The translations under genes were made by a program, and so were the position numbers. The notes beneath the pieces are model-generated. The model did no database searches. It was not told the origin of the DNA and was given only the letters and a program-made list of their open reading frames with translations. From positions 1 through 64,000 of IMG/VR virus record IMGVR_UViG_3300000271_000006: a DNA stretch of 64,000 nt, one strand, 5' to 3'. This document shows positions 1 through 64,000 of this stretch, in pieces. Positions within the stretch are counted from its first letter, which is position 1. Each line of letters starts with the position of its first letter. This DNA is from a virus.

Positions 1-480
1 GTGGAGTTCCAGCCCCTTGACCCCCTTGGCAATCAGGAGGTCAACGGCCTTGTTTGTGGCGGCGCCCGCCGTGGCTCCGTGGATTTGGGAGGGACGCGAA
101 GCGGAATGGCTGGCCGGCGCTGCGGCTTGGGCAGGCGGAGGAGTCGTTCCCTTGGATTGGTGGTAGACCTCCACGAACTGGAACTGGCCAGACTTGTTGA
201 CGTGAAGCTCTTGGGTTGTCTTCCCGTTGTACTCGTTCAACTTGGTGAACAAGCCCTGCCCGGCGGCATTCGCGTGAATGACAACGGTCTTCCCCTCCAT
301 CTTGGAAATGTCGGAGTGCTTCCAGACCACCAGCTTGATTTCGCCCGATGGGTCGGCAACAATCGCATTCTGGGGGGCACTAGGGTTGTCCTTCTTGGGA
401 TAGACCTTTTTGAGGGTCACGGAAACCTCGTCAACCGGAGATTCGGGCGGGAGGTTTTTTACATCACTGAGTTTCATCAT
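1..480 (-). CDS. OB-fold-like protein, possible ssDNA-binding protein (partial, runs off window start)
   Basis: Own translation of the minus strand from ATG 480 gives MMKLSDVKNLPPESPVDEVSVTLKKVYPKKDNPSAPQNAIVADPSGEIKLVVWKHSDISKMEGKTVVIHANAAGQGLFTKLNEYNGK..., open to nt 1. It is absent from the ORF track because there is no in-window stop. ATGA overlap with the stop of ORF 477..962. Function is guessed from the beta-rich N-domain plus Pro/Ala linker. Confidence 0.4.
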   Translation of the reverse strand, partial: MMKLSDVKNLPPESPVDEVSVTLKKVYPKKDNPSAPQNAIVADPSGEIKLVVWKHSDISKMEGKTVVIHANAAGQGLFTKLNEYNGKTTQELHVNKSGQFQFVEVYHQSKGTTPPPAQAAAPASHSASRPSQIHGATAGAATNKAVDLLIAKGVKGLELH

Positions 481-962
481 GTTGTTTTTGTTTCAGGTTC
501 AGGACTGAAATACTGGATCATACTCATGCTCCGCAAGCCCAAATGTCCAAGCAACGCCTTCTTTGGCTGTTTTTGTGGTCGGGGGCACGCGCAGGTGTTC
601 GTCCTTGGTCGCGATGCCGTAGCTCCGCCCCATTGGGCCGGTGCCTTGGCCGTTGAGTGCGCCGAACTTTCGGAGCGCCACGAGCGCAGCCCCCTTGCCG
701 CGTCGCCCAGCGGCTTTTCGATTGCACCGAACATGAAGACGATCGCATTGAGCGCCTGGGCCTGTGTCTTCGCCGCAACCCGAGGCGCCATGTCCTCGAG
801 CCAGGCGCGCACCCGTTCCTCGTTGGTCGAGTCGCGGTGGTTGCGCGCAACGAAGTCAATGAAGTCACGGGCGCGGGAGCAATATACAAGCTCCGTGTTG
901 TAGCTGAGGTGGCGGGTGCGGCAGACCGCCTGCATTCGGTTGATGATTTCTGACTTTGTCAT
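477..962 (-). CDS. Tyrosine-recombinase N-terminal SAM-like domain protein (IntI/XerD-type N-domain only, no catalytic domain)
   Basis: ORF track 477..992. ATG at 962 gives MTKSEIINRMQAVCRTRHLSYNTELVYCSRARDFIDFVARNHRDSTNEERVRAWLEDMAPRVAAKTQAQALNAIVFMFGAIEKPLGD, which fits the YS.RTE..Y..W...FI.F...E.V..FL..L...V...T..QAL.AL.F.Y pattern of integron-integrase/Xer N-domains. The remaining ~75 aa are low complexity, and no catalytic R..HxxR..Y region appears in any frame downstream. Confidence 0.5.
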   Translation of the reverse strand: MTKSEIINRMQAVCRTRHLSYNTELVYCSRARDFIDFVARNHRDSTNEERVRAWLEDMAPRVAAKTQAQALNAIVFMFGAIEKPLGDAARGLRSWRSESSAHSTAKAPAQWGGATASRPRTNTCACPRPQKQPKKALLGHLGLRSMSMIQYFSPEPETKTT

Positions 963-988
963 GATATAGGGGAAAATCGGCAGGATAA

Positions 989-1336
989 TCACTGGTTAGC
1001 CTTGGCGTGCGTGAGTCGGATAAAGACGATGCTCCCGGCCCCCTCGCCGATGTCCCACTCGTAGTGCCACGGCTCCCACGCTGCGTGCCACCAGTTGCCC
1101 TTGTCGGCCACATCCGCGACGAAGTCCGCGAGCTGATCATCTGGGGCATCACTGAGTCCGTGTAGCCACTGCGCCTCGGCCCAGAATCGTGCGACCTCGT
1201 CGCCCTTGATTTGCTCCGTCTTGTAGGACTCGCTGTCCGCGACGACAGCCAGGAGATCTAAACCGGCTAACCATGCGTCCACAGCCAACGCCGGGGATTG
1301 TCCGGCCGGCGATTGAGTTTCACTTTTCATCTCCAT
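989..1336 (-). CDS. hypothetical protein (accessory cassette ORF)
   Basis: ORF track, 115 aa. The ATG lies in the loop of structured repeat 1265..1395. The N-terminus MEMKSETQSPAGQSPALAVDAWLAG follows the leader pattern imposed by the repeat. Confidence 0.55.
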   Translation of the reverse strand: MEMKSETQSPAGQSPALAVDAWLAGLDLLAVVADSESYKTEQIKGDEVARFWAEAQWLHGLSDAPDDQLADFVADVADKGNWWHAAWEPWHYEWDIGEGAGSIVFIRLTHAKANQ

Positions 1337-1395
1337 AGAGTGCTGTCTTGAGGTTATTGGTTTTCGCCCGGCGTCGGCTGATACGCGGTGTTCTG
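1265..1395 (-). repeat. attC-like structured inverted repeat (copy 1)
   Basis: Gene-sense reading: CAGAAC-n9-CAGCCGACGCCGGG-[loop with ATG 1336]-CCCGGCGTTGGCTG-n10-GTTAGCC. 14-bp stem including one G.T. Confidence 0.65.
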
Positions 1396-1962
1396 CTGAT
1401 CGAGTTTCGCGAGGATCTGGCGCCCGAGAGCGTGCAGGTCGCTGAAGTATTTTTCGGAGTTGCGCCGCTCGTATTCGCGCTCAAAGACACGGCCGGACCA
1501 CTCTTCCCATCCGCGCGCAGAAATCACTTCGGACATCGCGCGGCAGTCGTCGTCGCTCGCCGGGTCGAACCCGTGTTCGGTGAAGTGGTCCACCTCGGCC
1601 TCGCACCCGTAGTTTGTGAGCGTGTTCGACAGCAGTTTTCCGCAGCCCTCGCAGAACGGCGTAGAGTCGCCCTCGTTACCCCAGCCCCCATCGACCAGCC
1701 ACTCGCCTTCGGGATCGGCCTGCTTGAGCTTCGCGATTTCCTTTTCCGCGCACTCGTAGCAGTAGCTTGTGCTCTCGTCGTGATCGCGATTGCTGCCGCA
1801 TATCCAGTGCTCCGGCGCAGCGGGCACGCGGGCCGCGCCTGCATCGAAGAGTTGCACCAGTCGTGCACGTTCGGCCTCAGACAACGGAGGCAGAACCAAG
1901 TGCCCAGAGCCAACAGGCACCGGCTGTCCGTTTTCGAGATTCATTTCAGTAGAGGAGATCAT
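1354..1962 (-). CDS. Cys-rich hypothetical protein (accessory cassette ORF)
   Basis: ORF track, 202 aa, with CYEC and CEGC pairs. ATGA overlap with 1959..2354. An alternative ATG at 1944 (MNLENG) lies inside the loop of repeat 1891..2004. Confidence 0.6.
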   Translation of the reverse strand: MISSTEMNLENGQPVPVGSGHLVLPPLSEAERARLVQLFDAGAARVPAAPEHWICGSNRDHDESTSYCYECAEKEIAKLKQADPEGEWLVDGGWGNEGDSTPFCEGCGKLLSNTLTNYGCEAEVDHFTEHGFDPASDDDCRAMSEVISARGWEEWSGRVFEREYERRNSEKYFSDLHALGRQILAKLDQQNTAYQPTPGENQ

Positions 1963-2004
1963 TGGATTTTCTGCGGTGCCTGCGGCTCATGCACGGCGTT
2001 CGGG
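1891..2004 (-). repeat. attC-like structured inverted repeat (copy 2)
   Basis: CCGAAC-n9-GAGCCGCAGGCACCG-[loop with ATG 1962/1944]-CGGTGCCTGTTGGCTC-n9-GGTTCTG. 5+9 bp stem. Confidence 0.7.
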
Positions 2005-2354
2005 CAAGAGGGCTCGACCATCTCGCAGGCGACCGCGAGGAGCACGACGGGCGAGTGGCCGTCATCGCTCATCTCCTTTGCCACGGGCAGCACGGTTTTG
2101 AGCACGTTATCAGAGCCCTCGTCTTCCATCAGCGCCTCGATTGCCGGGCGGATTTCACAGACCTTATCAGGCCATTTGTCGCCAAGCAGGCGCTTCACGC
2201 CGTCGCGCGTTTCAATGAGTTTCTCGGAGACACGGAGTGCCCGAACCAGTCCGCCAAAGCCAATTCCGGCCCGCGTGCCCGCGTCCGGCTGCTGCGTGTC
2301 ATGTCCCATATCAGTGTCCTTTCGTTTGGTTGTGATGGGCCGGAATCGGCTCAT
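1959..2354 (-). CDS. hypothetical protein (accessory cassette ORF)
   Basis: ORF track, 131 aa. The ATG at 2354 is part of the conserved GATGAGCC of repeat 2240..2368. An alternative ATG at 2309 (MGHDTQQ) lies in the repeat loop and may be the true start. Confidence 0.5.
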   Translation of the reverse strand: MSRFRPITTKRKDTDMGHDTQQPDAGTRAGIGFGGLVRALRVSEKLIETRDGVKRLLGDKWPDKVCEIRPAIEALMEDEGSDNVLKTVLPVAKEMSDDGHSPVVLLAVACEMVEPSCPNAVHEPQAPQKIQ

Positions 2355-2368
2355 CGGAATTGTTAGGC
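2240..2368 (-). repeat. attC-like structured inverted repeat (copy 3)
   Basis: GCCTAAC (its TAA is the stop of 2363..2692)-AATTCCGAT-GAGCCGATTCCGGCCC-[loop]-GGGCCGGAATTGGCTT-n9-GGTTCGGG. ~15 bp stem. Confidence 0.7.
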
Positions 2369-2692
2369 GCCGGACTCGCGGTTTGGGTCGTCGAGTCTTT
2401 TACGCAGCTCCAAAAGGGCGAAGCGGAGTTGGTTAGCCATGTATTCAGCCGCCGGGTTTTCTCCGTGCATCACCTCTACATCGCGGCTCATCTGCTCAAA
2501 GCGCAGCCACGTTTCTTCGAGGCGCTTGCGATAGCTCTCGGCGATCTTCTCCCAGTCCACAAATGCAGGCGGAACCGGGATGCGAGTCACCATCCCGCAG
2601 TGATAGCAGTCCATGTTTACGATCTGCATGGAGACCTTGGGCACGGTCGGAATAGCCGAGAGTGGATTATCGAATTTGTCGTAGTGTTGCAT
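2363..2692 (-). CDS. hypothetical protein (accessory cassette ORF)
   Basis: ORF track, 109 aa. Its TAA stop lies inside the GCCTAAC box of repeat 2240..2368. Confidence 0.6.
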   Translation of the reverse strand: MQHYDKFDNPLSAIPTVPKVSMQIVNMDCYHCGMVTRIPVPPAFVDWEKIAESYRKRLEETWLRFEQMSRDVEVMHGENPAAEYMANQLRFALLELRKRLDDPNRESGA

Positions 2693-2705
2693 CGTTAAAA
2701 TCGGA

Positions 2706-2773
2706 GCCTAACCAGCGATTACACACAACCTCCGGAGCTTCGCTCCTCCGGTGTGTGACCCGCGGTGTTAGCC
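2706..2773 (-). repeat. attC-like structured inverted repeat (copy 4, short loop)
   Basis: GGCTAAC (its TAA is the stop of 2768..2974)-n9-CACACACCGGAGGAGC-gaa-GCTCCGGAGGTTGTGTG-n9-GTTAGGC. Confidence 0.7.
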
Positions 2774-2974
2774 AAGACCGCGCTTTCGCATCTCTTGGCG
2801 AATCATATATTCGCGGGCTTTCGCTTCACTACCAGAGCATCCCCGCGCAAAGCGTAGAGCGTTTCTCAGGTGCTTCTCCGTGTGCTGCGAATACATATCG
2901 GGCTCGTCCCGAATGGACCGGGCTGCGTCTCGGTCGCGCCAGTCGGCACGTTTATCGTATCGGAATGCGGGCAT
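2768..2974 (-). CDS. hypothetical protein
   Basis: ORF track, 68 aa. The ATG is 7 nt after the GTTAGCC box of repeat 2982..3069, and the TAA stop lies inside the GGCTAAC box of repeat 2706..2773. Confidence 0.5.
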   Translation of the reverse strand: MPAFRYDKRADWRDRDAARSIRDEPDMYSQHTEKHLRNALRFARGCSGSEAKAREYMIRQEMRKRGLG

Positions 2975-2981
2975 AAAAAGA

Positions 2982-3069
2982 GGCTAACAAGTAGATGGAG
3001 CCAAGCCGGATACCTGTCACGGCGAGCGAGAACCGCCGTCCTCCGGCTGGTTCATTATGGTGTTTCGCC
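2982..3069 (-). repeat. attC-like structured inverted repeat (copy 5)
   Basis: GGCGAAAC..-GAACCAGCCGGA-[loop]-TCCGGCTTGGCTC-CATCTACTT-GTTAGCC. One mismatch plus one bulge. It ends 7 nt before ATG 2974. Confidence 0.55.
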
Positions 3070-3159
3070 ATCCAACCAAGCAACAACTTGGTAGACGAGT
3101 ACGAGAAAGAGGAAAACGCAAACAAAGGCAGCGGTCTCAAAGGCTTCAATTGGTTTCAT
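3055..3159 (-). CDS. 34-aa single-pass membrane micro-protein
   Basis: Own translation: MKPIEAFETAAFVCVFLFLVLVYQVVAWLDGETP. ATGA overlap with the upstream 58-aa ORF. Below the ORF-track size cut-off. Confidence 0.4.
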   Translation of the reverse strand: MKPIEAFETAAFVCVFLFLVLVYQVVAWLDGETP

Positions 3160-3332
3160 GGCTTGGTATGGTTTGCGGCAAAGCCCGCGAGCTTGTCAAT
3201 TTGTTTCTTGGTGAGGACAACGGAGCAGTATTCTCCGGTTGGGCGCGAAACGGTCAAAAGGAACTCTCCCCTGCCTGCTGGCGCGGCTTCTAGGGCCGAT
3301 TCCTTGCCTTTTAAGACAATTATGTCAGTCAT
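3156..3332 (-). CDS. hypothetical protein (58 aa)
   Basis: Own translation: MTDIIVLKGKESALEAAPAGRGEFLLTVSRPTGEYCSVVLTKKQIDKLAGFAANHTKP. Overlaps neighbours at both ends (coupled operon). Confidence 0.45.
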   Translation of the reverse strand: MTDIIVLKGKESALEAAPAGRGEFLLTVSRPTGEYCSVVLTKKQIDKLAGFAANHTKP

Positions 3333-3546
3333 GGGGGTTAGTCCTTACCCTTCGCTTCCGGCCTTCAGTAAAAGCCTCTTCTTGGGCCGCGTCAAGGCGG
3401 TTCCGATCGAGGGCAGAAGGCTTTTTCTCACTACCCGCGAGCAGCAATGCCTCGATCTCGGCTTCTGAGCGGTCGGGCGGGGCTTGGTTCATGCGGACAA
3501 CGGCAGCGTAATCCAGTTGAGATATTTCGACCCGACCTTTCGGCAT
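3325..3546 (-). CDS. hypothetical protein
   Basis: ORF track 3325..3600. Internal ATG 3546 (MPKGRVEISQLDY...) preferred because it reduces the overlap with 3489..3689. Start uncertain. Confidence 0.45.
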   Translation of the reverse strand: MPKGRVEISQLDYAAVVRMNQAPPDRSEAEIEALLLAGSEKKPSALDRNRLDAAQEEAFTEGRKRRVRTNPHD

Positions 3547-3689
3547 CCATGGTCGTTTGCTACGTCCTCGGGGATTCGCGCGAGGGTTTCGGCGTTCCAT
3601 ATCTTGTCGAGCAAATCTGAAACGAGTCGGGATTCAGATGCGGTTTCAGACTGGAGGCGAATACGGTCAGCTTCGATTTTTATTTTCAT
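3489..3689 (-). CDS. hypothetical protein
   Basis: ORF track 3489..3818. ATG 3689 (MKIKIEADRIRLQ...) makes an ATGA overlap with 3686..3877. It overlaps the next ORF by ~57 nt, so one of the two calls may be wrong. Confidence 0.4.
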   Translation of the reverse strand: MKIKIEADRIRLQSETASESRLVSDLLDKIWNAETLARIPEDVANDHGCRKVGSKYLNWITLPLSA

Positions 3690-3877
3690 GCGGTTGCCTT
3701 TGCGGTTGCGAGTCCTAGGCCAACGTAAGGACGGCTTGACTTGGGGCCTTGGATTGCGCGAACCATTATGCCCGCATGGCGCATGGTCAAGACTAGTTTT
3801 TCCTGAACTAACCAGCAAGCCCTTTCATAGTTGGTTAGCTTGCTCCAGTTGGCCGGTAGTTTGGCTGGGTCGATCAT
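3686..3877 (-). CDS. hypothetical protein
   Basis: ORF track, 63 aa; coupled to the downstream ORF. Confidence 0.5.
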   Translation of the reverse strand: MIDPAKLPANWSKLTNYERACWLVQEKLVLTMRHAGIMVRAIQGPKSSRPYVGLGLATAKATA

Positions 3878-3880
3878 GGG

Positions 3881-4078
3881 TTAGGTTGAAATAAAGCGGT
3901 ATCTGCCTTTTTTGCGATCCCAAGCAACGCCAACGTAGGCCTTTTGTTGACCTTCCTTCATGCGCGAGATGGTTCCGTCTTCGTTGAATAGAGGCGGAGG
4001 GTTTCCGACAAAGAACCGCTCGACAACCTTCCCTAACGCGGGAAGGGTCGGGGCTGTTGCGAGAACTAGGGCTTTCAT
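3881..4078 (-). CDS. hypothetical protein
   Basis: ORF track, 65 aa (MKALVLATAPTLPALGKVVERFF...). Confidence 0.55.
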   Translation of the reverse strand: MKALVLATAPTLPALGKVVERFFVGNPPPLFNEDGTISRMKEGQQKAYVGVAWDRKKGRYRFIST

Positions 4079-4088
4079 TGTGATGCGT

Positions 4089-4238
4089 CTATGGCTTTTT
4101 GATGGGCTTGGGTTGGATTGCGAGCTTGCTTTCTAGCTCGCGAATGCGAGCTAGGGCAAAGAAGTAGTTTTCTTGGATTAAGGTTAGTTGGGCCTAAAGG
4201 TCGGCAATGACTAGGGCTTGGCGTTCGGTTGGGGTCAT
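4089..4238 (-). pseudogene. 49-codon coiled-coil-like ORF interrupted by an in-frame TAG (4194..4196)
   Basis: Own translation: MTPTERQALVIADL-TAG-AQLTLIQENYFFALARIRELESKLAIQPKPIKKP-TAG. There is no alternative start after the TAG, and the ORF fills an otherwise unexplained 150-nt gap in a packed operon. Confidence 0.4.
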
Positions 4239-4240
4239 GA

Positions 4241-4480
4241 CTATGCTTTGTTATGCGCGAGCCATGCAGGATCGGAAGTTGTGGCGGAAGGGTCTGAGTC
4301 CTGCCCGAAAGAGTAGCCGGCGCAGTAAGCCTCATCCCAGCCAGGCAATGGAGTGCCGTTAGCGTCTCTGTGCGCGGGTAGGGCCGTGGAAAGCCTCCGG
4401 TCGATGCCCTTGGCTTTATTGAGGCGTCCGTCATGGTATCCCCAGTTGAAGCGGACCCTCTCAGGGAATTTCGGTGTCAT
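4241..4480 (-). CDS. hypothetical protein
   Basis: ORF track 4241..4630. ATG 4480 (MTPKFPERVRFNWGYHDG...) makes an ATGA overlap with the upstream micro-ORF. Confidence 0.55.
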   Translation of the reverse strand: MTPKFPERVRFNWGYHDGRLNKAKGIDRRLSTALPAHRDANGTPLPGWDEAYCAGYSFGQDSDPSATTSDPAWLAHNKA

Positions 4481-4608
4481 GACGCAACCTCCTTTACGAG
4501 TAGGGCGAGGCCTGCGGCAAAGGCAAGGCCAAGAATTGGGCTGACAAGCCACGCGAGGCAGACCCATGCAAGGCCAAGGATTGCGAGGGGAAAGAGGAAA
4601 TCGTTCAT
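4477..4608 (-). CDS. 43-aa hydrophobic membrane micro-protein
   Basis: Own translation: MNDFLFPLAILGLAWVCLAWLVSPILGLAFAAGLALLVKEVAS. ATGA overlaps at both ends. Confidence 0.45.
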   Translation of the reverse strand: MNDFLFPLAILGLAWVCLAWLVSPILGLAFAAGLALLVKEVAS

Positions 4609-4907
4609 GGCTGGCCTTCCGCTTTGGCAATGGCTTCGGTGAGGTCGCGAAGCACTACCTCGGCCGCGATGGTTCCGCTTTGCAGCCCCTCGGCGCGCAG
4701 TCGAAGCAGCAGGGCCTCGACCGCCTCAACCGAGTTTTGACAAGCCGTCAGTAAATCCGGCGCGGATGAAAACAAGGCAGCATTGCGGTTTGCGGCCCCC
4801 TCCGTAGGGAAGTAGCACTCGACTACTCCGTTGTTTGCAAGGCATGAGTGCATTTCCCTGCCTTCGCTTTCGTTTGCATAACTACGAGATGCGAGTAAGT
4901 GCTTCAT
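4605..4907 (-). CDS. hypothetical protein (APDLL-motif family)
   Basis: ORF track, 100 aa. Contains ...NAALFSSAPDLLTACQNSVEAVEALL..., a pattern shared with 6080..6397. Confidence 0.6.
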   Translation of the reverse strand: MKHLLASRSYANESEGREMHSCLANNGVVECYFPTEGAANRNAALFSSAPDLLTACQNSVEAVEALLLRLRAEGLQSGTIAAEVVLRDLTEAIAKAEGQP

Positions 4908-5005
4908 TTGGTTTCGGTGTCAATGGTTTCTGAGTTGTGGCCCAGGACTAGAACGGCAAAAGCCGCGCAAGCCATGCACCAGAGGAAAAGGAGGGCGTTT
5001 TTCAT
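4904..5005 (-). CDS. 33-aa signal/anchor-like micro-protein
   Basis: Own translation: MKNALLFLWCMACAAFAVLVLGHNSETIDTETK. ATGA overlap with 4605..4907. Confidence 0.4.
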   Translation of the reverse strand: MKNALLFLWCMACAAFAVLVLGHNSETIDTETK

Positions 5006-5011
5006 GGAAGG

Positions 5012-5200
5012 TTACTTCGTGTCGCAGTAGGCTTGGAAGGAGACTTTGCCCTTGAGGTAGAGGGCGGCGGCATGGGCCTTGGTGAGTGAAAATCCGTAGT
5101 CCTCTTGAGCGGACTGCATGAGCCTCCAGAATGGCGCGCGCTTGGCCGCTTTTTTGGCGTCCTTGAGGTTCCCGTTGATGAGGTCGCGAATGGCTTTCAT
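5012..5200 (-). CDS. hypothetical protein
   Basis: ORF track 5012..5371. ATG 5200 (MKAIRDLINGNLKDAKKAAKR...) preferred, because the upstream part is Pro/Ala/Thr low complexity. Confidence 0.5.
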   Translation of the reverse strand: MKAIRDLINGNLKDAKKAAKRAPFWRLMQSAQEDYGFSLTKAHAAALYLKGKVSFQAYCDTK

Positions 5201-5219
5201 GGCTGCATGGGGTTGGGGG

Positions 5220-5642
5220 TTAAAAGCAAACGGCAATGCCGCGGTTGTAGAAGCGGCCAATGGGCTCGCCGGCCGGGATGTCGGATTTGCGCCCAAGGTA
5301 GAGCGCGCAACCCCTGGGGTCGGTCTGCACGTAGGCCCAAAGGTCGGGGAATCCGGCCATGATGGCAGCAAGGCGCCTCTTGGCTCCGGCTTCCTTGTCG
5401 GGAATGGGCCTGCGATAGCTTTTGCCCGTATGGGGATGGGTCACGAGGTAGGGCTTGCCCGTTGCTTCGTCGCGTTCAATCGACCATGAAGCGTAGTCGT
5501 TCCCATCCCCGCATTCCAGTTCATGCCAGCGATGCAGAGCCATTTCAATCCTGCGAAGTCGCTGGGCCGTCGAGTAGTCAATTCCGAGCCGTTCCATCGC
5601 GGAAAAAAAGCGGATGGCGTTTTGTGTGCGTGAGTTGCTCAT
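5220..5642 (-). CDS. hypothetical protein
   Basis: ORF track, 140 aa, protein-like composition (…LHRWHELECGDGNDYASWSIERDEATGKPYLV…). Confidence 0.65.
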   Translation of the reverse strand: MSNSRTQNAIRFFSAMERLGIDYSTAQRLRRIEMALHRWHELECGDGNDYASWSIERDEATGKPYLVTHPHTGKSYRRPIPDKEAGAKRRLAAIMAGFPDLWAYVQTDPRGCALYLGRKSDIPAGEPIGRFYNRGIAVCF

Positions 5643-5687
5643 AGTAAAAGCCGTTTAACGTCTGGCGCCGACGATTTGGTTTTGGGT

Positions 5688-5801
5688 TTACTGACTGAGA
5701 GAGCGTCGCAGAAGGCTGGCGAGAGCCTCTGCGAGTCTGGGGAAACCGTTGGCTTGCGCGGACTGAATGGCAAGCGCAATGCGTAGCTGGTCGGAGGTCA
5801 T
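5688..5801 (-). CDS. hypothetical micro-protein (37 aa)
   Basis: Own translation: MTSDQLRIALAIQSAQANGFPRLAEALASLLRRSLSQ. It fills the gap between 5811..6074 and 5220..5642. Confidence 0.3.
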   Translation of the reverse strand: MTSDQLRIALAIQSAQANGFPRLAEALASLLRRSLSQ

Positions 5802-5810
5802 TAGGGGAGA

Positions 5811-6074
5811 TTATGCGCTGCGGCCATAGAGGCGAACCATTGCCTGCTTCCATTCGTCCGCAAATGCTGCGCAGCGTTCGGTTGCGGCAAACCGGGTCAG
5901 CTCTCCGCCCTCAAAGTCTGCGATGGCGTAGGCTTTCCCGTCAATCGCGCAAACCAGCTGGCACTGAATCCAGCGCTCACCATCCGCAGTCGTGAAGTCT
6001 CCGCCCTTATGGGATAGGAAACCCGTATCCCGGAAAGGAAGGGCATCGGCAAGATAGGAGTGATTTTCATTCAT
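5811..6074 (-). CDS. hypothetical protein
   Basis: ORF track, 87 aa. Confidence 0.6.
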   Translation of the reverse strand: MNENHSYLADALPFRDTGFLSHKGGDFTTADGERWIQCQLVCAIDGKAYAIADFEGGELTRFAATERCAAFADEWKQAMVRLYGRSA

Positions 6075-6079
6075 GGGCG

Positions 6080-6397
6080 TTAAGCGTTAAGGGTTGGGTT
6101 GGTTGCGCCGAGCTTGGCCAGCGTTGCTCTTGCCTGCATGATGGCAGAAAGGAGTTCGGTTGCAATGGGATGGCGGGAAGTCTTTTCGTATGCTGCGTCA
6201 ATGGCCTGAAGGGCCTGTAGTAGGTCGGGGGATGCCAGCAGCAAATTGCCGTTGTTTTCGTTTTCGCCCTCAACGGCTGCGTGATGCTGAACTTGCTTGG
6301 CGATTACGAATCCCGAGCAATCGGAAATTTTCCAGCCATCGGTAAGGGATACGTCTTTCCGCCAAGGAAGAAATGAGGGGAGCGTGAGCGGTTTCAT
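6080..6397 (-). CDS. hypothetical protein (APDLL-motif family), first gene of an early-left sub-operon
   Basis: ORF track, 105 aa. Contains ...NLLLASPDLLQALQAIDAAYE.... It is preceded by the ORF-free regulatory region. Confidence 0.6.
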   Translation of the reverse strand: MKPLTLPSFLPWRKDVSLTDGWKISDCSGFVIAKQVQHHAAVEGENENNGNLLLASPDLLQALQAIDAAYEKTSRHPIATELLSAIMQARATLAKLGATNPTLNA

Positions 6398-6509
6398 GGG
6401 AATGAGTCGGTTTGAGTCGGTTTTTCGGCCGCATCAGTGCCGCCGATGAAAGGACCGTGCGCAATTTCCCGCATCCCGGCAAGCATTTCTCCAAAAAAAG
6501 ATTCACAGA

Positions 6510-6537
6510 CTACGCAAACCTACGCATTGGCAACGCA
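6510..6537. promoter_or_regulatory. three phased direct repeats (C)TACGCA, operator/iteron-like
   Basis: CTACGCAaacCTACGCAttggcAACGCA, with 10-12 bp periodicity, ~115-140 nt upstream of the ATG 6397 operon. A tandem TGAGTCGGTT x2 also lies at 6403..6420. Confidence 0.3.
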
Positions 6538-7546
6538 TTAAGCCTAATTATTCATTTCAACTCATCCCGTTGAGTAAACCTGCTTTCGCGGCAAGCCAAC
6601 GCTGCGCTCTCGCATTGCGTACCGTTTCGCGCCCTCCCCAAACAACCACCGTCCTACCAAGAAAGAAGAGCCGTCGCCACCAAGAGAGAGCCCATGGGAC
6701 TAAGGGAATGCTAGGGGGCAGCGAGCGTTAGCGAGCTGGTGAGGGAATGCGGTTGCCCGGTGGGCCAGGCCTTTGCCTCGCATGGCCGTGTCTCTGCGGG
6801 AACGCGGAGCAGGGCTTAAGGGTGGTACTTTCTGAGACTATATCTCAATAGCCAAGCCAAACAAAGTTAGGTGAGACTAACTTTCCTACCCAACCCTAAG
6901 CACTGCAAGCCCTTAGCTCTACCGAGGTAGGGCCAAACCCAGCATCCTGCCGGCCCGATCCCGGGTCAAAGCAGGCCAGGCAAGTCCCTTGCGGTCTCAA
7001 TTGGGTAGGGGTTATGTTAGGATTCCGGCATTATTGCCATTCTGGCCGGTGGGGACTTCCCATATCCTAACGTTTTCCACGGTCCACAAGGTACCTTATG
7101 TCTAGTCAACTGTTAGCTTTAGGGTTGGATAAGACTATTAGGCTATGCTAAGGATCTTAGTCTAGGCTAATTCTGCCGCCGGACTGGCAGCTACCGACCA
7201 CCGGGGGTACCCCCACCCCCGCTTCTGGGGGCCTACGTCAAAAATGGGTACCCACCACCCTGAGGCACGTGAAGACTGGTTGCTCGGTAGTTTGAGGGCC
7301 AATAGACCCTCACGCCCATGAGCAATTGCTTTATGGATATTTCATGGCCAAGGCCCCACCACTCCCTTTAAGGGTTGGGGGATTAGGGGCCTATGGGTCT
7401 AAGTTGGCCCCTAAAAATTTTTTTGGGTGGTTTGGGGTTTGGGGGATGGCCGGAAGTGGGCTTTACGTGGCTTATACGGGGCTTTTGTGGCTTGGGGTAG
7501 GCTGGGGTAGGGGTTTGGCCTTAAAGGCCCGTAAAAGGCAAGGAAA

Positions 7547-7583
7547 GGGCAAAAGAAAAGGCCTACCCGGTTAAAGGTAGGCC
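7547..7583 (-). terminator. intrinsic terminator after gene 7676..8194
   Basis: Minus strand: GGCCTACC-TTTAACCG-GGTAGGCC followed by TTTTCTTTTG. Confidence 0.55.
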
Positions 7584-7675
7584 GTGGGGAGTTTGGGGCT
7601 TGGTGTGGTGGTTGGCTTACTTAATCAGATGGCTGATGTATTCGATGAGGTAGGGGGTTGGCGCGAAAGGTCTTC

Positions 7676-8194
7676 TTATTGCGACTTGATCTCAGTTTGG
7701 ATTTTCTTGATGAGGGCCTCAAGGTTGCCTACTCGCTCTTCAAGGGTCTTGGGGGTGGGGCCGGGGAGGGGCGGCAAGGTAGCTTCACCCGCGCACCATT
7801 TGTAAACCTGCTCCCAGAAGTCGTGCCCTTGGGGGGACGCCGCCCAATCAAACGCACCGAGCAGGGCATCCGCTACGTCAGACGAGGTGGTCAAATTGAG
7901 CGATCCCTCATCGAAGTTCTTGATGGCGAGGTCGCGGTAGCCGTCCGGAAGCTCCATGAGCCAGTCCTTGATGGTCTTGGGCTTGGCGGGTTCTTCCTTT
8001 TTGGGGAGGAAGTGGCCGGAGGCGATCTTGGGTTTGGCGATGCGGTAAAAGTACACGCCCCAAGACCATGATGGGTTAGGGTTGGGGTCATAGCCTTTGC
8101 CGAAAAGGCTATACTCCACCGGCTTGCCTTCCTTTGCGGCCTGCATTACGGCGATCTTGTAGTCCAGGCTGTCTTCGTATTCGTGGATATTCAT
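7676..8194 (-). CDS. hypothetical protein
   Basis: ORF track, 172 aa. Contains the GAFDWAASPQGHDFWEQVY motif. Followed by an intrinsic terminator at 7547..7583. Confidence 0.65.
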   Translation of the reverse strand: MNIHEYEDSLDYKIAVMQAAKEGKPVEYSLFGKGYDPNPNPSWSWGVYFYRIAKPKIASGHFLPKKEEPAKPKTIKDWLMELPDGYRDLAIKNFDEGSLNLTTSSDVADALLGAFDWAASPQGHDFWEQVYKWCAGEATLPPLPGPTPKTLEERVGNLEALIKKIQTEIKSQ

Positions 8195-8206
8195 TTGGTT
8201 TGTTAC

Positions 8207-8255
8207 TTGAGACTAAGTCTCATTACTTTTGAGTATTTGAGACTAAGCCTCATTA
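8207..8255. promoter_or_regulatory. two copies of a 19-nt repeat containing the palindrome TGAGACTaAGTCTCA
   Basis: TTGAGACTAAGTCTCATTA (8207..8225) and TTGAGACTAAGCCTCATTA (8237..8255), between and overlapping genes 8243..8521 and 7676..8194. TGAGACTA half-sites also occur at 6833 and 6872. Confidence 0.4.
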
Positions 8256-8521
8256 GTATTGTTGTGGTTTATGGCTTCGTCGGGGAGGCCGTAATCTTTA
8301 GGGTTGGGCCGGTAGTCGAGCCCAAACATTAGCGCCCAAATGGCATCTGCCCGCATGAAGCAGTAGCTGGCTACGTTGGGCTGGCCGTCCAGCTTGGCGT
8401 AGTACCCTGCCACCTGAAGGGCGACCGCGATTTTTGTAAGGGAGGGTTGCTGGAACTTGATCCAAGCCTTCTTGTACCAAGGAATCTCGGCGATGGCATT
8501 CTGTGCTTCTAGTAGGGTCAT
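8243..8521 (-). CDS. hypothetical protein
   Basis: ORF track 8243..8626. ATG 8521 (MTLLEAQNAIAEIPWYKK...) makes an ATGA overlap with 8518..8727. Confidence 0.55.
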   Translation of the reverse strand: MTLLEAQNAIAEIPWYKKAWIKFQQPSLTKIAVALQVAGYYAKLDGQPNVASYCFMRADAIWALMFGLDYRPNPKDYGLPDEAINHNNTNEA

Positions 8522-8727
8522 GCTAATTTGGGTTCGTGGGTAAATTGCCTTTTGCAGGTTTCGCAGCGCCAGACTGCGGGAATCGTTTGGCAGTTGGCAA
8601 GCACAATCCGGCAATCTTCCGCACAATAGGGACAGTCAGGCTTGTTGTCGTTGAGGTAGTCCCGCCGCGCAATCAGTTCATCAACGATGCGCCGGGCCTC
8701 CCTGTCCATGTGGCTGAAGTCTTTCAC
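8518..8727 (-). CDS. zinc-ribbon-like small protein
   Basis: ORF track, 69 aa, with CPYC...C...CETC spacing. Confidence 0.6.
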   Translation of the reverse strand: MKDFSHMDREARRIVDELIARRDYLNDNKPDCPYCAEDCRIVLANCQTIPAVWRCETCKRQFTHEPKLA

Positions 8728-9032
8728 CGTGTCTCGTAGAGCAGGATCAGTCTTTCGGCCCGATCAACCAAGGGAAGTCGGGATTTTAGGCTAGTAGAGT
8801 CTCTAATACCAAGCATAATGGATTCTACTGAGTCTGATCCAAGCCTCGGCAAATATCCGGCAAGTATGAGGTTTCGTATTTCCCATAGCCGGTGGAGTAG
8901 TTTTTCAAGGTATTCCGTCACGACCCATTCCTCCGAGTCAATCGAGTAGGCTTCTCCGCAATCCTCACAGTAAAACCCGCCAAGAACGAGCTGGCGGTTG
9001 CGATGGGTGCAGTATTCCGGGTTAAGCCTCAA
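8724..9032 (-). CDS. hypothetical protein
   Basis: ORF track, 102 aa; ATGA overlap downstream. Confidence 0.6.
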   Translation of the reverse strand: MRLNPEYCTHRNRQLVLGGFYCEDCGEAYSIDSEEWVVTEYLEKLLHRLWEIRNLILAGYLPRLGSDSVESIMLGIRDSTSLKSRLPLVDRAERLILLYETR

Positions 9033-9348
9033 CCGAGTAGTCGGTCGCGTCGTTTAGCGACTGAGGGCCAAAATAAAGGACCATCCTGATCCATGGCCCA
9101 TCCTCGCCATCCCCCTCGTCCTTGAGGACGGTAAGCCCGCCCGTGCTGTTTACTCTATTCCCGCGCTTGGCGGAATCTTCCATCATGTCAATGGCTTGGG
9201 TAATCATTTCGCCGATGGAAGGCACGCGCATTTCACCATCCATAAACCACTCCCAGTTGGTTGCCACCATCATCTTGTGGGCCTCTTCCCAGTCAAAAAT
9301 AGCAACGACTTCCTTGATCTGCTTCTTGATTGCTTGGTCTTTAGTCAT
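9022..9348 (-). CDS. hypothetical protein
   Basis: ORF track 9022..9618. ATG 9348 (MTKDQAIKKQIKEVVAIFDWEEAHK...) preferred. Confidence 0.6.
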   Translation of the reverse strand: MTKDQAIKKQIKEVVAIFDWEEAHKMMVATNWEWFMDGEMRVPSIGEMITQAIDMMEDSAKRGNRVNSTGGLTVLKDEGDGEDGPWIRMVLYFGPQSLNDATDYSVEA

Positions 9349-9688
9349 GGCGATGTGATTTGAATTCGCGAGTGCCGACAAACCATAGCTTGCTCTTGGG
9401 TATTCGGTTGGGTGTGCGGTATTCCGCCATCCACCAGTTTTCCTTCCCTTTGTGGGTATGGTCAAGTGGTACGGCAACGTTTGACCAGCAACACCAAAGG
9501 TCCCATGACTGAGGCTTTTGATGGGTTGCCGATAAAGCCCACGAGACGGTGGGGTAGCGCGAAAAGCAGATGTAGGACGGGTTCCATTGCCCACAAACAG
9601 ACTTCTTGCCCGGCACAAGCCCGTACTTTTTGATGGATGCCCGATTTTTGCTTGGGCTCCAGTGGTAGAGCATAAAAGGCCTAGTCAT
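9341..9688 (-). CDS. hypothetical protein
   Basis: ORF track, 115 aa. The N-terminal LYHWSPSKNRASIKKYGLVPGKK loosely recalls Tpt1/ART-fold openings, but this is too weak to call. Confidence 0.55.
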   Translation of the reverse strand: MTRPFMLYHWSPSKNRASIKKYGLVPGKKSVCGQWNPSYICFSRYPTVSWALSATHQKPQSWDLWCCWSNVAVPLDHTHKGKENWWMAEYRTPNRIPKSKLWFVGTREFKSHRHD

Positions 9689-9783
9689 GCGCCAAATGCC
9701 ATTAGTCCAAGCACAATTGCGGTAACGTAGTTTCCTTCAAGTAAATGAAGGAAGGCAAGAAAGAAGGCAATTAGTTCAATCAT
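9685..9783 (-). CDS. 32-aa hydrophobic micro-protein
   Basis: Own translation: MIELIAFFLAFLHLLEGNYVTAIVLGLMAFGA. ATGA overlap with 9341..9688. Confidence 0.4.
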   Translation of the reverse strand: MIELIAFFLAFLHLLEGNYVTAIVLGLMAFGA

Positions 9784-9907
9784 GGCGCTTGGGTTTCTTA
9801 TCTTTTCGGTCGATTAGGATGGAGAGGCCGTAGAGGATGGAAGGGGCGGTTATGACGGCAAGCGTCACGACCCCAACGAAAAACGACGTTGCCTCCCATT
9901 TATTCAT
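9776..9907 (-). CDS. 43-aa single-pass membrane protein
   Basis: ORF track 9776..9967. ATG 9907 (MNKWEATSFFVGVVTLAVITAPSILYGLSILIDRKDKKPKRHD) makes an ATGA overlap with 9904..10461. Confidence 0.45.
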   Translation of the reverse strand: MNKWEATSFFVGVVTLAVITAPSILYGLSILIDRKDKKPKRHD

Positions 9908-10461
9908 GGCTTCTTTTGAAGGAGAAAGGAGGACCAAGCGCAGGTTGTCAAGCCGGTAAGCTCCCAATCAGATTCTAGGCAGAAGTCTTCAACGGCCTCG
10001 ATTACGCCGAATCCCGCCTGCCGGCACCAGCCATTGTCAATGAAGTCGTGGCCCATAAGCCAGCCAGTGGGTTTGACGACCCTTGACCATGCGCGGAGGT
10101 CTTCCAGCACATGCTCATAGCTGTGGTTCGCGTCGATGTAGGCAAAGTCCAAGGAGCCTTGGGGAAGGCGCGAAGCCGCTTCCAATGATGTCATGCGGTG
10201 AATCTTGGCTCGGTAGTAGCCACCAAAGAGACCGAGGACGTAGCGGTAGTTCTCGTCCTGCGCACCTTGGGGCACGTTGGCCGGGTCGCCGTCATAGCCG
10301 GAATCAAAGTGGACCCAAGGGTCAACGAGGTGGAGAAGCTCAACCTGGGTTTCGTGGAAGATTTCCTTGGAGAACTCGCCTCGCTGAACTCCAATCTCGG
10401 CTCCTACGGCCCCGCTTGGCAATGCCTTGACCATGGCAACCCTGTCGGCAAAGTACCTCAT
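9904..10461 (-). CDS. class I SAM-dependent methyltransferase (Methyltransf_24-like)
   Basis: ORF track, 185 aa. Motif I-like GAEIGVQRGEFS and the DFAYIDANHSYEHVLEDL signature are typical of this O-methyltransferase-like family. Confidence 0.75.
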   Translation of the reverse strand: MRYFADRVAMVKALPSGAVGAEIGVQRGEFSKEIFHETQVELLHLVDPWVHFDSGYDGDPANVPQGAQDENYRYVLGLFGGYYRAKIHRMTSLEAASRLPQGSLDFAYIDANHSYEHVLEDLRAWSRVVKPTGWLMGHDFIDNGWCRQAGFGVIEAVEDFCLESDWELTGLTTCAWSSFLLQKKP

Positions 10462-11027
10462 TTGATTTTTCCTTTGCTAGCCTTGAAAAGCAGGTTCTTT
10501 ACGTGCCAATAGACGGTAATGCCGATGGATCGCCACCACAAATGGCGGACCTTCATGCCCTCAAACTTGGGCTTGCAGCCAAAGCGGTAGCAGTAGGAGA
10601 TGGGTTCGCCGCCGATGCGGGACCAGCGCCGGAAGACGTTGCCGGTCGGGTCCCCTTGGTCAACGTGCGCCCAATTGCCAATTTCAATGTCGCAGACCTT
10701 GGGTTTGCCGACAATGAACCAGTCGTCAAATTGGTTGTTCCGCGAATCCCCCTTCCATGTGAGGACGTACTTGCCCTTGGGGAGGCAGGTGAAGTTTGAG
10801 AGGGCGTTCCCTCGGTTGCGATTTGCCCCATCCACGCAATCCTCCCGCCCGCCTACGACGTAAAAGGAGTCAAAGGTTACGTTCTCACATTGATGGATTT
10901 TGCAGGTATCGTCCCAAGACAGGGGCTTAAACCCAATTGCAATTGGGTCAAGATGCTCGCCGACGATCTTGGAACCGGGTTCAAGCCGGGAGTAGGACTT
11001 GTAGTTAACGTCTATCTTGTTGCTCAT
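10458..11027 (-). CDS. hypothetical protein
   Basis: ORF track, 189 aa; ATGA overlaps at both ends. Confidence 0.65.
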   Translation of the reverse strand: MSNKIDVNYKSYSRLEPGSKIVGEHLDPIAIGFKPLSWDDTCKIHQCENVTFDSFYVVGGREDCVDGANRNRGNALSNFTCLPKGKYVLTWKGDSRNNQFDDWFIVGKPKVCDIEIGNWAHVDQGDPTGNVFRRWSRIGGEPISYCYRFGCKPKFEGMKVRHLWWRSIGITVYWHVKNLLFKASKGKIK

Positions 11028-11191
11028 TTGCGGACCTTCCTTTGGCTGGCTACTTTGGTTGTTTCCTTTTTCCGGAAAATGGAATCGTAGTTATCGCGGA
11101 ACTTAGGTCCGAGATTGCGAGCGGGCCACGAGCCCTTCCCGTTGCCGGAAAGCTGATAAGACGATGCCTTGTGGGGAGTGGGTGTGCTCAT
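11024..11191 (-). CDS. hypothetical protein (55 aa)
   Basis: Own translation: MSTPTPHKASSYQLSGNGKGSWPARNLGPKFRDNYDSIFRKKETTKVASQRKVRK. ATGA overlaps at both ends. Confidence 0.45.
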   Translation of the reverse strand: MSTPTPHKASSYQLSGNGKGSWPARNLGPKFRDNYDSIFRKKETTKVASQRKVRK

Positions 11192-11592
11192 TTGATTGAT
11201 CGTTCAATGATTTGCTGAAACAGGTACTGAGAGAAGTAGGTGTAGAACTCGCAGCTCTCATTGCAAGGCAGAAATCCTATTTGCCTCCCAATGAACAAGG
11301 TCGCATGGGTTGCCTCGTGGAGAATCGCGCCAAGCGTTTCAACCTTGGGCGATACGGACTCCAGCCAGATAAGCGCCCCTCCGTCAAGCTCCCAGCATCC
11401 CCCGCCAAGCTGGGACTCGTGGGGTGCTTGCAGTTCGTCGCTGAGGCCGAGGAGGCCAGCCCTTCGGGCAAAGGAGGTCAGCCCCTTGATTGTTGGCGGG
11501 CCAACCCACACCCCAACCTCAAAGGGAAAGATTGGGTTCTTGATTACGAACTTCCGAACCCTTGCCTTCGAGGTGCGCTTTGATTTGCCCAT
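11188..11592 (-). CDS. putative zinc metallopeptidase (HExxH)
   Basis: ORF track, 134 aa, with an AILHEATHA motif. Confidence 0.55.
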   Translation of the reverse strand: MGKSKRTSKARVRKFVIKNPIFPFEVGVWVGPPTIKGLTSFARRAGLLGLSDELQAPHESQLGGGCWELDGGALIWLESVSPKVETLGAILHEATHATLFIGRQIGFLPCNESCEFYTYFSQYLFQQIIERSIK

Positions 11593-11612
11593 AAATGCGG
11601 TTTCCTTGGCCT

Positions 11613-12251
11613 TTACGGCGTTTTCTCGCTTGGGCTAGGCTCTTGGCCCAATCTGCCCCCGTTATTGTCTGAAATTGGCTTGGATCGGTCGTCCAAAGCC
11701 CGTCCGTCAATTTCGTTTTCAATGATGTATGCGAGCCTAATCATAGCGTGGGCCAATGGATGGCATTTGCTTTCGTGATCCTCATTGCAGCCGTTGAGGT
11801 AGTCGCGGATATGCCGGAGTGCGCAAGAGGCGTTTCGAGTAACCTCAAGCCCGCGCTTCCAGTTATCCCATTCCCCGTACTTCCCATAGCCGTATGCCTG
11901 AACGTTCGCCATCTCATCCAGCGCCTTCCACGGCAGCCGGGCCAACGGCGGTTTACCGTCGTCGTGCGTTGCGGCCTTCCCGTCGGCCCCCGTTGACGCC
12001 GCCGTCCGAGCATCCTTCCAAGTCGGGTCGGTGTCTCCCTGCTTGGCTACGGGGAGCTTGCGGTAAATGTTCCAGCCACATGACAATGCAACCGGGTACT
12101 CTGCCAATAAATCGCCGATCATATCACACTTTATGAAGTATTTCGGTGCGCCATGCAAAACCCACATATCACCTTCGCGTAGGCGCTCATTCCTGCTAAT
12201 TGCCTGCCATCCGCCAAGGTCTTTAGGAAGGTCTTCGTTATTTGTGCTCAT
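11613..12251 (-). CDS. DUF5664-like (dATP/dGTP pyrophosphohydrolase N-domain-like) protein
   Basis: ORF track, 212 aa. The C-terminal half DDGKPPLARLPWKALDEMANVQAYGYGKYGEWDNWKRGLEVTRNASCALRHI...HPLAHAMIRLAYIIE matches the family pattern from memory. Confidence 0.6.
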   Translation of the reverse strand: MSTNNEDLPKDLGGWQAISRNERLREGDMWVLHGAPKYFIKCDMIGDLLAEYPVALSCGWNIYRKLPVAKQGDTDPTWKDARTAASTGADGKAATHDDGKPPLARLPWKALDEMANVQAYGYGKYGEWDNWKRGLEVTRNASCALRHIRDYLNGCNEDHESKCHPLAHAMIRLAYIIENEIDGRALDDRSKPISDNNGGRLGQEPSPSEKTP

Positions 12252-12504
12252 TAGGGTCTAGGAATAGGCAGTCAATTAGTTCAGTTGGTACGGCTACGGC
12301 TTCGGAGTCGCCCACCTTGACGACCCTGGCCTTTTTGTTTCGGACCAGAGTACGAAGGTTTACGCGAAGCCTGTCAATCGGAAATGAGGTGAAGGTGGAT
12401 GAATCTTTGGTTTGCGCGGTTCGGACGGTAAAGAATCGGTCCCGCTCCGTCAGGAACCCGCAATCCTGCCCCCTCTTGCGGTATTGGAAGACGACTTCCG
12501 TCAT
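12238..12504 (-). CDS. hypothetical protein
   Basis: ORF track, 88 aa. Confidence 0.55.
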   Translation of the reverse strand: MTEVVFQYRKRGQDCGFLTERDRFFTVRTAQTKDSSTFTSFPIDRLRVNLRTLVRNKKARVVKVGDSEAVAVPTELIDCLFLDPNEHK

Positions 12505-12719
12505 GGCCCTTCAAAGTATTTGTCAATCTGCTTTTGCCAAGGGGCGTTGAGCTTATCCAGCTCGTCGGCAATCCATCGCAAGTGGTGGCTCGATAAATGG
12601 CCACCAAAGTCAGCCGATGGCTACCAATACACAAAGCCATCAACGTCGGTCACAAACTCGCCACGATCATCGCATAGCTTGATAAGTCTATCGCGGATGG
12701 CTTCCGATTCCTTATTCAT
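12501..12719 (-). pseudogene. 72-codon ORF interrupted by an in-frame TAG (12621..12623)
   Basis: Own translation: MNKESEAIRDRLIKLCDDRGEFVTDVDGFVYW-TAG-PSADFGGHLSSHHLRWIADELDKLNAPWQKQIDKYFEGP. ATGA overlaps with both neighbours, and both halves look protein-like. Confidence 0.5.
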
Positions 12720-12931
12720 ACCATTGCCCACCTGCTTACAAGGGTTTCGCAGCCGGCCTTAAGGGCAGACGCTTTGTTTTCGCGGGTCGGCCCCCCAATC
12801 AGCACCATACCCACGGGATCGGCCCAAACGGCACTGAAGCCTCCTTTGGTTGAGTCAATGCGAAGCCCAATGCCAAGTTGGGATGCTGCGTAGCAGATGG
12901 TGCCACAGTAGCGGATTGCGTCCTCGTCCAT
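12716..12931 (-). CDS. hypothetical protein
   Basis: ORF track, 71 aa. Its start abuts the shared 54-nt segment 12930..12983. Confidence 0.55.
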   Translation of the reverse strand: MDEDAIRYCGTICYAASQLGIGLRIDSTKGGFSAVWADPVGMVLIGGPTRENKASALKAGCETLVSRWAMV

Positions 12932-12983
12932 TAGTTAAACTTATTCACTACACGTCGGCATATCCGCCTTGTTGGGCGAAGAA
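12930..12983 (-). repeat. 54-nt segment shared (inverted) with 32715..32768
   Basis: Minus reading TTCTTCGCCCAACAAGGCGGATATGCCGACGTGTAGTGAATAAGTTTAACTAAT versus plus-strand TTCTTCGCCGAAGAAGGCGGATATGCCGACGTGCAGTGAATAAGTTTAACTAAT. Three to four mismatches. Confidence 0.85.
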
Positions 12984-13051
12984 GGGCGGGGCGATTCGAG
13001 GATGCCGCGAAGCTGGGCCTGATTTTCGTGTAGGGCTTCAACGCTCATCAT
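12941..13051 (-). CDS. 36-aa ORF ending in KADMPTCSE (last ORF of accessory array A)
   Basis: ORF track 12941..13201. ATG 13051 gives MMSVEALHENQAQLRGILESPRPSSPNKADMPTCSE. The C-terminus is encoded by the 54-nt segment shared with 32715..32768. Confidence 0.35.
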   Translation of the reverse strand: MMSVEALHENQAQLRGILESPRPSSPNKADMPTCSE

Positions 13052-13310
13052 CTGTCCTCCGTTCGGTCGGGCGCGGCTCATGTGCGACGTTGGGCGAAAG
13101 AGCGGCCTTCGCTTTTTCGTAGATGCGCTCCGCTTCGGCGGCGATGCCGTGCTTGTCATCGTCTTCCCAGAACGCACGTTGTGCGATTGCGTCCTCTTCA
13201 AGCGTGTCCAGTGCCGCCGATAGCGCGCTCCGCAGTTGTTCGTTTTCGTGTGTGGAGGTCACTAGCTCAGCACGAAGCCGTCCGACCTCCTCCTTGTAGA
13301 AGTCTTGCAT
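13038..13310 (-). CDS. coiled-coil hypothetical protein (accessory ORF)
   Basis: ORF track 13038..13481. ATG 13310 (MQDFYKEEVGRLRAELV...) shares 1 nt with the stop of 13310..13684. Confidence 0.55.
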   Translation of the reverse strand: MQDFYKEEVGRLRAELVTSTHENEQLRSALSAALDTLEEDAIAQRAFWEDDDKHGIAAEAERIYEKAKAALSPNVAHEPRPTERRTDDER

Positions 13311-13684
13311 CACGACGCAGGCCCTCCCTCGCCACGGTTCACGCGATCCACTTCGTCTTCGACTTCTGGTGGGCATTGCGAGAAGTCCGCGTGCTTCGCC
13401 ACGAGCGCGATCACCCGGCGAAGATCTGCCAGTTGGTGCTCCTGCCATTCGACGGTGAGTTGCTTGTCGCGCTCTCCACACTTGTGAGCAGTCACCTCAC
13501 GCTCCAGCTTTTCGAGCGTATGGATTGCGCGGAATAGCGTGAGCGTTACGGGGTGTTGGTTCGCACGAAATTCGGCAGCCCACTCGCGGAGGTTGTCCAC
13601 GACATAAGGCACGCCCAACAAATCGCCAGAGACCAACGCGGGCCGCTCCACGGCCTGCGGATGTTGTGATGAGTTCGATTGCAT
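13310..13684 (-). CDS. hypothetical protein (accessory ORF)
   Basis: ORF track, 124 aa. The ATG lies in the loop of repeat 13614..13738. Confidence 0.6.
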   Translation of the reverse strand: MQSNSSQHPQAVERPALVSGDLLGVPYVVDNLREWAAEFRANQHPVTLTLFRAIHTLEKLEREVTAHKCGERDKQLTVEWQEHQLADLRRVIALVAKHADFSQCPPEVEDEVDRVNRGEGGPAS

Positions 13685-13738
13685 AGAGTGTTGGATTGAG
13701 TGAGAGCCCGGCCCGCGTGGCTCAGCCTTGGATGTTAT
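13614..13738 (-). repeat. attC-like structured inverted repeat (copy 6)
   Basis: GAGCCACGCGGGCCG-[loop with ATG 13684]-CGGCCCGCGTTGGTCTC-TGGCGATTT-GTTGGGC. 15 bp with two bulges. The stop of 13722..14051 lies at the 5' arm junction. Confidence 0.7.
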
Positions 13739-14051
13739 CTACACGCAGACGTTGCAGTCGCTCGATTTCCGCGACGATCAGAGCGCCCGCCTTCTCCAGA
13801 TTGCGGATCGGGTCGTCACTCGGCTTCCACCACGCATCGGCCCACGGCCAGACGCGCACCTTGTGCGTGACGTTGGGGCGCTTTCCATCGATCACATGTG
13901 GGTTGTCGAAGCCGCAAGCGGCGAGCGCGTAGATTGCGGCAGCCCCGGCCATTTCACCGAGCTTGTGGTTGTCGTCGTGAGAGGGCGTCCAGCCCTTCAC
14001 GGAGATTTGCCGCGCGCGTTCGGCGGCGATTAGTTCGAGTGCGTTTTTCAT
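13722..14051 (-). CDS. hypothetical protein (accessory ORF)
   Basis: ORF track 13722..14069. ATG 14051 gives MKNALELIAAERARQISVKGWTPSHDDNHKLGEMAGAAAIYA... It starts 10 nt after repeat 14062..14163. Confidence 0.65.
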   Translation of the reverse strand: MKNALELIAAERARQISVKGWTPSHDDNHKLGEMAGAAAIYALAACGFDNPHVIDGKRPNVTHKVRVWPWADAWWKPSDDPIRNLEKAGALIVAEIERLQRLRVDNIQG

Positions 14052-14061
14052 ACAAAAGAAA

Positions 14062-14163
14062 GATAACAAATTACTAGAGCGAACCCGGTTGACTGTTGCA
14101 GTTTGCGCTAGGCACGGCCACGGGCGCTCGATTCTGGCCGGGTTCGCTCAGTATGGTGTTCGG
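14062..14163 (-). repeat. attC-like structured inverted repeat (copy 7)
   Basis: CCGAAC-n8-GAGCGAACCCGG-[49-nt loop with the stop of 14108..14464]-CCGGGTTCGCTC-TAGTAATTT-GTTATC. Perfect 12-bp stem. Confidence 0.7.
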
Positions 14164-14464
14164 CCGAGGTGTCCGGCTTCTTGAGTTCCCAGTAGTAGCA
14201 AGCGCCGTGGGTGTTGAGGTTTTCGAGTGCGGCTGCGTAGAGAGGCGCGACATGTTTGCGCACGGCTTCGAGGATCGGCTCCCTGGCGTCAGCCTCGATC
14301 TCGTATTGCTCTTTGGCCACGTAGCCTTTTCGCGGCATGAAGTTGTCGGCGGTCCATCGCCACTTCGGAGATTCCTCGTCGGGTTCAGTGAGGAAGCTGT
14401 TCACCGGGATGTTTGCATCATCGGCGCCGGCGATTTCGATTGTGCCTTTGTCTTCGTAGTTCAT
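14108..14464 (-). CDS. hypothetical protein (accessory ORF)
   Basis: ORF track, 118 aa. It starts 28 nt after GTTAGGC of repeat 14493..14583, and its stop lies in the loop of repeat 14062..14163. Confidence 0.6.
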   Translation of the reverse strand: MNYEDKGTIEIAGADDANIPVNSFLTEPDEESPKWRWTADNFMPRKGYVAKEQYEIEADAREPILEAVRKHVAPLYAAALENLNTHGACYYWELKKPDTSAEHHTERTRPESSARGRA

Positions 14465-14492
14465 TTGGATTTCGTGAGGTTCTTTTTCGGAG

Positions 14493-14583
14493 GCCTAACC
14501 AGGCGAGACACCCAATTCGCATAGCTCACCGGTCCGGCGAGCTAGCATCAGGGGCTGCGAATTGGGTGCTCTTGTTGTTAGGC
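14493..14583 (-). repeat. attC-like structured inverted repeat (copy 8, canonical core boxes)
   Basis: GCCTAAC-AACAAGA-GCACCCAATTCGC-[34 nt]-GCGAATTGGGTG-TCTCGCCTG-GTTAGGC. 12-bp perfect stem. The boxes fit RYYYAAC / GTTRRRY exactly. Confidence 0.8.
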
Positions 14584-14916
14584 AAGACGCAGTTCATCGG
14601 ACGCAATTTCGACGGCGCGGGGGCAGTCCGCGAAGTCCACGATTGCCTTTAGCGCCTGCCGTGCGCTCTCCAGCTTTGCGGCCATTTTCTGGCACTCCTC
14701 TATCGGGTCGCCGGGCGCGACCGGAGCTGGCACGTGAAGCTCGGCGGCATTGCAGCGGTTGATTACCTCCTGCATCATCGCTTTCGCGTGCTTGCTGTCG
14801 CAGTCGTCGGTATCGACCTCGATTCGCAGATCCTGCCAGCCATCGTTTTGCTCAGCGACCACGAAGGCGCGCTTACCGTCGCCCGATTTACCGTCCCATT
14901 TTAGTGTTACATTCAT
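14578..14916 (-). CDS. hypothetical protein (accessory ORF)
   Basis: ORF track, 112 aa. It starts 30 nt after GTTAGGC of repeat 14947..15002, and its TAA stop is inside GCCTAAC of repeat 14493..14583. Confidence 0.6.
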   Translation of the reverse strand: MNVTLKWDGKSGDGKRAFVVAEQNDGWQDLRIEVDTDDCDSKHAKAMMQEVINRCNAAELHVPAPVAPGDPIEECQKMAAKLESARQALKAIVDFADCPRAVEIASDELRLA

Positions 14917-14946
14917 TGTGTTTTCGTGAGGTTAAAATTCGCTCCA

Positions 14947-15002
14947 GCCTAACCAGCGCATGGAGCCAATTCGCTTCGCTCATGGCTCATGGCATTGTTC
15001 GC
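14947..15002 (-). repeat. attC-like structured inverted repeat (copy 9, short)
   Basis: GCGAAC-AATGCCAT-GAGCCA-[14 nt]-TGGCTC-CATGCGCTG-GTTAGGC. Near-identical twin at 37211..37265. Confidence 0.6.
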
Positions 15003-15188
15003 TTGTGTATGACGCTCAATCTTAGCGCGCGCAGACTCAAGATTGCGGATGGCCTCGTCAATCCAAGCCATGGATTCGTTCCATTGCCCATCTTTCCATT
15101 CCTCTTCGGCCATAAACACATCGGCTCGGGCTCCTCCGAGATTTAGGTAGGCGGATTCTATACATGGAATAGGTTCGTTCATCGGCAA
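14949..15188 (-). CDS. hypothetical protein (first early-left ORF)
   Basis: ORF track, 79 aa. The C-terminus is encoded by repeat 14947..15002. Confidence 0.55.
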   Translation of the reverse strand: MPMNEPIPCIESAYLNLGGARADVFMAEEEWKDGQWNESMAWIDEAIRNLESARAKIERHTQANNAMSHERSELAPCAG

Positions 15189-15295
15189 ATGGGGCTGTTG
15201 GGGTCACGCTTGGGAGGGGCGTTGCGGCGGTTGTGTTTTGCAAGCTGGGCAACCCGACCTCGGGGCTTTTCGTCTTCCTCTTCAATCCAATTACG

Positions 15296-15315
15296 AGCCC
15301 GGAGCCGGGCTTTTT
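15296..15315 (+). terminator. terminator-like hairpin plus T-run in the divergent control region
   Basis: AGCCCGGAGCCGGGCT followed by TTTTC. A weaker CCCGAcctCGGGG-CTTTT lies at 15253..15270. No plus-strand ORF lies upstream. Confidence 0.3.
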
Positions 15316-15442
15316 CAAGGTGCTTTCGGGATGGCGGTTTAATGCGCATATTTTGTGTATTTGTATAGGTGGGTTTCGTCTTTGTGCTCCGGCATCCCCA
15401 TTAAGAAAGAAAGAATTTCGCGAAGATTCAAGAAAAAAGGTG

Positions 15443-15471
15443 TTGACGGGGCAACTTTTCTTTGCATGATT
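15443..15471 (+). promoter_or_regulatory. sigma70-like promoter candidate (early-right)
   Basis: TTGACG-n15-TGCATGATT. It shares the TGCATnAT element with the candidates at 16354 and 40853. Confidence 0.3.
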
Positions 15472-15773
15472 CGTCTTCGTTAGGTCTGGCGATTGGTATT
15501 GGTTGATGCGTCTCTCGTTGTGGTTTGCCTCCGGTATATATCCCGCGCAAAGGACCACCTTGCAGGAAAGTAGGACTGGCGAGAGGGCGACCAAGGTTCT
15601 TTTTCACGGTCGGCGGCTGAAAGAATGCCGAGGTATCCCGGCCACCAGTTTCCGGTAGATCATTGAGGGGGCTTGCCCAATGGGCGGCTAGCGACCTGAG
15701 TCTTCCGGACCAATTCGGCCCGGCGGCAGGCAGTAGAGGGCGACGAACACCTCATTAAAAAACGGCTATCGAC

Positions 15774-16148
15774 ATGCCGCCGGGCCACCATTTCAAGCAT
15801 AGCCGTAGAATCTCTTTTAAGGCTTGCCAAGGGCGACGGAGGGGTAGATACTACCCTCCGTCAAGAAAATCTCTTAAAACCCAAGCAAATGCCCTGTGCA
15901 ACCAAATCCAGCTCCATGAGCTACCCCAAGAAGAAAAAGAAGAAGACCAAGAAGTGAGGGTGGCTGGCAAAGTCTTGGCTGTAATCGGCGGCATCTCCCT
16001 TGGTCTTTTGGCCATTGCGGGGGTTCGCGGATACTACGAAGCCCGTCTTCAGCAGGAGAGGGTAATCGGCCACGCCACCGGCTTCCTTGAGGGCTTTGCC
16101 TTGGGGATTCAGATCAAGGAATCAACTGACAAAAACAAGCGGCTATGA
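15774..16148 (+). CDS. possible small membrane protein (start uncertain)
   Basis: ORF track, 124 aa. Only the C-terminal ~64 aa (from GTG 15955: RVAGKVLAVIGGISLGLLAIAGV...) look protein-like. Confidence 0.3.
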   Translation: MPPGHHFKHSRRISFKACQGRRRGRYYPPSRKSLKTQANALCNQIQLHELPQEEKEEDQEVRVAGKVLAVIGGISLGLLAIAGVRGYYEARLQQERVIGHATGFLEGFALGIQIKESTDKNKRL

Positions 16149-16324
16149 AGGGCAGGAACCGAAAGAACGTGAATTGGGTATCCCCCTTCCATTGGAAGGA
16201 TGCGCTGGGCATGGAGCGGGACCGCAAGGGAAACCTGATCGTTGATACCCGCCCCAACTGCATGAGGCCGGAGCGCCCCAAGATTGATATGAGCTTGGGG
16301 TTCGCGCAGGCGGCTAAGGGTTAG
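16145..16324 (+). CDS. hypothetical protein (59 aa)
   Basis: Own translation: MKGRNRKNVNWVSPFHWKDALGMERDRKGNLIVDTRPNCMRPERPKIDMSLGFAQAAKG. ATGA overlap with 15774..16148. Confidence 0.4.
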   Translation: MKGRNRKNVNWVSPFHWKDALGMERDRKGNLIVDTRPNCMRPERPKIDMSLGFAQAAKG

Positions 16325-16353
16325 GTTAAGTTTTCGACAACACCACTTAGGTA

Positions 16354-16383
16354 TTGACCTAGGTGGGGAGGTTGGTGCATTAT
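16354..16383 (+). promoter_or_regulatory. sigma70-like promoter candidate for the initiator gene
   Basis: TTGACC-n18-CATTAT with an upstream TG (gTGCATTAT), embedded in the near-palindrome CACTTAGGTattgACCTAGGTG. Confidence 0.35.
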
Positions 16384-16451
16384 TTGCACATCGGCGAGAC
16401 TATCGCCAAGGGAGTGAAGCCCCTTTCCATGACAAAATCATCTCACAATTT

Positions 16452-16528
16452 CCCCCCCCAGTTTGGCGCGAGCGGCTGTCATGGGCCAATCTTCACCTCG
16501 TTCCGGCTGGGGGGGGCTCTTTTTTTTT
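16452..16528 (+). terminator. leader hairpin C8...G8 followed by T9, ending at the initiator ATG
   Basis: CCCCCCCC (16452..16459), 49 nt, GGGGGGGG (16509..16516), CTC, then TTTTTTTTT (16520..16528), then ATG 16529. Confidence 0.45.
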
Positions 16529-17017
16529 ATGGCCGCGTTTAAGGGAGTTTGGATTGCGGCGGCGCTCTTCAAGGACAAGAGGCTGACGGACAAGGACCGA
16601 CTACTCTATTCCTACATGACCTCGTTTCCGTCCGGTGACTTCTTTGCGTCCGACAGTCATATCGCAGAAACCCTTGGTTGGCCGCATAAGACTGTGCGTA
16701 ACGTGATGTCCCGTTTGCGTAAGCTGGGGTACGTTGAAGGCAGAAAGCCAATGTCCCGCCAGCGGGACAACGATACCCCTCAAATGTCCCGCTACAGGGA
16801 CAAATCATGTCCCGCTAGCGGGACGATAGATAAAAGAGTAGAAAAAAGAACAGAAGAGATTAAAGTTAATACTAAGCTTAATCTTAAGGGTAAGGTTGTT
16901 GATGATGATTTTGAGCCTTTCTTTGACGATCCGCCAGCAGACCGACCACCAACCCGCAGCGTAACCCCATCGGCGAACGCAAAGGAAGATGCCGTCGGAA
17001 TGCTTGGTCATTTTTGA
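16529..17017 (+). CDS. winged-HTH (HTH_36-like) DNA-binding protein, putative replication initiator
   Basis: ORF track 16463..17017. ATG 16529 preferred because it lies directly after the C8...G8-T9 hairpin. KDKRLTDKDRLLYSYMTSFPSGDFFASDSHIAETLGWPHKTVRNVMSRLRKLGYVEG fits the HTH_36 pattern. The gene contains three iterons plus an AT-rich tract, and has an acidic C-terminus. Confidence 0.6.
   Translation: MAAFKGVWIAAALFKDKRLTDKDRLLYSYMTSFPSGDFFASDSHIAETLGWPHKTVRNVMSRLRKLGYVEGRKPMSRQRDNDTPQMSRYRDKSCPASGTIDKRVEKRTEEIKVNTKLNLKGKVVDDDFEPFFDDPPADRPPTRSVTPSANAKEDAVGMLGHF
16751..16825. promoter_or_regulatory. putative replication origin iterons inside the initiator gene
   Basis: ATGTCCCGCCAGCGGGACA (16751), ATGTCCCGCTACAGGGACA (16784) and ATGTCCCGCTAGCGGGACG (16807). 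Each contains the dyad GTCCCGC-nn-GCGGGAC. A half-site lies at 16705, and an A/T-rich tract at 16826..16915 follows. Confidence 0.5.
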
Positions 17018-17099
17018 GTGGTTGTTGTCGAAAAAGGAATGCCGTCGGTAAACGAAAAGCCTTGACGTCCGCCGTAACCCTTGTTTTCACGTAGACCCA

Positions 17100-17390
17100 A
17101 TGACAACCGCTGAAGTCCGCTACATCAAAAAACGCGCAAGGGAGATGATTCCAAATGCAATCAGTATCAGCCACATCCTCCCAAGGGCTTACTGCGTTGC
17201 CAAGACGGCTGAATGGTGTGCCGTTTTCGCCGTTCCTACCCAAGACCGAGAGCCGCAGGTAAGATTTGATCCTTGGGCCGTCGTCCAAAACAAGTCTGCC
17301 GTCGGAGTAAAAACAGGCGACTGGCGTTCGCTGGCTTACATCGCCAGCAAAGACGGAACCGGCTCAATGTACGTGATTGATACCCAATGA
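17100..17390 (+). CDS. hypothetical protein
   Basis: ORF track, 96 aa. Confidence 0.55.
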   Translation: MTTAEVRYIKKRAREMIPNAISISHILPRAYCVAKTAEWCAVFAVPTQDREPQVRFDPWAVVQNKSAVGVKTGDWRSLAYIASKDGTGSMYVIDTQ

Positions 17391-17707
17391 GCCTTCCCGA
17401 CGAAATGGTGCGTGCGCAGGAACGAGCCTTCAGGCTAACGGCCAAAGATAGCGATTTAAAGCACCTTATCGGCCCAGACCACCTCAGATACCTCCTTGAG
17501 GTAGAAAACCCCTTAAAAGCCAAGGAAACGGCAAAGGACGCGAAATTACGGAAGGCCGTAAAGGAGTTCATTGACCTAATGGGCAGGGTTGAGGAGTCCG
17601 ACAGCGGAAAGGAGTTTCGGCCCAACCAAATCTCAAGCTGCCGAGCATTGGAAGGAGAACGCCTGCAAGCCCTGATGGATGAGATGGGCAAACTTGTTAA
17701 TGATTGA
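17387..17707 (+). CDS. hypothetical protein
   Basis: ORF track, 106 aa; ATGA overlap upstream. Confidence 0.55.
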   Translation: MSLPDEMVRAQERAFRLTAKDSDLKHLIGPDHLRYLLEVENPLKAKETAKDAKLRKAVKEFIDLMGRVEESDSGKEFRPNQISSCRALEGERLQALMDEMGKLVND

Positions 17708-18455
17708 CTTTAGTTCCTGTATCCAAGAAACTATTCAAAATGGCATCAGCCAAAAGGCCCAAAAACCAATTGAAATGAGCCGGGTTCTTGCTTTCTCTTG
17801 CACTCACTGCCCGGCGATCCATCCAAGATTCATTGACTTCTTGCTTTCGGTCAAGGAGAAGTATCGGTGCAATCGAGTTGTCCACCTTGGGGACTTGGTT
17901 GATTGGCACGCAATCAGTTTTCACGAAAAAGACCCATCAATGCCATCGGTCCACGATGAGTACCGGGCCGCAAAGAAGCAGGTTGAAAAGCTTCACAAGG
18001 CCTTCCCGAAGGCGGATTACCTGATAGGAAACCACTCTGACTTGCCTAACAGAAAGGCAATAACAGTTGGGTTAATGGAAGAGCAGCTGGTCCCGTTTGG
18101 CCAATTCTGGGGGCTGAAGGGGTGGGCAATCCACCCAAGGTTCAGCAAGTTATTCATAGACGGCGTGCAGTACCGCCACGGCGATTCCGGGAAGGGCGGA
18201 TCGGTAAATGCCGCCTACAACAACAGCCTCGCTGAGTTCTGCTCTGTCGTTCAGGGAGACAAGCATTCGCAGGGCGGAGTTGTTTACCATACCAATGAAA
18301 ACCATTGCGTCTTCGGAATGCAGGTTGGGTGCGGGGTCAAACCCAACCATCGGGCCATGAACTACGGCAAGAAGTACGCATCCCGCCCTATTCTAGGTTG
18401 CGGGGTGGTGATTGACGGCAAAGAGGCCTACTTTGAGCGAATGAATCTACGATGA
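17700..18455 (+). CDS. calcineurin-like metallophosphoesterase
   Basis: ORF track 17679..18455. HLGDLVDWH and IGNHSD motifs (GD / GNH). ATG 17700 chosen. Confidence 0.65.
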   Translation: MIDFSSCIQETIQNGISQKAQKPIEMSRVLAFSCTHCPAIHPRFIDFLLSVKEKYRCNRVVHLGDLVDWHAISFHEKDPSMPSVHDEYRAAKKQVEKLHKAFPKADYLIGNHSDLPNRKAITVGLMEEQLVPFGQFWGLKGWAIHPRFSKLFIDGVQYRHGDSGKGGSVNAAYNNSLAEFCSVVQGDKHSQGGVVYHTNENHCVFGMQVGCGVKPNHRAMNYGKKYASRPILGCGVVIDGKEAYFERMNLR

Positions 18456-18832
18456 AGCACTCAGCAGAACATAACCTAAGCAGGCGTATTGCCTGCAATA
18501 AGTACGAGAAGACCAAGAACGGGTTTATCATGCGGCTTTATCGCAACATGAAATCTCGAGTCACCGGCATCCAGTGGAGTAAGCACCATCTCTATGTCGG
18601 ATGCGAAATCCTTCCAAAAGAAGAATTTTACAAGTGGGCAAGCAGCAATTCCGAATTTCATCGACTGTTCGCTAACTACGAGGCAAATGGGTTTCCGCGC
18701 AAGCTCGCGTCAAGCGTTGATCGCATAGACAGCCGAAAGGGATACGAAATAAGCAACATGGAGTTTGTCACGATGTCCGAAAATTCCCGCCGCGGCTCTG
18801 TAAGTCAACACCGTCAACGCCGGGCGGCGTAA
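18452..18832 (+). CDS. HNH_3-like nuclease-fold protein (first His replaced: SVDRIDSRKGY...FVTMSEN)
   Basis: ORF track, 126 aa. The motif spacing resembles HNH_3 homing endonucleases. Its position upstream of the terminase is typical of packaging-associated HNH proteins. Confidence 0.45.
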   Translation: MKHSAEHNLSRRIACNKYEKTKNGFIMRLYRNMKSRVTGIQWSKHHLYVGCEILPKEEFYKWASSNSEFHRLFANYEANGFPRKLASSVDRIDSRKGYEISNMEFVTMSENSRRGSVSQHRQRRAA

Positions 18833-18877
18833 ATCGGCAATTTCCCTTACAAAGCCAGCGCGTTCAAAGATTTCTAA

Positions 18878-19345
18878 ATGGAGGAACCAAAAGACAGTCT
18901 TGCCCTAAGCCCGTCCGACCAGATCGGCAAATTGATCGGCAATTCTGCCGTCATTAAGGAGGACGATGGGGCCGAGATCGTAGTCCCCTTAGATACGAAA
19001 TCCGCCCTGACAGCGGACCGCATCTTGGCCGCGCAAGGCCGCCACCTACTTCAAGAAACGATCCGGCAATACCGAGCCGACGGCAACAAGCTCACCCCCG
19101 CAGAACTAAAGGCCGTAATGGACGGTATAGGGGCGCTGGCCAAGGCCTCCGGCCCCCTCTACAACCCAACAACGAAGGAGATTGAGGAGGATGAAGAAAA
19201 GAACGCACGCAGGCTCGGAAAGAGGTTGACAGGACTCAGCTTTGAGGCATTGACCAAGAAGGTCGAACCCGCCAACCCAAATGAGTCTGGACAAAGCCAT
19301 AGCCCACAAGAAGGAGAAGCGCAAGCCGTACAGGAAGGCAGCTAG
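18878..19345 (+). CDS. hypothetical protein, possible small terminase subunit (position only)
   Basis: ORF track, 155 aa, immediately upstream of the large terminase. No motif recognised. Confidence 0.4.
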   Translation: MEEPKDSLALSPSDQIGKLIGNSAVIKEDDGAEIVVPLDTKSALTADRILAAQGRHLLQETIRQYRADGNKLTPAELKAVMDGIGALAKASGPLYNPTTKEIEEDEEKNARRLGKRLTGLSFEALTKKVEPANPNESGQSHSPQEGEAQAVQEGS

Positions 19346-19445
19346 GTGGGACAAGTCTTGCCGAAACCACGGGTCATGCGGATACTGCCTGAGTAACCGG
19401 ACCCACAAGCACAAGCGCCATGATCCAATCTTATCAGACCTATAA
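19281..19445 (+). CDS. small basic Cys-rich protein (54 aa)
   Basis: Own translation: MSLDKAIAHKKEKRKPYRKAARWDKSCRNHGSCGYCLSNRTHKHKRHDPILSDL. It overlaps the end of 18878..19345 in another frame. Confidence 0.35.
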   Translation: MSLDKAIAHKKEKRKPYRKAARWDKSCRNHGSCGYCLSNRTHKHKRHDPILSDL

Positions 19446-19454
19446 GGAGTCCTA

Positions 19455-21365
19455 ATGGAGATCAAGGAAGCAGCCAAGATACGGGACTACATCGTCAAGG
19501 GCGAATGGGTGATGGCGGCAAACTTCACCCTAAGCCTCATGGGGAAGGACCCCATCGTTGAAACTAAGGATGATGCCTTGGTGGTTCTGCGCGGCCTGCT
19601 TCAGCACCTCCTTGACAGCGAACTTTATCTCCACGCCGGAACGCTTCTTTGGGGTCCGGAAATGTTTTGCGCGGAACCCAAGTTTGTTCAAGACGTCTTC
19701 CGCATCCTTCACTCCGAGGCAAAGATACTCATTCAGGGGGCCGCGTCAACGGGCAAGTCGTATAATGCAGGTGTTTGGATGTACCTTGATTGGAGGCGCG
19801 ACCCAGAATACACGTCAATCAAGTGCATTGGTACGTCAGAGGATCAGGTGCGAAAGCATGTATTTGCCCACTTGGTAAAGCTCCACAGGGCAGCATGTAT
19901 CCCCATGGAGGAGGAGGTCATTATCCGCGACTCGGATATGTGGCTCGGGGTCAAGGGGGCTGGATTCGAGTTTGGCATTACGTCAATCGCCTACAAGCAG
20001 TCACAGGAAACGTCGGGCGCGGTTAAGGGATACAAGTCCATGCCGGTCCGCACCCATCCCCACCCAAAGTTTGGGCTTTTTAGCCGCCTTCGCCTACTTG
20101 CTGACGAGGCTCAAAATATTCCCGGCGGCCCATTCCAAGACCTTAACTCATGGGTCAGTCAAATTGATGGAACTGAATTTGTTAAGATCGCGCTCGCGTA
20201 CAACCCCGAGGACGTAACGCGCACGGTTGTAACAATGGCCGAACCTGAACAGGGCTGGGGCATTGAAGACTTGGATAAGCTCTACGAGTGGAAGTCCAAA
20301 GCCGGTTGGAATGTGCTTAGGCTTGATGCCGCAAAGTCAGAAAACGTCATAGCCAAGCGCAAGATTTACCACGGCATTCAGTCCTATGAAGGCTTCATGG
20401 GATATATCCTTGCCGGCGGAGATACTTCGGCTTCGTATATGTGCTTTGGTCGAGGATTTCCGCCAACCAAGGGCGTCAGCAACACAATCATCCCCATGAG
20501 CTGGCCACAAGAAGCGCGTGGCGAAGCAATCTTCATCGGCGTCCCAGAGAACGTAGCCGCCGTTGACTTGGCATTCATGGGCATGGATAGCGCCCAAATG
20601 GCCGTTGGGCGATGGGGTCTCGCGTCCGGCTACCGCGTAGAAGCACCCAATACCCTAGAGGGATATAAGGTGGTGAACTTTACAAGCCGTCTCAATATCT
20701 CCAAAAAAGAACCCCGTCACGTCTTGCAGCTTGACCAAGTGATACCAATGGAAAAGCATGACGACACGGTAATGATGGCCGAAGAGATCATGGGCCGGTG
20801 CAACATGCTTGGCATCAAGCCAGAATGGGTTGGTGTGGATTGCACGGGAATCGGTCTCGGAACCCACTCTCACCTCAACAAAGTTTGGGGCGATGTTATG
20901 GGCATAGCTTGGAATACGATGGCGTCGGAAAAGAAGATTCTAGCCGAAGACAAGCAGAATGCCCGCGAGACGTGCGACGGAGTAATGAGCGAAATGTGGT
21001 ACGCGTTTCGGCGCTGGCTTGACCCGCGAGTCAAAGCGGTTCTAATAAACCCCATCATCCCGCAAACCCCGCTCAATAGCCAGCTAACCACCCGCCGCTA
21101 TAGCACCGGTAAAAACGGGATCAAGGTTGAGTCAAAGGAGCAATACAAGGCCCGCAACCAGCGATCGCCAGACGAGGCGGATTGCGCAATCATGCTTTGC
21201 CATGTGGTGCGGATGCGGGCGGAAGTAACCCCTGGGCTTGTCGAGGAAACCAAGCCCAGCCACAATACCGTACAAAGAGATGAAGGAACTGGCTTTACTC
21301 CCGTAACCAAGCGGGAATCAGTTGACGCAGAGGACTCAATCTGCAAGGATGGGGTTGATGGCTAA
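19455..21365 (+). CDS. terL: terminase large subunit
   Basis: ORF track, 636 aa. Walker A-like LIQGAASTGKSYNAG, Walker B-like LRLLADEAQNIP, and a C-terminal nuclease-like VDCTGIGLG. AAGGAG is 6 nt upstream of the ATG. Confidence 0.85.
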   Translation: MEIKEAAKIRDYIVKGEWVMAANFTLSLMGKDPIVETKDDALVVLRGLLQHLLDSELYLHAGTLLWGPEMFCAEPKFVQDVFRILHSEAKILIQGAASTGKSYNAGVWMYLDWRRDPEYTSIKCIGTSEDQVRKHVFAHLVKLHRAACIPMEEEVIIRDSDMWLGVKGAGFEFGITSIAYKQSQETSGAVKGYKSMPVRTHPHPKFGLFSRLRLLADEAQNIPGGPFQDLNSWVSQIDGTEFVKIALAYNPEDVTRTVVTMAEPEQGWGIEDLDKLYEWKSKAGWNVLRLDAAKSENVIAKRKIYHGIQSYEGFMGYILAGGDTSASYMCFGRGFPPTKGVSNTIIPMSWPQEARGEAIFIGVPENVAAVDLAFMGMDSAQMAVGRWGLASGYRVEAPNTLEGYKVVNFTSRLNISKKEPRHVLQLDQVIPMEKHDDTVMMAEEIMGRCNMLGIKPEWVGVDCTGIGLGTHSHLNKVWGDVMGIAWNTMASEKKILAEDKQNARETCDGVMSEMWYAFRRWLDPRVKAVLINPIIPQTPLNSQLTTRRYSTGKNGIKVESKEQYKARNQRSPDEADCAIMLCHVVRMRAEVTPGLVEETKPSHNTVQRDEGTGFTPVTKRESVDAEDSICKDGVDG

Positions 21366-21473
21366 CTCCTGAGATGAGCCACGAGCCCGCAGAAAACTCT
21401 ATGGAAACGACAACTCAAAAACCACCCGAAAACGTACCGGCTGCGAGCGTTGGCTCTGGACGGCTGGTTCGGC
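21361..21473 (+). repeat. attC-like structured inverted repeat (copy 10)
   Basis: GCTAAC (its TAA is the terminase stop)-TCCTGAGAT-GAGCCACGAGCCCGCAG-[loop with ATG 21401]-CTGCGAGCGTTGGCTC-n10-GTTCGGC. Confidence 0.65.
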
Positions 21474-21742
21474 TCCGTCTTTTTTTGGCGCACGGGACGG
21501 CCGGTGCGCTCGGCTTCATGCCCCACCAAAGGACAGGCGTGAAGGACACAGCGAAAAACCTGATATGGCTCCCCAAGCAGGCGGTGAACATAGTGCGTCA
21601 ATCCCCGGCCAAGGCGTGGACATGGCGGGAAACAGATTTGGAGATATGTTCAATCTTCGCTCGCAGGAAGGGGCTGCTGCCCTACGCCTTGCCGAACGGT
21701 CGGGATGAGCCGCGAGCACAGCGCGAAAACAAAAACACATGA
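21401..21742 (+). CDS. hypothetical protein (accessory ORF)
   Basis: ORF track 21374..21742. The in-frame ATG 21401 (METTTQKPPENVPAASVGSGRLV...) lies in the loop of repeat 21361..21473, as in the paralogous leaders. The sequence is of low plausibility. Confidence 0.4.
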   Translation: METTTQKPPENVPAASVGSGRLVRLRLFLAHGTAGALGFMPHQRTGVKDTAKNLIWLPKQAVNIVRQSPAKAWTWRETDLEICSIFARRKGLLPYALPNGRDEPRAQRENKNT

Positions 21743-21809
21743 GCACTCACGCAAATGAATCGAGCACCAAGGGGCCGCTGTGCTCGTTGGCTCTGGCACA
21801 TGGTTCGGC
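21691..21809 (+). repeat. attC-like structured inverted repeat (copy 11)
   Basis: GCCGAAC-GGTCGGGAT-GAGCCGCGAGCACAGCG-[loop with ATG 21739]-CGCTGTGCTCGTTGGCTC-TGGCACATG-GTTCGGC. 5+11 bp stem, and the outer boxes are perfectly complementary. Confidence 0.8.
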
Positions 21810-22035
21810 AATCGTGCGCCGCGCTACATTCTGGAGCGATACCGGACTGGCTATCGCCGCTCGCCAATGCTTCGGAAGCAATGCGGATGTAGGAGGGTGG
21901 AATAGCCCAATCGACATCTGGGACGAAAAGGCCGCAGACCTCGTGGCTTTCTGTGAACTGGTCGATGAATGGCCGGTTACGATGAGCTTGCCGAACAACA
22001 TGATATGCGAATCTCATGAGAATTTGAATGGCTAA
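21739..22035 (+). CDS. hypothetical protein (accessory ORF)
   Basis: ORF track, 98 aa. The ATG lies in the loop of repeat 21691..21809. Confidence 0.45.
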   Translation: MSTHANESSTKGPLCSLALAHGSAIVRRATFWSDTGLAIAARQCFGSNADVGGWNSPIDIWDEKAADLVAFCELVDEWPVTMSLPNNMICESHENLNG

Positions 22036-22615
22036 GGTAATCAATAAAGACCAAGGGCGCGAGCCCTTTGGTGGCCACCACTTCTACCAAAAGCAGGGGG
22101 GGCAAACCTTGCTCATTCGCGCCAGCTCCTACCGCGAACTCATTGAGGAGATCAAGTCCTTCCGGCTATCCAATGGCATTCCCATTGGGGACCCGGCAAA
22201 AGAAGTCGTTGACTACTACGCCGCAAACTGGCCTTGGATGGTAATTGAGGACTTCAAGCCTGAGAAAGGGCCGGAAGACCCCGATTACGCCGCATGGAAG
22301 GCTTGGATTTACAAGGTATGGGTCCGCGCCTCCCCCAAGATTGTAACGCGCCTACAAGCGAAGGAAAGGTGGGAGAAATGCAAAGCCTGCCCGGCCAACC
22401 AACCCCTCAAGGGCCATGACTCAGAGGAAGCGGAAGAACTGCAAAAGCGGGCCTTCATCTACCGAAGGGGAGAATGGACGCCAAAAGAACTCGGATTTTG
22501 CTTGCACCACAAATGGGACATCGCCACAGCTTCCGTCCTAGAAAGCCCCAAGACCTATTCGGAGAATCCACTGAAGGAATTTCCGGGGTGCTGGGTAAAT
22601 GAACCAACTCCATGA
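22028..22615 (+). CDS. hypothetical protein
   Basis: ORF track, 195 aa. Confidence 0.6.
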   Translation: MAKVINKDQGREPFGGHHFYQKQGGQTLLIRASSYRELIEEIKSFRLSNGIPIGDPAKEVVDYYAANWPWMVIEDFKPEKGPEDPDYAAWKAWIYKVWVRASPKIVTRLQAKERWEKCKACPANQPLKGHDSEEAEELQKRAFIYRRGEWTPKELGFCLHHKWDIATASVLESPKTYSENPLKEFPGCWVNEPTP

Positions 22616-22854
22616 ATCCACAACCATCCGATACCGATATACTTGACTTCATTGAGCGCAATGAGGCCAACGTCACCCACGCGACCGCTGAGCCTCCATA
22701 TAGCCGCTGGCGCTGCTATATTTACGAGCGCCGCCTACCAAGCCCTCACGTAGACGAAAGACCGGGGAGGATCGGGTTTGGCAGTACCGCTAGGGGTGCT
22801 GTGCTTGCGGCCATGTCCGAGAAGGGGCTTAGTGACTTTTACCCAGCCCGATAG
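22612..22854 (+). CDS. hypothetical protein
   Basis: ORF track, 80 aa. Confidence 0.5.
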   Translation: MNPQPSDTDILDFIERNEANVTHATAEPPYSRWRCYIYERRLPSPHVDERPGRIGFGSTARGAVLAAMSEKGLSDFYPAR

Positions 22855-22936
22855 GGTTTTAAGTTCCGCGCCCAGCCAATCCCGACAATAATCCCGACAT
22901 TGTGTCGCGATACAGACTAACTATCGCCAAATACCT

Positions 22937-25855
22937 ATGAGTGACGCATCAGCCATCAATCAAATGCTTCTTTCCCGCATGGAAGAGTTCTGTGCGTATA
23001 TCCTGCCAAACGGCAAGCGAATGGGCAACAAATGGGTGGTTGGAAGCTCCGATGGAGAGCAGGGTAAATCCTTCCAAGTTACCATGGCCGGAAGCAAGGC
23101 CGGTATGTTCAAGGACTTTGCCGGCGAAGACAAGGGCGGTACTCCGCTTTGGCTGTTGTCTCAGGTCAAGAAAATTCCCTTCGCCCAAGCCGTCAAAGAA
23201 GCGGCAGACTGGCTTGGGATCAAGGCCGACGACTACGGGGTTAAGCGCCACAAACCCAAGTCCTACGCCAAGCCCGATAAAGCCCCCATCCGCCAATCCG
23301 AGCCCAACACAAAGGTCATGGACTACCTCACAATCGAAAGGAAGATTGACCCGAGGGTGATCGCGGAATCCAAGATCGCCGAGACCGAGAACGGCGAAAC
23401 CATCGTCTTCAACTACGCAGACTACGACGACGAAACCCAGCGCTGGCTTGTCGCCCACCGCAAATACCTAGATGTGGACCGCCCCGAAGGGAAAAAGAAG
23501 ATGTGGGCCACCAAGGACACCAAGCCATGCCTCTACGGCAAGCAAATGGTGGGGGATGACGTAAGGGAACTGCTGGTTAGTGAGGGCGAAATCGACCAGC
23601 TTTCATGGCTCTCTTGGTCCATCCCTGCCGTCAGTGTGCCAATGGGGGCTAAGAACCTCCAATGGATCGACATTGACTGGGATTGGCTTTCCCGATTTGA
23701 GAAGATTTACATTGCCCTAGACCAAGACGAAGTAGGGATTCAGGCCGCTCAGGACGTATGCAAGCGCCTCGGAATCCACCGATGCTACATCGTCACGATG
23801 CCCAAGAAGGACGCCAATGAATGCTTGCAACAGGGGTTTACGCGGGAGCAAATGCTTCAAGTGCTCAAGGAGTCCAAGGCCATCGAGCTTGACGAGATTA
23901 AGCGCCCCAGCGACTTCCGCCAAGAGGTTCACGACCTCTACGACGTGGACCCTAGTAAGATGGGGCTTGAGACGCCATGGTATCCCGAACTTCCGTGGCG
24001 TTTGCGCAAGGCCGAGTTTACCATCCTTACTGGATTTTCGGGCGGGGGGAAAGCGCTCGATGTCTCAACCCCCATCCCGACGCCTACCGGTTGGACTACC
24101 ATGGGGGATATAAGGGTCGGAGACAGGGTGTTTGATGAAAACGGAAAACCGTGCAACGTAGTGCTTGTTACCGATTTTCAGTATGACCGAAAATGCTTTA
24201 GCGTTAACTTTTCGGACGGCAGCGCAATCATTGCGGACGAAGACCATCTGTGGGAAACGTGGACACCCCACGCCCGCAATTCCCATGCCCGTGCTATGCG
24301 ACGGGGTCCACTAAAGCCAAAGGGAACAGACCAAAGCCATAAACGCATCCAACCGCAGGTTGTAACAACCAAAGAGATTTCCGAAACCATTTACGAAACG
24401 AAATGGAAGTCCGGAAAGCACTTGCGCCATGCAGTTCCGGTAACAAAGCCGATAGAAATGCCCGCCGTCGCGCTCCCCATTGACCCCTACTGCTTGGGGT
24501 ATTGGCTTGGAAACGGAACGGCAAGAGTCGGGGATGTGACCTTTGGCAACGGAGACGAGGAGGTTTTGGAAAACTACCGCGCAGCGGGTTACGAGATTGG
24601 GCACAACAAGGCCAGTGAGGATCGGGCACCAACCCACCGCATAATTGGGCTTCGTGAGCAGCTGTCTTCGCTCAATCTCATTGAGAATAAGCACGTCCCC
24701 AAAATCTATCTTCGGGCGTCTGCCGCCCAACGACTTGCGCTACTCCAGGGGCTCATGGACTCAGATGGCTACGGGGCTCAAGACGGGTCTTGCGAATTTT
24801 GCTCAACTACGCTTGAACTGGCTGAAGCATGCCAAGAGCTACTTCTCTCGTTTGGCATTCGTGCCGGGATTAACGAGGGCCGCGCCATGCTCTACGGCAA
24901 GGATTGTGGGCCAAAATACCGGGTTCTTTTCACGCCGTCGATTCCGGTGTTTCGCCTGAAACGAAAACTGGACAGATTGAAGATGGACAGCTTCCCGGCA
25001 TATCGAAACTATCGCTATATAACCTCTGTGGAGCCGGTGGCCTCTCGCCCAGTTAAGTGCATTCAGGTGGATTCACCAAGGCATCTATACCTTTGCGGCA
25101 AGGCAATGATTCCAACCCACAACACAATAAGCCTTAATCAGTTAATGGTTTATGCAATGTCCAATGGCATGAAGGTTCTGGATGCGAGTTTGGAGGTAAG
25201 GCCCGGCATGACTCTTTACAACATGACCCGAACGGCCTTGGCAAAGCGGGTTAGCACAAAGGAAGAGCGCAACGCCTGCATCAACTGGCTGGAGGAGGGG
25301 ATGCTGTTCCTTGACTGCGTGGGTACGGTGAATGTAGACCGGCTTATGCAAGCAATGGAGTACGCCCGCAAGCGCCACGGCGTTGACGTGTTCGTTATCG
25401 ACTCCTTGTTTAAGTGCGGACTTTCAGGGGAAGACTACGCGGGTGCTCGCGCCTTCGTGGACCGCCTTACGACATTCTGCAACAATACCGGCGCCCACGT
25501 CATCCTAGTCGCCCATAGCCGCAAGACAGCAAACGGCAATGAGCTTTCGCCGCCGTCCAAGTCTGACGTGGCCGGTTCATCGGACATCACCAACGCGGCC
25601 TTCAACGTACTTGTCGTATGGCGCAACAAGCTCAAAAAGCGAAAGATGGACGAGGCGAAGCAGGCCGGCAACCTTGAAGAGTACGCCAAATGGGAGTCTG
25701 AACCGGACGGCAAGATCATACTGGACAAACAGCGGTTCGGCGAAGGCGAAGAGTGCGAGATTCCGATATGGTTTAACCGCGATGCGATGCAATTTCATAC
25801 TGTTCAGGGTAGAAGCTACCCCTATTTCGTCATGGAAGGGGCAGATCAGGCCTAA
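22937..25855 (+). CDS. bifunctional DNA primase-helicase (Toprim + DnaB/gp4-like), interrupted by an intein in the P-loop
   Basis: ORF track, 972 aa. Toprim-like LVSEGEIDQLSWL...IALDQDEVG. Walker A GFSGGGK|[intein]|T. The helicase C-domain contains VFVIDSL and ILVAHSRK. Confidence 0.9.
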   Translation: MSDASAINQMLLSRMEEFCAYILPNGKRMGNKWVVGSSDGEQGKSFQVTMAGSKAGMFKDFAGEDKGGTPLWLLSQVKKIPFAQAVKEAADWLGIKADDYGVKRHKPKSYAKPDKAPIRQSEPNTKVMDYLTIERKIDPRVIAESKIAETENGETIVFNYADYDDETQRWLVAHRKYLDVDRPEGKKKMWATKDTKPCLYGKQMVGDDVRELLVSEGEIDQLSWLSWSIPAVSVPMGAKNLQWIDIDWDWLSRFEKIYIALDQDEVGIQAAQDVCKRLGIHRCYIVTMPKKDANECLQQGFTREQMLQVLKESKAIELDEIKRPSDFRQEVHDLYDVDPSKMGLETPWYPELPWRLRKAEFTILTGFSGGGKALDVSTPIPTPTGWTTMGDIRVGDRVFDENGKPCNVVLVTDFQYDRKCFSVNFSDGSAIIADEDHLWETWTPHARNSHARAMRRGPLKPKGTDQSHKRIQPQVVTTKEISETIYETKWKSGKHLRHAVPVTKPIEMPAVALPIDPYCLGYWLGNGTARVGDVTFGNGDEEVLENYRAAGYEIGHNKASEDRAPTHRIIGLREQLSSLNLIENKHVPKIYLRASAAQRLALLQGLMDSDGYGAQDGSCEFCSTTLELAEACQELLLSFGIRAGINEGRAMLYGKDCGPKYRVLFTPSIPVFRLKRKLDRLKMDSFPAYRNYRYITSVEPVASRPVKCIQVDSPRHLYLCGKAMIPTHNTISLNQLMVYAMSNGMKVLDASLEVRPGMTLYNMTRTALAKRVSTKEERNACINWLEEGMLFLDCVGTVNVDRLMQAMEYARKRHGVDVFVIDSLFKCGLSGEDYAGARAFVDRLTTFCNNTGAHVILVAHSRKTANGNELSPPSKSDVAGSSDITNAAFNVLVVWRNKLKKRKMDEAKQAGNLEEYAKWESEPDGKIILDKQRFGEGEECEIPIWFNRDAMQFHTVQGRSYPYFVMEGADQA
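24053..25123 (+). mobile_element. intein (357 aa) with LAGLIDADG homing-endonuclease domain, class-3-like (Ala1, W-C-T)
   Basis: It starts ALDVSTPIPTPTGWTTMGDIRVGDRVF directly after GGGK. Block B reads IIADEDHLWETW. LAGLIDADG motifs are LGYWLGNGT and LQGLMDSDGY. Block F reads VKCIQVDSPRHLYL. It ends IPTHN followed by Thr, and excision restores GFSGGGKT. Confidence 0.85.
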
Positions 25856-25932
25856 ATTTGTTGTTGCAAAGTTCTGAAATACTGCAATACTTCATCTAAT
25901 AACTCAAAGGAGGAATGCTTATAGCCCAATAA

Positions 25933-28110
25933 ATGCCGAACCAACTCCCCGACAGCGCGACCGACGAAAGCAACAGTGACAATTTCGGGACAACCCCGGA
26001 AATCAACAGCCGGCTTGAAAACGAGGTTCGTTCAGTAAGCTCCGTAGCGCAGGCTTACGCCATCATTGAAACGATGGTGGCTGATTGGGAGGACGGCATC
26101 AAAAAGGCGGCGCGAATTACGGCCAAGCTCAACGGAGAGCGCCCGTACAACCAAAGCCTACTCAAGAAGGCCGGTAAGGGTCACAAGACCAATATCTCCA
26201 CTCGGTTCCTCGCTACGGAGTGCAACCGGGTGGTTCCGCGTTTCTTCATGCCGATCAAGACGGCCCGCTACCTCACGGCAGCGGCGCTGCCTGCGAATTG
26301 GCCGGACGGTCTTCGCAAGACAGAAATCTTCCGCGAGGCGTTTACGGAGAAGATTCGCTCATGGCCCAAGTTCAACTTTTACATCCGTGGCCTTGCTCGC
26401 GAGGTAGGCATCTTCGGATTCGCGTTCAACGTATTCTTTGACGAGTATAGCTGGCAACCCACCCTGATCCGCATGGACCGGGGGTTCGTGCCAAAGGGAA
26501 CGGAGGTCCTTGAAGAGCCGTCATTCTTTTTGGCGAAGTACAACTATCGCCCAGATGAGCTTCTGGAATTGCTCAAGCGCAACATTGACGGAGGCAGGAC
26601 GGAATGGAAAAAGAAGGCGGTTGTAAATGCGATCAACCATGCCGCCCCCCCCGACACGGAACCAACGGACGAGAATGCGCGGTCCTACGAGGAACTTCTC
26701 CGCCAGTCGGCAGTCGGGTACTCCTATCAAAAGGGGGCAAACCTTGTTGAGACCTACCACCTGTTTGCCAAGGAAACGAGTGGAAAGGTAAGCCATTACG
26801 TGTTTCTGGCTAACGTTGGGTCCGTTAGCGGTGCAGACCGCGCCGAAGCCATGGATGGCAACCAGCTTCTTTACGAGAACATGGACCAATACGAGTCCAT
26901 CAGTGATGCAGTCCACGCCATGGTCTTTGACTACGGTGACGGCACCATTCACGGTTCTTGGGGTGCGGGCGCAATCCTGTACGACCTTGCCGCTATGGTT
27001 GAGAAGATTCGTTGCGACTCGATGGACAATCTTCGCAACACGAACAAGATCAAGGCAAATGTCCCCGACGCCACGAAGGTCAACGACGTAAAGCTCCTTG
27101 TTGACGACGAGATGATGGTGGTTAGCGGCGCTCAGTTCGCCGGCAACTCCGCTGCAATGGGGCAGGAGGTTAACGGGTACGAGGCCCTTGACCAGAAGCT
27201 CGCTTCGCTTGCCCAGCAGCAGATTGGTTCCTTCATCCCGCCCATCCCCCTCCAGCCCTCCGACATCAAGGCCACCCAGATCAACGCGGCCATCTCCAAA
27301 GAACGCGAAATCCAGGAGGCCTTGCTTGAGAACTGGCTGATTCAGTGGGCTTATCTTGCCAAGCCGATTGCGAAGCGCCTTTGCATGAAGGGCTCGCCGG
27401 ACAAGGACGCCAAGGAGTTCCGCAAGCACCTTCTGGAAAAGGGGCTGACAGAGGAGGAAATCCAGTACCTTGCCGAACGCGCTCCCGTTCAGTCGGTCAT
27501 GGAATTTACCGAGTACAAGACCCAGCAGAAGGCCTTGTTTGCGGCGAACATCCTTGGGAATCCCCTCTTCCGTCAGAACGTGGCAGCGCGGACCATGGCG
27601 GCGGGGGCAGGAGACCTTCGTTTCGTGGATGAGATCGTCGTGCCGGAGGGCGATCAATCTGAGCAGATGGAAGCTGCGAGACTCCAACTCATGGAGAACG
27701 CGGCGATGGCGCTTGGCCAGCCGGTTCCCGTTCTGCCCAAGGACAATGATTGGGTGCATATGCAGACGATGGAGCCGGGGCTCTTGGCGGCGATTGAAAG
27801 CAATCAGGCCGAGATTGCGCAAGTCGGACTCCAGCACTACGCAGCCCACTACGAGCAGGGGGTTGCGAAGAAGACTATCCCAAAGGAGGAAATCAATCAG
27901 AAGAAGAGTCTGATTGCGGCCTTGGAGAAGCGCATCGGAGTTATCGTGGAAAATCAGCTCATTGAGCAGCAGAAGGCGCAGGCCCAAGCCACGGCTGAGG
28001 CCGAGGCGCAGCGAATCATTTCGGCGGAGTTGGCCGGCGGCATCCGTCAAGTACCGCGAATTGGGCAGACCGCCCAAATCCCCGAAGGGGCATTCGCGCC
28101 AAACCAATAA
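25933..28110 (+). CDS. putative portal protein
   Basis: ORF track, 725 aa. Size and position (after the terminase region, before the scaffold). No motif recognised. Confidence 0.6.
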   Translation: MPNQLPDSATDESNSDNFGTTPEINSRLENEVRSVSSVAQAYAIIETMVADWEDGIKKAARITAKLNGERPYNQSLLKKAGKGHKTNISTRFLATECNRVVPRFFMPIKTARYLTAAALPANWPDGLRKTEIFREAFTEKIRSWPKFNFYIRGLAREVGIFGFAFNVFFDEYSWQPTLIRMDRGFVPKGTEVLEEPSFFLAKYNYRPDELLELLKRNIDGGRTEWKKKAVVNAINHAAPPDTEPTDENARSYEELLRQSAVGYSYQKGANLVETYHLFAKETSGKVSHYVFLANVGSVSGADRAEAMDGNQLLYENMDQYESISDAVHAMVFDYGDGTIHGSWGAGAILYDLAAMVEKIRCDSMDNLRNTNKIKANVPDATKVNDVKLLVDDEMMVVSGAQFAGNSAAMGQEVNGYEALDQKLASLAQQQIGSFIPPIPLQPSDIKATQINAAISKEREIQEALLENWLIQWAYLAKPIAKRLCMKGSPDKDAKEFRKHLLEKGLTEEEIQYLAERAPVQSVMEFTEYKTQQKALFAANILGNPLFRQNVAARTMAAGAGDLRFVDEIVVPEGDQSEQMEAARLQLMENAAMALGQPVPVLPKDNDWVHMQTMEPGLLAAIESNQAEIAQVGLQHYAAHYEQGVAKKTIPKEEINQKKSLIAALEKRIGVIVENQLIEQQKAQAQATAEAEAQRIISAELAGGIRQVPRIGQTAQIPEGAFAPNQ

Positions 28111-28116
28111 AGCACT

Positions 28117-28350
28117 ATGGAGCAGCCATCACGCAGCACGCGCCTCCAACTACGGAGGTTCCTAAAGGAAGACTTTGGCAAGGAGGTCTTTTCGTTTCTT
28201 CGCGGGGAGACCCCCCGCATCGGCGGTCTGGACAAGGACGGAATCACCTTTACGGCTGGCAAGGCCGAGGGTTGGCGGCAATGCCTTGACCTGATGGAGA
28301 AGCTAGCGGAAGTGGACAAGCAGAAGGAGGAAGACATTGAAAACAAATGA
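28117..28350 (+). CDS. hypothetical protein
   Basis: ORF track, 77 aa. Confidence 0.5.
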   Translation: MEQPSRSTRLQLRRFLKEDFGKEVFSFLRGETPRIGGLDKDGITFTAGKAEGWRQCLDLMEKLAEVDKQKEEDIENK

Positions 28351-28577
28351 GCGCCCGGCCCCACAAGTATGTCCTCAAGCAGTTTCGGGAAGATGTGGAA
28401 CGACTGGCCGAAACCATGTATGGGATTTACACCTCCATCGTGGCAGGGAGTACCAGTCAAAACCCTCCCGAATGGAAGATTGTAAAAACCCGATGGGATC
28501 AATCGGGAAACTACCGGGAGTGGATGAACAGCGCGGCTCGCGTATGGGATGAGCAATGGAAGGCGGGGGGTCGGTAA
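28347..28577 (+). CDS. hypothetical protein
   Basis: ORF track, 76 aa; ATGA overlap. Confidence 0.5.
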   Translation: MSARPHKYVLKQFREDVERLAETMYGIYTSIVAGSTSQNPPEWKIVKTRWDQSGNYREWMNSAARVWDEQWKAGGR

Positions 28578-28605
28578 TAACTTTGGTTAGAACAACAACA
28601 ACAAA

Positions 28606-30051
28606 ATGGCTGAAACAACGATTGAAGTAGAAAAAGGGGAGGCTTCGCCTGCCACCATCATCACGAAGACGGAGACCCGCGAGGTCTTGGGCAAGGACGG
28701 CAATCCGCTGGCCCTTAATACCGCGTTTGCGGATGCGCTGGCAAAAGCGCAGTCAAAGAAGCTTGGCAAGCCCGTCATTGACGAGGCCCGCGCTAAGGAA
28801 GCGGCCGAGAAGGAGGCAACCGAAGAGCCCAAGGCCGAGACCGAAACGGCTGAGGAATTGCCCAAACCCGAGGAAACCAAGGCTGAGGCCACGGAGACCC
28901 CCGGAGGCGAGGAAAAGCCCGCAGAAGAGAAGGAAGAGGCCAAGGAAACGAAGCCAGAAGCCAAGGAGGAAGACGATGCGATCAAGGACGAGGAGCTTAC
29001 GGTTTTGCCGCACGACAAGCCGAAGACCCGCCGCCGCATCCTTGCCCTCCTTGAAAAGATTGAGAAAGTCAGCAACTCCGAGGCCAACACCAAGAAGGAA
29101 CTCGCCGCCAAGGACGAGAAGTTGAAGGCGCTGGAAGAGGAGCTTGCGAAGGTCAAGACGACAAGCCCCGAGGTAAACGAGGAACTCAAGAAGGAACTGG
29201 ACGAACTCAAGATGCTGCGCCGCCGCTACCAGCTTGAGAACGACCCCGAGGTTCAGACGAAGTTTACCTCCCGAATCGAGGGCGGCGAGAAGACCATCGT
29301 TGGGATGATCCAGAAGAAAGGGGCTTCCGGCGAGGCCATTGCTAAACTGATTGAGGCCGAAGGTGGCTGGCTCAAGTTTAGTGAGTCTGGCCGCGAAATC
29401 CCGCTTGCGGACGGAACGGCCACGACTGCCGCGGAGCTTGCAGACACGATCAAGTCCAAGCTGCCCCTGTCCGAACGCCGGTCCATTGAAGCCCTTGAAC
29501 GGGACATCGTTTCAGCCAAAATTGAAAGGGACCGATTCTTTGAAGAGGAGTCCAAGCGCGCAGACGAATACTTCAAGAAGCAGACCGAATCCCAGAAGAA
29601 GGCTCAGGAGGAGCGCGAACGCCTTGTCGCGGAAAACCAGAAGAAGGCGGACGAATGGACGAAGAAGTTCCTTGCCGCTGACTGGCTCAAGGAAAAGGAC
29701 GGAAGTGACGATGCCGTCAAGGACCACAACGAGTTTGTGAAGCAGGTTAAGGGCGAACTCACGAAGGCCCTTTCCGCCAACTCCCTCGAGGACATGCTTA
29801 AGGTGGTTGAGGACGCAATGGTACTCCACAAGGAGCGCCGCGAACTTGCCGCTGCGCAGGCCCGCATCCAAGCCCTTGAGGCCAAGCTCAAGGAAGAGGA
29901 GGCCAAGTGGGAGAAGCACAAGAAGGCGTCTGCCTCTACGCCCCGATCCGGGTCCATCGCATCCAGCGGTTCGGGAGTGGAGTCCAGCAAGCGCCCAATG
30001 AGCATCGAGGAGGCCATCATCGCCAAGTGGAAGGAGAAGCGTAACGGCTAA
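28606..30051 (+). CDS. putative scaffolding protein
   Basis: ORF track, 481 aa. Very Glu/Lys/Ala-rich with predicted coiled coil, located between the portal and the capsid module. Confidence 0.65.
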   Translation: MAETTIEVEKGEASPATIITKTETREVLGKDGNPLALNTAFADALAKAQSKKLGKPVIDEARAKEAAEKEATEEPKAETETAEELPKPEETKAEATETPGGEEKPAEEKEEAKETKPEAKEEDDAIKDEELTVLPHDKPKTRRRILALLEKIEKVSNSEANTKKELAAKDEKLKALEEELAKVKTTSPEVNEELKKELDELKMLRRRYQLENDPEVQTKFTSRIEGGEKTIVGMIQKKGASGEAIAKLIEAEGGWLKFSESGREIPLADGTATTAAELADTIKSKLPLSERRSIEALERDIVSAKIERDRFFEEESKRADEYFKKQTESQKKAQEERERLVAENQKKADEWTKKFLAADWLKEKDGSDDAVKDHNEFVKQVKGELTKALSANSLEDMLKVVEDAMVLHKERRELAAAQARIQALEAKLKEEEAKWEKHKKASASTPRSGSIASSGSGVESSKRPMSIEEAIIAKWKEKRNG

Positions 30052-30055
30052 GGCA

Positions 30056-30982
30056 ATGGGGCTGGTCAAAAAGGTTCTGGCCAAGATTGATGAACTTGGC
30101 ACCGCAGAGGCGTCTAAGTTCTTTGGGGTAAGCGCGGGCACGATTGCCAACTGGAAGTCGGGCAAATCCAAGCCGTCCATTGAGGCGGCGGAGCTTTGCC
30201 TCGGTTTTGGCGAACCCCCAACCACAAAGGACGAAGACGACTTCTTCACGGATTGGGAAGGCAAGGACTTGCTGATCCTCATCCCTGCCTACCAATACAT
30301 GAACCCCAAGACCCACTTCTCCCTCTTTGCGAACTACGCGAAGTACGGGCCGGAGAAGATCGGAATCCTTTACAAGCAAAGGACCCTCATCGGAGAGGCG
30401 CGATCCGTCCTCATCAACAAAGCCATGCAGGGCAAGGCCAACAACTTCCTGTTCGTCGACAACGATATGGTCCTGCCATTTGGCAACGAAGGGGTCTTTA
30501 ATGGGAGGTATCGGGCCGGGGTAAAGCCTGAGACGGCAAGGCTGAACGCCATCTCCCGTATCATGAGCCACCCCGAGGACAAGGGAATCGTTGGGGGGCT
30601 CTACTACGGACGCAATGAGTACGGAGTACCGCAATGCGGCCAAGGCTTCCGCAACAAAGACAACTCTGATTTCCGCAAGGGCAAGTATTCGGGGTTAATG
30701 GAAACCGAGTTTGTCGGTACAGGATTCATGCTCATCCGCCGATGGGTCATTGAAAAGATGAAGGAGGCGATTGACTCCGGCAAGTGGCCGGAGTGCAAGC
30801 CGATCAAGGAGGGTTCCCATTACGGGTACTTCACTCACCCGACCGGACAAGGAGAGGACTTAAGTTTTTGCTTGCGTGCCGCGCAAATCGGAATCAAGAC
30901 CTACGTGGATACCGACTTGGTGTGCCTCCACGAAGGGGACATGCTGTTCGGCCCGCGCACCACAAAAGACAAGCCTCAATGA
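30056..30982 (+). CDS. HTH-domain / GT-A (family 2-like) glycosyltransferase fusion
   Basis: ORF track, 308 aa. N-terminal Cro/C1-like FFGVSAGTIANWKSGKSKPS, then LILIPAY..., the DxD motif FVDNDM, and GEDLSFCLRAAQIGIK. Confidence 0.65.
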   Translation: MGLVKKVLAKIDELGTAEASKFFGVSAGTIANWKSGKSKPSIEAAELCLGFGEPPTTKDEDDFFTDWEGKDLLILIPAYQYMNPKTHFSLFANYAKYGPEKIGILYKQRTLIGEARSVLINKAMQGKANNFLFVDNDMVLPFGNEGVFNGRYRAGVKPETARLNAISRIMSHPEDKGIVGGLYYGRNEYGVPQCGQGFRNKDNSDFRKGKYSGLMETEFVGTGFMLIRRWVIEKMKEAIDSGKWPECKPIKEGSHYGYFTHPTGQGEDLSFCLRAAQIGIKTYVDTDLVCLHEGDMLFGPRTTKDKPQ

Positions 30983-31524
30983 AGTTTTCTCGCACATGGG
31001 CAATGCCAAGTGAGGACACGTTTAGCGTCCCACCAATTGGCGCATTTGTGCGCAGTTATCTAAGCTCCGCCAATGTGTCTGTTGATCCTTTCGCTCGCGA
31101 TAAACGCTGGGCAACGCACACCAATGACCTAAACCCGGCTACGCAGGCCGAATACCACTTGGACGCTGAAAAGTTCCTTATGATGCTTGGCAAGCAGGGT
31201 GTAAAAGCGGACCTAGTAATCTTCGACCCGCCATACAGCCCGCGCCAAATCAGCGAGTGCTACAAGTCGGTCGGGCTAGAAGTAGGCATGAAGGAAACGC
31301 AGTCGGCGCTGCTCTATCAGCGCGTGCGCAACGCCATAGTGCCAATCCTCACGGAGGGCGCCATCGTACTTTCGTTTGGGTGGAATACCGTTGGCATGGG
31401 AAAAAAGCGCGGATTTGAGATAATTGAAATCCTGCTGTGCTGTCATGGTGGTGCGCACAATGATACGATTTGCATGGCCGAGAGGCGGGTTAAGGATTGT
31501 CAGCAACAAATAAAATTCCTTTGA
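30979..31524 (+). CDS. putative DNA methyltransferase (DPPY motif)
   Basis: ORF track 30784..31524. ATG 30979 makes an ATGA overlap. DLVIFDPPYSPRQ matches motif IV of N6A/N4C methyltransferases. Confidence 0.6.
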   Translation: MKFSRTWAMPSEDTFSVPPIGAFVRSYLSSANVSVDPFARDKRWATHTNDLNPATQAEYHLDAEKFLMMLGKQGVKADLVIFDPPYSPRQISECYKSVGLEVGMKETQSALLYQRVRNAIVPILTEGAIVLSFGWNTVGMGKKRGFEIIEILLCCHGGAHNDTICMAERRVKDCQQQIKFL

Positions 31525-32243
31525 TGAAAACCTACGAACTGAAATCTAACAAGAACAAGCTGGACGCCATTGTGGGCGTGGCAGCTACGGGCAACGACCT
31601 AAAGGAATCGGTCCATTGGGTTGACTCCGCCGCGCTTGCCATCTTGCACGTTCCGGACGGCTTTACGCCCGCCCAGGGGCGGCAGGGCACGGTCTTTGTG
31701 CGCCACCCCAGCCACCCGCCCATGATTGGCGCGATCCTTCGCGATGCCGCAACCCGCTTCATCAGAGGCGAGTGCGTGGCGTTTGCGCGAACGGATGTGG
31801 CCTTTGAAACCGACCTGCGCCACATCCACGACTACATTGAAAAGCATGGGCTGGGGCGGACTTGGGTAATCGGAACCGCAGACTTCATCATCCTGAGTAA
31901 CGCCGTCGTCAAAGCGGTGGCCAATTCGGGAGAGCTTGACTTCATCCCCGCAACCGACCTTGTTTCAGCCATCACGAAAGTAGCCAAAACAAGGGTGGGC
32001 CACAACCGCTACCATAGCGGCGTCTACTTGAATATCGGCTACCCCAAGGTTTATGCTGAGGCAACGGAGCCCGCCCCATTCTCGTTTAGTGAGTCGGTGG
32101 CGGAAGAGTACGGCTTCGGCGACCGGGTCCACGTTGAAACCACGGCAAGTAACGCGAGTACGGTGACGGTTTCGGTTGACGCGAGTGAGAAGTCGTCAAC
32201 AAAGGCGAAGCGAGGCCGCAAACCAAGGAAAGTCGTCAAGTAA
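31524..32243 (+). CDS. hypothetical protein
   Basis: ORF track 31497..32243. ATG 31524 shares 1 nt with the upstream stop. Basic C-terminal tail KAKRGRKPRKVVK. Confidence 0.6.
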   Translation: MKTYELKSNKNKLDAIVGVAATGNDLKESVHWVDSAALAILHVPDGFTPAQGRQGTVFVRHPSHPPMIGAILRDAATRFIRGECVAFARTDVAFETDLRHIHDYIEKHGLGRTWVIGTADFIILSNAVVKAVANSGELDFIPATDLVSAITKVAKTRVGHNRYHSGVYLNIGYPKVYAEATEPAPFSFSESVAEEYGFGDRVHVETTASNASTVTVSVDASEKSSTKAKRGRKPRKVVK

Positions 32244-32284
32244 GGCGAACATCCGGGATTAGGGACGCGCCGGTACTGCCTCCC

Positions 32285-32394
32285 CCGAACTCCTGAGATG
32301 AGCCACACGGCGCGAAAACTTTATGGAAACTCAAACTAAAAAAACCACCGGAGAAGGACAGACCGCCGTGTTGCGCTCTGGCGATTTGTTCGGC
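32285..32394 (+). repeat. attC-like structured inverted repeat (copy 12)
   Basis: CCGAAC-TCCTGAGAT-GAGCCACACGGCG-[loop with ATG 32323]-CGCCGTGTTGCGCTC-TGGCGATTT-GTTCGGC. 13 bp with two bulges, and the outer boxes are complementary. Confidence 0.75.
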
Positions 32395-32757
32395 GAGACC
32401 GTCCGCAAGCACAACCTCGCGGTCGAATCACTGACAGAGCAACAGCTCGCTGAAGTCATCCGTCAGGCTATCGCATCCGGTGACATCGTGCGGAACGTGA
32501 CGCACGACGGCTCCGCGCAGGCGATCACCTACATCCCATATCGCGAGGTCTCGCGCCTGCGGGACCAGTATCACGAACTACTCTATGCGGTCGCCAGCAA
32601 GCATGACGGCGAGACGCGACACGAGACAGCCCTGCGCTACATCAAGGAGCGCGAAGACCACTCGTGCGGCGACTGCGATCCGTGCTTGGGTGGGCGACCC
32701 GACCAATGCGCTCTTTCTTCGCCGAAGAAGGCGGATATGCCGACGTGCAGTGAATAA
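32323..32757 (+). CDS. hypothetical protein (single accessory cassette ORF)
   Basis: ORF track, 144 aa. The ATG lies in the loop of repeat 32285..32394. The C-terminus KKADMPTCSE is encoded by the shared 54-nt segment. Confidence 0.5.
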   Translation: METQTKKTTGEGQTAVLRSGDLFGETVRKHNLAVESLTEQQLAEVIRQAIASGDIVRNVTHDGSAQAITYIPYREVSRLRDQYHELLYAVASKHDGETRHETALRYIKEREDHSCGDCDPCLGGRPDQCALSSPKKADMPTCSE

Positions 32758-32768
32758 GTTTAACTAAT
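32715..32768 (+). repeat. 54-nt segment shared (inverted) with 12930..12983
   Basis: See the partner entry. It forms the promoter-distal end of the single-cassette insertion after 31524..32243. Confidence 0.85.
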
Positions 32769-32821
32769 AGCAAGCAAGACAAGTATTCCTATTCTTACTT
32801 GTTACGAAATAAACTCACTTT

Positions 32822-34132
32822 ATGGCAAGTGAAGGAGTAATGACACTTGGCAGGTTTGGGGACGTGATTATCTCGCTCCCAATCGCCCATAGGCTTGCCG
32901 AGCAGGCAGGCCAACCAACGCGGTTCTACGTCAGCCGTGACTTTTCCTCAATCATGGACGGGGTAAGCTATGTTGCTCCCGTAGTCATTGACCTGCCCTA
33001 CAACAATCTTCCAGAGGCATTGCGCCTTACCCCGCCGAACGTAAGGGTTGCGCAGTACCACACCAACCCAAACCGCTCCCGCCAAACCAAGTCCTTCCAG
33101 TCTGAGGCATGGCGGTTGGCTGGGATGGACCCTAACTTGGCCAATTCGGTTCCGATCTTCGACCGCCGAAGCCCCGAGCGCGAAAGGGCTCTCATAGCCG
33201 CTATTCCCAAGCCATATATCCTTTTTTGCGGATTCTCCCATAGCAGCCCATTCCCAAAGGCAGAAAGCCTCTTAAAAGCCCTGCAAACCGCCTTCCCATG
33301 CCACTACGTTTACGACATCGGCAACCTGCGAGCGGAACGGGTCTATGACCTGATCGGCCTGATGGACGAAGCGGAACTGCTTGTCACGGTGGACACGATG
33401 CACCTCCACCTTAGCCGCGCATCCAAAGTGCCTTCGGTAGTGATTACGAATAATGGGTGGTACGGTTCGCTACCTCCGCCCAACTGCGTCTCGTGGACTA
33501 GTTACGCTTCCGTAACGGCATACAATCTTGTGCTTACCTGCTCTGCTGCGCTAGGTCGCGCTAGCCAGCTACTCCACGTCGTCAGTCCTTATGGCGAAAA
33601 CGAGCGCCAAACGCAGGCAATGGCTACATGGGAGAACCCAATTAAGGTGGGCGCAGAGACGATCAACCAAGTTCTTGCCTCCCATAAGTGTAGCGACAGG
33701 GACGTGATCCTTTGGACCAACAACGACATCCAGCTTAACGATGAACTGCGCAAGAAAATCCACGACCACGTAAGCGTTTACGGTTGCGCATCCTTCCACC
33801 GCAACGAAGAAGGGCATGTAGGCAGGGATGGTTTTGCGTTTAGGGCTGACGTGCTGGCTAAGATGCTCCCGCGCATCCCCAGGTTCTACTTAGGCTACCC
33901 CATGTTTGACCTAGTGATTGCTGCCATGATCCGCGAATACCACGGCCTGCGTAAATCAACCTTGGGGAACATGGCGGAAAGAATCTTTCCAGCCGAGATT
34001 CCCGGTTTCGCGCTACCCCACGAACCCCATAAGAGCGAATGGGTTGGCCGCGACTCCCACCCCAAATACCAAGAGAACAGAAAAAATGCGCTTGACTGGA
34101 CTAGGCGGTTTATGCCTTCGTTGGCGTTATGA
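32822..34132 (+). CDS. putative glycosyltransferase (GT9/heptosyltransferase-like N-domain)
   Basis: ORF track, 436 aa. N-terminal MTLGRFGDVIISLPIAHRLAEQ resembles the GT9 opening motif. The rest is unassigned. Confidence 0.5.
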   Translation: MASEGVMTLGRFGDVIISLPIAHRLAEQAGQPTRFYVSRDFSSIMDGVSYVAPVVIDLPYNNLPEALRLTPPNVRVAQYHTNPNRSRQTKSFQSEAWRLAGMDPNLANSVPIFDRRSPERERALIAAIPKPYILFCGFSHSSPFPKAESLLKALQTAFPCHYVYDIGNLRAERVYDLIGLMDEAELLVTVDTMHLHLSRASKVPSVVITNNGWYGSLPPPNCVSWTSYASVTAYNLVLTCSAALGRASQLLHVVSPYGENERQTQAMATWENPIKVGAETINQVLASHKCSDRDVILWTNNDIQLNDELRKKIHDHVSVYGCASFHRNEEGHVGRDGFAFRADVLAKMLPRIPRFYLGYPMFDLVIAAMIREYHGLRKSTLGNMAERIFPAEIPGFALPHEPHKSEWVGRDSHPKYQENRKNALDWTRRFMPSLAL

Positions 34133-34584
34133 GAGGAATCCAATTTGGTTCAGGCGGTCGTAAGATTGATGGATGGGCTAACCATGATCGGGATTTGGAC
34201 ATCTCGGTTACGCCATTCAAGATTCCTGACAACCATTACGACGCAGCATTTGCGTCCCACGTTGTTGAGCATATCACCGGCCCGCAAGCCCTGCGATTCT
34301 TTCAGGAGTGCCACCGAATCATTAAGCCGGGAGGCTGGCTGCGAATCTCAATCCCGGTAGTAGGCCCTTGGCTCACCCTTGACCACGCCCGCGACCTCAC
34401 CGTAAACCACGGCCACCTTTGCTGTTGGAATGAGGACTTGCTTCGCGCCTTCTTTTGGATGGCTGGGTTTGACCAGCAAAAAACCCGCAGGGTTGATCGG
34501 GATGACCGCTACGACCGCCACCACCTTGAAATTGGAGAAGAGCTTGACGCTATCGAAAGCTGCCGGATGATTGCTTGGAAATGA
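34129..34584 (+). CDS. class I SAM-dependent methyltransferase (type 11-like)
   Basis: ORF track, 151 aa, with IQFGSGGRKIDGWANHD and ASHVVEHITGPQALRFFQECHRIIKPGGWLRISIP. Confidence 0.7.
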   Translation: MRGIQFGSGGRKIDGWANHDRDLDISVTPFKIPDNHYDAAFASHVVEHITGPQALRFFQECHRIIKPGGWLRISIPVVGPWLTLDHARDLTVNHGHLCCWNEDLLRAFFWMAGFDQQKTRRVDRDDRYDRHHLEIGEELDAIESCRMIAWK

Positions 34585-34648
34585 AGGAAATAAGGCTTTC
34601 CAATTCCGATCTTGTCGCAGTGGTTGACGACGAAGACTACGATCTAGT

Positions 34649-35344
34649 ATGAAATACCTACTTGGCAGCGGCTATTACCGCCCGGAAAACAGCGGCTACG
34701 ATCTATTCAAGTATAATTGGGCGGAAAATACGGCTAAGGCTGCCCCAGCACCAAACATGGTGGTAATTATTTGCGCGGGCCACGAGGCCCCGGAGACCGT
34801 TGGTGCATTTCACCCAATACAAGCACTTGAACTTCGCATGGGTCAGAATTTAGGCCATGTTGGCGACCTGCTTAACGGAAGTAAAGCATATGAGTTTTGT
34901 GGATGGTCTGCCTCGGTTCTTGCCCTAGCCCTGCTGGCATACAATGCCGAACTAGACTTGCTTTACAAAGAATCTGATGCCCTAGCCTTCGGCCCTTGGG
35001 TAGAGCGCATGTACGCAGATATGGGCGACGGAGATATGGTGTTCGGGCGAAAGATGAACAGCCCGCCCTACATGGCCTGCTCCCAAAGCCTGTTCCTGAT
35101 CCGCCACCGATTCCTGCCGGCCTTCGTAGCCTCCTACATCGCAATGGGGAAGGACGGGGACCCGCACAACCTACCCGAGACCAAGTTTGCCAAGTTGGAA
35201 GAGATTATCGGGACAGACCGGATTAAGCGGCTTAGTTTTGGCGTGGATCGAGAAAGACCTATTCCTTGGGACGACGAGGTTTTCTTTGCTCAGAAGTGGA
35301 CCGATGAGGAACTTAACGAAGCCAAGCGAAGGGAGTTGATATGA
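34649..35344 (+). CDS. hypothetical protein in glycosylation cluster
   Basis: ORF track, 231 aa. Confidence 0.6.
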   Translation: MKYLLGSGYYRPENSGYDLFKYNWAENTAKAAPAPNMVVIICAGHEAPETVGAFHPIQALELRMGQNLGHVGDLLNGSKAYEFCGWSASVLALALLAYNAELDLLYKESDALAFGPWVERMYADMGDGDMVFGRKMNSPPYMACSQSLFLIRHRFLPAFVASYIAMGKDGDPHNLPETKFAKLEEIIGTDRIKRLSFGVDRERPIPWDDEVFFAQKWTDEELNEAKRRELI

Positions 35345-35925
35345 CCGACCAAACCGTCCACCTTATCCACCTAGGAGAGCCGAGTGGTTACGCCTACGGC
35401 CAAGCCCGCGAAGCTGTTAACTCCTTTAACGCGATGGGCAATCCTTGCGCGCTATGGGAGGAGGACGACCTTCGCCTGCGCTATGGTAGGGCTTTGGTGA
35501 ACCGAGTCGTCATGGACTTCCCCTCGCTTGCCGGCGCAAGCAACGTGTTCCGCCTCTGGGTCATCAACGACTTCGGGGGTATCTACGCCGATACGGACAT
35601 CATCTGCCACAAGCCAATCCACAAGCTCTTTGAGCACGAGGCATTCGGCGCAATCCAAGATGACGAAGGCCGCATCTGCAATGCGTTCTTTGGTGCTCGC
35701 AAAAACCACCCATGGATTCGGTGGCAGATTGACCATGTTTACGAATACAAGGGGCTTGGGGCGTACTGGGGGGTTGACCTAATGAGCCGCGCCCCTCGCG
35801 AGGGAGTAACGCTTATCGACCCCGCAATCTGCTACCCCTATTCATGGACAACCCCAAAGGACGAACGCAAACTAAAGCCCGAAACGCTCGTTGAGCACAA
35901 ATGGGCTGGGAGCTGGATCAAATGA
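35341..35925 (+). CDS. glycosyltransferase, DXD sugar-binding type (GT32-like)
   Basis: ORF track, 194 aa. SNVFRLWVINDFGGIYADTDI matches the Gly_transf_sug signature. Confidence 0.65.
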   Translation: MTDQTVHLIHLGEPSGYAYGQAREAVNSFNAMGNPCALWEEDDLRLRYGRALVNRVVMDFPSLAGASNVFRLWVINDFGGIYADTDIICHKPIHKLFEHEAFGAIQDDEGRICNAFFGARKNHPWIRWQIDHVYEYKGLGAYWGVDLMSRAPREGVTLIDPAICYPYSWTTPKDERKLKPETLVEHKWAGSWIK

Positions 35926-36719
35926 TCCTAATTTTTACAATCTGCCGCAATGGGATGCCGTTCATCAAGCATCACATTGAGGAGTTCAAGAAGCTGGACG
36001 AACCTTGGGAGTGGTACATTGCGGAGGGCGCATCCAACAACAAGCGGGATACGGCGTGGTGCGCGACTCCCGAGCCAGGCCTTTCGGGCGATGGCACGAC
36101 GGAGTACCTGCAAAAGCTATCGGTCGCCAACGACAACGTTTTCGTCTACCGCAACCGTCTTTGGCCATGCAAGACCTCAATGGTCAATACGCTTACCTCG
36201 GCCATGCACAACGACGGGGTGCTCATTCAGGTTGACGTGGATGAGTTCTGGACGGCGGAGCAACTTGCTAAAATCTCGTTCCTGTTTCGCGCCAACCCAA
36301 CCTACACCGCAGCAAGGTTTGACTGCCGGTACTACGTAGGCAAAAACCTGGCCAGCGTTAAACGCGGAACATACGGCAATAATCCGGGAGAATGGGTCAG
36401 GGCTTGGCGGTTCAAGGTGGGCGATACCTTCAAGTCCCATGAGCCCCCCGTCATGCACGGCCCGCAACCCCGCATCATTGACAACGAGACAACGCGGAAG
36501 TGCGGGCTTGTCTTTGACCACCTAAGCTGGGTGTTCCCCGATCAGGTCAAGAAGAAGGAGAAGTTTTACAAGTACGAGGGAGCCTATGCTGGCTGGGAAA
36601 GGCTGCAATCCAATGACAAATTCCCCGCCCCCCTAAATCGGTTCTTGCCTTGGGTGGATAAGGGGGCTGTTGTGGACCGAATCAACCCGCCAGAACGAAT
36701 CCAACGAATCTTTCAATAG
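35922..36719 (+). CDS. putative GT-A glycosyltransferase (family 2-like)
   Basis: ORF track 35901..36719. ATG 35922 makes an ATGA overlap. Contains MILIFTICRNGMPFI..., DGTTEYL and VDVDEFW. Confidence 0.55.
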   Translation: MILIFTICRNGMPFIKHHIEEFKKLDEPWEWYIAEGASNNKRDTAWCATPEPGLSGDGTTEYLQKLSVANDNVFVYRNRLWPCKTSMVNTLTSAMHNDGVLIQVDVDEFWTAEQLAKISFLFRANPTYTAARFDCRYYVGKNLASVKRGTYGNNPGEWVRAWRFKVGDTFKSHEPPVMHGPQPRIIDNETTRKCGLVFDHLSWVFPDQVKKKEKFYKYEGAYAGWERLQSNDKFPAPLNRFLPWVDKGAVVDRINPPERIQRIFQ

Positions 36720-36720
36720 T

Positions 36721-36870
36721 ATGAATACTACGAATCGACTCGGGCCACACGCACCCGAAACACAGAAGGTGCTCGACGCCGGGCTGCACGAGCGAGCGGC
36801 TGATCTGCCGCCTGAGTTGGCACAATGGCGCGATGCTGCTCCCGACAGCCCGTTTCCGCCGAACTCCTAA
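36721..36870 (+). CDS. 49-aa ORF (accessory array D, d1)
   Basis: ORF track 36670..36870. ATG 36721 comes directly after the upstream stop. Its TAA stop lies in the spacer of repeat 36859..36957. Confidence 0.35.
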   Translation: MNTTNRLGPHAPETQKVLDAGLHERAADLPPELAQWRDAAPDSPFPPNS

Positions 36871-36957
36871 GATGTGCAAGATGCACCAACTCTATCACTC
36901 TATAAAAAACACTAAAAACGTCCGCTGGTGCATCTTGGCACTGGCGATTTGTTCGGC
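36859..36957 (+). repeat. attC-like structured inverted repeat (copy 13)
   Basis: CCGAAC-TCCTAAGAT-GTGCAAGATGCACCA-[37-nt loop, no ATG]-TGGTGCATCTTGGCAC-TGGCGATTT-GTTCGGC. 15 bp with one bulge. Confidence 0.75.
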
Positions 36958-37138
36958 CTTCTGCGCGTCCGGCTGTATGGATTCACGCACGCTAGCCAAA
37001 GATGCGCCAGAAGTTCTGCAAACCATCGAACTGCAAGGCTGTGAATACTTCTTCACGGAGTTCAGTGCCCGCCAATCCAACAACTATGCGGTGGCGATCA
37101 ACGCCTCGGCCGAGGCGGAGGGGGAAGTGTTTGGGTGA
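36872..37138 (+). CDS. putative secreted protein or lipoprotein (d2)
   Basis: ORF track 36833..37138. MCKMHQLYHSIKNTKNVRWCILALAICSAFCASGCMD has a signal peptide with an imperfect lipobox (ASGC). The signal peptide is encoded by the 3' arm of repeat 36859..36957. Confidence 0.5.
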   Translation: MCKMHQLYHSIKNTKNVRWCILALAICSAFCASGCMDSRTLAKDAPEVLQTIELQGCEYFFTEFSARQSNNYAVAINASAEAEGEVFG

Positions 37139-37210
37139 ACCATGCGGAAGAGGCGTCTCTCATGGTCCAGAATTTCTGTCAGCCAACCGAAAATCAAAAA
37201 TCCAATACAA

Positions 37211-37265
37211 TGAACAATGCCATGAGCCATGAGCGAAGCGAATTGGCTCCATGAGCTGGTTGGAC
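37211..37265 (+). repeat. attC-like structured inverted repeat (copy 14, short)
   Basis: GAACAATGCCAT-GAGCCA-[14 nt]-TGGCTC-CATGAGCTG-GTTGGAC. An alternative upstream 5' arm CAGCCAAC-CGAAAA lies at 37180. Confidence 0.55.
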
Positions 37266-37594
37266 TCCGTAATAACTTTTTAAATACAATGAAAGCATCC
37301 GATTACAAAATGACCGTGAATCAGCGCATCGAGGTCGAGCATCTGACCGAAAGGGCGCAGGACGATCTAGAGTCCACGCTAGCTCGCCTGGTGTGCCAGC
37401 GCGACCTAGCAATAGAGGGCGCAACCAAGCAAAAGGCCGAATCCGACGATCAGGCCCAATGGGCCAAGGATGCCAGCGCACGAATGAACCGCATGGAAGA
37501 CGCCATCCGCGCGGTGCTGGCGGTCAATATACCGCTGCCGTCTGGACTCGGGGCGCAACTCTGCAACGCCATCGAATACAACGAAAAACCATGA
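37229..37594 (+). CDS. hypothetical protein (d3)
   Basis: ORF track, 121 aa. An alternative in-frame ATG at 37289 (MKASDYK) lies 23 nt after the GTTGGAC box. Confidence 0.5.
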   Translation: MSEANWLHELVGLRNNFLNTMKASDYKMTVNQRIEVEHLTERAQDDLESTLARLVCQRDLAIEGATKQKAESDDQAQWAKDASARMNRMEDAIRAVLAVNIPLPSGLGAQLCNAIEYNEKP

Positions 37595-37986
37595 ACCGAG
37601 AAATCTTTAATCTCTTCGCAGACAACAAACCGCTTCCGAAAAATGCCATGCTCCGAGGCGAACCGATTTCGCGCATCGCACTTGAAAGCGCGAACAAAGT
37701 CCCGAACCACATGAGCGAACACGTTCCGTTCTGGGTGCTCGGTTGGCGTGACCTGCATGATGACCTTACGATCCGCTCAGAAGCTGTCTGCTACGGCGGG
37801 CCGTGGGACGGTCGCGAAGTCATCGACGCGGGCGAATACAAGGCCGAGAAACTCGACCGCCAAACGGGGCTGATCCACGTCTATGAGCGCAGCGCACGCG
37901 GCTTTGACTACCGGGGCACGCAGCTTTTCGGCTCTCTGTCCAACAATAAGCTGACCGGCGCGGGCAGCAGCCCGCGTTCGGTCTAA
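37591..37986 (+). CDS. hypothetical protein (d4)
   Basis: ORF track 37393..37986. ATG 37591 makes an ATGA overlap (MNREIFNLFADNKPLPKN...). Confidence 0.55.
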   Translation: MNREIFNLFADNKPLPKNAMLRGEPISRIALESANKVPNHMSEHVPFWVLGWRDLHDDLTIRSEAVCYGGPWDGREVIDAGEYKAEKLDRQTGLIHVYERSARGFDYRGTQLFGSLSNNKLTGAGSSPRSV

Positions 37987-38006
37987 CGCCTTGTTCGCCA
38001 ATTTTT

Positions 38007-38333
38007 ATGAACACCGAAGGACCTCGAAAATTCACTATTCCGCGGCGCTCCGTAACCGAATGCGGAGCCTGCAAGTATCACGTCTGTCATAGCTCTTTCC
38101 ACACCCGTAGCGGATCGGGCGGGTGGCGCGATTATGCCTGCTCGCATCCCGACGCATTCAAAGACGAATCGCTTGTCGGCGTGGCACCGGAAGAAAACGC
38201 GGCGCTCGTGGCGCACATCGCCGCGATTGAGAAGCAGAGCTACGGGGGCCGGCTGATTGGTCGCACCGAAGCGACGCCCAACTGGTGCCCATATTTGGCG
38301 AACACCAAGGTGAGCCACACGGCCGGGAAATAA
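38007..38333 (+). CDS. Cys-rich hypothetical protein (d5)
   Basis: ORF track, 108 aa. Its stop lies in the loop of repeat 38297..38418. Confidence 0.5.
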   Translation: MNTEGPRKFTIPRRSVTECGACKYHVCHSSFHTRSGSGGWRDYACSHPDAFKDESLVGVAPEENAALVAHIAAIEKQSYGGRLIGRTEATPNWCPYLANTKVSHTAGK

Positions 38334-38418
38334 CTCTATGAGCAATACAACCGAACAGAAAACCCCTGATGCGAGTAGCGCGGCCAATGGCCGTGTTGGC
38401 TCTAGCGATTTGTTAGCC
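38297..38418 (+). repeat. attC-like structured inverted repeat (copy 15)
   Basis: GGCGAAC-n8-GAGCCACACGGCC-[loop with the stop of d5 and ATG 38338]-GGCCGTGTTGGCTC-TAGCGATTT-GTTAGCC. 13 bp with one bulge. Confidence 0.75.
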
Positions 38419-38553
38419 GCTTTGGGCGGAAGCATGTGTGTAAGCGGCGAAGTGCTGACCGGGCAGCGCGCACTCGACTACATCGAAACAATGCACCCGG
38501 TGGACCGCGGATCACTCGTGGAAGACCTGCGCAGCCTCGAAATGCTCAAATAA
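38338..38553 (+). CDS. hypothetical protein (d6)
   Basis: ORF track, 71 aa. The ATG lies in the loop of repeat 38297..38418. Confidence 0.5.
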   Translation: MSNTTEQKTPDASSAANGRVGSSDLLAALGGSMCVSGEVLTGQRALDYIETMHPVDRGSLVEDLRSLEMLK

Positions 38554-38554
38554 T

Positions 38555-38755
38555 ATGGACTTCTCTGGAATGCCCGGACCGGGCGCTTTCTTCTTCGTCG
38601 CGGCCCTCGTGTGCTCGCTTCTCGCAACTCTCGTCGGCGTGGCCCTAAAGCTCGGCGGCGTGCTCTTGCTCTCGTGGTGGTGGGTGCTTTCGCCGCTGCC
38701 TATTCTGCTCGTGCTGGCGGTAATCGTGGCCGGCCTCGGAGCTTTGTTCGGCTAA
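38555..38755 (+). CDS. two-TM membrane protein (d7)
   Basis: ORF track, 66 aa, strongly hydrophobic. It ends in ...GALFG, encoded by a degenerate GTTCGGC box. Confidence 0.5.
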   Translation: MDFSGMPGPGAFFFVAALVCSLLATLVGVALKLGGVLLLSWWWVLSPLPILLVLAVIVAGLGALFG

Positions 38756-38779
38756 CGACCAAGGTCAGACACGCTCGCC

Positions 38780-39088
38780 ATGAAGAATAATAAAATCCCC
38801 GCGCGTAGAACCAGCTCCCGAAAACGGACGGCTGGCGAGCGTTGTTCTGTAGCGACTGGTTCTCATGCCGTGCGCAAACGGCGGGACTCCTTCGACATCG
38901 GCCAAGCCGCGAGGATCAAGGGACTCAAGCGGATCGATAACCCCTACGAAGGCTTTTCGTATTCGTGGTATGGGTGGGACGCCGGATGGTCTGTCGAAGA
39001 CCAGAATCTCGGGCATGAGAACGCTGAGGTCTCGCACAGAGACCGGGAGCGCCAGCCCGATGCCGATCAACCACCCAAGCAACCCTAA
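38780..39088 (+). CDS. ribosome-modulation-factor (Rmf)-like domain protein (d8)
   Basis: ORF track, 102 aa. FDIGQAARIKGLKRIDNPYEGFSYSWYGWDAGWS fits the G..A...G......NPY.....W..GW pattern of Rmf-like proteins. Confidence 0.45.
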   Translation: MKNNKIPARRTSSRKRTAGERCSVATGSHAVRKRRDSFDIGQAARIKGLKRIDNPYEGFSYSWYGWDAGWSVEDQNLGHENAEVSHRDRERQPDADQPPKQP

Positions 39089-39136
39089 AACTCAACTACA
39101 AGGCGGGTCTCTGTTGCGAGCACCGTTTTGTTCTGC
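39017..39136 (+). repeat. attC-like structured inverted repeat (copy 16)
   Basis: GAGAAC-n8-CTCGCACAGAGACC-[loop with the stop of d8]-GGTCTCTGTTGCGAG-CACCGTTTT-GTTCTGC. 14 bp with one bulge. The arm sequence co-varies relative to other copies. Confidence 0.7.
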
Positions 39137-39168
39137 CTCTTGAAAATCTCCGACAACACCAAGAAACC

Positions 39169-39444
39169 ATGAAAATAAAACAGATTATCGACCGCACGAA
39201 AACCGAATATGAATATTCCGATCCCCACGGATCAGCAACCACAACGCTCGCCGCGCTGAACCTGCTCGCGGAAATCGAGAGGTGGCTATCTGAGGGTGCC
39301 ACGCTAAAGGCCACGAATGCCGATGGATTCGGATTCGAGATATTGGAAGATGGTTCCGTGCGATCTGAAATGACGATCACCGGGGCTAAGGCAGGCGTCA
39401 TCTTGTACCGGCAGAACGTTCCCGATGAGCCACGCGGAAAATGA
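39169..39444 (+). CDS. hypothetical protein (d9)
   Basis: ORF track, 91 aa. It starts 32 nt after repeat 39017..39136. Confidence 0.5.
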   Translation: MKIKQIIDRTKTEYEYSDPHGSATTTLAALNLLAEIERWLSEGATLKATNADGFGFEILEDGSVRSEMTITGAKAGVILYRQNVPDEPRGK

Positions 39445-39500
39445 AGCCTGAACAACACAAGCAGCCGTCGCCCGCGTTGCGCTCTGGCGGGTGGTTGGGG
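39412..39500 (+). repeat. attC-like structured inverted repeat (copy 17)
   Basis: CAGAAC-GTTCCCGAT-GAGCCACGCGG-[loop with ATG 39441]-CCGCGTTGCGCTC-TGGCGGGTG-GTTGGGG. Confidence 0.65.
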
Positions 39501-39641
39501 GCGCCCTCGGCAATCGTCTGCGTGAAGATCGAAGACGACGGCCTTCCTCCGTGCCCTCTCTGCGGAGGACCACTAAAAGACGACTGGCACGGCGTCGCCG
39601 CATGCTTCTGCAACTTCGGCGGGCAACCGCCACGAATTTAA
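39441..39641 (+). CDS. small zinc-ribbon-like protein (d10)
   Basis: ORF track, 66 aa, with CPLC...C.C. The ATG lies in the loop of repeat 39412..39500. Confidence 0.45.
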   Translation: MKPEQHKQPSPALRSGGWLGAPSAIVCVKIEDDGLPPCPLCGGPLKDDWHGVAACFCNFGGQPPRI

Positions 39642-39644
39642 GCC

Positions 39645-39751
39645 CCCAACAGTCGGGATGAGCTAACGGCGCCCCCGACCCCCGACCACAAATGAACTCT
39701 TGCGAAAACCAAGTGAGCCCCGTCGCCGTTAGCTCTGGCCCGTGGTTCGGA
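39645..39751 (+). repeat. attC-like structured inverted repeat (copy 18)
   Basis: CCCAAC-AGTCGGGAT-GAGCTAACGGCG-[loop with ATG 39692]-CGCCGTTAGCTC-TGGCCCGTG-GTTCGGA. Perfect 12-bp stem with a compensatory C>T / G>A change relative to the consensus. Confidence 0.8.
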
Positions 39752-39973
39752 AGTTCAGGACGTGAGAAGCACTGCAAGACCATCGATGCCATCCCGGCGT
39801 GGAAACGCTTCCTGCTTTGCTGGCTATCGTATCGCAAATGGAAGCTGGCTCGCGCCTGCGACCACGCAGCAATCCACGCGCTGAAACGTCTCGACGACTA
39901 CGCGCTATTCGACCGCCTGCTGCGCGTGTCTGACGCCCAATGGGCTGAAATTTTCAATCTTCCGAACAAGTGA
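39692..39973 (+). CDS. hypothetical protein (d11)
   Basis: ORF track, 93 aa. The ATG lies in the loop of repeat 39645..39751. Confidence 0.45.
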   Translation: MNSCENQVSPVAVSSGPWFGSSGREKHCKTIDAIPAWKRFLLCWLSYRKWKLARACDHAAIHALKRLDDYALFDRLLRVSDAQWAEIFNLPNK

Positions 39974-40001
39974 TTCTGGAAAGGCGTCTTCGTATATCAG
40001 C

Positions 40002-40772
40002 ATGAGCGGTAGGCTTCTACTTATCGCCCAATTCTGCCGGGAAGACGCAAAAGAGATGGCGGCGCTTATCCGCCTCATTTGCGATTTGAGAACGGCGAAT
40101 AAGCTCAAGGACAGCGCAGACCTTATCTTTCTACCCAAGCCGGAAGTCAGGCGGTACGACGATAGCCTCTTAACCTACGCCAGAACCGCTTTTAGGCGTG
40201 TTTCCGAGTCGAGGGGTAGTCGCGGCCCCACCGGATGGCCTATGGGGCCTAATGCCCTTGCAATGGACGCTTTTGCGCTCACCCACAAGCTCTGGAAGGC
40301 TGGTCAGTTTGATTTCACGGCCGCAATGCTGGTTGAGGCCGACTGTGTACCCCTCTATCCCGACTTTGTTGAGCGGCTGGCGAGGGACTACGCTGAACGT
40401 AAGCGCCTCGTCACCGGCCATCTCCAATTCAGCCCGCTACCCCATATCAACGGGAACCTCCTCTTCCACCCCATGCTGTTCGACCTAGAGCCTAGTTTGG
40501 CTTTCGGCGAAACCCCCAAAGAGGCATGGGATTTGAAGTTCTGGCCTAAATTGGAGCCCTATTCCGCCCCAACGGACCTGATTCTAAACGACTACCGGCT
40601 CAATACCCACAAGAACCCGTGGAAGGGCTGCGACTACCTCTACAAGCCAAGGCTTTACGAGACCCCCCACCCATTCGCAGGGTCCATGACACGCCAAGTT
40701 TGGCTGCATGGCGTTAAGGGAATGGCGGGGATTGACTGCATCCGCAACCGCTACGGGTTGCAAGGGGCATAA
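40002..40772 (+). CDS. hypothetical protein, possibly glycosyltransferase-related
   Basis: ORF track, 256 aa. The guess rests on position next to the glycosylation cluster only; GWPMGPNA is the sole motif noted. Followed by two hairpins. Confidence 0.55.
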   Translation: MSGRLLLIAQFCREDAKEMAALIRLICDLRTANKLKDSADLIFLPKPEVRRYDDSLLTYARTAFRRVSESRGSRGPTGWPMGPNALAMDAFALTHKLWKAGQFDFTAAMLVEADCVPLYPDFVERLARDYAERKRLVTGHLQFSPLPHINGNLLFHPMLFDLEPSLAFGETPKEAWDLKFWPKLEPYSAPTDLILNDYRLNTHKNPWKGCDYLYKPRLYETPHPFAGSMTRQVWLHGVKGMAGIDCIRNRYGLQGA

Positions 40773-40820
40773 GCAACCCTGATGGGTTGCGCCCGGCGTA
40801 AGGTAAAAACTTTTACCTTA
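40773..40820 (+). terminator. two consecutive hairpins after gene 40002..40772
   Basis: GCAACCC-tgat-GGGTTGC (40773..40790) and TAAGGTAAAA-ac-TTTTACCTTA (40799..40820). Confidence 0.4.
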
Positions 40821-40833
40821 GCTTGCGCAATGT

Positions 40834-40875
40834 CGCATATATCGGTCGTTACTTGACTTAAAGTGCGATATATCG
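40834..40875. promoter_or_regulatory. pair of CGATATATCG-type palindromes flanking a TTGACT box
   Basis: CGCATATATCGG (40834..40845) and GCGATATATCG (40865..40875) flank TTGACT (40853..40858), with gTGCATTAT at 40875..40883. Confidence 0.3.
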
Positions 40876-40964
40876 TGCATTATCCTGCAAGGTTACGCAT
40901 TACGCGCCTCTTTCCGTGGATTATTTGCCATGGCATAAGTTTTTACAAATAGGTCAAATTAGGC

Positions 40965-40993
40965 TTGACCTGCATAAGATTCTCTAATCTAAT
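40965..40993 (+). promoter_or_regulatory. sigma70-like promoter candidate upstream of the capsid gene
   Basis: TTGACC-n17-TCTAAT, about 200 nt upstream of ATG 41198. Confidence 0.4.
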
Positions 40994-41197
40994 AGGGGTG
41001 CGGTAAATTGAGATGGGGCTGTAGGCCGCACTAATCGCCCCAAATCGTAGGCAAGACTCTATTCCGTCGCCGGGAAACCAAAGCGAGGTCCACGAAGGAT
41101 TTCGCGGTAATCCAAACGGTGGCGGAGCCTGCGACCCAAGAAAAGGAAGCGGAGGAAGCTACCGAACAGCAAGGTAACTTCAAATTCTACTTCCTAA

Positions 41198-42442
41198 ATG
41201 GCTACGACTATCCCTGTTGATTGCGATCTTGATCCCGGTGAGGTTTCAAACGTAATCGCCTCTCAGGTTGCCCAGCTCAAGAACGATATGGTTCGCTTCA
41301 ATGCGCTTAACGCGCCCTACGCGAACATGATCGACGGCGGGACGACCCCCAACAACAACGGCACCGAGATCAAGACTCTCGTCACGTCCCGCATGGTGAC
41401 TGGCCAGAGCCTTACCCGTCCGGTGTTCGTGGACACGATTGACGCCTGCGGCACCAAGGGTCCGAAGGCCGAACCGAATCAGACCCTGTTTACGACCAAG
41501 CTCCAGACCCTTCGCGGTCTCGGCCCGGTCATCTGCGTTAAGCAGGCCATGTACTCGGTTATCGAGTCCTACTCCATCGTTGAGCAGAACCTCAAGGATG
41601 CGATCAAGGCTCTGTACGATGCCGACATCCGTAACAACATGCTCACGCTTTCGGGCGTCAAGGCGGTTCTTACGAGTGGCGCGACCCACCTCGGGCAGGT
41701 GCTAACGGGCGGCTACAACAGCCTCTCGGCCCCCTTCCTTGGCGGTGCCCCCTCGGCTCCGATCAGCCAGAAGTTCCTCGTGGCACTGTCCCACTACATG
41801 CGCGACCAGCTCTCGCCGGAGTTCTTCGGTGACGGCGCTGGCCAGCATTTCGTGTACGTCGGTTCCTCGGAATCGGTTGAGAAGCTCCGCAATGAAGCTG
41901 GTCTCAAGACCGAGACTCTGGCCTTCGTGCAGGGTTCGGATGCCCAGGCCAAGGAGGCCCTCCGTCGGTACGCCTTCATCGACTACCCGTATCGCGGTAT
42001 CAAGCTGGCCATCGACCAGCAGCCCCTCCGCTTTGACGACGTTGACGGCAACGGCTTCCCGCAGTTCTACGAGCCCCTGATCCCGACCGCTACGGATTAC
42101 GGTGACGAGAACGCGGTCAATCCGGCGTGGGTTTCGGCCCGCTACGAAGTCGGCTTCCTCGTCTCCAAGGGCACCTTCAAGCGCCTTGTGCCGGAGAAGT
42201 ACACGGGTGAGGATTCCTTCCGCTGGCCGGCTCAGTTCGCGATGGGCGAACTCAAGTGGAAGCTCGGTGGCAACGACTGCGACATCTGGGAGGACTATGG
42301 CTACCATATGTACCAGATCGAGCGTGCGTTTCAGGCCAAGCGCCCCCACGGCGTCATCCCGATCCTCATGCAGCGCTGCCAGCAGGACCTCGGCCTGACC
42401 TCCGAGGGCTGCACCCCGCTGGTGACGGACGAGGAGACCTAA
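41198..42442 (+). CDS. putative major capsid protein
   Basis: ORF track, 414 aa. Its own promoter-like element and a ~200-nt leader lie upstream, and a strong hairpin with a T-run lies downstream. Position and size are typical. No fold evidence is available by eye. Confidence 0.6.
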   Translation: MATTIPVDCDLDPGEVSNVIASQVAQLKNDMVRFNALNAPYANMIDGGTTPNNNGTEIKTLVTSRMVTGQSLTRPVFVDTIDACGTKGPKAEPNQTLFTTKLQTLRGLGPVICVKQAMYSVIESYSIVEQNLKDAIKALYDADIRNNMLTLSGVKAVLTSGATHLGQVLTGGYNSLSAPFLGGAPSAPISQKFLVALSHYMRDQLSPEFFGDGAGQHFVYVGSSESVEKLRNEAGLKTETLAFVQGSDAQAKEALRRYAFIDYPYRGIKLAIDQQPLRFDDVDGNGFPQFYEPLIPTATDYGDENAVNPAWVSARYEVGFLVSKGTFKRLVPEKYTGEDSFRWPAQFAMGELKWKLGGNDCDIWEDYGYHMYQIERAFQAKRPHGVIPILMQRCQQDLGLTSEGCTPLVTDEET

Positions 42443-42457
42443 TCGGCTTAGTTCTTC

Positions 42458-42485
42458 GAGCCCCTGAGTAATCGGGGGCTCTTTA
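42458..42485 (+). terminator. intrinsic terminator/attenuator after the capsid gene
   Basis: GAGCCCC-tgagtaatcg-GGGGCTC followed by TTTAG, 16 nt after the stop. Confidence 0.5.
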
Positions 42486-42490
42486 GAGCT

Positions 42491-42673
42491 ATGATGATGC
42501 TCCCCTCAGTCAATGACTCCAATCAGAACCTTTGGTTCAAGGTCGCGTACAATTGGTACGAATGGGCGGTTAGCTACGGAATCACCGGACTTCGTCCGCC
42601 GCGCTTTGACGATACCGAGTCCGAACTGATGAAGAAAGCGGCCTACTACACGGCCCGCATGGCAGACTTGTAA
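42491..42673 (+). CDS. hypothetical protein
   Basis: ORF track, 60 aa. Confidence 0.45.
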   Translation: MMMLPSVNDSNQNLWFKVAYNWYEWAVSYGITGLRPPRFDDTESELMKKAAYYTARMADL

Positions 42674-42715
42674 GATACCCTGACCGAACTCCCCAAAACT
42701 CCGAAGTGAAAACCT

Positions 42716-44662
42716 ATGGCAGTCCAATATCCTAGCCCGAACGACGGGCCGGCCGATCTTCTCAAGAAGCTCGTTTACAATGCTGCCGAAGGCGGCACAG
42801 GTGGTGGAGGTGGTACGCAGGGAGCACAGGGAGTTCAGGGACCGCAAGGCGATGCAGGAGGCCCGCAAGGGGCACAAGGAGCGCAAGGTGCTCAGGGTTC
42901 GGTAGGCCCACAGGGCGCAACGGGTTCTGGGGCACAGGGCGCTCAGGGTGCAACCGGCGCACAGGGAAGTCAAGGAGCCCAAGGAGCACAGGGCTCGGGG
43001 TCCCAGGGTGCCCAAGGACCACAGGGAGCCGCAAGTGATGCGACGCTGGCCGCAAACCAGACATGGACTGGCAGCAATACGTTCAGCATCAGTCCCCGCA
43101 TAGTCCGGTACAGCCTTGGCTCAGGAACAGCCCTTACGCTTGGGCTCCACTACTACGCCAGCCTTTCGGCCAACCGGACGCTTACCTTTAGCGGAACGCC
43201 GGCAGAGGGGTCTACTACCAGCGTTGTCATTACGACCACGGCCGCAATCACCCTTACGTTCCCGAGTTCCAAGCGGAGCGGCTCGTCTTCAACGCCGATT
43301 ACCTCGATTGCGCTTGAGGGCGCGCAAATCTATACGTTCCTCTGGACCTATGCTGGCGGAGAGTGGGTGCTTGCGGATTCGGTTGGCATTGATGATCCGC
43401 TGGCAACGACAGAGGAAATGGAGTTGCGCACAGAGACGGACCCCCGCCGCATGAGCCCCGCCAACGTTGGCACGGCGATTGATGGGGCATTGCTTGAGGT
43501 TATTTCCACCGACGGCACCTTGGGTGACAACAGCGACAATGTGGTGCCTAGCGAGAAGGCCGTCAAGGCCTACGTTGACAACAACTCTGGCAGTGTGCCT
43601 GACGCGATGTACGTCTTGCGCGAAACCGCAGACCTAGGTACTTTGCCTGCCGGCTGGTATGTAGCCGACGGCACCGAGGGGACCGTTGACCTTTCGCTTG
43701 AGGCGCCCGCTGGCATGACATGGGTGAAGCGCACGCAGGGCCTTGCACCGACAGTCGTGAGCGCGAAAATCTTGGCGGACGGCGAAACGCTTGAGGTGGT
43801 CTTTGACAAGGCCGTCACGGGTAATGGAAGCGGCTTCACGCTAACCCCGAGCGGTGGCGCAGCCGGCCTGAGCTACCTGTCAGGTGATACTACCGCGACG
43901 TGGCGCTGGACCATTGATCGCCCGATTATCGACACCGAGACCGCGACGTTGGGCTACAATGCGGGTGTAGGCAACATGGCTGCGGTCAACAACAGCGTTG
44001 CTCTTGCGACCTTCTCTGGCGAGTCGGTCACGAACAACTCGGCCGAAAGCGGCATCACGTACCTCGTCAACCAGCGCTTCGAGGGTGCTGGGTATGACAA
44101 CGGTGAGACGTGGACCACGTCCGTTGGTACGCCTGACCCCGACTATACTACGACGGTGCTGGATGGCTCGCAGTCGCTCTTCCTCAACCTTGCAACTGGT
44201 ACGCCGGCGCGAATCCGGCTGGACTTCCTCAACCAAGACACGGTCTATTTCTACTGCCTGTTCCGGCTAGTCGGAAGCGCGCCCGGCGGAAACCGCGACA
44301 TCGTTGCGTTCGGTCCGAACGGAAGTGCCGACCAAGACCTGCGCATCGTCGTAACCTCGGCGGGAAGGCTATCGACGCATATCACCGGAGTTAGCCCGGC
44401 AGATGCCCTGAGCTTTGGCACGACCTACCACCTCTGGGCGCGCTACTCGAAGGGGACCGGCTCAGACGCGGTCGTGGAGGTCGCATACTCGACCGACGGC
44501 ACCAAGCCGACTTCCGGCACCAAGTACGCGACGGCGACGAATCTCGCGCACACGGCTCAAGCGGGCCGCGTTTGGCTCGGTTTCAACGCAACCGGAAACT
44601 ACGACGTGATCTTTGATAAGGTTTTGGTGGCGGCGACGGAGATTGGCAGCAACCCGACCTAA
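42716..44662 (+). CDS. collagen-like repeat tail fibre protein
   Basis: ORF track, 648 aa. Gly-X-Y tract over about nt 42794..43027 ([23 protein letters not shown]...). Fibre motif NVVPSEKAVKAYVD. Large beta-rich C-terminal domain. Confidence 0.8.
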   Translation: MAVQYPSPNDGPADLLKKLVYNAAEGGTGGGGGTQGAQGVQGPQGDAGGPQGAQGAQGAQGSVGPQGATGSGAQGAQGATGAQGSQGAQGAQGSGSQGAQGPQGAASDATLAANQTWTGSNTFSISPRIVRYSLGSGTALTLGLHYYASLSANRTLTFSGTPAEGSTTSVVITTTAAITLTFPSSKRSGSSSTPITSIALEGAQIYTFLWTYAGGEWVLADSVGIDDPLATTEEMELRTETDPRRMSPANVGTAIDGALLEVISTDGTLGDNSDNVVPSEKAVKAYVDNNSGSVPDAMYVLRETADLGTLPAGWYVADGTEGTVDLSLEAPAGMTWVKRTQGLAPTVVSAKILADGETLEVVFDKAVTGNGSGFTLTPSGGAAGLSYLSGDTTATWRWTIDRPIIDTETATLGYNAGVGNMAAVNNSVALATFSGESVTNNSAESGITYLVNQRFEGAGYDNGETWTTSVGTPDPDYTTTVLDGSQSLFLNLATGTPARIRLDFLNQDTVYFYCLFRLVGSAPGGNRDIVAFGPNGSADQDLRIVVTSAGRLSTHITGVSPADALSFGTTYHLWARYSKGTGSDAVVEVAYSTDGTKPTSGTKYATATNLAHTAQAGRVWLGFNATGNYDVIFDKVLVAATEIGSNPT

Positions 44663-46344
44663 TGGCGACGATTGTAGCAGACTCCGCAGGGTTTGACGAC
44701 GTGCAGGCGGCATACCTCGCTGCCGCGCCGGGCGATACCGTGAAAATTCCCGCAGGCGATGTGACGTGGGGCGCGTCTCTTAGCATCACGAAGCTTGTCA
44801 CACTTCAAGGGGCAGGTGTCGGTAACACGATCATCCGGCGCACTGGCACGTCCATGATCGGCGGCAGCTACAACGTGGTCTATCACGTGGACGGGCTGGA
44901 GCTACGCCTCACCCACACGAACAATTCGGCCAATATCCTCTTTCTATCTGGTCGAGGTCACAAGATTTCTAACTGTAAATTCGTCGGAGAGACATCCAAG
45001 GTCGTTGGAACAATCTGGCGGGGAGGCACGCTGTGCCCGCATCCCAGCGGAGTCGTCTGGAACTGTACATATGAGAGCGCCCGAGTCATGGTGCAAGGTG
45101 ACTCTGCAAGTACACCCGGTTACGTTTACGGTCGGCGGATTTGGGCAGACCTCGACGACGTAGTCTCGTGGGGCATGGAGCATACGGTGTTCATTGAGGA
45201 CTGCATTTTCGACGCGACTGCAACGACCGGGAACATCACCGACGCTGAGATCGGCGGGCACTACGTGATCCGTTACTGCGACATCACTGGCGGCGGCGTC
45301 TTCGTGCACGGCATATCGAGCAATGGAGAGCGGGGTACCCGACAGATCGAGGTGTACGGCAATACCATGCACTACGAAGGAACGGGTGCTCAAGACCCGC
45401 CGATCCGCGTGCGCGGTGGAACGGCTTTGATTTGGGGAAACACGATCACGGGTGGGTGGACCAACTGGTCGACCGCGACGATCATGCTGGACAACGAGCT
45501 TCAGCGGTTCGGCAACGACATTGGCGACGGCAACGAGCCGGTGGAGAACGGCACAGGCTCTCACACGGGCGGCACGTCGTCCACGGTATTGACGGACTCC
45601 GGCAAGAGCTGGACGCCGTCTGCCTTTGTCGGATGGACTGTTTACAACCTGACCGACGGAAGCCTTGGCACGATCACGGCGAACACCGCGACGACCGTTA
45701 CCGTCTCCGCACTTTCCGGCGGCTCCGATAACCAATGGGAGTCCGGCGACTCCTACAAGGTGACATCCGGCTACCCAACCCGCGACCAAGTCGGCCGCGG
45801 AAAGGACGCCGAGTTCTGGGTGCTTGACACCCCCGGCCCGGCACAGGAACTCGTACCGGTTTACCAGTGGAACAACACGCGGAACGGCTTTGCCCTCACG
45901 CCTTCGGACGTGGTGGTTGCGAATAACTCTGGCGGATGGATTCAGCTTAACCGCGACTACTACAACGCCGAGTTCACCTACACCCCCTACCCATATCCGC
46001 ACCCCCTGCGCGGCACCGCAGCCGCCCCCGTCGTCACCAGCAACCCCACCAGCGCAACCCGCGACGTAGGCCAGTCGGTGACGTTCAGCATCACCGCATC
46101 TGGCAACCCAACCCCGACCTATCAATGGCGGAAGGCGGGTGTTAACATCAGCGGCGCGACCTCATCCAGCTACACTATCGCCTCCGTCCAGCTCTCCGAC
46201 GCGGCGGACTACGACTGCGTTGTGGCCAACTCCGAAGGAGCCGACACGAGCGGCGTTGCGACACTCACGGTCAATAGCCCTTCTGCTGGCGTAACCGGCC
46301 CCGGAGGGCGCGGCGGAAGACGCGCCATTGCATCAATGGTATGA
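44662..46344 (+). CDS. beta-helix tailspike/depolymerase-like protein with C-terminal Ig (I-set) domain
   Basis: ORF track, 560 aa. N-terminal pectate-lyase-like pattern (TVKIPAGDVTWGASLSITKLVTLQGAGVGNTII). C-terminal SVTFSITASGNPTPTYQWRKAGVNISGATSSSYTIASVQLSDAADYDCVVANSEG. Confidence 0.7.
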   Translation: MATIVADSAGFDDVQAAYLAAAPGDTVKIPAGDVTWGASLSITKLVTLQGAGVGNTIIRRTGTSMIGGSYNVVYHVDGLELRLTHTNNSANILFLSGRGHKISNCKFVGETSKVVGTIWRGGTLCPHPSGVVWNCTYESARVMVQGDSASTPGYVYGRRIWADLDDVVSWGMEHTVFIEDCIFDATATTGNITDAEIGGHYVIRYCDITGGGVFVHGISSNGERGTRQIEVYGNTMHYEGTGAQDPPIRVRGGTALIWGNTITGGWTNWSTATIMLDNELQRFGNDIGDGNEPVENGTGSHTGGTSSTVLTDSGKSWTPSAFVGWTVYNLTDGSLGTITANTATTVTVSALSGGSDNQWESGDSYKVTSGYPTRDQVGRGKDAEFWVLDTPGPAQELVPVYQWNNTRNGFALTPSDVVVANNSGGWIQLNRDYYNAEFTYTPYPYPHPLRGTAAAPVVTSNPTSATRDVGQSVTFSITASGNPTPTYQWRKAGVNISGATSSSYTIASVQLSDAADYDCVVANSEGADTSGVATLTVNSPSAGVTGPGGRGGRRAIASMV

Positions 46345-46919
46345 AGCTAATCGCGGCAATACTCGTTTCCTTGGCTTTTACGGGCTGCAACTTACTTCCG
46401 AAGGCCAAGGTGGGAAGCGCCTCGGTAACGGGCATTAAAGACCAAGGAACAGCCGCTACGATTGATTCCGGCAAGGCAGGTGAGTCCTTTGAGGTTCCGG
46501 CCAACTCAACCTACACAATCACCAAGGTTGATCCGGGCTTGGATATGCCGGCAACGGTTGTGGAGTCATGGACCTTCGCCGGCCCAACCAAGTTTGTCAG
46601 AACAAGCGAAACGACCAAGGCCTCTACGGGAGCGGTTGACCAATCCGTTGCCAAGGCCCGAATCGTTGAGGAGAGCCGGCGCTATCTTGTTTGGGCAGGC
46701 ATTGGCCTTATTGCCATCGGCGCAATCCTCGCCTTCAACCCGCTGGCCCGCTACCCACTTGGGGGAATCGGCCTCGGCGGAACCGGAGGATTACTCCTTT
46801 TCGCCCACCAAAACCCAACCCTTTTCTACGTTGCTATTGGGGTAGGGGCTTTGGCGGTAGGCATCATCTTCGGCGGAGAGATCATGGAGAAACTGAAAAA
46901 GAAGGGGGATGATACCTAA
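46341..46919 (+). CDS. lipoprotein-signal protein with C-terminal TM segments (unimolecular-spanin-like topology)
   Basis: ORF track, 192 aa. MKLIAAILVSLAFTGC lipobox. The C-terminal third is hydrophobic (WAGIGLIAIGAILAF..., VAIGVGALAVGIIFGG). Confidence 0.6.
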   Translation: MKLIAAILVSLAFTGCNLLPKAKVGSASVTGIKDQGTAATIDSGKAGESFEVPANSTYTITKVDPGLDMPATVVESWTFAGPTKFVRTSETTKASTGAVDQSVAKARIVEESRRYLVWAGIGLIAIGAILAFNPLARYPLGGIGLGGTGGLLLFAHQNPTLFYVAIGVGALAVGIIFGGEIMEKLKKKGDDT

Positions 46920-47760
46920 CCTTACGGTCAACGACTCCACTCGCACCGCTATCTATCGCGGAACGCAGGCCCTTGCCCAGCTTTCAGGCTCCCAAGCCCC
47001 CGACCTGCAAAAGGACTCCATCACCGACTTTGAGCGGAAGATGGTTCAGAGCCTCATCAGTCTGGCGAATAGCGGATTCGGTGCTCTGACAGGACCGCAA
47101 GGGTCCCAAGGAAGCCAAGGGATTCAAGGCGCGCAGGGGCCACAAGGCCCATCCGGCCCTCAGGGTGCTTCCGGAGCCCAAGGACCGCAAGGCGTTGCGG
47201 GGTCTCAGGGCAATCAAGGCGCGCAGGGGCCACAAGGAGCCAATCCCGCTGGGGACGTTAACTTTACCTCTATCGGCGCGACGACGCCGGGTACAGGGGC
47301 GTTTACGACGCTGAGTAGCACCACTGGGGCCAACTTTGCGACCACCTCCGGCAACGTCGGTATCGGGACGGCGTCGCCCGTAAATGGGCGGCTGCAAGTT
47401 CAAACCGATACGAACAAAAATGCAGCGTTTATCAATGCTGTGCACGATACTTTTACAAATAACGCCACAGGCATTGGATTTAGCCGGTCTTCGGATGGCG
47501 TCTTTGCTTTAAGTGCCATTTTTGACACTGCCGCCGGCGGGCTGGCCGTTACTGGACGAGAGGGGTTGTTTTTCGCCACGGGCGGGGGTTCTCTTTACAA
47601 CAGTACCGTTGAACACATGCGCATCACAGACGCAGGCAACGTCGGCATCGGGACGACGACGCCCGGAAGCAAGCTGTCCATAGTTGGCTTGCCAACCTCT
47701 TCCGCAGGACTTTCCGCAGGCGATATCTGGAACGACGGTGGAACACTAAGAATAGTCTAA
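46909..47760 (+). CDS. collagen-like repeat fibre protein
   Basis: ORF track, 283 aa. [34 protein letters not shown] tract. The C-terminal domain has GNVGIGT repeats. Confidence 0.8.
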   Translation: MIPNLTVNDSTRTAIYRGTQALAQLSGSQAPDLQKDSITDFERKMVQSLISLANSGFGALTGPQGSQGSQGIQGAQGPQGPSGPQGASGAQGPQGVAGSQGNQGAQGPQGANPAGDVNFTSIGATTPGTGAFTTLSSTTGANFATTSGNVGIGTASPVNGRLQVQTDTNKNAAFINAVHDTFTNNATGIGFSRSSDGVFALSAIFDTAAGGLAVTGREGLFFATGGGSLYNSTVEHMRITDAGNVGIGTTTPGSKLSIVGLPTSSAGLSAGDIWNDGGTLRIV

Positions 47761-47764
47761 CTCT

Positions 47765-47998
47765 ATGTATATGGTAGTGCCGGTCATCAAAAACAACGTA
47801 GCCCCCCTCGCCGGAAACGTCGGGACATGGCTGGCAACTCTTTTGAGTTACCAATCGGCCCAAGCCACCTTAACCCTTATCGCCACCGCGTTCTCAATCA
47901 CGGTGAGCTTGGTTACGCTCCTTTGGATAGCCAAGCAATGGCGGGACAAGAACCGCGATTACAAGGCAACAAAGCCGGATGGCGAACCCAAGGAATAA
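47765..47998 (+). CDS. membrane protein (holin-like topology, speculative)
   Basis: ORF track, 77 aa, with two hydrophobic stretches and a charged C-terminus. Confidence 0.45.
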   Translation: MYMVVPVIKNNVAPLAGNVGTWLATLLSYQSAQATLTLIATAFSITVSLVTLLWIAKQWRDKNRDYKATKPDGEPKE

Positions 47999-47999
47999 C

Positions 48000-48029
48000 T
48001 TGACCTTTAGGCAAATAAGAGATACTAAT
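48000..48029 (+). promoter_or_regulatory. sigma70-like promoter candidate
   Basis: TTGACC-n18-ACTAAT, upstream of 48049..48390. Confidence 0.3.
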
Positions 48030-48048
48030 ACACCGAACAAAAAAACTT

Positions 48049-48390
48049 ATGGAATCCACGTCTGGCATGGTTAACTTGGGCAAGGAATACGGGTTGCCGG
48101 CAATGCTGGACGCGCCCTCCGCAACGGCGGGCAGCGAAGAAAAGCGGGTGGACTACCCAACCCTCTATATCAGCGGGGTTAACGTGGAATTGCCCGACGA
48201 TGAGTTTTACTTTGTGGCCAAGGGCAAAAAGGTCGCCTACCGCAAGCCAATTGACGGCGAACCCTCCTGCGAAATCGCGGTTATGAGCATGAAGGTCAAG
48301 GGACTTGCTGAGGACCACAAAGAGGAGGAAGAAGAGGATGCGGGTCTGCGCCTCCTTGCTGCAATGCTCAAGTACAAGGGCAAGAAGTAA
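48049..48390 (+). CDS. hypothetical protein
   Basis: ORF track, 113 aa, with a promoter-like TTGACC element upstream. Confidence 0.55.
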   Translation: MESTSGMVNLGKEYGLPAMLDAPSATAGSEEKRVDYPTLYISGVNVELPDDEFYFVAKGKKVAYRKPIDGEPSCEIAVMSMKVKGLAEDHKEEEEEDAGLRLLAAMLKYKGKK

Positions 48391-48393
48391 CCT

Positions 48394-48660
48394 ATGGCTT
48401 GCGGAACCACCACGTCAACGGCTTGCGGCACGTTTGAGGAGGCAACCAACCCCGACGAGGGGTGCTGCCATGCCTACCGCGTCAAGCGGGACTGCGAGCG
48501 CCCAGCGCTTACCGTTATTGAGTGCGACGATACGGAGTACGTGACTGAGGTAAGCAACGATCCAACCCGCCCATTTCGCGTACTTGCCCGCATCTTTGAC
48601 GAGGACTGCGATCCAATCCTTGACGAGAATAGCGAAGAAATCACCGCCTACGTTAACTAA
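48394..48660 (+). CDS. hypothetical Cys-rich protein
   Basis: ORF track, 88 aa. Confidence 0.5.
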   Translation: MACGTTTSTACGTFEEATNPDEGCCHAYRVKRDCERPALTVIECDDTEYVTEVSNDPTRPFRVLARIFDEDCDPILDENSEEITAYVN

Positions 48661-48667
48661 CCCCGCC

Positions 48668-49087
48668 ATGCCCCAACTTGGAACCTATCCCGTAATTACG
48701 ACCCTTGCCGCGAACGACCAAATCCCGATTCAGCAGGAGGCATCGGGTGCGCTCAAACTGATTGAGGCGGAAGATTTGGCGACCGAAGTCAAGGCCCTTG
48801 CCCCCGTTGAGCGTGAAGTCACCACGCTTTCGTCCAACACAACCCTTTCCACGCAGGACGTTGTTGTTGGAAATTCAGGTGGCGGGATCACCCTGACCCT
48901 TCCCGATGCGGCCACGAACGAAGGCAAGCGGTACTACATTTCCAACCGAGGCGCTGGGGCGGTTACGGTTGAGGCGGATTCGGGCGACACGATCAACGGG
49001 GATGCCTCCGTTGTCCTAGCCCAGTATGAGGGATGCGTAGTTATCTCGGTGGGTAACGGTCTCTGGCAAACCTACGGGGCGGCTTAA
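48668..49087 (+). CDS. hypothetical virion-module protein
   Basis: ORF track 48584..49087. ATG 48668 (MPQLGTYPVITTLAAND...). Confidence 0.55.
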   Translation: MPQLGTYPVITTLAANDQIPIQQEASGALKLIEAEDLATEVKALAPVEREVTTLSSNTTLSTQDVVVGNSGGGITLTLPDAATNEGKRYYISNRGAGAVTVEADSGDTINGDASVVLAQYEGCVVISVGNGLWQTYGAA

Positions 49088-49097
49088 CAAAAGGATT

Positions 49098-50045
49098 GTG
49101 GTTGTATCCGACATCATTGACGACCTGAAAAGTGCTGAGATTCTCGGCACTTGCGACAACCGGACGATCTTCAACCGGCTGACCGATGCGCAGCGGCTTC
49201 TCGCCAACCAAGGCATCATTGACCCGCTCATCGGAGAGATGGACCTCTGCGTGTGCGATGGGTGCGTGACTTTGCCGGCGGAGGTTGAGACCCCCCTCGC
49301 CGTTAACGTCGCCGGCCAGCCCACCCTTATTCGCGATGAATGGTTCCAGTACCACATCGGAGGCACGGGCTCTCAGTCCTATGCCGATTGGCGCTATACC
49401 GACCACCTTGGAACGGTTGCCACCTTCCGCGACCCCAGCGCCCCCGTAAAGCTCGTTGCAGAGGTAGAGAACGCCAAGGACAGCAATACCCAGCTTCGTG
49501 TCTTCGGTTGGGATTCTACAGGCAAGCGCATCTATACCCCTGATGAGAATGGAGACCTTCAAGACGGCTTCCTCGTCCCGACCGTTTACGGCTTCTCCCA
49601 GCCCAATCCCGCCGCCCCCCTTATCGCACGTATAGACCGGGTGCAGAAACTCGTTACAAACGGGTTTATCCGGCTTCTGGCGGTCAACGACGACGGCTCC
49701 GCGCACACCCTCATCGGCCACTACCGGCCCAACGAGACGAATCCCCGCTATGCCCGAATCCGCGTCGGGAACAAGAAGTGGATCAGGCTCAAGTACCGCA
49801 AGCGGGATTTTGAAGTCCGCTCGGTAAACGACTGGATCAACATCGAGAACCGCGAGGCAATTCTGTTGGCGGTCAAGGCGGTCCACCTTCGCCGTCGGGG
49901 CCAGTACGAGGCAGCCCGTACCGCAGAGGCGGAAGCCGTGCGCATCCTTGGCAACGAAGCCCATGCCAAGCGCCCGCCGGGAATATCCCCCTTCCAAGTC
50001 ATCTATAACGACTTCCCGCAAGGGACCGAGAGCCTTACCTACTAA
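49098..50045 (+). CDS. virion structural protein (function unassigned)
   Basis: ORF track, 315 aa (GTG start). Shares 1 nt with the next ORF. Confidence 0.6.
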   Translation: MVVSDIIDDLKSAEILGTCDNRTIFNRLTDAQRLLANQGIIDPLIGEMDLCVCDGCVTLPAEVETPLAVNVAGQPTLIRDEWFQYHIGGTGSQSYADWRYTDHLGTVATFRDPSAPVKLVAEVENAKDSNTQLRVFGWDSTGKRIYTPDENGDLQDGFLVPTVYGFSQPNPAAPLIARIDRVQKLVTNGFIRLLAVNDDGSAHTLIGHYRPNETNPRYARIRVGNKKWIRLKYRKRDFEVRSVNDWINIENREAILLAVKAVHLRRRGQYEAARTAEAEAVRILGNEAHAKRPPGISPFQVIYNDFPQGTESLTY

Positions 50046-51994
50046 TGGCCGATGCCTCAGTCCTCATTCCGCCGCAAGGAGACGACTTTCTGGCGCTAGG
50101 CCAGAACAGCTATCTTAAGCCCCAGAAACTCCAAGCTGGCCAGTATGTCGAGGGCATGAACATCATGTGCCGAGGGGGTAGCCCGCAAACCCGCCCCGGC
50201 TCCCGTACCGTCTTCACCGTACCGGACGGCAACTTCCAGGGGGTGACGTTCTTCTCGCCGGCAAACGGGGTCGGCCATATCGTCTTTGCGGTGGATGGTC
50301 GGGTTTACGCCGCATCCCATCCCTTCACGGCCTGCGTTCGCCTACCCGGAATCCAGTTTTCGGTTGATGCCCCTCAAATCGCTTGGGCTTCCTGCCTAAA
50401 GTCCACCTTCTACGATTCCAACGGAGAGCTGCAATCGCACGACACTCCCTACTCCGTCCTTATGATGCAGGACGGTCGGACCCGTGCGGCCTACTGGGAC
50501 GGAACGGTTTCCGGCCATATTGACCCGACCCAGAGCGACAACTTCGCCGAAGACGGAAGTCGCATCACAATTGATGGGAGGGACGGCACGCCTGTTGGGT
50601 TGTGGATGGTTTGGAGCAACAACCGCCTTTGGGTTTCGCGGGGCAATCAGGTTTTCGCCTCCGACATCGGCAACCCCCTTAAGTTTACGGAGGCCCAATA
50701 CATCAATGAGGCCAGGGCCTTCTACCTCCCATGCCCGTGCACGGGCATGGTTGAGACAAGCGACCAGCAGGGCATCATATGCTTTACCGAGACGACCGGC
50801 ACGTTCCTGACAACCTCCATCCAAGACCGGTTGAAGTGGTTGGACACCCCTGAGTTCCAGAAGACCGTACTGCCAACCATTGGATGCGTGGCCCCGCGCT
50901 CAATCGTCCAGCAGTACGGCATGGTGTGGTGGTATTCGGCGAAGGGGCTAATCAGTCTTAACGACGCACTCCGCCAGAACTTCACGTCTCGTCTCGACAT
51001 CCAAGACAACGAGATGTTTTCAACTAAGTTCAACGTAAGCTACGACTTGAGCAGGATTTGCGGCCACTCCTACGAGAACCTGCTCCTGATGAGTGTGCCA
51101 TATGGGGATGCACTTAACACTCGAACGATGGTGCTGGATCAGGCGCCCTTCAACGAGAACGTGAACGCATGGGCGTCCCACTGGACGGGATGGAGACCGA
51201 TTGAGTGGGCCAAGGGGCTCATCAACAGCGAGGAACGAATCTTCTTTGGGTCCGTGGACTATGACGGAAAGAACCGGATATGGGAAGCTATGACGCCGGA
51301 CAAGACGGACAACGGGACCCCCATCACCTGCTACGTCATGACCCGCGAGCACTTGTTTGATTCGCGGGACTACAAGGTGTTCAACTATGCCGAGATCGAG
51401 GTTGAGGGGCTTTATGGGAATTGCGCGGTCATGGTGGCGGCGGCTGGGGTACGCGGGGCATTCCAGAAGATCGGCACGTTCGACTTGGTCGCAACAAAGG
51501 GCACGGTCTACGGGGACAAGAACTACGGCGTAAGCCATAGGTTCGGAGGCTCTCGGCCGCAAACCCGTCTCATCAAAACTCAGGACCGGGTGCCGGCTAG
51601 CGAATGCAATGAGGCCTGTGTTGAGGGGGATGTGGCGCCCATGAAGGACAAGGCGTTCAGCCTGCTTATCGCTTGGTCGGGGGTAATGGCGGTGAACTCA
51701 TACCGAATCTTTGTCCAGTCCACCGACCAAACCTACCAAGGGGCCTGCGAAACGGACGAGGAAGGTCCGCGCCTGCTTACTGAAGAGGGGTGTGGGGCGC
51801 TTGCCTACTTCACAGACCTAAAGCCGTTTGAGGAGTACGAGTCCACCAAGACCTTTTCCAAAGTCAACCCCGAGACGGCGATTCTCAATACCTACACTTG
51901 GACGGCGGAATCAAAGATCAGCCAGAAGGACGCCGACCGAAAGGCGGAGACGGCGGCAGAGGTTTACGTGCTGACTCAACTCGGAGAAGCGTAG
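50045..51994 (+). CDS. large virion structural protein (function unassigned)
   Basis: ORF track, 649 aa. Confidence 0.7.
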   Translation: MADASVLIPPQGDDFLALGQNSYLKPQKLQAGQYVEGMNIMCRGGSPQTRPGSRTVFTVPDGNFQGVTFFSPANGVGHIVFAVDGRVYAASHPFTACVRLPGIQFSVDAPQIAWASCLKSTFYDSNGELQSHDTPYSVLMMQDGRTRAAYWDGTVSGHIDPTQSDNFAEDGSRITIDGRDGTPVGLWMVWSNNRLWVSRGNQVFASDIGNPLKFTEAQYINEARAFYLPCPCTGMVETSDQQGIICFTETTGTFLTTSIQDRLKWLDTPEFQKTVLPTIGCVAPRSIVQQYGMVWWYSAKGLISLNDALRQNFTSRLDIQDNEMFSTKFNVSYDLSRICGHSYENLLLMSVPYGDALNTRTMVLDQAPFNENVNAWASHWTGWRPIEWAKGLINSEERIFFGSVDYDGKNRIWEAMTPDKTDNGTPITCYVMTREHLFDSRDYKVFNYAEIEVEGLYGNCAVMVAAAGVRGAFQKIGTFDLVATKGTVYGDKNYGVSHRFGGSRPQTRLIKTQDRVPASECNEACVEGDVAPMKDKAFSLLIAWSGVMAVNSYRIFVQSTDQTYQGACETDEEGPRLLTEEGCGALAYFTDLKPFEEYESTKTFSKVNPETAILNTYTWTAESKISQKDADRKAETAAEVYVLTQLGEA

Positions 51995-51995
51995 C

Positions 51996-52145
51996 ATGGC
52001 GAGGAACGTACTCATCAAGGATAGTGCAACGGCGTTCAAGACGTTAGACCCCACGCCGCCAACCCGAGTTGTGATCGAATACCAAGCGTTTCCTACGGAC
52101 AAGTACGTGGTTCCAGAAGAAGAGGAGGAAGACGAAGAAGAATAA
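51996..52145 (+). CDS. 49-aa acidic-tail protein
   Basis: Own translation: MARNVLIKDSATAFKTLDPTPPTRVVIEYQAFPTDKYVVPEEEEEDEEE. Confidence 0.35.
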   Translation: MARNVLIKDSATAFKTLDPTPPTRVVIEYQAFPTDKYVVPEEEEEDEEE

Positions 52146-52991
52146 TTGGACTACATCGGTGGAGAGCGATCTACGGCGTTTCGCCAGATGGGGGTGCGGT
52201 ATCCGCGCCTTAGCGGACTTGACTACATCGCCTTCCCGGTGGACATGGCCCCCGGAGACCAAGGTCCGCCCGGCGCCCCCGGAACACAAGGCGAGCAGGG
52301 GCTTCAAGGCATCACCGGCAACGCCGGACCCCAAGGCATAAGCGGAGAGGGCGGCGCACAGGGACCGCAAGGAACCTTCGGGGCTCAGGGTCTGCCCGGC
52401 TTGCAAGGTGTGGTTGGTGTCCAAGGGGCACCGGGAAGCAACGGTGTCCAAGGGGCAACCGGAACACAGGGAGCCGTTGGCGCTCGAGGGACGCAGGGCG
52501 TGCAGGGTCCCCAAGGATTTCAGGGACCAAATGGAGCGAACGGTCCGCAAGGCCCGCAGGGGAGTCAGGGCGTACAAGGCCCGCAAGGGGTGCAGGGCGC
52601 GCAAGGCAACCAAGGTGCGCAGCTTACCGGACAGACCGGAGACCCCGGCGCCACCGGCCCCCAAGGCGTTTCTGGCAGCAATGGAATCCAAGGACCCCAA
52701 GGACCGCAAGGGCCACAGGGCTTCAATGGCGCTAATGGCGCACAAGGCCCTTCCGGTGGCACGGGTCCGCAGGGGCTGCAAGGACCACAAGGGAGTCAAG
52801 GTGTTCAGGGTCCACAGGGCCAGCTTGGTCCGCAAGGCGCAACAGGCAATGATGGACAGGAGGGCGCAGAGGGGGACGGGTCTGAGTTTTATCTTGGGTA
52901 TGGTGACGGTTATGCGGACTTCCGAAAACCATATGAATCATACCTTGCTGGCTATGATGAGGGCGTAGCATCTTGTTGCGGTGGAGGATAA
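52146..52991 (+). CDS. collagen-like repeat protein 1 of tandem trio
   Basis: ORF track, 281 aa (TTG start, true start uncertain). Long Gly-X-Y tract. The C-terminus is ...[16 protein letters not shown]. Confidence 0.75.
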
Positions 52992-53776
52992 TGGCTACTG
53001 ACATCTGTATTCCGTGTGGCGACCAGGGACCCCAAGGGTTTCAGGGAGCATCCGGCCCGCAAGGGGTTCAAGGCCCCCCCGGATTTGATGGGGCGCAGGG
53101 CGCTACGGCACCCAATGGCCCACAGGGGGTAGCGGGGGCACAGGGCTCCATCGGCGCAACGGGTCCTGCCGGGCCACAGGGGTTTAATGGTTCCAATGGA
53201 GCACAAGGCGCAATTGGGGCAACGGGCGCACAAGGAACCACGGGCGCGGGCGGCGCTCAGGGCGCAAGAGGCGCTCAGGGTAGCCAAGGGGTGGCCGGCG
53301 CTCAGGGCGTCGCAGGAATTGGCGGGCCTATCGGGTTTCAGGGGCCTCCCGGACCAATTGGATCAACGGGAGTATCTGGCGTACAGGGAGCCAAGGGTGC
53401 ACAAGGAACAATTGGCCCACAAGGGGCTCCGGGCGCCAATGGTGCAAATGGCCCACAGGGTGCTCAGGGTCCCAGGGGCGCTCAGGGCGGAGCCGGCAAT
53501 ACGGGGCCGTCTGGGGCAAGTGGCGGCCAGGGGCCTCAAGGCACAGTTGGTGGTAATGGTGGTCCGGGTACGCAAGGTACGCAAGGCCCGGTTGGCGAGA
53601 ATGGAGACGACGGTCCTCCGGGCGAGGATGGCGAACCCGGCACCTATGCCGACGGCTACGCCGCTGGCATTGGCGATGCGGAAGACGCCAACACCATAGA
53701 CTTTCTCGCCGGCTACGATGATGGGTGTAGCTGCGCCACGGGTAAAACTTGCGATACCGCACCCTCATCCTGCTAA
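52991..53776 (+). CDS. collagen-like repeat protein 2 of tandem trio
   Basis: ORF track 52973..53776. ATG 52991 ([19 protein letters not shown]...). The C-terminus is ...[24 protein letters not shown]. Confidence 0.8.
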
Positions 53777-54417
53777 TGAGCGACGATTGCATATCAAGAG
53801 GTGTTCAGGGAATCCAAGGCGACGAGGGCGTACAAGGCCCGCAGGGCGCTCAAGGTCCGCAGGGAGCACAAGGAACGACAGGCCCGCAAGGGGCTCCGGG
53901 CGCAACGGGGCCGCAGGGTGGTACCGGCGCGCAAGGCGCTCAAGGTCCGCAGGGGCTGGCCGGAACCACTGGCCCGCAAGGCGCAACGGGTGCTCAGGGA
54001 GCGCAGGGTGCTCAGGGGTTTCAGGGAACAAGTGGCACCCATGGATCACAAGGGGGCGCTGGTGCCCAAGGTGGCCAAGGCCCGCAGGGCTCGCGTGGCG
54101 TTCAGGGGCGTCAAGGCACACAGGGTGCCCAAGGCCCGCAAGGCGCAAACGGGGCTCAGGGAGCGCAAGGCCCATCTGGCAACCAAGGGCCGCAGGGAGT
54201 GAACGGAAGCAATGGTGCGCAGGGTGCGCAAGGTGCTCAGGGGACATCTGGCGTTGCAGGAGAGGATGGGCCTCCGGGTGCAGACGGTCCAGATGGCCCG
54301 CAAGGCCCGCAGGGGGCGTTCGGGGACTTTGGTCCCCAGGGGGCTCAAGGACCACAAGGACCAAAGGGAGAGACTGGCGCACAAGGGCCTCCCGGACCGC
54401 CGTTCTCTGGGTTTTAA
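53776..54417 (+). CDS. collagen-like repeat protein 3 of tandem trio
   Basis: ORF track 53749..54417. ATG 53776 ([24 protein letters not shown]...). Confidence 0.8.
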
Positions 54418-54454
54418 CTTGACACATAAGGACTACTAATCCACGAATTGGTTC

Positions 54455-55681
54455 ATGGCAAAAGTCAGCGTAATCACCCCCACAAATTCGGTTGAGCGGT
54501 TTCGCAAGGCAAAGCAAAGCCTCCTCTATCAAACCGAGCAGGACTGGGAGTGGATTGTGCTGTTCAATGGTGGGGCACAAGCGCCGATTGAAGACGATCC
54601 GCGCATCCGCTGCATCAATTCCCGCATCAGCCTTCCATTCGTTGGAGCCCTGAAAAAGGAGGCATGTAGCTATGCGACGGCTCCCTTCATCGTGGAGTTT
54701 GACCATGACGATGAGCTTTCGCGAGATTGCCTTGAGGAAGTGGTAAAGGCGTTTGAGACGACCCCCGCCGTGTTCGTCTACTCGGACGACGCCTGCGTAA
54801 ATGCCGACGCCACCCCGCGTACCCCCTACTCCTCGTGGTACGGATGGAGCACAAGAGTGGATACGTTTAAGGGCGAGAAGGATGAGGAGTTGATGGTGCA
54901 TAACCGCCCCCTTCTCATCCCCCAGAACGTAAGCCGAATCCTCTTCGCCCCTGACCATGTTCGGGCTTGGCGAAAGGACGCCTACGAGGCAGTAGGAGGG
55001 CACGACCCCTCGCTTAAGATTTGCGACGACCTCGACCTGATGCAGAAGCTCTACGCCTATTCCGGCGGGAAGTTTCACTACATCCAGAAGTGCCTCTACA
55101 AGTACATCGTCCACGGGTCTAACACTTGGCTCAAGAATCAGGATGAGATTCAGGTCAAGATGATGGAGCTTCACGACAAGATGGTGGAGCCAATGGCCCG
55201 CGCCCATTGCAACAACTGGGGGCTGGCGATTGCGGAACTTGGGGTCAACTTCCCCATCAACGACCTTCGGGCCATAGAGAATGCCGGCGGTCATTGGCCG
55301 CTCAAGGACAGCTCCGTTGGGCTCATCGTAAGCAAGGGGGCAATCGAGCAGCTAGAGAAGCCCGTCCACCTTATGAACGAGGCCTACCGCGCGCTTGTGC
55401 ATGGAGGGCTATTCATCATTGAAGTTCCGGAGTCCCCAAGCTCCATCACCTTCCACCCTGCCAACAAGAGTCAATGGAACATGACGAGCTTCTGGTACTT
55501 CACCCGTAAGCAGAACCAAGAGTTCATCCGCCACCTTGGCGTTGATTGCCGGTTTCAGGAGGTCCAGCTTTCGCGGTTCTACCCTAGCGACTGGCACAAG
55601 GAAAACAACCTCCCCTACATCCGCGCCCACCTTGCCGCCATCAAAGACGGGCCGGTTCTCCACGGCGGCTACCATATCTAA
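54455..55681 (+). CDS. bifunctional GT2 glycosyltransferase / SAM-methyltransferase
   Basis: ORF track, 408 aa. KVSVITPTNSVERF...QDWEWIVLFNGG and FDHDDEL (GT2). C-terminal LVHGGLFIIEVP methyltransferase-type motif. Confidence 0.75.
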   Translation: MAKVSVITPTNSVERFRKAKQSLLYQTEQDWEWIVLFNGGAQAPIEDDPRIRCINSRISLPFVGALKKEACSYATAPFIVEFDHDDELSRDCLEEVVKAFETTPAVFVYSDDACVNADATPRTPYSSWYGWSTRVDTFKGEKDEELMVHNRPLLIPQNVSRILFAPDHVRAWRKDAYEAVGGHDPSLKICDDLDLMQKLYAYSGGKFHYIQKCLYKYIVHGSNTWLKNQDEIQVKMMELHDKMVEPMARAHCNNWGLAIAELGVNFPINDLRAIENAGGHWPLKDSSVGLIVSKGAIEQLEKPVHLMNEAYRALVHGGLFIIEVPESPSSITFHPANKSQWNMTSFWYFTRKQNQEFIRHLGVDCRFQEVQLSRFYPSDWHKENNLPYIRAHLAAIKDGPVLHGGYHI

Positions 55682-55684
55682 TCC

Positions 55685-55888
55685 ATGAAAACATACGAAA
55701 TAAAACAAGTCGCAAACGGTTACATTGTTAGCGATTCACACGACCGATTTGAGGGTTGCCACGCATCCACTCCGCCCCACGTGTTTGAGACCTTTGAGGC
55801 CATGAGCGCGTGGCTTGAGTGCCAGTTTCTTGCCTTGGATAAGAAAACGAATGATGGGTGCATTGGAACGATGGGCATTGTTGGATAA
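55685..55888 (+). CDS. hypothetical protein
   Basis: ORF track, 67 aa. Confidence 0.5.
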   Translation: MKTYEIKQVANGYIVSDSHDRFEGCHASTPPHVFETFEAMSAWLECQFLALDKKTNDGCIGTMGIVG

Positions 55889-55891
55889 GCC

Positions 55892-56557
55892 GTGAATAGG
55901 GGCGTCCTTTACATCGTCTGGGGCAACAAGGCTGAACAAGCCCTTAATCGCTCCATTGCGTCCGTTAAGCGCCACCACCCCGAGCTGTCCATCCACGTCC
56001 ACCGCCTAGACCAAGGAAGCCTCAAGTCCAAGGTTGTCATGGGAAGCCTTAGCCCGTTTGACACGACCCTTTACCTTGACGCTGACACTGTTGTATTGGG
56101 CGATCTTAACGCGGGGTTTAAGAAGGCGGAGTGGTTCGGGCTTGCCTGCTGCATTTGTGAGGCGCCATGGATGAGACGGTACGGTCACGAGCATGGCGAC
56201 ATGATTGAGTACAATACCGGCGTAATCTTCTGGCACAAGGAGAAGGCGAAGCCCGTTATGGACCTCTGGCCAACTGAGGCAGAGGGACCAAGCAAGTCTT
56301 CGTGGACGACCTTTGACAACGTTGTACGCGGGCTGGCATTTGACGATCAGGCGGGCTTTGCGCGAGCCGTCGATAAGAGCGGGATCAACCCGTTCGTCCT
56401 TCCCGTCAACTACAACTACCGAGGGGACTACTTTCAGCGATGGGCATTTTCACCCATCAAAGTCTGGCATGGGTACAGCGAACCTCCGCCTCATGCCCAG
56501 ATGATTAGCGAATCCACAGAGCGAGGAGAACGTCTTGTAACCTACATTACCACCTAG
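55892..56557 (+). CDS. GT8-like glycosyltransferase
   Basis: ORF track, 221 aa (GTG start). TLYLDADTVVLGDL (DxD) and EYNTGVIFW. Confidence 0.65.
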   Translation: MNRGVLYIVWGNKAEQALNRSIASVKRHHPELSIHVHRLDQGSLKSKVVMGSLSPFDTTLYLDADTVVLGDLNAGFKKAEWFGLACCICEAPWMRRYGHEHGDMIEYNTGVIFWHKEKAKPVMDLWPTEAEGPSKSSWTTFDNVVRGLAFDDQAGFARAVDKSGINPFVLPVNYNYRGDYFQRWAFSPIKVWHGYSEPPPHAQMISESTERGERLVTYITT

Positions 56558-56595
56558 GAGGTATAAAGTACGACCACCACTTAAAACAAGTATCA

Positions 56596-57249
56596 ATGGA
56601 AAAAGGCCACCTTGTCCTCTATACCTATTCACGAACCGGCGAAGCGCCGCCCCCGTTCTTACTGGAGGATAAGAAAGGCCGTCCCATTGAGAAGGTGTGC
56701 TTTATCAGGTCGGACGAGGACCGCGACGAGAACGGTTGGGCGCTTGTGCCAGTCCGTGAAATCATGGCCAACAAGCCGGACGAGATCATCGAGACCCAGC
56801 TTAAGTGCTTCTCGGTAGGCCAGTTCAAGAGTGAGTTTACGGTGTGGTTCAATTTTGGATCACCCCCCGAGGTAAATCCTTGGGAGCTGGTGGACGCGAT
56901 GGTTGCGGATGGGGCGTGCATTGCCATGCCTCGCATGGGTAAGCAGGTTTACGCAACCCTTCCGCGCACCCACGAAACCCGCAAGGATCAGGCGATTGTC
57001 AACCGACTTGAGACCGCACTCAACGAAGCCAGCGTAGGGGAAGAGGTCCCCGTTGATAGCTCGGTAGTGGTACGCCGGCAATGCGTTGATCTTTTCAGGC
57101 TTGAGCGGGCGTGGATTAATGAATCCCTCAAGACGATGGGGCGCTTTCCAAATCAGGCCTTCTTTCTGGCAAAGAAGAAAGCCGAAGCCACAAAGTTCAA
57201 AACCATTGCCGATGAAAAGCTACGCAAGGAAGACGCTATTAAGGGTTAA
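56596..57249 (+). CDS. hypothetical protein
   Basis: ORF track, 217 aa. Confidence 0.6.
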   Translation: MEKGHLVLYTYSRTGEAPPPFLLEDKKGRPIEKVCFIRSDEDRDENGWALVPVREIMANKPDEIIETQLKCFSVGQFKSEFTVWFNFGSPPEVNPWELVDAMVADGACIAMPRMGKQVYATLPRTHETRKDQAIVNRLETALNEASVGEEVPVDSSVVVRRQCVDLFRLERAWINESLKTMGRFPNQAFFLAKKKAEATKFKTIADEKLRKEDAIKG

Positions 57250-57429
57250 GCCCGGCACGCTGTTCAAGTGGGTAATAAGGCCCTATGTCCTTTTTAGCGA
57301 CAAGTTTATGGGTACGTCGCTGGCGACCTGCACCCGATGCAAGGCACGGGAGATTCGCTGGAACGGCAAGTGGGAGCGGCTTGTCAAGAAAATCCTTCCA
57401 ATTCCAAGCGAAGACAAGAGACTATTAGA

Positions 57430-57458
57430 TTGACTTAACGCTCTCATTAGGAAACAAT
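57430..57458 (+). promoter_or_regulatory. sigma70-like promoter candidate
   Basis: TTGACT-n17-AACAAT, ~20 nt upstream of the AAGGAG RBS and ATG 57479. Confidence 0.25.
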
Positions 57459-57478
57459 ACCCCTACTAACCAAGGAGA

Positions 57479-58378
57479 ATGGCCACCCAAGTACCCCTAA
57501 ACTTCCGAGTCCATCCCTTTCCGGCTGGGTATGACAAGCCGATAAACGAGTTTGCGCAGGACTTCGCCAACCGACTTCGCGGGTTCTCCTCTTCCCCGAC
57601 CGCCCTCATTGCAAGTGGGACTGTTCTTCCCACAAGCGATGTTGGGCCGTTTTGGAAGGAGGACACAAGGGAGTGGTACGGTTGGAACGCGGGAACAGGA
57701 ACCTACATTGCTCAGGCGATTGGAGACGAAAGCCTTGGGTATATTGCCCAGATTTCCCCCGGCCCGAACCAAGCGGTTTATACCTTCTGGATTGAGCTGG
57801 ATGGAACGGGTAAAGCCAAGTCCATCAGGTACTACTCGGGCGGAGCGTGGAAGGACGTTTACGAGGACAAGTTTGCCCAATACCCCACAACCGCCCAGAT
57901 GAACGCGGCTATCTCCGCCGCTATTGGAGGAAGCTCGTCGTCTGCTGTTCCGGTTGAGGCATTCATCAACGGGGGAAGCCAATCGGTGCTGGCGGATGGT
58001 ACCTTTGATAAGGTTGTTCTCTCAGGCGAGCTGGTTGACCCCGAGGGCGCGTGGAATACTACCAACTCGGAGTTTACCGCCCCGGAGAGCGGTACTTACG
58101 TCGTAAGCGCATGGGCTCAGGTTGATAACGATACCGCCACGGCTTCCGGTATGGAGGTCTTGCTTGCTTTGTTCGTTAACAACGTGCAGTACGGCGTTCC
58201 GGAGGGTACATCCGTTGCATCCCCTCCTAGCGGTCGGTGGTTTCCCAACCTGAGCGGCAAGATCGTGGCGCTCTCACAAAACGACGTTCTAGACCTTCGT
58301 CTTGCACCGGGAGACGGGGTCGGCTCTGGCAACGTTACGATTACCCACGCCCGTATCTCAATCCATAAGATTGCCTAA
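57479..58378 (+). CDS. tail fibre-like protein with C1q/TNF-like C-terminal domain
   Basis: ORF track, 299 aa. C-terminal FTAPESGTYVVSAWAQV...VLLALFVNN...VLDLRL pattern of C1q-type jelly rolls. AAGGAG RBS. Confidence 0.6.
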   Translation: MATQVPLNFRVHPFPAGYDKPINEFAQDFANRLRGFSSSPTALIASGTVLPTSDVGPFWKEDTREWYGWNAGTGTYIAQAIGDESLGYIAQISPGPNQAVYTFWIELDGTGKAKSIRYYSGGAWKDVYEDKFAQYPTTAQMNAAISAAIGGSSSSAVPVEAFINGGSQSVLADGTFDKVVLSGELVDPEGAWNTTNSEFTAPESGTYVVSAWAQVDNDTATASGMEVLLALFVNNVQYGVPEGTSVASPPSGRWFPNLSGKIVALSQNDVLDLRLAPGDGVGSGNVTITHARISIHKIA

Positions 58379-58749
58379 TGATTGAGGTAAAGGAAACCAA
58401 GGACAGGGATTACGTCAAGTCGGTGCTTTCCAATCCCGGAATGGGAAGGCTTTGCAACGGCGGGCGAAATGGCCCGGACGTGTCTGACATTGATGCCGTT
58501 GTTGACCTCCCCATCCATACCTTTCTTGAGGTGACGGAGGACGGAGTGCGCAAGGGGTTCGTTTCGTTTACGGCGTTCGGCGGTGCCCACTTCATCCACT
58601 TGGCGCTTTATACCCGAGGGGCCAAGACCCTTGAGGCTTTTGGCAAGGCGATGGACTACGCCCGTGAGAACCTAGGCTACAACGAAGTCCACGCCATCTA
58701 CCCCGAGGGGCGCAAGAGTTTTGAGCGCATTACTGCTATTGCTGCATAA
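58378..58749 (+). CDS. small GNAT-like protein (weak)
   Basis: ORF track, 123 aa. Size and adjacency to a clear GNAT. No strong motif. Confidence 0.45.
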   Translation: MIEVKETKDRDYVKSVLSNPGMGRLCNGGRNGPDVSDIDAVVDLPIHTFLEVTEDGVRKGFVSFTAFGGAHFIHLALYTRGAKTLEAFGKAMDYARENLGYNEVHAIYPEGRKSFERITAIAA

Positions 58750-59195
58750 TGTACGAAGTTTCCACACTTTCAAAAGATTCTCTGCCTGAGCTTTATCAGC
58801 TTGGCCATGCTTTCTTCAAGGAAGGAAAGCTTCCCGGCGAGTTCATTGAGTCCGAGTTTATCAAGACGTGGAATACGCTTATGGACCTTGGTGTTGGCAC
58901 AATCTTTTCTTTACGAAAGGACGGTGAACTTAAAGGCGGGCTGGGCGCAATTAAATACCCCGACGCAAACGACGGGAAGTGTGTGGTGACAGAGGCGTTT
59001 TGGTATGTGCTAGCGGAAGCAAGGGGACACGGGCTCGCCCTACTGAAGGCCTTTGAGCGATGGGCAGTGGATGTTGGCGCAGAGCGCATTATCATGGTCC
59101 ATCTTTCGGGACTCACTCCAGAGCCTCTCAAAAAGCTATACCTCCGAATGGGGTATGATGAGTGTGAGGTTCATTACGTCAAAAAGATAACCTAA
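58749..59195 (+). CDS. GNAT family N-acetyltransferase
   Basis: ORF track, 148 aa. VLAEARGHGLALLKAFERWA matches GNAT motif A. Confidence 0.65.
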   Translation: MYEVSTLSKDSLPELYQLGHAFFKEGKLPGEFIESEFIKTWNTLMDLGVGTIFSLRKDGELKGGLGAIKYPDANDGKCVVTEAFWYVLAEARGHGLALLKAFERWAVDVGAERIIMVHLSGLTPEPLKKLYLRMGYDECEVHYVKKIT

Positions 59196-60040
59196 TGGCA
59201 ATTACAACCGCAGCGGCTATTGCTATGGGTGTGGGAGCGGCATCCACTGCATACGGCGCATCCCAGCAGCGAAAGGCCCAAAAGGATGCGATTGAGGCGG
59301 GCAAGTCCGGTCAGGTAAACATCGCCGCCATTGACGCCCAAACGCGGGAGATGGCGCGCCGCAACGCCCTTGAGTCGGCAGAGCTTGAGCGCCAGCTTAC
59401 GCCGGAAGTCCCGCAGCTTCGTACTGCCGCCAACCAAGCGGTCATGCAGGGGCTTAACCCGTCCAGCCAGCAGCAGGCCGCAATAGACAGCCTTTATGCT
59501 CGGATGGGGGGTTCGGTATCAACCCCGCTTCTTCAAGCCGCTATTGAGAAGGCTAGGGCCGATCTAGCGCAAGGTGGCCAGCTTAGTGTGGACCAGAGGA
59601 ATGAGGCGGCGCGCAGAGGGCTTGCGCGGGCCGGTACGGTTACGGGCGGGCTTGGGCTTGGCCGCGATCTTGCCGCTCGTGACATTGGTCTTACGTCCTA
59701 CCAAGTCGAACAGCAGAGGCTCCAGAATGCAGCGGGCCTAGGCGCTCAGGAGCTTGGCCGTGAGCAGTTCAATGCAAGCAATTTCCTGAATCAGTTTCAG
59801 GCGCTCCAGAACTACTACAATAACAACCGGAGTTTTGCGCTGGGAGCGGCTCAGTATGGCCAGTCCATCCAGCAACCCATCGTCGGACTCGATCCGTCCT
59901 CGGCGGCGAATCTCGCGGTCGGCAACCAAAACGTCTCAGCTCAAGCCCTTGCCAATCAGGCCAATATCCGTGGGCAGCAAGCGCAAGGACTCACCCAGCT
60001 AGGCGGTCAGTTCCTCGGGTTCGGGCTTTCAAAAATCTAA
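59195..60040 (+). CDS. putative internal virion/ejection protein
   Basis: ORF track, 281 aa. Gln/Ala-rich, with an N-terminal hydrophobic segment, located upstream of larger similar proteins. Confidence 0.5.
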   Translation: MAITTAAAIAMGVGAASTAYGASQQRKAQKDAIEAGKSGQVNIAAIDAQTREMARRNALESAELERQLTPEVPQLRTAANQAVMQGLNPSSQQQAAIDSLYARMGGSVSTPLLQAAIEKARADLAQGGQLSVDQRNEAARRGLARAGTVTGGLGLGRDLAARDIGLTSYQVEQQRLQNAAGLGAQELGREQFNASNFLNQFQALQNYYNNNRSFALGAAQYGQSIQQPIVGLDPSSAANLAVGNQNVSAQALANQANIRGQQAQGLTQLGGQFLGFGLSKI

Positions 60041-60043
60041 TCC

Positions 60044-61447
60044 ATGGCTATTCAAACCAGGGGATTTCAGACCCAAGCTCAGCCAATGCCTGCTTTGGCC
60101 GATCCCCGCCTTGTTGCGTTTAACCCCGCCCTGATTGGTCAAGGGATTGGTCAAGGTCTTCAACTCGCGGACCAATACGCCACGATGAGGGAGAATCGGG
60201 CGATGGCCCCCATCCGGCAGAGTACCGCCCAGAATCAAGCCGACCTGACGAAGATTCAGCTTGAGGAGGCGGAGCGCCGGGCCGGAGAAACCCCGCTTGG
60301 GGTTGCGATTCGTGAGGTGCCGCGAGGAGACTTCCCCATGCCGGCAGAAGTTCCGCCGGGTACGGTTGGCAATCCCAACGTTCCGGCCGGAACCCCTGTC
60401 GATATTGTGGAGGTTGAGCGGGTTCAACTAAAGGACGGGTCAATTGTTGAGCGGCCTCGGCGAATTGTCCAATCGGCGGAAGAGCTTCCGCAAATCCTGA
60501 CCATGACCCCCGACCAGCTTGCGGGTCTTGCGCCGGGAAGCCGTTATCAGATTGTGGGCCAGAACCCCGACGGTACGGTTCAGGTTTCCAATCTCCAAGG
60601 TCAGGTTCTTGGAGGGACTACCGCACGCCTTCAGCAGGGAGGGGCGGTTCGCCTTCCGGACGGAACCGTTGTCAAGACTTACTTTGACCCCAACAATCAG
60701 GGTTACTTTTATCAGGATGCCTCGGGTAATGCAGTGCCTGTTCCTGCAAATGCGCAGCCAACGACTGTTTCGGCAGAGTCGCGAGCCTTGCTTTCGGTCA
60801 AGGATTTCAACAACCTTGAGAACGCCATCAAGCAAGAGGAGGGAAGCCTTCGCGCGCTTGAGTCGTATTACAACACTTCTGAGGGAACCCGGCAGGGCAT
60901 CGGCGGGCTGGTTGATAAGCTCTCTGCCTCGTTGCTGACTCTGCTTGGCAACGAGAACCTTAGCGATGAGCAACTTGGAACTTTTGTTAGGGAGGGCCAG
61001 CTTCAGGGACTCATCGGGCGTGTCCGAACCGATATTCTTGGGCCGGGTGTATTGACCAATCAAGACGCAGCCCGCATTATGGAGTTTCTTGGTGGCGACA
61101 GCCTCTTGCTGCGCAACAAGGAGCGGGTTCGTCAGGCGATTGGGGCGGTAATGGCTGAGAAGTACGACAGGTACAATATTCTTGTCAATCAATACAATCG
61201 TCAGGCGGGAAGGGGGATTTACTCCGAGTACCAGCCCATTAATCCGATTGAGATTGATCCCTCCAAGTTTGGCGGCAAGTCCACGGATATGTTCGTTCGC
61301 CCAAATGAGTCAAGGCGGGTCAATGCTGCACCCATGACGGGTGGGGTTCGCGCAACCGATGAGAACGCCCAGCAAAACGCCCAGCGGGGAACATCCTCAC
61401 AAGCCGACGCAATCTATCAAGAGCTTCTGAACAAGTACCGCCGCTAA
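60044..61447 (+). CDS. putative internal virion/ejection protein
   Basis: ORF track, 467 aa. Confidence 0.55.
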   Translation: MAIQTRGFQTQAQPMPALADPRLVAFNPALIGQGIGQGLQLADQYATMRENRAMAPIRQSTAQNQADLTKIQLEEAERRAGETPLGVAIREVPRGDFPMPAEVPPGTVGNPNVPAGTPVDIVEVERVQLKDGSIVERPRRIVQSAEELPQILTMTPDQLAGLAPGSRYQIVGQNPDGTVQVSNLQGQVLGGTTARLQQGGAVRLPDGTVVKTYFDPNNQGYFYQDASGNAVPVPANAQPTTVSAESRALLSVKDFNNLENAIKQEEGSLRALESYYNTSEGTRQGIGGLVDKLSASLLTLLGNENLSDEQLGTFVREGQLQGLIGRVRTDILGPGVLTNQDAARIMEFLGGDSLLLRNKERVRQAIGAVMAEKYDRYNILVNQYNRQAGRGIYSEYQPINPIEIDPSKFGGKSTDMFVRPNESRRVNAAPMTGGVRATDENAQQNAQRGTSSQADAIYQELLNKYRR

Positions 61448-61448
61448 A

Positions 61449-64000
61449 ATGGCCCTTACCGAACAGGAAATCAGAGACCGGGGCCGGGAGCTTGAGCAAG
61501 CCGGTGCTACCCCAGATGAAATCCGCTCCTTCATGGATGCGGCTTTTCGCGAGCTTGAAGCGGGAGGGCCAAGCGGAGAACTGATTGCGGGTACGCCAGA
61601 GCAGCGCCGGACCCAACAGCGGGAAGCGGTACGCCGTGAACTTGGCCTAATTGAACCAATCTCAGATCAGCCAGTTGGGCTCGTCCCCCGTGCGGGTGCT
61701 TCATTTGCCCGAAGTGACGAATCTGCTCGCGCCTATTGGGAAAAGCTTTCTGGCGGACCAGATCGCGTCAAGGCTCTTGGTGGTGGTAGGTTTTTGGTCC
61801 TGATGCCCGGTAGCCAGAAGTGGGAACCAACCGACCCTGCCGGTCTTGACATTGGAGACGTTACTGCCGACGTGGCCGGCGAGGCGCTCCCAGCCGTTGC
61901 AGGCTTTGCGGCAGAGCGCGCAGCGGGGCCGATTACGGGGGTGGGTCGCGCCATCACGGGCTCTGCAATCGGGGCCGGGGTTGGCAATCTCGTAGGCGCC
62001 GCGCAAGACGTTGCCTTCAACAAGGCAGTTGGCGTCCCTGTTGACCTTGCCGATATTGCAGTTCGTCGGGGCATTAGCGGCGTTGTTGAGACTGGGGTTG
62101 GCGCGGCACTCCCCGCTGTGCTATCCCCTGTTGTCAGAAACAACATGGCCATTGAGCAACTTGGGGGAGCGGTCAGGGCCAATGCGGCACTTCCTGCCGT
62201 TTCTCGCCAGATCACCGAGGAGGGAATAGAGGCAGCGGGCGGACTTGAACGTAGGTTTGGTGAGGGAGCGGCCCCGCTTACCGCCGGTCAGGCCACAGGC
62301 AACCGTGCCGTCCAAGAGGTTGAATCCGCCGTCCGCAAGTCGGGTCGCTTCGTCAAAGCTGGTCAGGAAATCCAAGAGCAGCAGGAGCGCCTTCCCCAGA
62401 TCGTTCGTGAAAGCCTTACTCGTGGGCTCGACCTTCCGGAGGCCGCTGGTGCCGTTTCCGCCGCAATAGAGCGCAGTGCTAGCCTTACGAGGGACTTCGT
62501 CAAGGAATCGTTTGATTCCGCCGCAAAGGCCGTAGAAGAGGCCCTTGCGAAGAAGATGCAGCAGGTTGCCGCCGGAGAGGTTGCCCCCCTTAGCCTTACA
62601 CAAGCAGGGGCTCGCGTTCGCACAGCCTTCAATGAAAAGATGGCCCAAATGAAGGAGGCAGAGGATGCGGCATACAAGTCATTTCGGGATCAATTCGCCC
62701 AAAGTGGAACGCCCGAAAAGTTCGTCAAGCTGGAGAAGTCTGAGGCGTTGATTGATGAGATCCTTGGAAAGCTCCTTACGACCAAGCGAGCAGCGGACGG
62801 AAAGCTTGTTGATGCCAAGGGCAAACCAATCCCGGAAGAGGTTGAGGAAGTCCTTCGCATCTACGCCCCCCAGCGCGACACCCTTACTCAGATCAAGGAG
62901 GCGGCCAACGATGAGCAGAAGCTTGAGGCAGTCCTCAACCTTCGCTCGTTCATCAACGAACAGGTCCGCAAGATGGGGACGCAAACCAACCTTGAGTCTA
63001 GCGTCGTCAAGCGGCTAACCGCCGCGCTTACCGATGACATCACCCGCTCGGTTGACGAGTTCACAGGCAATGGTTCTGAGGCGCTCAAAGCTGCGTGGGA
63101 GGCAACCCGCACCAAGTACGAACGGTTTGAGAAGTCCCCAGTCCTTTACAATATCCTTGAGGATGCAGCGGATGGAGGGTTCAGGAATAATGCCGAAATC
63201 ATCACCTACTTTACACAGGGAGGCGGCAAGTACGATGAGCTTCGCGCAGTTGGTCAGGTGCTTCCGCCCCGCGAATACAACGCCCTTCGCCGCGCCATGG
63301 TTGATTCGATCATGGGGCAGGACTCCATCACCATCGGCAACCGAAGGACGGCGGACCTCGGGGCAATGGGTAGTCGGATGAAGTCCCTTAGCAAGGAGGT
63401 CAAGGACGAGGTATTCGGAGACCGCAAGACATGGGAGGGACTTGAATCCATCCTTGACTCCTTCAAGGACGTTACCCAAAACAGGTCCATCTTCGTTACC
63501 GAGGGGCTTCCGGATGCTGCGGCGCTTGAGCGGGTCAAGGAGGCGATTGAACGAAACGCCGTTCCCGAAGCTCGCGCCCTCATGGGGCAGGCCGTACAGG
63601 CAGCAAGAAACGAGGCCAAGCAGGCATCGTCCGAAATCGTCAGCAAAATCCGACGCGGGGACTACAGCGGGATTGACGCCGACCCCCACCAGTTCCTTGA
63701 CAAGTTCTTTCTTAGCAAGGACATTGCACCAGCCTACGCCAAGCGGATTTACGACATGCTTCCGGAGCCTCAGCGGAAGAACGTCAGCAAGGCACTCATA
63801 GACACGATGTTTAACCGAGCGCTTGACGCAACGGAGTCTCCACTGTCGACCGCAATTGGAAAAAACCTAGCCGGCACCTACAACCCCGAGAAGTTTGTCA
63901 AAACCCTCATGGGTGGCTCAGACAACCAGAGGGACGCGATTCGGTATGTGGCTGGTTTCGATAACTTTGAGGCGATCAAGGACATGCTGTCCTACCAGCA
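61449..64000 (+). CDS. large virion protein (internal virion/ejection-like), 3' end beyond window
   Basis: Own translation from ATG 61449 (MALTEQEIRDRGRELEQAGATPDEIRSFMDAAFRELEAGGPSGELIAG...) stays open to nt 64000, about 850 codons. It is absent from the ORF track because it has no in-window stop. All listed ORFs in 61.4-64 kb are in other frames or antisense. Confidence 0.65.
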   Translation, partial: MALTEQEIRDRGRELEQAGATPDEIRSFMDAAFRELEAGGPSGELIAGTPEQRRTQQREAVRRELGLIEPISDQPVGLVPRAGASFARSDESARAYWEKLSGGPDRVKALGGGRFLVLMPGSQKWEPTDPAGLDIGDVTADVAGEALPAVAGFAAERAAGPITGVGRAITGSAIGAGVGNLVGAAQDVAFNKAVGVPVDLADIAVRRGISGVVETGVGAALPAVLSPVVRNNMAIEQLGGAVRANAALPAVSRQITEEGIEAAGGLERRFGEGAAPLTAGQATGNRAVQEVESAVRKSGRFVKAGQEIQEQQERLPQIVRESLTRGLDLPEAAGAVSAAIERSASLTRDFVKESFDSAAKAVEEALAKKMQQVAAGEVAPLSLTQAGARVRTAFNEKMAQMKEAEDAAYKSFRDQFAQSGTPEKFVKLEKSEALIDEILGKLLTTKRAADGKLVDAKGKPIPEEVEEVLRIYAPQRDTLTQIKEAANDEQKLEAVLNLRSFINEQVRKMGTQTNLESSVVKRLTAALTDDITRSVDEFTGNGSEALKAAWEATRTKYERFEKSPVLYNILEDAADGGFRNNAEIITYFTQGGGKYDELRAVGQVLPPREYNALRRAMVDSIMGQDSITIGNRRTADLGAMGSRMKSLSKEVKDEVFGDRKTWEGLESILDSFKDVTQNRSIFVTEGLPDAAALERVKEAIERNAVPEARALMGQAVQAARNEAKQASSEIVSKIRRGDYSGIDADPHQFLDKFFLSKDIAPAYAKRIYDMLPEPQRKNVSKALIDTMFNRALDATESPLSTAIGKNLAGTYNPEKFVKTLMGGSDNQRDAIRYVAGFDNFEAIKDMLSYQ

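Follow-up and report, generated by a model that had tools for sequence, protein, structure and literature searches.

Five putative attC-bounded cassettes beside a truncated integron integrase gene in a phage-like genome

Clusters of attC sites lacking an integron integrase (CALINs) were defined by Cury et al. 2016 (PMC4889954), and intI remnants were found near 15 of the 279 CALINs in that study (PMC4889954). Phage-borne integrons and CALINs are also already known from the work of Qi et al. 2023 (PMC9892861), in which the complete phage integrons are captured pieces of host chromosomes or of class 1 integrons, the CALINs have a minimum of two attC sites (three in TJE1), and the cassettes of TJE1 and PH101 follow an arrangement called most typical of bacterial arrays (PMC9892861). 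Here we describe a window of 64 kb, by which we mean the whole stretch of DNA analysed, where positions 699-3069 of the minus strand very probably represent an integron remnant within the leftward early operon of a phage-like genome. Read along this coding strand, the locus consists of cassettes G, F, E, D and C (295-608 nt), an attI-cassette junction and codons 1-88 of intI. It resembles a CALIN in having at least two attC sites within 4 kb, no functional intI, an adjoining intI remnant, and cassettes of 0.3-0.6 kb with one ORF of unknown function each. Unlike the CALINs of Cury et al., the array lies in a phage-like genome and retains attI, its ORFs occupy the attC bottom strand and read toward intI, and what remains of intI is the N-terminal domain, whereas IntegronFinder seeks the C-terminal part. 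The locus shares with those of Qi et al. the presence of attC sites and integron components within phage genomes, as well as DNA methyltransferase cassettes, found here in two relatives of the window (L014 and L003); it differs from them in its 18 strong and two weak attC sites in five clusters, in an integrase set with a shared conserved attI, and in ORFs that are inverted with respect to attC. The phage nature of the window is itself an inference for which the primase-helicase gene, the collagen-like fibre genes and the related IMG/VR contigs serve as context only, and a PHROGs search of the window gave almost no matches.

An earlier note on this DNA listed five copies of a repeated element at these positions, all of which exist, except that the fourth begins at 1890 and not at 1891. 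We searched for them with a covariance model, R2, derived from 76 attC sites of other contigs and containing no sequence from the window. R2 matched all five over their full length on the minus strand: E01 of cassette C (1265-1396, 132 nt; 33.6 bits, E = 7e-6), E02 of cassette D (1890-2004, 115 nt; 40 bits, E = 2e-7), E03 of cassette E (2240-2368, 129 nt; 27.6 bits, E = 2e-4), E04 of cassette F (2706-2773, 68 nt; 27 bits, E = 3e-4, with a DNA fold z of -3.8) and E05 of cassette G at the distal end of the array (2982-3069, 87-88 nt; 30.9 bits, E = 3e-5). The opposite strand reached no more than 11 bits where it scored at all (10 bits for E01). The scores of E03 and E04 are modest (27 bits), and the E-values are rough because the calibration was short. 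The same model detects 13 additional sites elsewhere in the window, the nearest beyond E05 lying no closer than 13613, and all sites follow the local coding direction. A second model, R1, built from the window's own elements, matched every one of the six class 1 attC sites in a P1-borne integron (MH445380) at full length and on the bottom strand only (23-37 bits, E 5e-8 to 5e-4), and its bulged T aligned with the classical extrahelical T of these sites. The likeness that the earlier note saw between the opening of E03 and the start of class 1 attC sites holds up: GCCTAACAATTC is present there on the minus strand, and the aadA1 and aadA2 attC sites of MH445380 begin with GTCTAACAATTC, a match at 11 of 12 positions.

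Across the 76 related sites, pairing holds in 94% of cells, and 18 of 20 pairs have changed on both sides; none of 500 shuffles equalled this pairing, and slid controls were only 24-44% paired. E02 is predicted to fold into an R helix, an internal loop (9x10) and an L stem whose 3' arm carries a single bulged base; E01 also has the L stem, and the bulged base is absent from E01 and E03. Like the class 1 attC sites or 59-base elements (aadA1, aadA2, cmlA1), the window sites run from a (G/T)AAC box through 9 nt, xAGCC, a stem, GGCTx and 9-10 nt to a GTT box, have a single extrahelical T on the strand matched by the model, and are 57-132 nt long. They differ from class 1 sites in lacking a clear counterpart of the second classical extrahelical base (G), in a larger internal loop between the R and L boxes (9x9-10), in the start codon contained in many of their loops, and in that the strand matched is the one that codes for the cassette ORF, not its complement.

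In all five pairs of the array the 3' box of one element is complementary at 7/7 positions to the 5' box of the next: GTTAGCC of E05 to GGCTAAC of E04, GTTAGGC of E04 to GCCTAAC of E03, GTTCGGG of E03 to CCCGAAC of E02, GTTCTGC of E02 to GCAGAAC of E01, and GTTAGCC of E01 to GGCTAAC at the attI junction. Over the whole window this is true of 14 of 16 pairs, whereas the 5' and 3' boxes inside one element match at only 4-6 of 7 positions (mean 4.95/7). Perfection between elements combined with mismatch within them is, as judged from the boxes, the register shift typical of integrated cassettes. This signature is not sufficient on its own to establish site polarity, which rests on the strand preference of the model, the position of the bulge and the attI half-site. 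Because of the cross-detection with real class 1 attC sites and this signature of cassette ends, we conclude that the five repeats are, on sequence criteria, genuine attC (integron recombination) sites delimiting five small gene cassettes.

The attI-cassette junction (965..1001, minus strand) reads GGCTAAC-CAGTGATTATCC-TGCCGATTTTCC, with the predicted crossover before the final C of the first box, between 996 and 995. It ends 2 nt short of the intI ATG, its conserved core (995-1001) is abutted by the last cassette, and R2 finds no full attC there. The attI core, (G/T)AAC-A/C-N3-ATTATCC, is kept 5' of intI in about 17 viral loci, with similarity beginning at AAC, and in four contigs the attI-intI segment is 96-100% identical while the sequence upstream is unrelated (different cassettes), the break again falling at AAC. 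At least 22 viral contigs with a common conserved attI make up the set to which the integrase of the window belongs. This site had not been recognised in the earlier note, nor had the true left arms of two elements or the inversion of the sites relative to the ORFs.

Downstream, ORF 477..962 had been described as an N-terminal SAM-like domain without a catalytic domain, and profile searches bear out both statements: PF13495 (Phage_int_SAM_4) matches aa 7-82 with E = 1.1e-14, PF02899 stays below the cut-off (E = 0.03) and PF00589 is absent. A related phage-like contig, L001, carries an IntI-type gene with one frameshift; when this is bridged, the product aligns along its whole length, the IntI-specific insertion included, with 2A3V, the structure of the Vibrio integron integrase (E = 4.5e-60). 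In a tblastn search, the reconstructed 324-aa L001 IntI matched the window through aa 1-88 only (962 to 702, 60% identity, E = 4e-27). The search suggested by the earlier note for catalytic remnants found none in any frame, the rest of the 64 kb giving no tblastn match to L001 IntI. The intI remnant (699..962, minus strand; codons 1-88) has the GC1/2/3 pattern of real coding sequence (0.60/0.42/0.78). The rest of the ORF (477..698, minus strand), which had been taken for a low-complexity tail, is instead an out-of-frame reading of two gene remnants, both in the frame of ORF 499..681. At ~590-720 lies an internal piece (about aa 25-67) of a protein family of ~130 aa, 69-81% identical to P0004-P0007, and at ~499-600 a match to the C-terminal end of DUF6745 (E = 9e-11). 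Decay of intI is also seen in the two closest relatives, as the frameshift of L001 and as a 5' truncation in L003. The suggestion of a decayed intI next to an array without an integrase is thus supported by the identity to L001, the attI core, the attC cross-detection, the register shift and the lack of catalytic remnants, and we interpret 699-962 as the start of a decayed intI adjoining the cassette array.

Placing the cassette ends at the predicted crossovers between AA and C gives, on the minus strand, cassette C at 996..1390 (395 nt; ORF 989..1336, 115 aa), D at 1391..1998 (608 nt; ORF 1354..1962, 202 aa, cysteine-rich and of unknown function), E at 1999..2362 (364 nt; ORF 1959..2354), F at 2363..2767 (405 nt; ORF 2363..2692) and G at 2768..3062 (295 nt; ORF 2768..2974). 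The TAA stops of ORFs F and G coincide with the crossover; ORFs C, D and E overrun it by 7-40 nt (7 nt for ORF C), which is untidy for self-contained cassettes. E01 and E02 cover about the last 40 nt of the upstream ORF, and E01, E02 and E03 overlap the first 24-38 codons of the downstream one. The start codon of three cassettes out of the five lies in the attC loop, so that attC would encode an N-terminal extension of 24-38 aa, although use of these in-loop starts is inferred. The ATG of ORF C (1336) is within the E01 loop, and E03 contains ATG codons at 2354 and 2309, the latter preceded by AAGGA. ORF C has the coding GC1/2/3 signature and no Pfam or PHROG match, and belongs to no known family. 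ORF D has 551 homologues at E < 1e-3, and the homology spans aa ~25-188 of the query, precisely the part between the two attC sites; the same cargo recurs as a cassette with the same layout in L106-L108, beside an IntI-type gene that is called there in one piece (347 aa) and shares only 36% identity with the L001 protein. A homologue of ORF E in L015/L016, which has its own ATG and no attC, likewise aligns solely to aa 38-114, the part of the ORF bounded by the two attC sites.

Assignment of the genes to the minus strand rests on the GC1/2/3 signature and on the homologues of ORFs D and E. By these calls the cassette ORFs are on the attC bottom strand, opposite to ordinary bacterial integrons (29 top and 9 bottom in chromosomal integrons, 4 top and 24 bottom in phage; Fisher p = 1e-6). 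Since the ORFs occupy the strand matching the recombinogenic bottom strand of classical attC sites, each attC precedes its ORF in the coding direction. The cassette genes read toward intI and would be read as part of the phage operon, expression from which is inferred.

We propose that an integron integrase inserted every cassette in circular form, recombining the folded single strand of the cassette attC hairpin with attI and exchanging strands at the A-C step of the (G/T)AAC box. Exchange at this point would explain why the 3' box of each attC finds its exact complement at the far end of the same cassette. Subsequently, a deletion or rearrangement may have removed intI beyond codon 88 and fused it to fragments of two genes; with the gene lost past this codon, the copy encodes no recombinase, and the array would be frozen unless IntI were supplied in trans. 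The identity and polarity of the sites, the cassette ends, the attI junction and the truncation can be read from the sequence; the recombination history is inferred from sequence alone, recombination itself never having been observed. Presence/absence polymorphism of the five cassettes cannot be demonstrated because this phage is represented by a single genome (L002 is identical).

It is possible, if doubtful, that the array is still mobile, with an intact IntI acting in trans from the phage genome outside the window, from a co-infecting relative or from a host chromosomal integron. The phage-derived model scores equally high (up to 50 bits) on arrays beside chromosomal intI genes, mostly in Verrucomicrobiota MAGs, so that hosts may carry a compatible integrase; furthermore, related viral contigs contain uninterrupted full-length intI, and IntI enzymes accept diverse attC sites (PMC9892861; PMC4889954). 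However, neither the 64-kb window nor 2.6 kb beyond it (in L002) contains intI, the 30 largest ORFs yield no other recombinase, the host is unknown, and activity cannot be shown from the present data. We consider it improbable that the 88-aa domain is a functional, co-opted stand-alone protein that binds folded attC hairpins and would serve, for example, in hairpin regulation or ssDNA protection, its truncation being adaptive and not decay. This idea, raised in the earlier note, is not excluded: the 88-codon stretch is undamaged and retains its ATG and the attI/upstream region, GC3 is strongly coding (0.78), the ORF stays open across 161 codons, and an identical protein occurs in an independent Logan assembly. 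Yet the other 73 codons come from reading two unrelated gene fragments in the wrong frame, and in the two sister contigs intI has decayed in other ways. Moreover, just three among 5.8 billion proteins match ORF 477..962, with no stand-alone N-domain family emerging: the window's own product, P0002 (the frameshifted full-length L001 gene, 261 aa as called) and an ENA protein of 164 aa, encoded on a 1.6-kb contig and similar to an IntI with an internal deletion.

The repeats might also be phage regulatory hairpins (terminators, translational operators or promoter-stem-loop modules) or a miniature transposon, their proximity to an integrase fragment being coincidental. We find this scarcely credible, even though copies sit at gene junctions, always along transcription, many loops hold start codons within the conserved AAAACTCTATG, and several copies fold no more stably than shuffled versions, z lying between -0.9 and +0.6 for some. 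No T-run follows the stems, box spacing and sequence agree with real class 1 attC sites, and selection for pairing would have maximised complementarity within elements, whereas it is perfect only between neighbours. The same family occurs in arrays beside intI in dozens of bacterial and viral contigs, and neither target-site duplications nor terminal inverted repeats other than the attC boxes were seen. Cross-detection with class 1 attC, the intI-adjacent arrays and the box complementarity between neighbours contradict both forms of this explanation.

As an integron remnant, the locus may be compared with the sedentary chromosomal integrons of Verrucomicrobiota and other environmental bacteria, which have the same type of attC (model scores up to 50 bits) upstream of intI and on its coding strand. 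This canonical geometry, with sites 5' of intI on the intI coding strand, occurs in some 10 viral contigs as well as in many chromosomal integrons of Verrucomicrobiota. In contrast to the window, cassette ORFs of the sedentary integrons are mostly on the top strand and divergent from intI (29 of 38 called), and their integrases share only 44-52% identity with the L001 protein. A shared direction of intI and cassette ORFs also characterises the 'inverted-integrase' integrons of Treponema and Planctomycetes type, reportedly described by Boucher et al. in 2007 and Nemergut et al. in 2008. In that type the array lies downstream of intI and the relation of attC to ORF is the usual one, a layout that we found in Planctomycetota and Acidobacteriota loci; the phage array, unlike these, is upstream of intI, and it is the ORFs and not intI that are flipped with respect to attC. 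Many of the attC loops carry start codons, placed inside a conserved AAAACTCTATG.

We identify a decayed phage-borne integron at positions 699-3069, comprising a truncated IntI gene, an attI site and a set of attC sites, which confirms the observation in the earlier note and supports the first of its two readings, a decayed intI beside a cassette array. The integrase remnant (699-962, minus strand) corresponds to the first 88 intI codons within ORF 477..962. This ORF had been thought to encode only an N-terminal SAM-like domain, and profile searches bear this out, with a match to PF13495 at E = 1.1e-14 and none to PF00589. No catalytic-domain remnant was found in any frame of the window, and a tblastn search of the window with the IntI of the related contig L001, its frameshift bridged, returned a sole match (962->702). 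The additional domain specific to IntI, located near the C-terminus, which in L001 reads ERKYPNAGREWPWFWVFP...DPRSG..RRHH and aligns with 2A3V, is likewise absent from the window. Homology to IntI is nevertheless established for the N-terminal domain, which is 60% identical to aa 1-88 of its closest relative, the L001 IntI (P0002), and ∼40% identical to the products of 16 other viral IntI genes; searched alone against the PDB it gave only a borderline match (2A3V, E = 0.048). The bridged L001 protein (324 aa) aligns end-to-end with VchIntIA (2A3V, E = 4.5e-60), including the integron-specific insertion. The intI of ORF 477..962 is a remnant, not a working member of this family.

The “low-complexity tail” previously assigned to ORF 477..962 did not survive inspection, being the wrong frame of gene debris. 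Below ∼700 another frame stays open to 499, and the debris (499-720, minus strand) consists of an internal fragment of a ∼130-aa protein family (69-81% identity to proteins P0004-P0007) followed, in the same frame, by the C-terminal end of a DUF6745-like protein. The ∼130-aa-family fragment reads FVFGSNYAGRHGKGAAL...GRSYGIATK. Sister contigs are damaged in other ways: the L001 intI is frameshifted, and in L003, a 38.5-kb IMG/VR contig, intI is reduced to aa 102-324 (5224-6096) and joined in frame, just past an attC site, to a C5-methyltransferase-like N-terminus (LLDLFCGVGGWS).

Starting from the five copies recognised by the earlier reader, an nhmmer profile found additional copies of the repeat element, always in the orientation of the local genes, and hand curation yielded 16 copies of 57-132 nt. 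In the coding direction, an element opens with a 7-nt box ending in AAC and an 8-10-nt spacer, continues with xAGCC and a stem arm, a variable loop of 13-90 nt, and a second arm with (T)TGGCTC, and closes with a 9-10-nt spacer and a 7-nt box starting with GTT. When folded as single-stranded DNA, most copies form an outer helix of 5-7 bp, a large internal loop and a bulged inner stem, the bulge in most copies being a single base on the 3′ arm. An attC site is defined by imperfect inverted repeats, with outer R boxes carrying the invariant AAC...GTT and inner L boxes, and by a fold in which an R helix is followed by an unpaired central spacer and then by an L stem, with one or more extrahelical bases on one strand, that ends in a variable terminal structure, over a length of ∼57-141 nt. 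The array elements E01-E05 (1265-1396, 1890-2004, 2240-2368, 2706-2773 and 2982-3069, minus strand) all have a 5′ end of nnnnAAC, a 3′ end of GTTnnnn and inner arms of the form xAGCC.../...GGCTx, and the AAC and GTT are invariant in alignments A1 and A2. Their lengths (68-132 nt) also fit, and DNA folding recovered the attC layout for most sites. Of the 18 sites in the window, 13 carry a 3′-arm bulge of one base (T) or more; E02, E04 and E05 are among them, and E01 and E03 lack it. Only some boxes, such as GCCTAAC and GTTAGGC, fit the strict RYYYAAC / GTTRRRY consensus exactly, others (GGCTAAC, CCCGAAC, GTTCTGC, GTTAGCC) being one or two positions off; real class 1 attC sites in L024 also depart from it (e.g. 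GTACAAC, GTTGGGC). The resemblance of the E03 opening to class 1 attC sites, proposed in the earlier note, is confirmed, as the top strand of real sites opens with GTCTAACAATTC, a match at 11 of 12 positions.

Several other ways of reading or finding these elements were considered. A strict RYYYAAC...GTTRRRY regular expression recovered one element only and was thus too strict; CTAAC/GTTAG was not enriched window-wide (60 observed against ∼105 expected), and GCCTAAC alone occurs at chance level. A promoter reading was set aside, the spacing of TTGGCTC-N-GGTT, judged by eye, fitting neither the sigma-54 nor the sigma-70 consensus. A shared N-terminal peptide was discounted too: two different reading frames run through the motif and several of its copies do not code, which places the conservation at the DNA level. 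Readings of the elements as terminators, MITEs or REP sequences were also rejected.

The register of the boxes links the elements to one another as expected of an integron array, in which each attC takes its crossover-side box from the cassette next to it and the two ends of a cassette are therefore complementary. All five pairs of the E01-E05 array accordingly show 7/7 complementarity between the 3′ box of one element and the 5′ box that follows it downstream, the last pair being formed by the E01 3′ box and GGCTAAC at 995-1001; window-wide, 14 of 16 adjacent pairs do so. Within single elements, complementarity averages 4.95/7 and is mostly 4-6/7. Placing the crossover between the A and C of the 5′ box delimits cassettes G (2768-3062, 295 nt), F (2363-2767, 405 nt), E (1999-2362, 364 nt), D (1391-1998, 608 nt) and C (996-1390, 395 nt). 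The TAA stops of ORFs F (2363..2692) and G (2768..2974) coincide exactly with the crossover, and ORFs C (989..1336), D (1354..1962) and E (1959..2354) overrun it by 7, 37 and 40 nt, respectively. Recombination of E01-E05 by an integron integrase is inferred from sequence and remains putative, with indirect support from the different cassettes that adjoin an identical attI-intI in L011, L012, L014 and L015.

Recognition by covariance models was reciprocal. Model R1, built from 12 window elements in the coding direction with trimmed loops, was applied to the class 1 integron of the P1 isolate MH445380, where each of the six annotated cassette ends was matched over its full length (23-37 bits, E 5e-8 to 5e-4). 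These matches fall on the strand opposite the resistance genes, the top strand of the same sites scoring 7-9 bits, and the bulged T of the model lines up with the classical extrahelical T on the bottom strand of the aadA1 attC. By sequence and structure alike, the elements of the window are therefore attC sites, whose bottom strand corresponds to the coding strand of the phage. R1 did not detect the Vibrio-type attC sites in MK672802, so its specificity is for the attC type of the window and that of class 1 integrons. R1 also located arrays in ∼10 IntI-carrying IMG/VR contigs and many chromosomal integrons, chiefly of Verrucomicrobiota. In alignment A3, made from 76 external sites found by R1 with all window sites excluded, 94% of cells are paired and two-sided changes occur in 18 of 20 pairs; none of 500 shuffles reached this and slid controls were 24-44% paired, with the caveat that A3 was aligned by fitting it to the model. 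From A3 came model R2, which finds E01-E05 and recovered the hand-curated window coordinates exactly; it detected 18 sites at E <= 3e-4, every one in the direction of the local genes. With its trimmed loops, R1 had handled long-loop sites of the window badly, a defect cured by the R2 rebuild.

At the intI end of the array (attI-cassette junction 965..1001), the core AAC-A/C-N3-ATTATCC lies directly upstream of the ATG and is common to the window and ∼17 viral loci, with similarity starting at the AAC. Four viral loci (L011, L012, L014 and L015) are 96-100% identical from the AAC into intI and have unrelated sequence upstream, implying different cassettes at one attI with the break at the predicted crossover. 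Polarity is fixed by the half-site at the intI 5′ end together with the strand preference of the model and the bulge position. The integron platform, with attI at the 5′ end of intI and the attC bottom strand on the intI coding strand, is thus present but its intI is truncated, so the locus is best described as a decayed integron, that is, a CALIN plus attI and delta-intI.

The region is transcribed from the minus strand in the order 2768..2974, 2363..2692, 1959..2354, 1354..1962, 989..1336 and 477..962. The codon-position GC of these ORFs (GC3 of 0.71-0.78 exceeding GC1, which exceeds GC2; weaker in ORF G, at 0.59) follows that of bona fide genes such as the primase-helicase and is missing from long plus-strand ORFs, and homologues of ORFs D and E are read in the minus-strand frame. 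In classical integrons, cassette ORFs share the orientation of the attC top strand, and the Pc promoter drives their transcription away from intI. The present array departs from this arrangement, with each of its five ORFs on the bottom strand and pointing to intI. In chromosomal arrays with the same attC type the better ORF was on the top strand in 29 cases, the bottom strand in 9 and ambiguous in 8, whereas the viral relatives gave 4, 11 and 3, and none of the 13 window cassette ORFs is on the top strand (Fisher p = 1e-6, chromosomal versus phage). Start codons lie inside the loops of E01, E02 and E03, at 1336, 1962 and 2309/2354, often within AAAACTCTATG. This string is conserved, without a Shine-Dalgarno sequence, around the in-loop starts of E01, E06, E10, E12 and E16 (e.g. 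1336-1346, 21395-21405 and 32317-32327); short attC sites have instead an ATG after a T-rich leader, 7-13 nt beyond the 3′ box.

ORF D has 551 homologues, and the similarity covers aa ∼25-188, exactly the inter-attC stretch; native homologues begin with MLT(Q/E)EE at ORF D residue 26, and those with native starts (L109-L111) lack attC. Similarly, the ORF E homologue in contig L016 aligns with the inter-attC body only. The closest ORF D homologue, P0008, is a cassette of the same layout, third from the attI of an IntI-type integrase that shares only 36% identity with the L001 protein; the cassettes beside it are unrelated to those of the window. In L106, a 120-kb contig (JGI 3300043445; locus 8303-8582), a cassette D homologue occurs together with an IntI-related integrase gene (PF13495 and PF00589); mraZ, a bacterial cell-division gene, lies ∼2 kb downstream. 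The L106 copy may therefore belong to a prophage or a chromosomal element, and could point to a host.

Integrons are familiar as systems with which bacteria capture genes, and the phage examples of which we are aware are captured fragments or clusters of a few sites. The present genome differs in scale, with ∼20 attC sites in five clusters, a wrecked integrase of its own and an attI in one phage-like genome. In phage genomes, Qi et al. 2023 (PMC9892861) described three complete integrons, one In0 and 17 CALINs, and they demonstrated recombination of phage attC sites by IntI1; CALINs were defined by Cury et al. 2016 (PMC4889954), who noted intI pseudogenes near some of them. The integron described here belongs with these, and is set apart by its scale, by an integrase lineage and attI of its own, and by the orientation of its ORFs. 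The same platform occurs in at least 22 related viral contigs with different cassettes at an identical attI, which suggests, on sequence comparison alone, that integron recombination may be a regular source of phage mosaicism in this group.

Inverted genes and in-loop start codons are not expected from bacterial integrons and bear on the question of cassette genesis, as do the two cargo families that occur as ordinary genes and also fused to attC in cassettes, the breakpoints falling exactly at the attC boxes. The attC type shared with chromosomal integrons of Verrucomicrobiota hints that the host belongs to this phylum, and that the cassette pools of host and phage may interact. We would entertain only as a tentative and rather doubtful proposal that phages of one lineage, whose hosts are probably Verrucomicrobiota, operate an integron system of their own in which the cassettes are back to front. 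The gene would then lie on the recombinogenic strand with the attC hairpin at its 5′ end, where the hairpin would supply the start codon and a short N-terminal leader, so that one element would act as a recombination site in DNA and a translation-initiation module in mRNA, and small accessory, possibly counter-defence, genes would be shuffled among phages. If true, the phage cassette pool would be separate from the host integron pool despite the common attC type, and the precise fusion of attC arms to phage genes of the ORF D and E families would be cassette genesis caught in progress.

The whole window looks like phage, with a Toprim/DnaB primase-helicase, collagen-like fibre genes and many small ORFs, and gene directions diverge from ∼16 kb. 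A PHROGs search with 20 window proteins gave three matches only, all to families of unknown function, a DNA search of GenBank phages with window positions 1-8000 gave no match, Pfam found nothing in the cassette ORFs, and no other recombinase was found among the 30 largest window ORFs. Logan contig L002 is identical to window positions 1-10962 and reaches 2.6 kb further, into genes for an RNA ligase and a PD-(D/E)XK protein. The ORF at 11613-12251 (minus strand) matches PF18909, the N-terminal domain of a MazZ-like dATP/dGTP diphosphohydrolase (E = 1e-20), a gene type associated with phages that substitute 2-aminoadenine for adenine. The Toprim and DnaB-like primase-helicase (22937-25855, plus strand) has a match to LAGLIDADG_3 at aa 598-648, suggestive of an inserted intein or homing endonuclease. 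Long collagen-like genes with Gly-X-Y repeats at 42716-47760 and 52146-54400, presumably tail fibres, dominate direct-repeat output.

Beyond the array, 13 more strong and two weak attC sites fall in four clusters (13613-15003, 21360-21809, 32284-32394 and 36858-39751). Their bottom strand is always the coding strand, and their neighbouring boxes are register-shifted too, at 7/7. Self-complementarity reaches 7/7 in the sites at 36858-36957, 14493-14583 and 21691-21809; the former two break register with the next downstream site and the last ends its cluster. Two nearly identical 57-nt mini-attC sites lie in different arrays (14947-15003, minus strand, and 37209-37265, plus strand); they score 15.6 and 10.2 bits with R2, and the register-shift test validated both. 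Among relatives, L014 has a full-length intI, and the cassette beside its attI (9243-9956) carries, on the attC bottom strand, a gene for an N6/N4 DNA methylase; the upstream DnaB and DUF1376 genes place this integron between replication genes and the genes after intI. Verrucomicrobiota MAGs (L033, L055, L067, L031, L049, L075, L086, L046, L072 and L097) have chromosomal integrons whose arrays are of this attC type and reach scores of up to 50 bits under the phage-derived model, and loci from Planctomycetota and Acidobacteriota have an inverted-intI arrangement instead.

Follow-up and report, generated by a model that had tools for sequence, protein, structure and literature searches.

To our knowledge, integron parts have so far been reported in phages only in the form of pieces captured from host integrons or of attC clusters with two to four sites. 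In a canonical attC site, a 5 x 6 loop precedes the L box, a 3-bp stem with an extrahelical base (G). Integron integrases favor the bottom strand of such a site and cut it between the A and C of its box, equivalent to G|TT on the top strand. Other phage hairpins invite comparison as well: the RNase III processing hairpins of T7 are long, contain an internal loop, and lie between early genes on the transcribed strand. The PeSL elements of T4-type phages, on which Arbiol et al. are said to have reported in 2010, reportedly combine a stem-loop with a sigma-70 early promoter and take part in homologous recombination. Both integrons and clusters of attC sites without an integrase (CALINs) are known in phage genomes, the published virulent-phage clusters having two to four sites, and published phage attC sites have been recombined by IntI1 (Qi et al., 2023, Front Microbiol, PMC9892861).

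The stretch analyzed here (positions 1 to 64,000 of virus record IMGVR_UViG_3300000271_000006; “the window,” 64,000 nt) carries a family of at least 19 hairpins in five clusters, each lying on the coding strand of its local genes and spanning a gene junction (Table 1). The clusters are found on both genome arms, including within replication and structural gene blocks. Given this number of attC-like hairpins at small-gene junctions, together with an adjoining truncated integrase gene, the phage probably exchanges accessory genes in the form of integron-style cassettes, with the genes facing opposite to the normal direction. The explanation preferred here, with moderate confidence, is a phage-borne integron-like system for which the hairpins serve as structure-specific recombination sites of the attC type. 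An earlier note on this DNA had proposed tandem integron cassettes for one cluster, Array A; this reading is largely right, with corrections as to orientation (hairpin, then ORF), the integrase (truncated), and scores in a model of known attC sites (weak).

Table 1. Junction hairpins, leaders, and associated genes in the window. R2 is the covariance model described in the text.
Feature	Position	Strand	Remarks
Truncated integron-integrase gene	477..962	-	161-aa ORF, IntI-like in residues 1-88 only (N-terminal)
Five junction hairpins beside truncated intI	1265..3069	-	1265-1396, 1890-2004, 2239-2368, 2706-2773, 2982-3069
Small cassette-like ORFs of Array A	13038..15182	-	14949-15182, 14578-14916, 14108-14464, 13722-14051, 13310-13684, 13038-13310
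E5 junction hairpin	13613..13740	-	R2 44.5 bits
C3 junction hairpin	14061..14164	-	R2 46.4 bits; RNA z -4.9
Leader AACCTCACGAAA	14470..14481	-	between E1 3' box and ATG of ORF 14108-14464
E1 junction hairpin	14493..14583	-	R2 47.9 bits on coding strand, 18.7 antisense
Leader AACCTCACGAAA	14922..14933	-	between copy A 3' box and ATG of ORF 14578-14916
Copy A junction hairpin, short loop	14947..15003	-	R2 37.1 bits (training copy)
Two junction hairpins	21360..21809	+	21360-21473 (R2 35.3 bits), 21691-21809 (R2 52.6 bits)
Junction hairpin around start of ORF 32323-32757	32284..32394	+	R2 57.8 bits
Seven confident junction hairpins and one marginal	36858..39751	+	R2 24-60 bits
Confident members of this cluster	36858-36957, 37209-37265, 37938-37999, 38297-38418, 38750-38865, 39411-39500, 39644-39751	+	
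Marginal member of this cluster	39016-39136	+	R2 16.4 bits, E 0.023

Array A has four sites in 1.4 kb and no integrase within 12 kb. With at least two close sites and no complete intI nearby it would be a CALIN, but only if its sites count as attC; it is one of five clusters rather than a stand-alone array, and lacks a complete integrase. The hairpin first described, E1, does read GCCTAAC-aacaaga-GCACCCAATTCGC-[34 nt]-GCGAATTGGGTG-tctcgcctg-GTTAGGC, with both boxes an exact match to the integron consensus RYYYAAC / GTTRRRY; its layout is GCCTAAC, 8 nt, a 13-bp stem with an inner 10-bp stem, 9 nt, and GTTAGGC. C3 is laid out as GCCGAAC, 8 nt, GAGCGAACCCGG ... CCGGGTTCGCTC, TAGTAATTT, and GTTATCT. 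Gene ends are interwoven with all four: copy A sits within the 3' end of ORF 14949-15182, the TAG stop of which falls in GTTAGGC; ORF 14578-14916 ends, as the earlier note observed, at the TAA inside GCCTAAC; the C3 loop contains the stop of ORF 14108-14464; and in E5 the TGA stop of ORF 13722-14051 is within TGAGCC, while the loop holds the ATG of ORF 13310-13684. The next ATGs were likewise correctly placed 28 and 30 nt past GTTAGGC, behind a common leader, AACCTCACGAAA, which occurs exactly twice in the window. By inspection, the genes have no Shine-Dalgarno sequences.

The GCCTAAC/GTTAGGC 7-mer is found in the window at chance frequency (6 occurrences, 6.2 expected), so the boxes by themselves prove nothing. 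A covariance model (R2) was built from seven phage hairpin copies, among them all four from Array A. It recovers these four training copies, in agreement with the number proposed, and adds 12 non-training copies in the window (E 1e-11 to 5e-4). The alignment of the 19 copies was fitted to the model, which favors structure somewhat; in it, AAC and GTT are invariant (19/19), the remaining four box positions are paired in only 42-68% of copies, and pairing extends to 85% of cells overall and 93% in the inner stem. Compensatory changes are present at nine of the ten inner-stem pairs, and covariation scores 0.38; shuffles give 0.12, none of 500 attaining the observed value, and sliding the partners gives 0.01-0.10. 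No match at gathering score to Rfam 15 was found in the whole window.

Element lengths range from 57 to 132 nt, within the ~57-141 nt expected of attC. On the coding strand, a 7-nt box ending in AAC is followed by 8-10 unpaired nt and an inner stem, usually starting GAGCC; after the loop come the return arm, ~9 unpaired nt, and a 7-nt box beginning with GTT. The loop is 13 nt in the two shortest copies and tens of nt in others, and is filled by unrelated sequence, gene starts and N-terminal codons among it. The 3' arm usually carries a bulged T, seen in four of the seven copies examined in detail and left unpaired in the family alignment. A 3-bp stem with a one-base bulge is specific to E1; most copies have instead an internal loop of ~9 x 9 nt, which differs from canonical attC and so counts against the integron reading. 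Folding counts against it as well: of the copies spelled out in the earlier note, E1 alone has an exceptional fold (DNA -30.9 kcal/mol, z -6.7; RNA z -6.1), most copies are no more stable than shuffled sequence (copy A, as 15002..14947, has z ~0), and both DNA strands fold equally well, without the strand asymmetry typical of attC.

Neither the reading frame nor the placing of starts and stops is constant with respect to the boxes, which are therefore not a coding motif; the alternative named in the earlier note, a protein-coding motif in one fixed frame, does not apply. The hairpins could still act in mRNA at polycistronic junctions, through processing, stability, or termination-reinitiation coupling, their attC likeness and the integrase remnant being historical or coincidental. 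In favor of this, every copy is on the coding strand; G-T wobbles are commoner than A-C mismatches, at 11 vs. 5 in all and 7 vs. 1 within the inner stem; stop and start codons are found within the hairpin or beside it; a conserved A-rich leader comes after some copies; and the genes, as noted, lack Shine-Dalgarno sequences. However, the position of the start codon is not fixed (14-60 nt into the element, or 12-30 nt past it), and cutting both arms would detach many start codons from their ORFs. Bottom-strand DNA folding predicts the strand specificity equally, no Rfam family matches, and the invariant AAC/GTT at attC positions, the cross-matches to attC, and the linkage to intI in two otherwise unrelated genomes (both below) would be left unexplained; a role confined to mRNA is considered rather unlikely.

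R2, although built from phage copies only, matches the bottom strand of genuine class 1 attC sites at 33-34 bits (E ~1e-7): catB3 at 34.0, aadA1 at 33.3, and aadA2 at 33.0 bits, with a gcu cassette at 23.7 bits and blaIMP-45 and qnrVC6 also matched (range 17-34). It gave no non-attC matches in five integron loci (59 kb, part of a 122-kb search set), and, of the three attC sites in phage TJE1 that have been validated by experiment (PMC9892861), it matches two. The search with an attC model suggested earlier therefore gave a divided answer, since R1, an attC covariance model derived from class 1 integrons, scores the window sites only weakly (8-17 bits, E 0.06-10), compared to 14-32 bits for held-out genuine attC and 20-36 bits for the TJE1 sites. 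These low scores, with 9-16 bits in a second phage-like contig (L025, below), are a point against the integron reading. R1 matched six phage copies, on the antisense strand every time (E1, for example, at 12.3 bits, vs. 8.2 on the coding strand). The likeness can also be seen by eye: the antisense of 38297-38418 is GGCTAACAAATCGCTAGAGCC, and attC_aadA1 is GTCTAACAATTCGTTCAAGCC.

In sequence, in the bulged T of the 3' arm, and in the orientation of intI, the coding strand resembles the bottom strand of attC. Each hairpin therefore most likely goes with the ORF after it, making the units hairpin-then-ORF. Of the tandem cassettes proposed earlier, the attC likeness, the arrays of cassette-like ORFs, and the link to integron machinery hold up; the order of ORF followed by attC does not, the coding strand being bottom-strand-like. 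Crossover would correspondingly be expected in the first box, at AA|C, instead of in the coding-strand GTTAGGC box at G|TT, the boundary that the earlier note proposed to check. If the coding strand is the bottom strand, the bulged T is the right kind of asymmetry. In five copies, the stop of the upstream ORF is a TAA within the first box, directly before the predicted AA|C cut; in the pair at 21360..21809, the TAA of a conserved 636-aa gene falls inside the first 5' box. Upstream ORFs often extend up to 54 nt beyond the predicted cut (70 nt for the marginal copy), and the starts of downstream ORFs fall within the loop. Cassette shuffling would therefore alter protein termini; this overlap, and the reversal of all cassette ORFs relative to the canonical arrangement, also weigh against the integron reading.

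The hairpins at 1265..3069 (R2 22-37.7 bits, no training copies among them) adjoin the integrase remnant. This ORF, 477-962(-), matches PF13495 in Pfam (E 1.1e-14) and just two NCBIfam models, both for integron integrases (TIGR02249, 1e-10; NF011946, 2.5e-5); its best PDB match, 2A3V (IntI4), is weak (E 0.065). It is 60% identical to the N-terminus of a full IntI-like gene in L025, an otherwise unrelated contig that has nothing else in common with the window. There, seven family hairpins lie directly upstream of the full integron-integrase gene. The assembly shows one frameshift in this gene, whose two halves match TIGR02249 at 141 and 182 bits; the catalytic motifs are present, as is the IntI-specific insertion LERKYP...WPWFWVF...RRHH. 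A complete intI is thus found next to the array in L025, and not in the window, but the layout is alike (array, one ORF, intI), and in both the intI coding strand bears the bottom-strand-like sequence, as in class 1 integrons. Neither an attI nor a Pc was identified; the lack of an attI and the truncation of the integrase count against the integron reading.

Comparison with a close relative (L020), otherwise syntenic and with 68-82% nucleotide identity outside variable regions, shows turnover in gene content in three hairpin-bearing regions: 12492-15227, 21175-22019, and 32095-32834. The whole of the first, Array A, is replaced in L020 by unrelated small ORFs, likewise hairpin-bearing; the equivalent of 21360..21809 has hairpins at 8476-8536 and 8918-9047 with different ORFs; and the block of hairpin and ORF at 32284..32394 is missing. 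A gene of the ORF112 family is hairpin-flanked both in the window and in an unrelated contig, L007. The array is thus hypervariable between close relatives, in support of the integron reading. The indel at 32244-32821 is not flanked by two boxes; this, and the fact that no recombination product (circle, empty site, or alternative junction) was observed, are further points against the integron reading.

Small ORFs bordered by repeated elements in hypervariable regions could also be exchanged without any site-specific recombinase, with the hairpins as portable regulatory linkers aiding homologous recombination between phages, as for the PeSL. The AACCTCACGAAA leader also follows a hairpin in L025 (4196-4206), hairpin and leader traveling as one composite there and in the window, and copy A has a near-twin at 37209-37265, with 42 identical nt, sufficient for homologous exchange. 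On the other hand, a minus-strand scan found neither a sigma-70-type promoter nor an intrinsic terminator at the Array A hairpins (the host may use another promoter type), each copy has its own covarying stem, for which a homology linker would have no need, and neither the integron-integrase link nor the attC similarity is explained; linkers of this kind seem improbable.

The twins, bounded by GAAC...GTT, are on opposite genome arms with unrelated flanks, and have a hairpin in common but no ORF, which counts against the integron reading. Two near-identical box-to-box copies might instead be small non-autonomous mobile elements (MITE- or REP-like), moved between junctions by a hairpin-recognizing single-strand transposase; the family is found in otherwise unrelated contigs too, and the end hairpins of IS200/IS605 likewise have a bulged T in the stem. 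The unrelated loop sequence with its gene starts and N-terminal codons, however, implies more than simple insertion for most copies. Target duplications were not observed, the Y1/HUH transposase family is absent from a Pfam scan of 69 ORFs, and a search for the exact core pattern in one genome per species gave no real copies, leaving transposition a very improbable explanation.

If the hairpins are integron-type sites, the coding strand, as the attC bottom strand, would fold once single-stranded, and an integron integrase would recombine the folded site within the first box, at AA|C. Each mobile unit would consist of a hairpin, an optional leader, and an ORF, and small accessory genes could be excised, inserted, and shuffled at the junctions, with phage promoters reading through the arrays. 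Single-strandedness might arise on the lagging-strand template, or on the non-template strand during transcription. Since the integrase gene is reduced to the N-terminal 88 residues, the arrays here would be either relics or reliant on an integrase supplied in trans, by the host or by a co-infecting relative of the L025 type.

A more far-reaching reading, possible but doubtful as a whole, is that a widespread group of ~70-kb phages runs its own integron “in reverse.” The attC bottom strands would be on the coding strand of both divergent genome arms, a strand that would serve as lagging-strand template were replication to begin in the iteron region near 16.8 kb; the sites would fold during phage replication or transcription; and a phage-encoded IntI would rearrange hairpin-then-ORF cassettes directly within phage operons, the termini of proteins forming part of the recombination sites. 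The cassettes shuffled in this way would probably be anti-defense or host-takeover genes. In this genome, the surviving N-terminal domain of IntI might further be retained as a hairpin-binding protein.

With at least 19 junction sites in five clusters and an adjoining integrase remnant, the attC-like sites are part of the genome plan of this phage; a related element in L025 retains a full integrase, and the gene content of these arrays differs between close relatives. Should the sites recombine, phages would possess an integron-style engine for exchanging early and accessory genes, there would be a direct cassette route between phages and bacterial integrons, and attC would tolerate bottom-strand coding sequence and a much larger internal loop. 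The sites, and an integrase with one frameshift to repair, supply a concrete test set.

Among the known systems closest to these arrays are the phage clusters of Qi et al., which are also attC-type hairpin arrays beside small ORFs, mostly without a complete integrase; the arrays here differ in having at least 19 sites in five clusters on both arms, a truncated intI, and ORF ends embedded in the sites. In TJE1, moreover, the coding strand is the top strand, whereas all sites here are bottom-strand-like on the coding strand. Class 1 attC sites of the 60-nt aadA/catB type have the same invariant AAC/GTT at the inner ends of a 7-bp outer stem, then an unpaired spacer and a stem with an extrahelical base on one arm; here, however, the internal loop is ~9 x 9 nt, the extrahelical base is a T six pairs into the stem, many of the loops are long, with coding sequence in them, and R1 scores are low. 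As in a canonical integron platform, intI is at the end of an array, on the strand with bottom-strand sequence and upstream of the array along the top strand, but the cassette ORFs run in the same direction as intI (the reverse of the canonical arrangement), attI and Pc were not identified, and further clusters are far from intI. T7 RNase III hairpins are likewise long, with internal loops, between genes on the transcribed strand, but have no enclosed start codons, AAC/GTT boxes, or recombinase link. With the PeSL, finally, the hairpins have in common repeated stem-loop modules bordering small ORFs in hyperplastic regions, and a proposed role in modular shuffling; they differ in that no promoter was found and in being attC-like and linked to an integron integrase.

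Array A is a series of small minus-strand ORFs, one after another from 15182 down to 12941 in the window, with hairpins at four of their junctions (15003..14947, here called copy A; 14583..14493; 14164..14061; and 13740..13613). None of these ORFs has a Pfam family, and one of them, 13722-14051, has PHROG matches, to families without an assigned function; an Rfam search of the window gave no family match, and a DNA similarity search against known phages a single trivial one. The details on which the earlier note based its reading of tandem integron cassettes are all correct for copy 14583..14493: GCCTAAC and GTTAGGC boxes form its ends, the TAA stop of ORF 14578-14916 (ORF112) sits within GCCTAAC, the next ATG is 28 nt past GTTAGGC (30 nt for the upstream copy), and the leader AACCTCACGAAA has exactly two occurrences in the window. 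This copy has a perfect 13-bp stem, with a further 10-bp stem inside it in the predicted fold, and it is alone among the Array A copies in folding far better than shuffles (DNA z -6.7, RNA z -6.1). Copy 15002..14947 folds no better than shuffles; the other two junctions have inverted repeats without consensus boxes; and the boxes alone were rejected as evidence, the GCCTAAC 7-mer being at chance frequency in the window. Taken item by item, the Array A evidence is thin.

The array start codons follow A-rich leaders without Shine-Dalgarno sequences. Short motifs are shared between array ORFs: ADFSQCPPEVE in ORF 13310-13684 and VDFADCPRAVE in ORF 14578-14916 (13358-13391 and 14608-14641), and AIRNLESARAKI in ORF 14949-15182 and DPIRNLEKAGALI in ORF 13722-14051 (15019-15063 and 13777-13821). 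From sequence, this suggests sub-gene modules exchanged in the past.

A covariance model (R1) built from ten genuine class 1 attC sites, taken from five plasmid integrons, gives held-out genuine attC sites 14-32 bits; for the three attC sites of phage TJE1 that have been validated by experiment, the scores are 20-36 bits. The attC-model search of the window proposed in the earlier note gave weak R1 matches, at 8-17 bits, but six of them, all antisense to the genes around them, proved to be mutually similar hairpins. A second model (R2), trained on seven window hairpin copies, recovers all four Array A junctions at which the element had been reported, and in the window also detects 12 copies outside its training set (E 1e-11 to 5e-4) and one marginal copy. 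The confident copies form five clusters, one of them a single hairpin.

Hairpin family and integrase remnant (positions in the window)
Feature	Position	Strand	Remarks
Hairpin design		coding	GCCGAAC, 8-10 nt, T-GAGCCA, stem, loop, return stem, T-TGGCTC, ~9 nt, GTTCGGC
Integrase remnant	477-962	-	161-aa ORF; from the gene list of L024
Hairpin cluster	1265-3069	-	five confident R2 copies
Hairpin cluster (Array A)	13613-15003	-	four confident R2 copies
Hairpin cluster	21360-21809	+	two confident R2 copies
Single hairpin	32284-32394	+	one confident R2 copy
Hairpin cluster	36858-39751	+	seven confident R2 copies

Across the window family AAC and GTT are invariant in the boxes, and the ~9-nt spacer before GTTCGGC is often TRGCGATTT. 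The inner stem is 93% paired, with compensatory changes at nine of ten pairs, and the covariation score is 0.38, versus 0.12 in shuffles (none of 500 reaches 0.38) and at most 0.10 with partners slid; these counts lean towards structure, because the alignment was fitted to the model. Most copies are no more stable thermodynamically than shuffles, and the strand asymmetry in DNA folding that the earlier note proposed as a check is not there, with sums of -332 kcal/mol for the coding and -342 kcal/mol for the antisense strand. An exact-pattern scan of viral contigs for leader plus box gave no match. The exact pattern GCGAATTGG-N9-CTGGTTAGGC was found in one metagenome contig, a weak family member (L011, 19.5 bits), and in one contig from genomes, where the match is in ordinary coding DNA and was discarded as a family copy.

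Every hairpin copy in the window spans the junction between two genes. The stop codon of the upstream gene is found 3 to 54 nt inside the hairpin (70 nt in the marginal copy), and in five copies it is a TAA within the first box; the downstream ATG is in the loop, or 12-30 nt past the second box. Three copies have the peptide S-G-D-L-L/F-G in common. A coding motif in one fixed frame, the alternative named in the earlier note, is nevertheless not the explanation, since the copies are read in two different frames and differ in where starts and stops fall. A MITE-like element fits less well, because the loops hold gene starts. So does a PeSL-type linker serving homologous recombination: it would not need covarying stems, and a scan for sigma-70-type signals found neither promoter nor intrinsic terminator at the Array A hairpins. 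It is possible that the hairpins act at the RNA level, as they are on the coding strand in every R2 copy, and G-T wobble pairs outnumber A-C mismatches (11 vs 5). Such a role would, however, leave both the attC similarity and the linkage to intI unexplained, and start codons have no fixed position relative to the hairpins.

That similarity also holds in the opposite direction. R2 contains no integron sequence, and it matches the bottom strands of genuine attC sites, scoring 17-34 bits with E down to 3e-7; two of the TJE1 attC sites are matched as well. In five integron loci (59 kb in total), R2 had no match outside attC sites.

A Logan contig (L002) shows no difference from the window in the 10.9 kb compared and extends beyond its left end (L024). 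The 161-aa integrase remnant matches PF13495 over residues 7-82 (E 1.1e-14) and, in NCBIfam, solely two integron-integrase models, TIGR02249 (1e-10) and NF011946 (2.5e-5). Its best PDB match, weak at E 0.065, is 2A3V, the Vibrio cholerae integron integrase. A plus-strand ORF overlaps the minus-strand ORF 477-992. The integrase similarity ends after residue 88, and no other frame at this locus encodes the catalytic domain; the window gene is therefore truncated. Downstream of it, past the left end of the window (L024 10857-13564), are a 218-aa ORF with weak SSB/RPA OB-fold matches, an RNA ligase and a PD-(D/E)XK nuclease.

The closest homologue of the remnant (60% identity) is on a phage-like contig, L025, which otherwise has nothing in common with the window. 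Its integrase gene is read in two frames across one frameshift, with 35% identity to IntI1 for residues 11-188 and 51% for residues 171-328 (E 4e-43). With TIGR02249 its halves reach 141 and 182 bits, and they contain the insertion specific to IntI as well as the HxxR and Y motifs. Seven family hairpins (21-45 bits) immediately precede this gene on the same strand. Three independent results, the attC cross-matches, the integrase remnant and the full integrase of L025, thus point the same way, to a link with integrons.

That the coding strand of the hairpins is the counterpart of the attC bottom strand is indicated by three lines of evidence. R2 matches bottom strands, and R1 matches antisense sequence in the window and in L025 alike. 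The bulged T is on the 3' arm of the coding strand; attC bottom strands have their extrahelical bases on the corresponding arm. Finally, the intI coding strand carries bottom-strand-like sequence, and intI precedes the array along the top strand, an order also found in class 1 integrons. The platform thus has canonical geometry, but with every cassette ORF turned the other way round. The order of ORF and then attC given in the earlier note is not borne out: the unit is most likely hairpin, optional leader, ORF. ORFs starting inside or just past the hairpin fit this unit, as does a composite of 3' arm, box and ACCTCACGAAA leader found in both the window and L025. The crossover is predicted to fall at AA|C in the first box; in five copies this point directly follows the upstream TAA.

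A close phage relative, L020, has a primase-helicase 86% identical to that of the window and nucleotide identity of 68-82% over most of the region, and is syntenic except at hairpin-bearing spots. In place of Array A (12492-15227) it has ~1 kb of unrelated small ORFs with two hairpins. Different ORFs, again with two hairpins, replace 21175-22019, where in both phages the TAA of the conserved gene upstream falls in the first box. A hairpin and ORF block (32244-32821) is absent from L020, in an indel not cleanly bounded by two boxes. Within the window, copy A and 37209-37265 have 42 identical nt between GAAC and GTT, with unrelated flanks; this repeat probably explains the Logan contig break at 14988.

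Hairpins lie on either side of the conserved 57-aa domain of ORF112 in the window, and likewise in an unrelated IMG/VR contig (L007). Most ORF112 relatives (L003, L004, L005, L009, L010) have no hairpin adjoining the gene, so that the hairpins track phage lineage rather than ORF112. A search of IMG/VR with exact peptides of ORF112, ORF118 and the primase-helicase found no close relatives. The N-terminal 57 residues of ORF112 (MNVTLKWDGKSGDGKRAFVVAEQNDGWQDLRIEVDTDDCD...RCN) belong to a metagenomic protein family that is very conserved and has highly variable C-terminal tails. A ~55-nt module encoding the C-terminal tail ...KADMPTCSE, followed by TAAGTTTAACTAAT, is common to 12941-12995(-) and 32708-32768(+). 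It occupies the 3' ends of two small ORFs, unrelated and on opposite arms, and is a further type of shared cassette end.

Elsewhere in the phage, the primase-helicase gene (22937-25855), which has more than 1,300 metagenome homologues, many of the best on contigs of 65-75 kb, carries a LAGLIDADG intein (about 24051-25136) missing from the L020 homologue. Three copies of the palindrome TGTCCCGCnAGCGGGACA (16752-16824), within an ORF with an HTH_36 domain (16463-17017), are at the divergence point of leftward and rightward genes, and look like replication-origin iterons or operator sites.

With moderate confidence, the hairpins can be taken as recombination sites of the integron kind. No recombination product was seen, and several points tell against this reading: the truncated integrase in the window; the low R1 scores; the equal folding of both DNA strands and unexceptional stability of most copies; and the change in protein termini that shuffling would bring. 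Canonical attC sites also have a smaller internal loop.

Qi et al. (2023; PMC9892861) described integrons in temperate phages; in virulent phages they described attC clusters of 2-4 sites, and they showed these sites to be recombined by IntI1. The window is a case of the same kind, with new features: the number and spread of its sites, the reversed cassette ORFs, sites that contain ORF ends, a distinct attC-like subfamily, and an integrase lineage also present in an otherwise unrelated phage-like contig.
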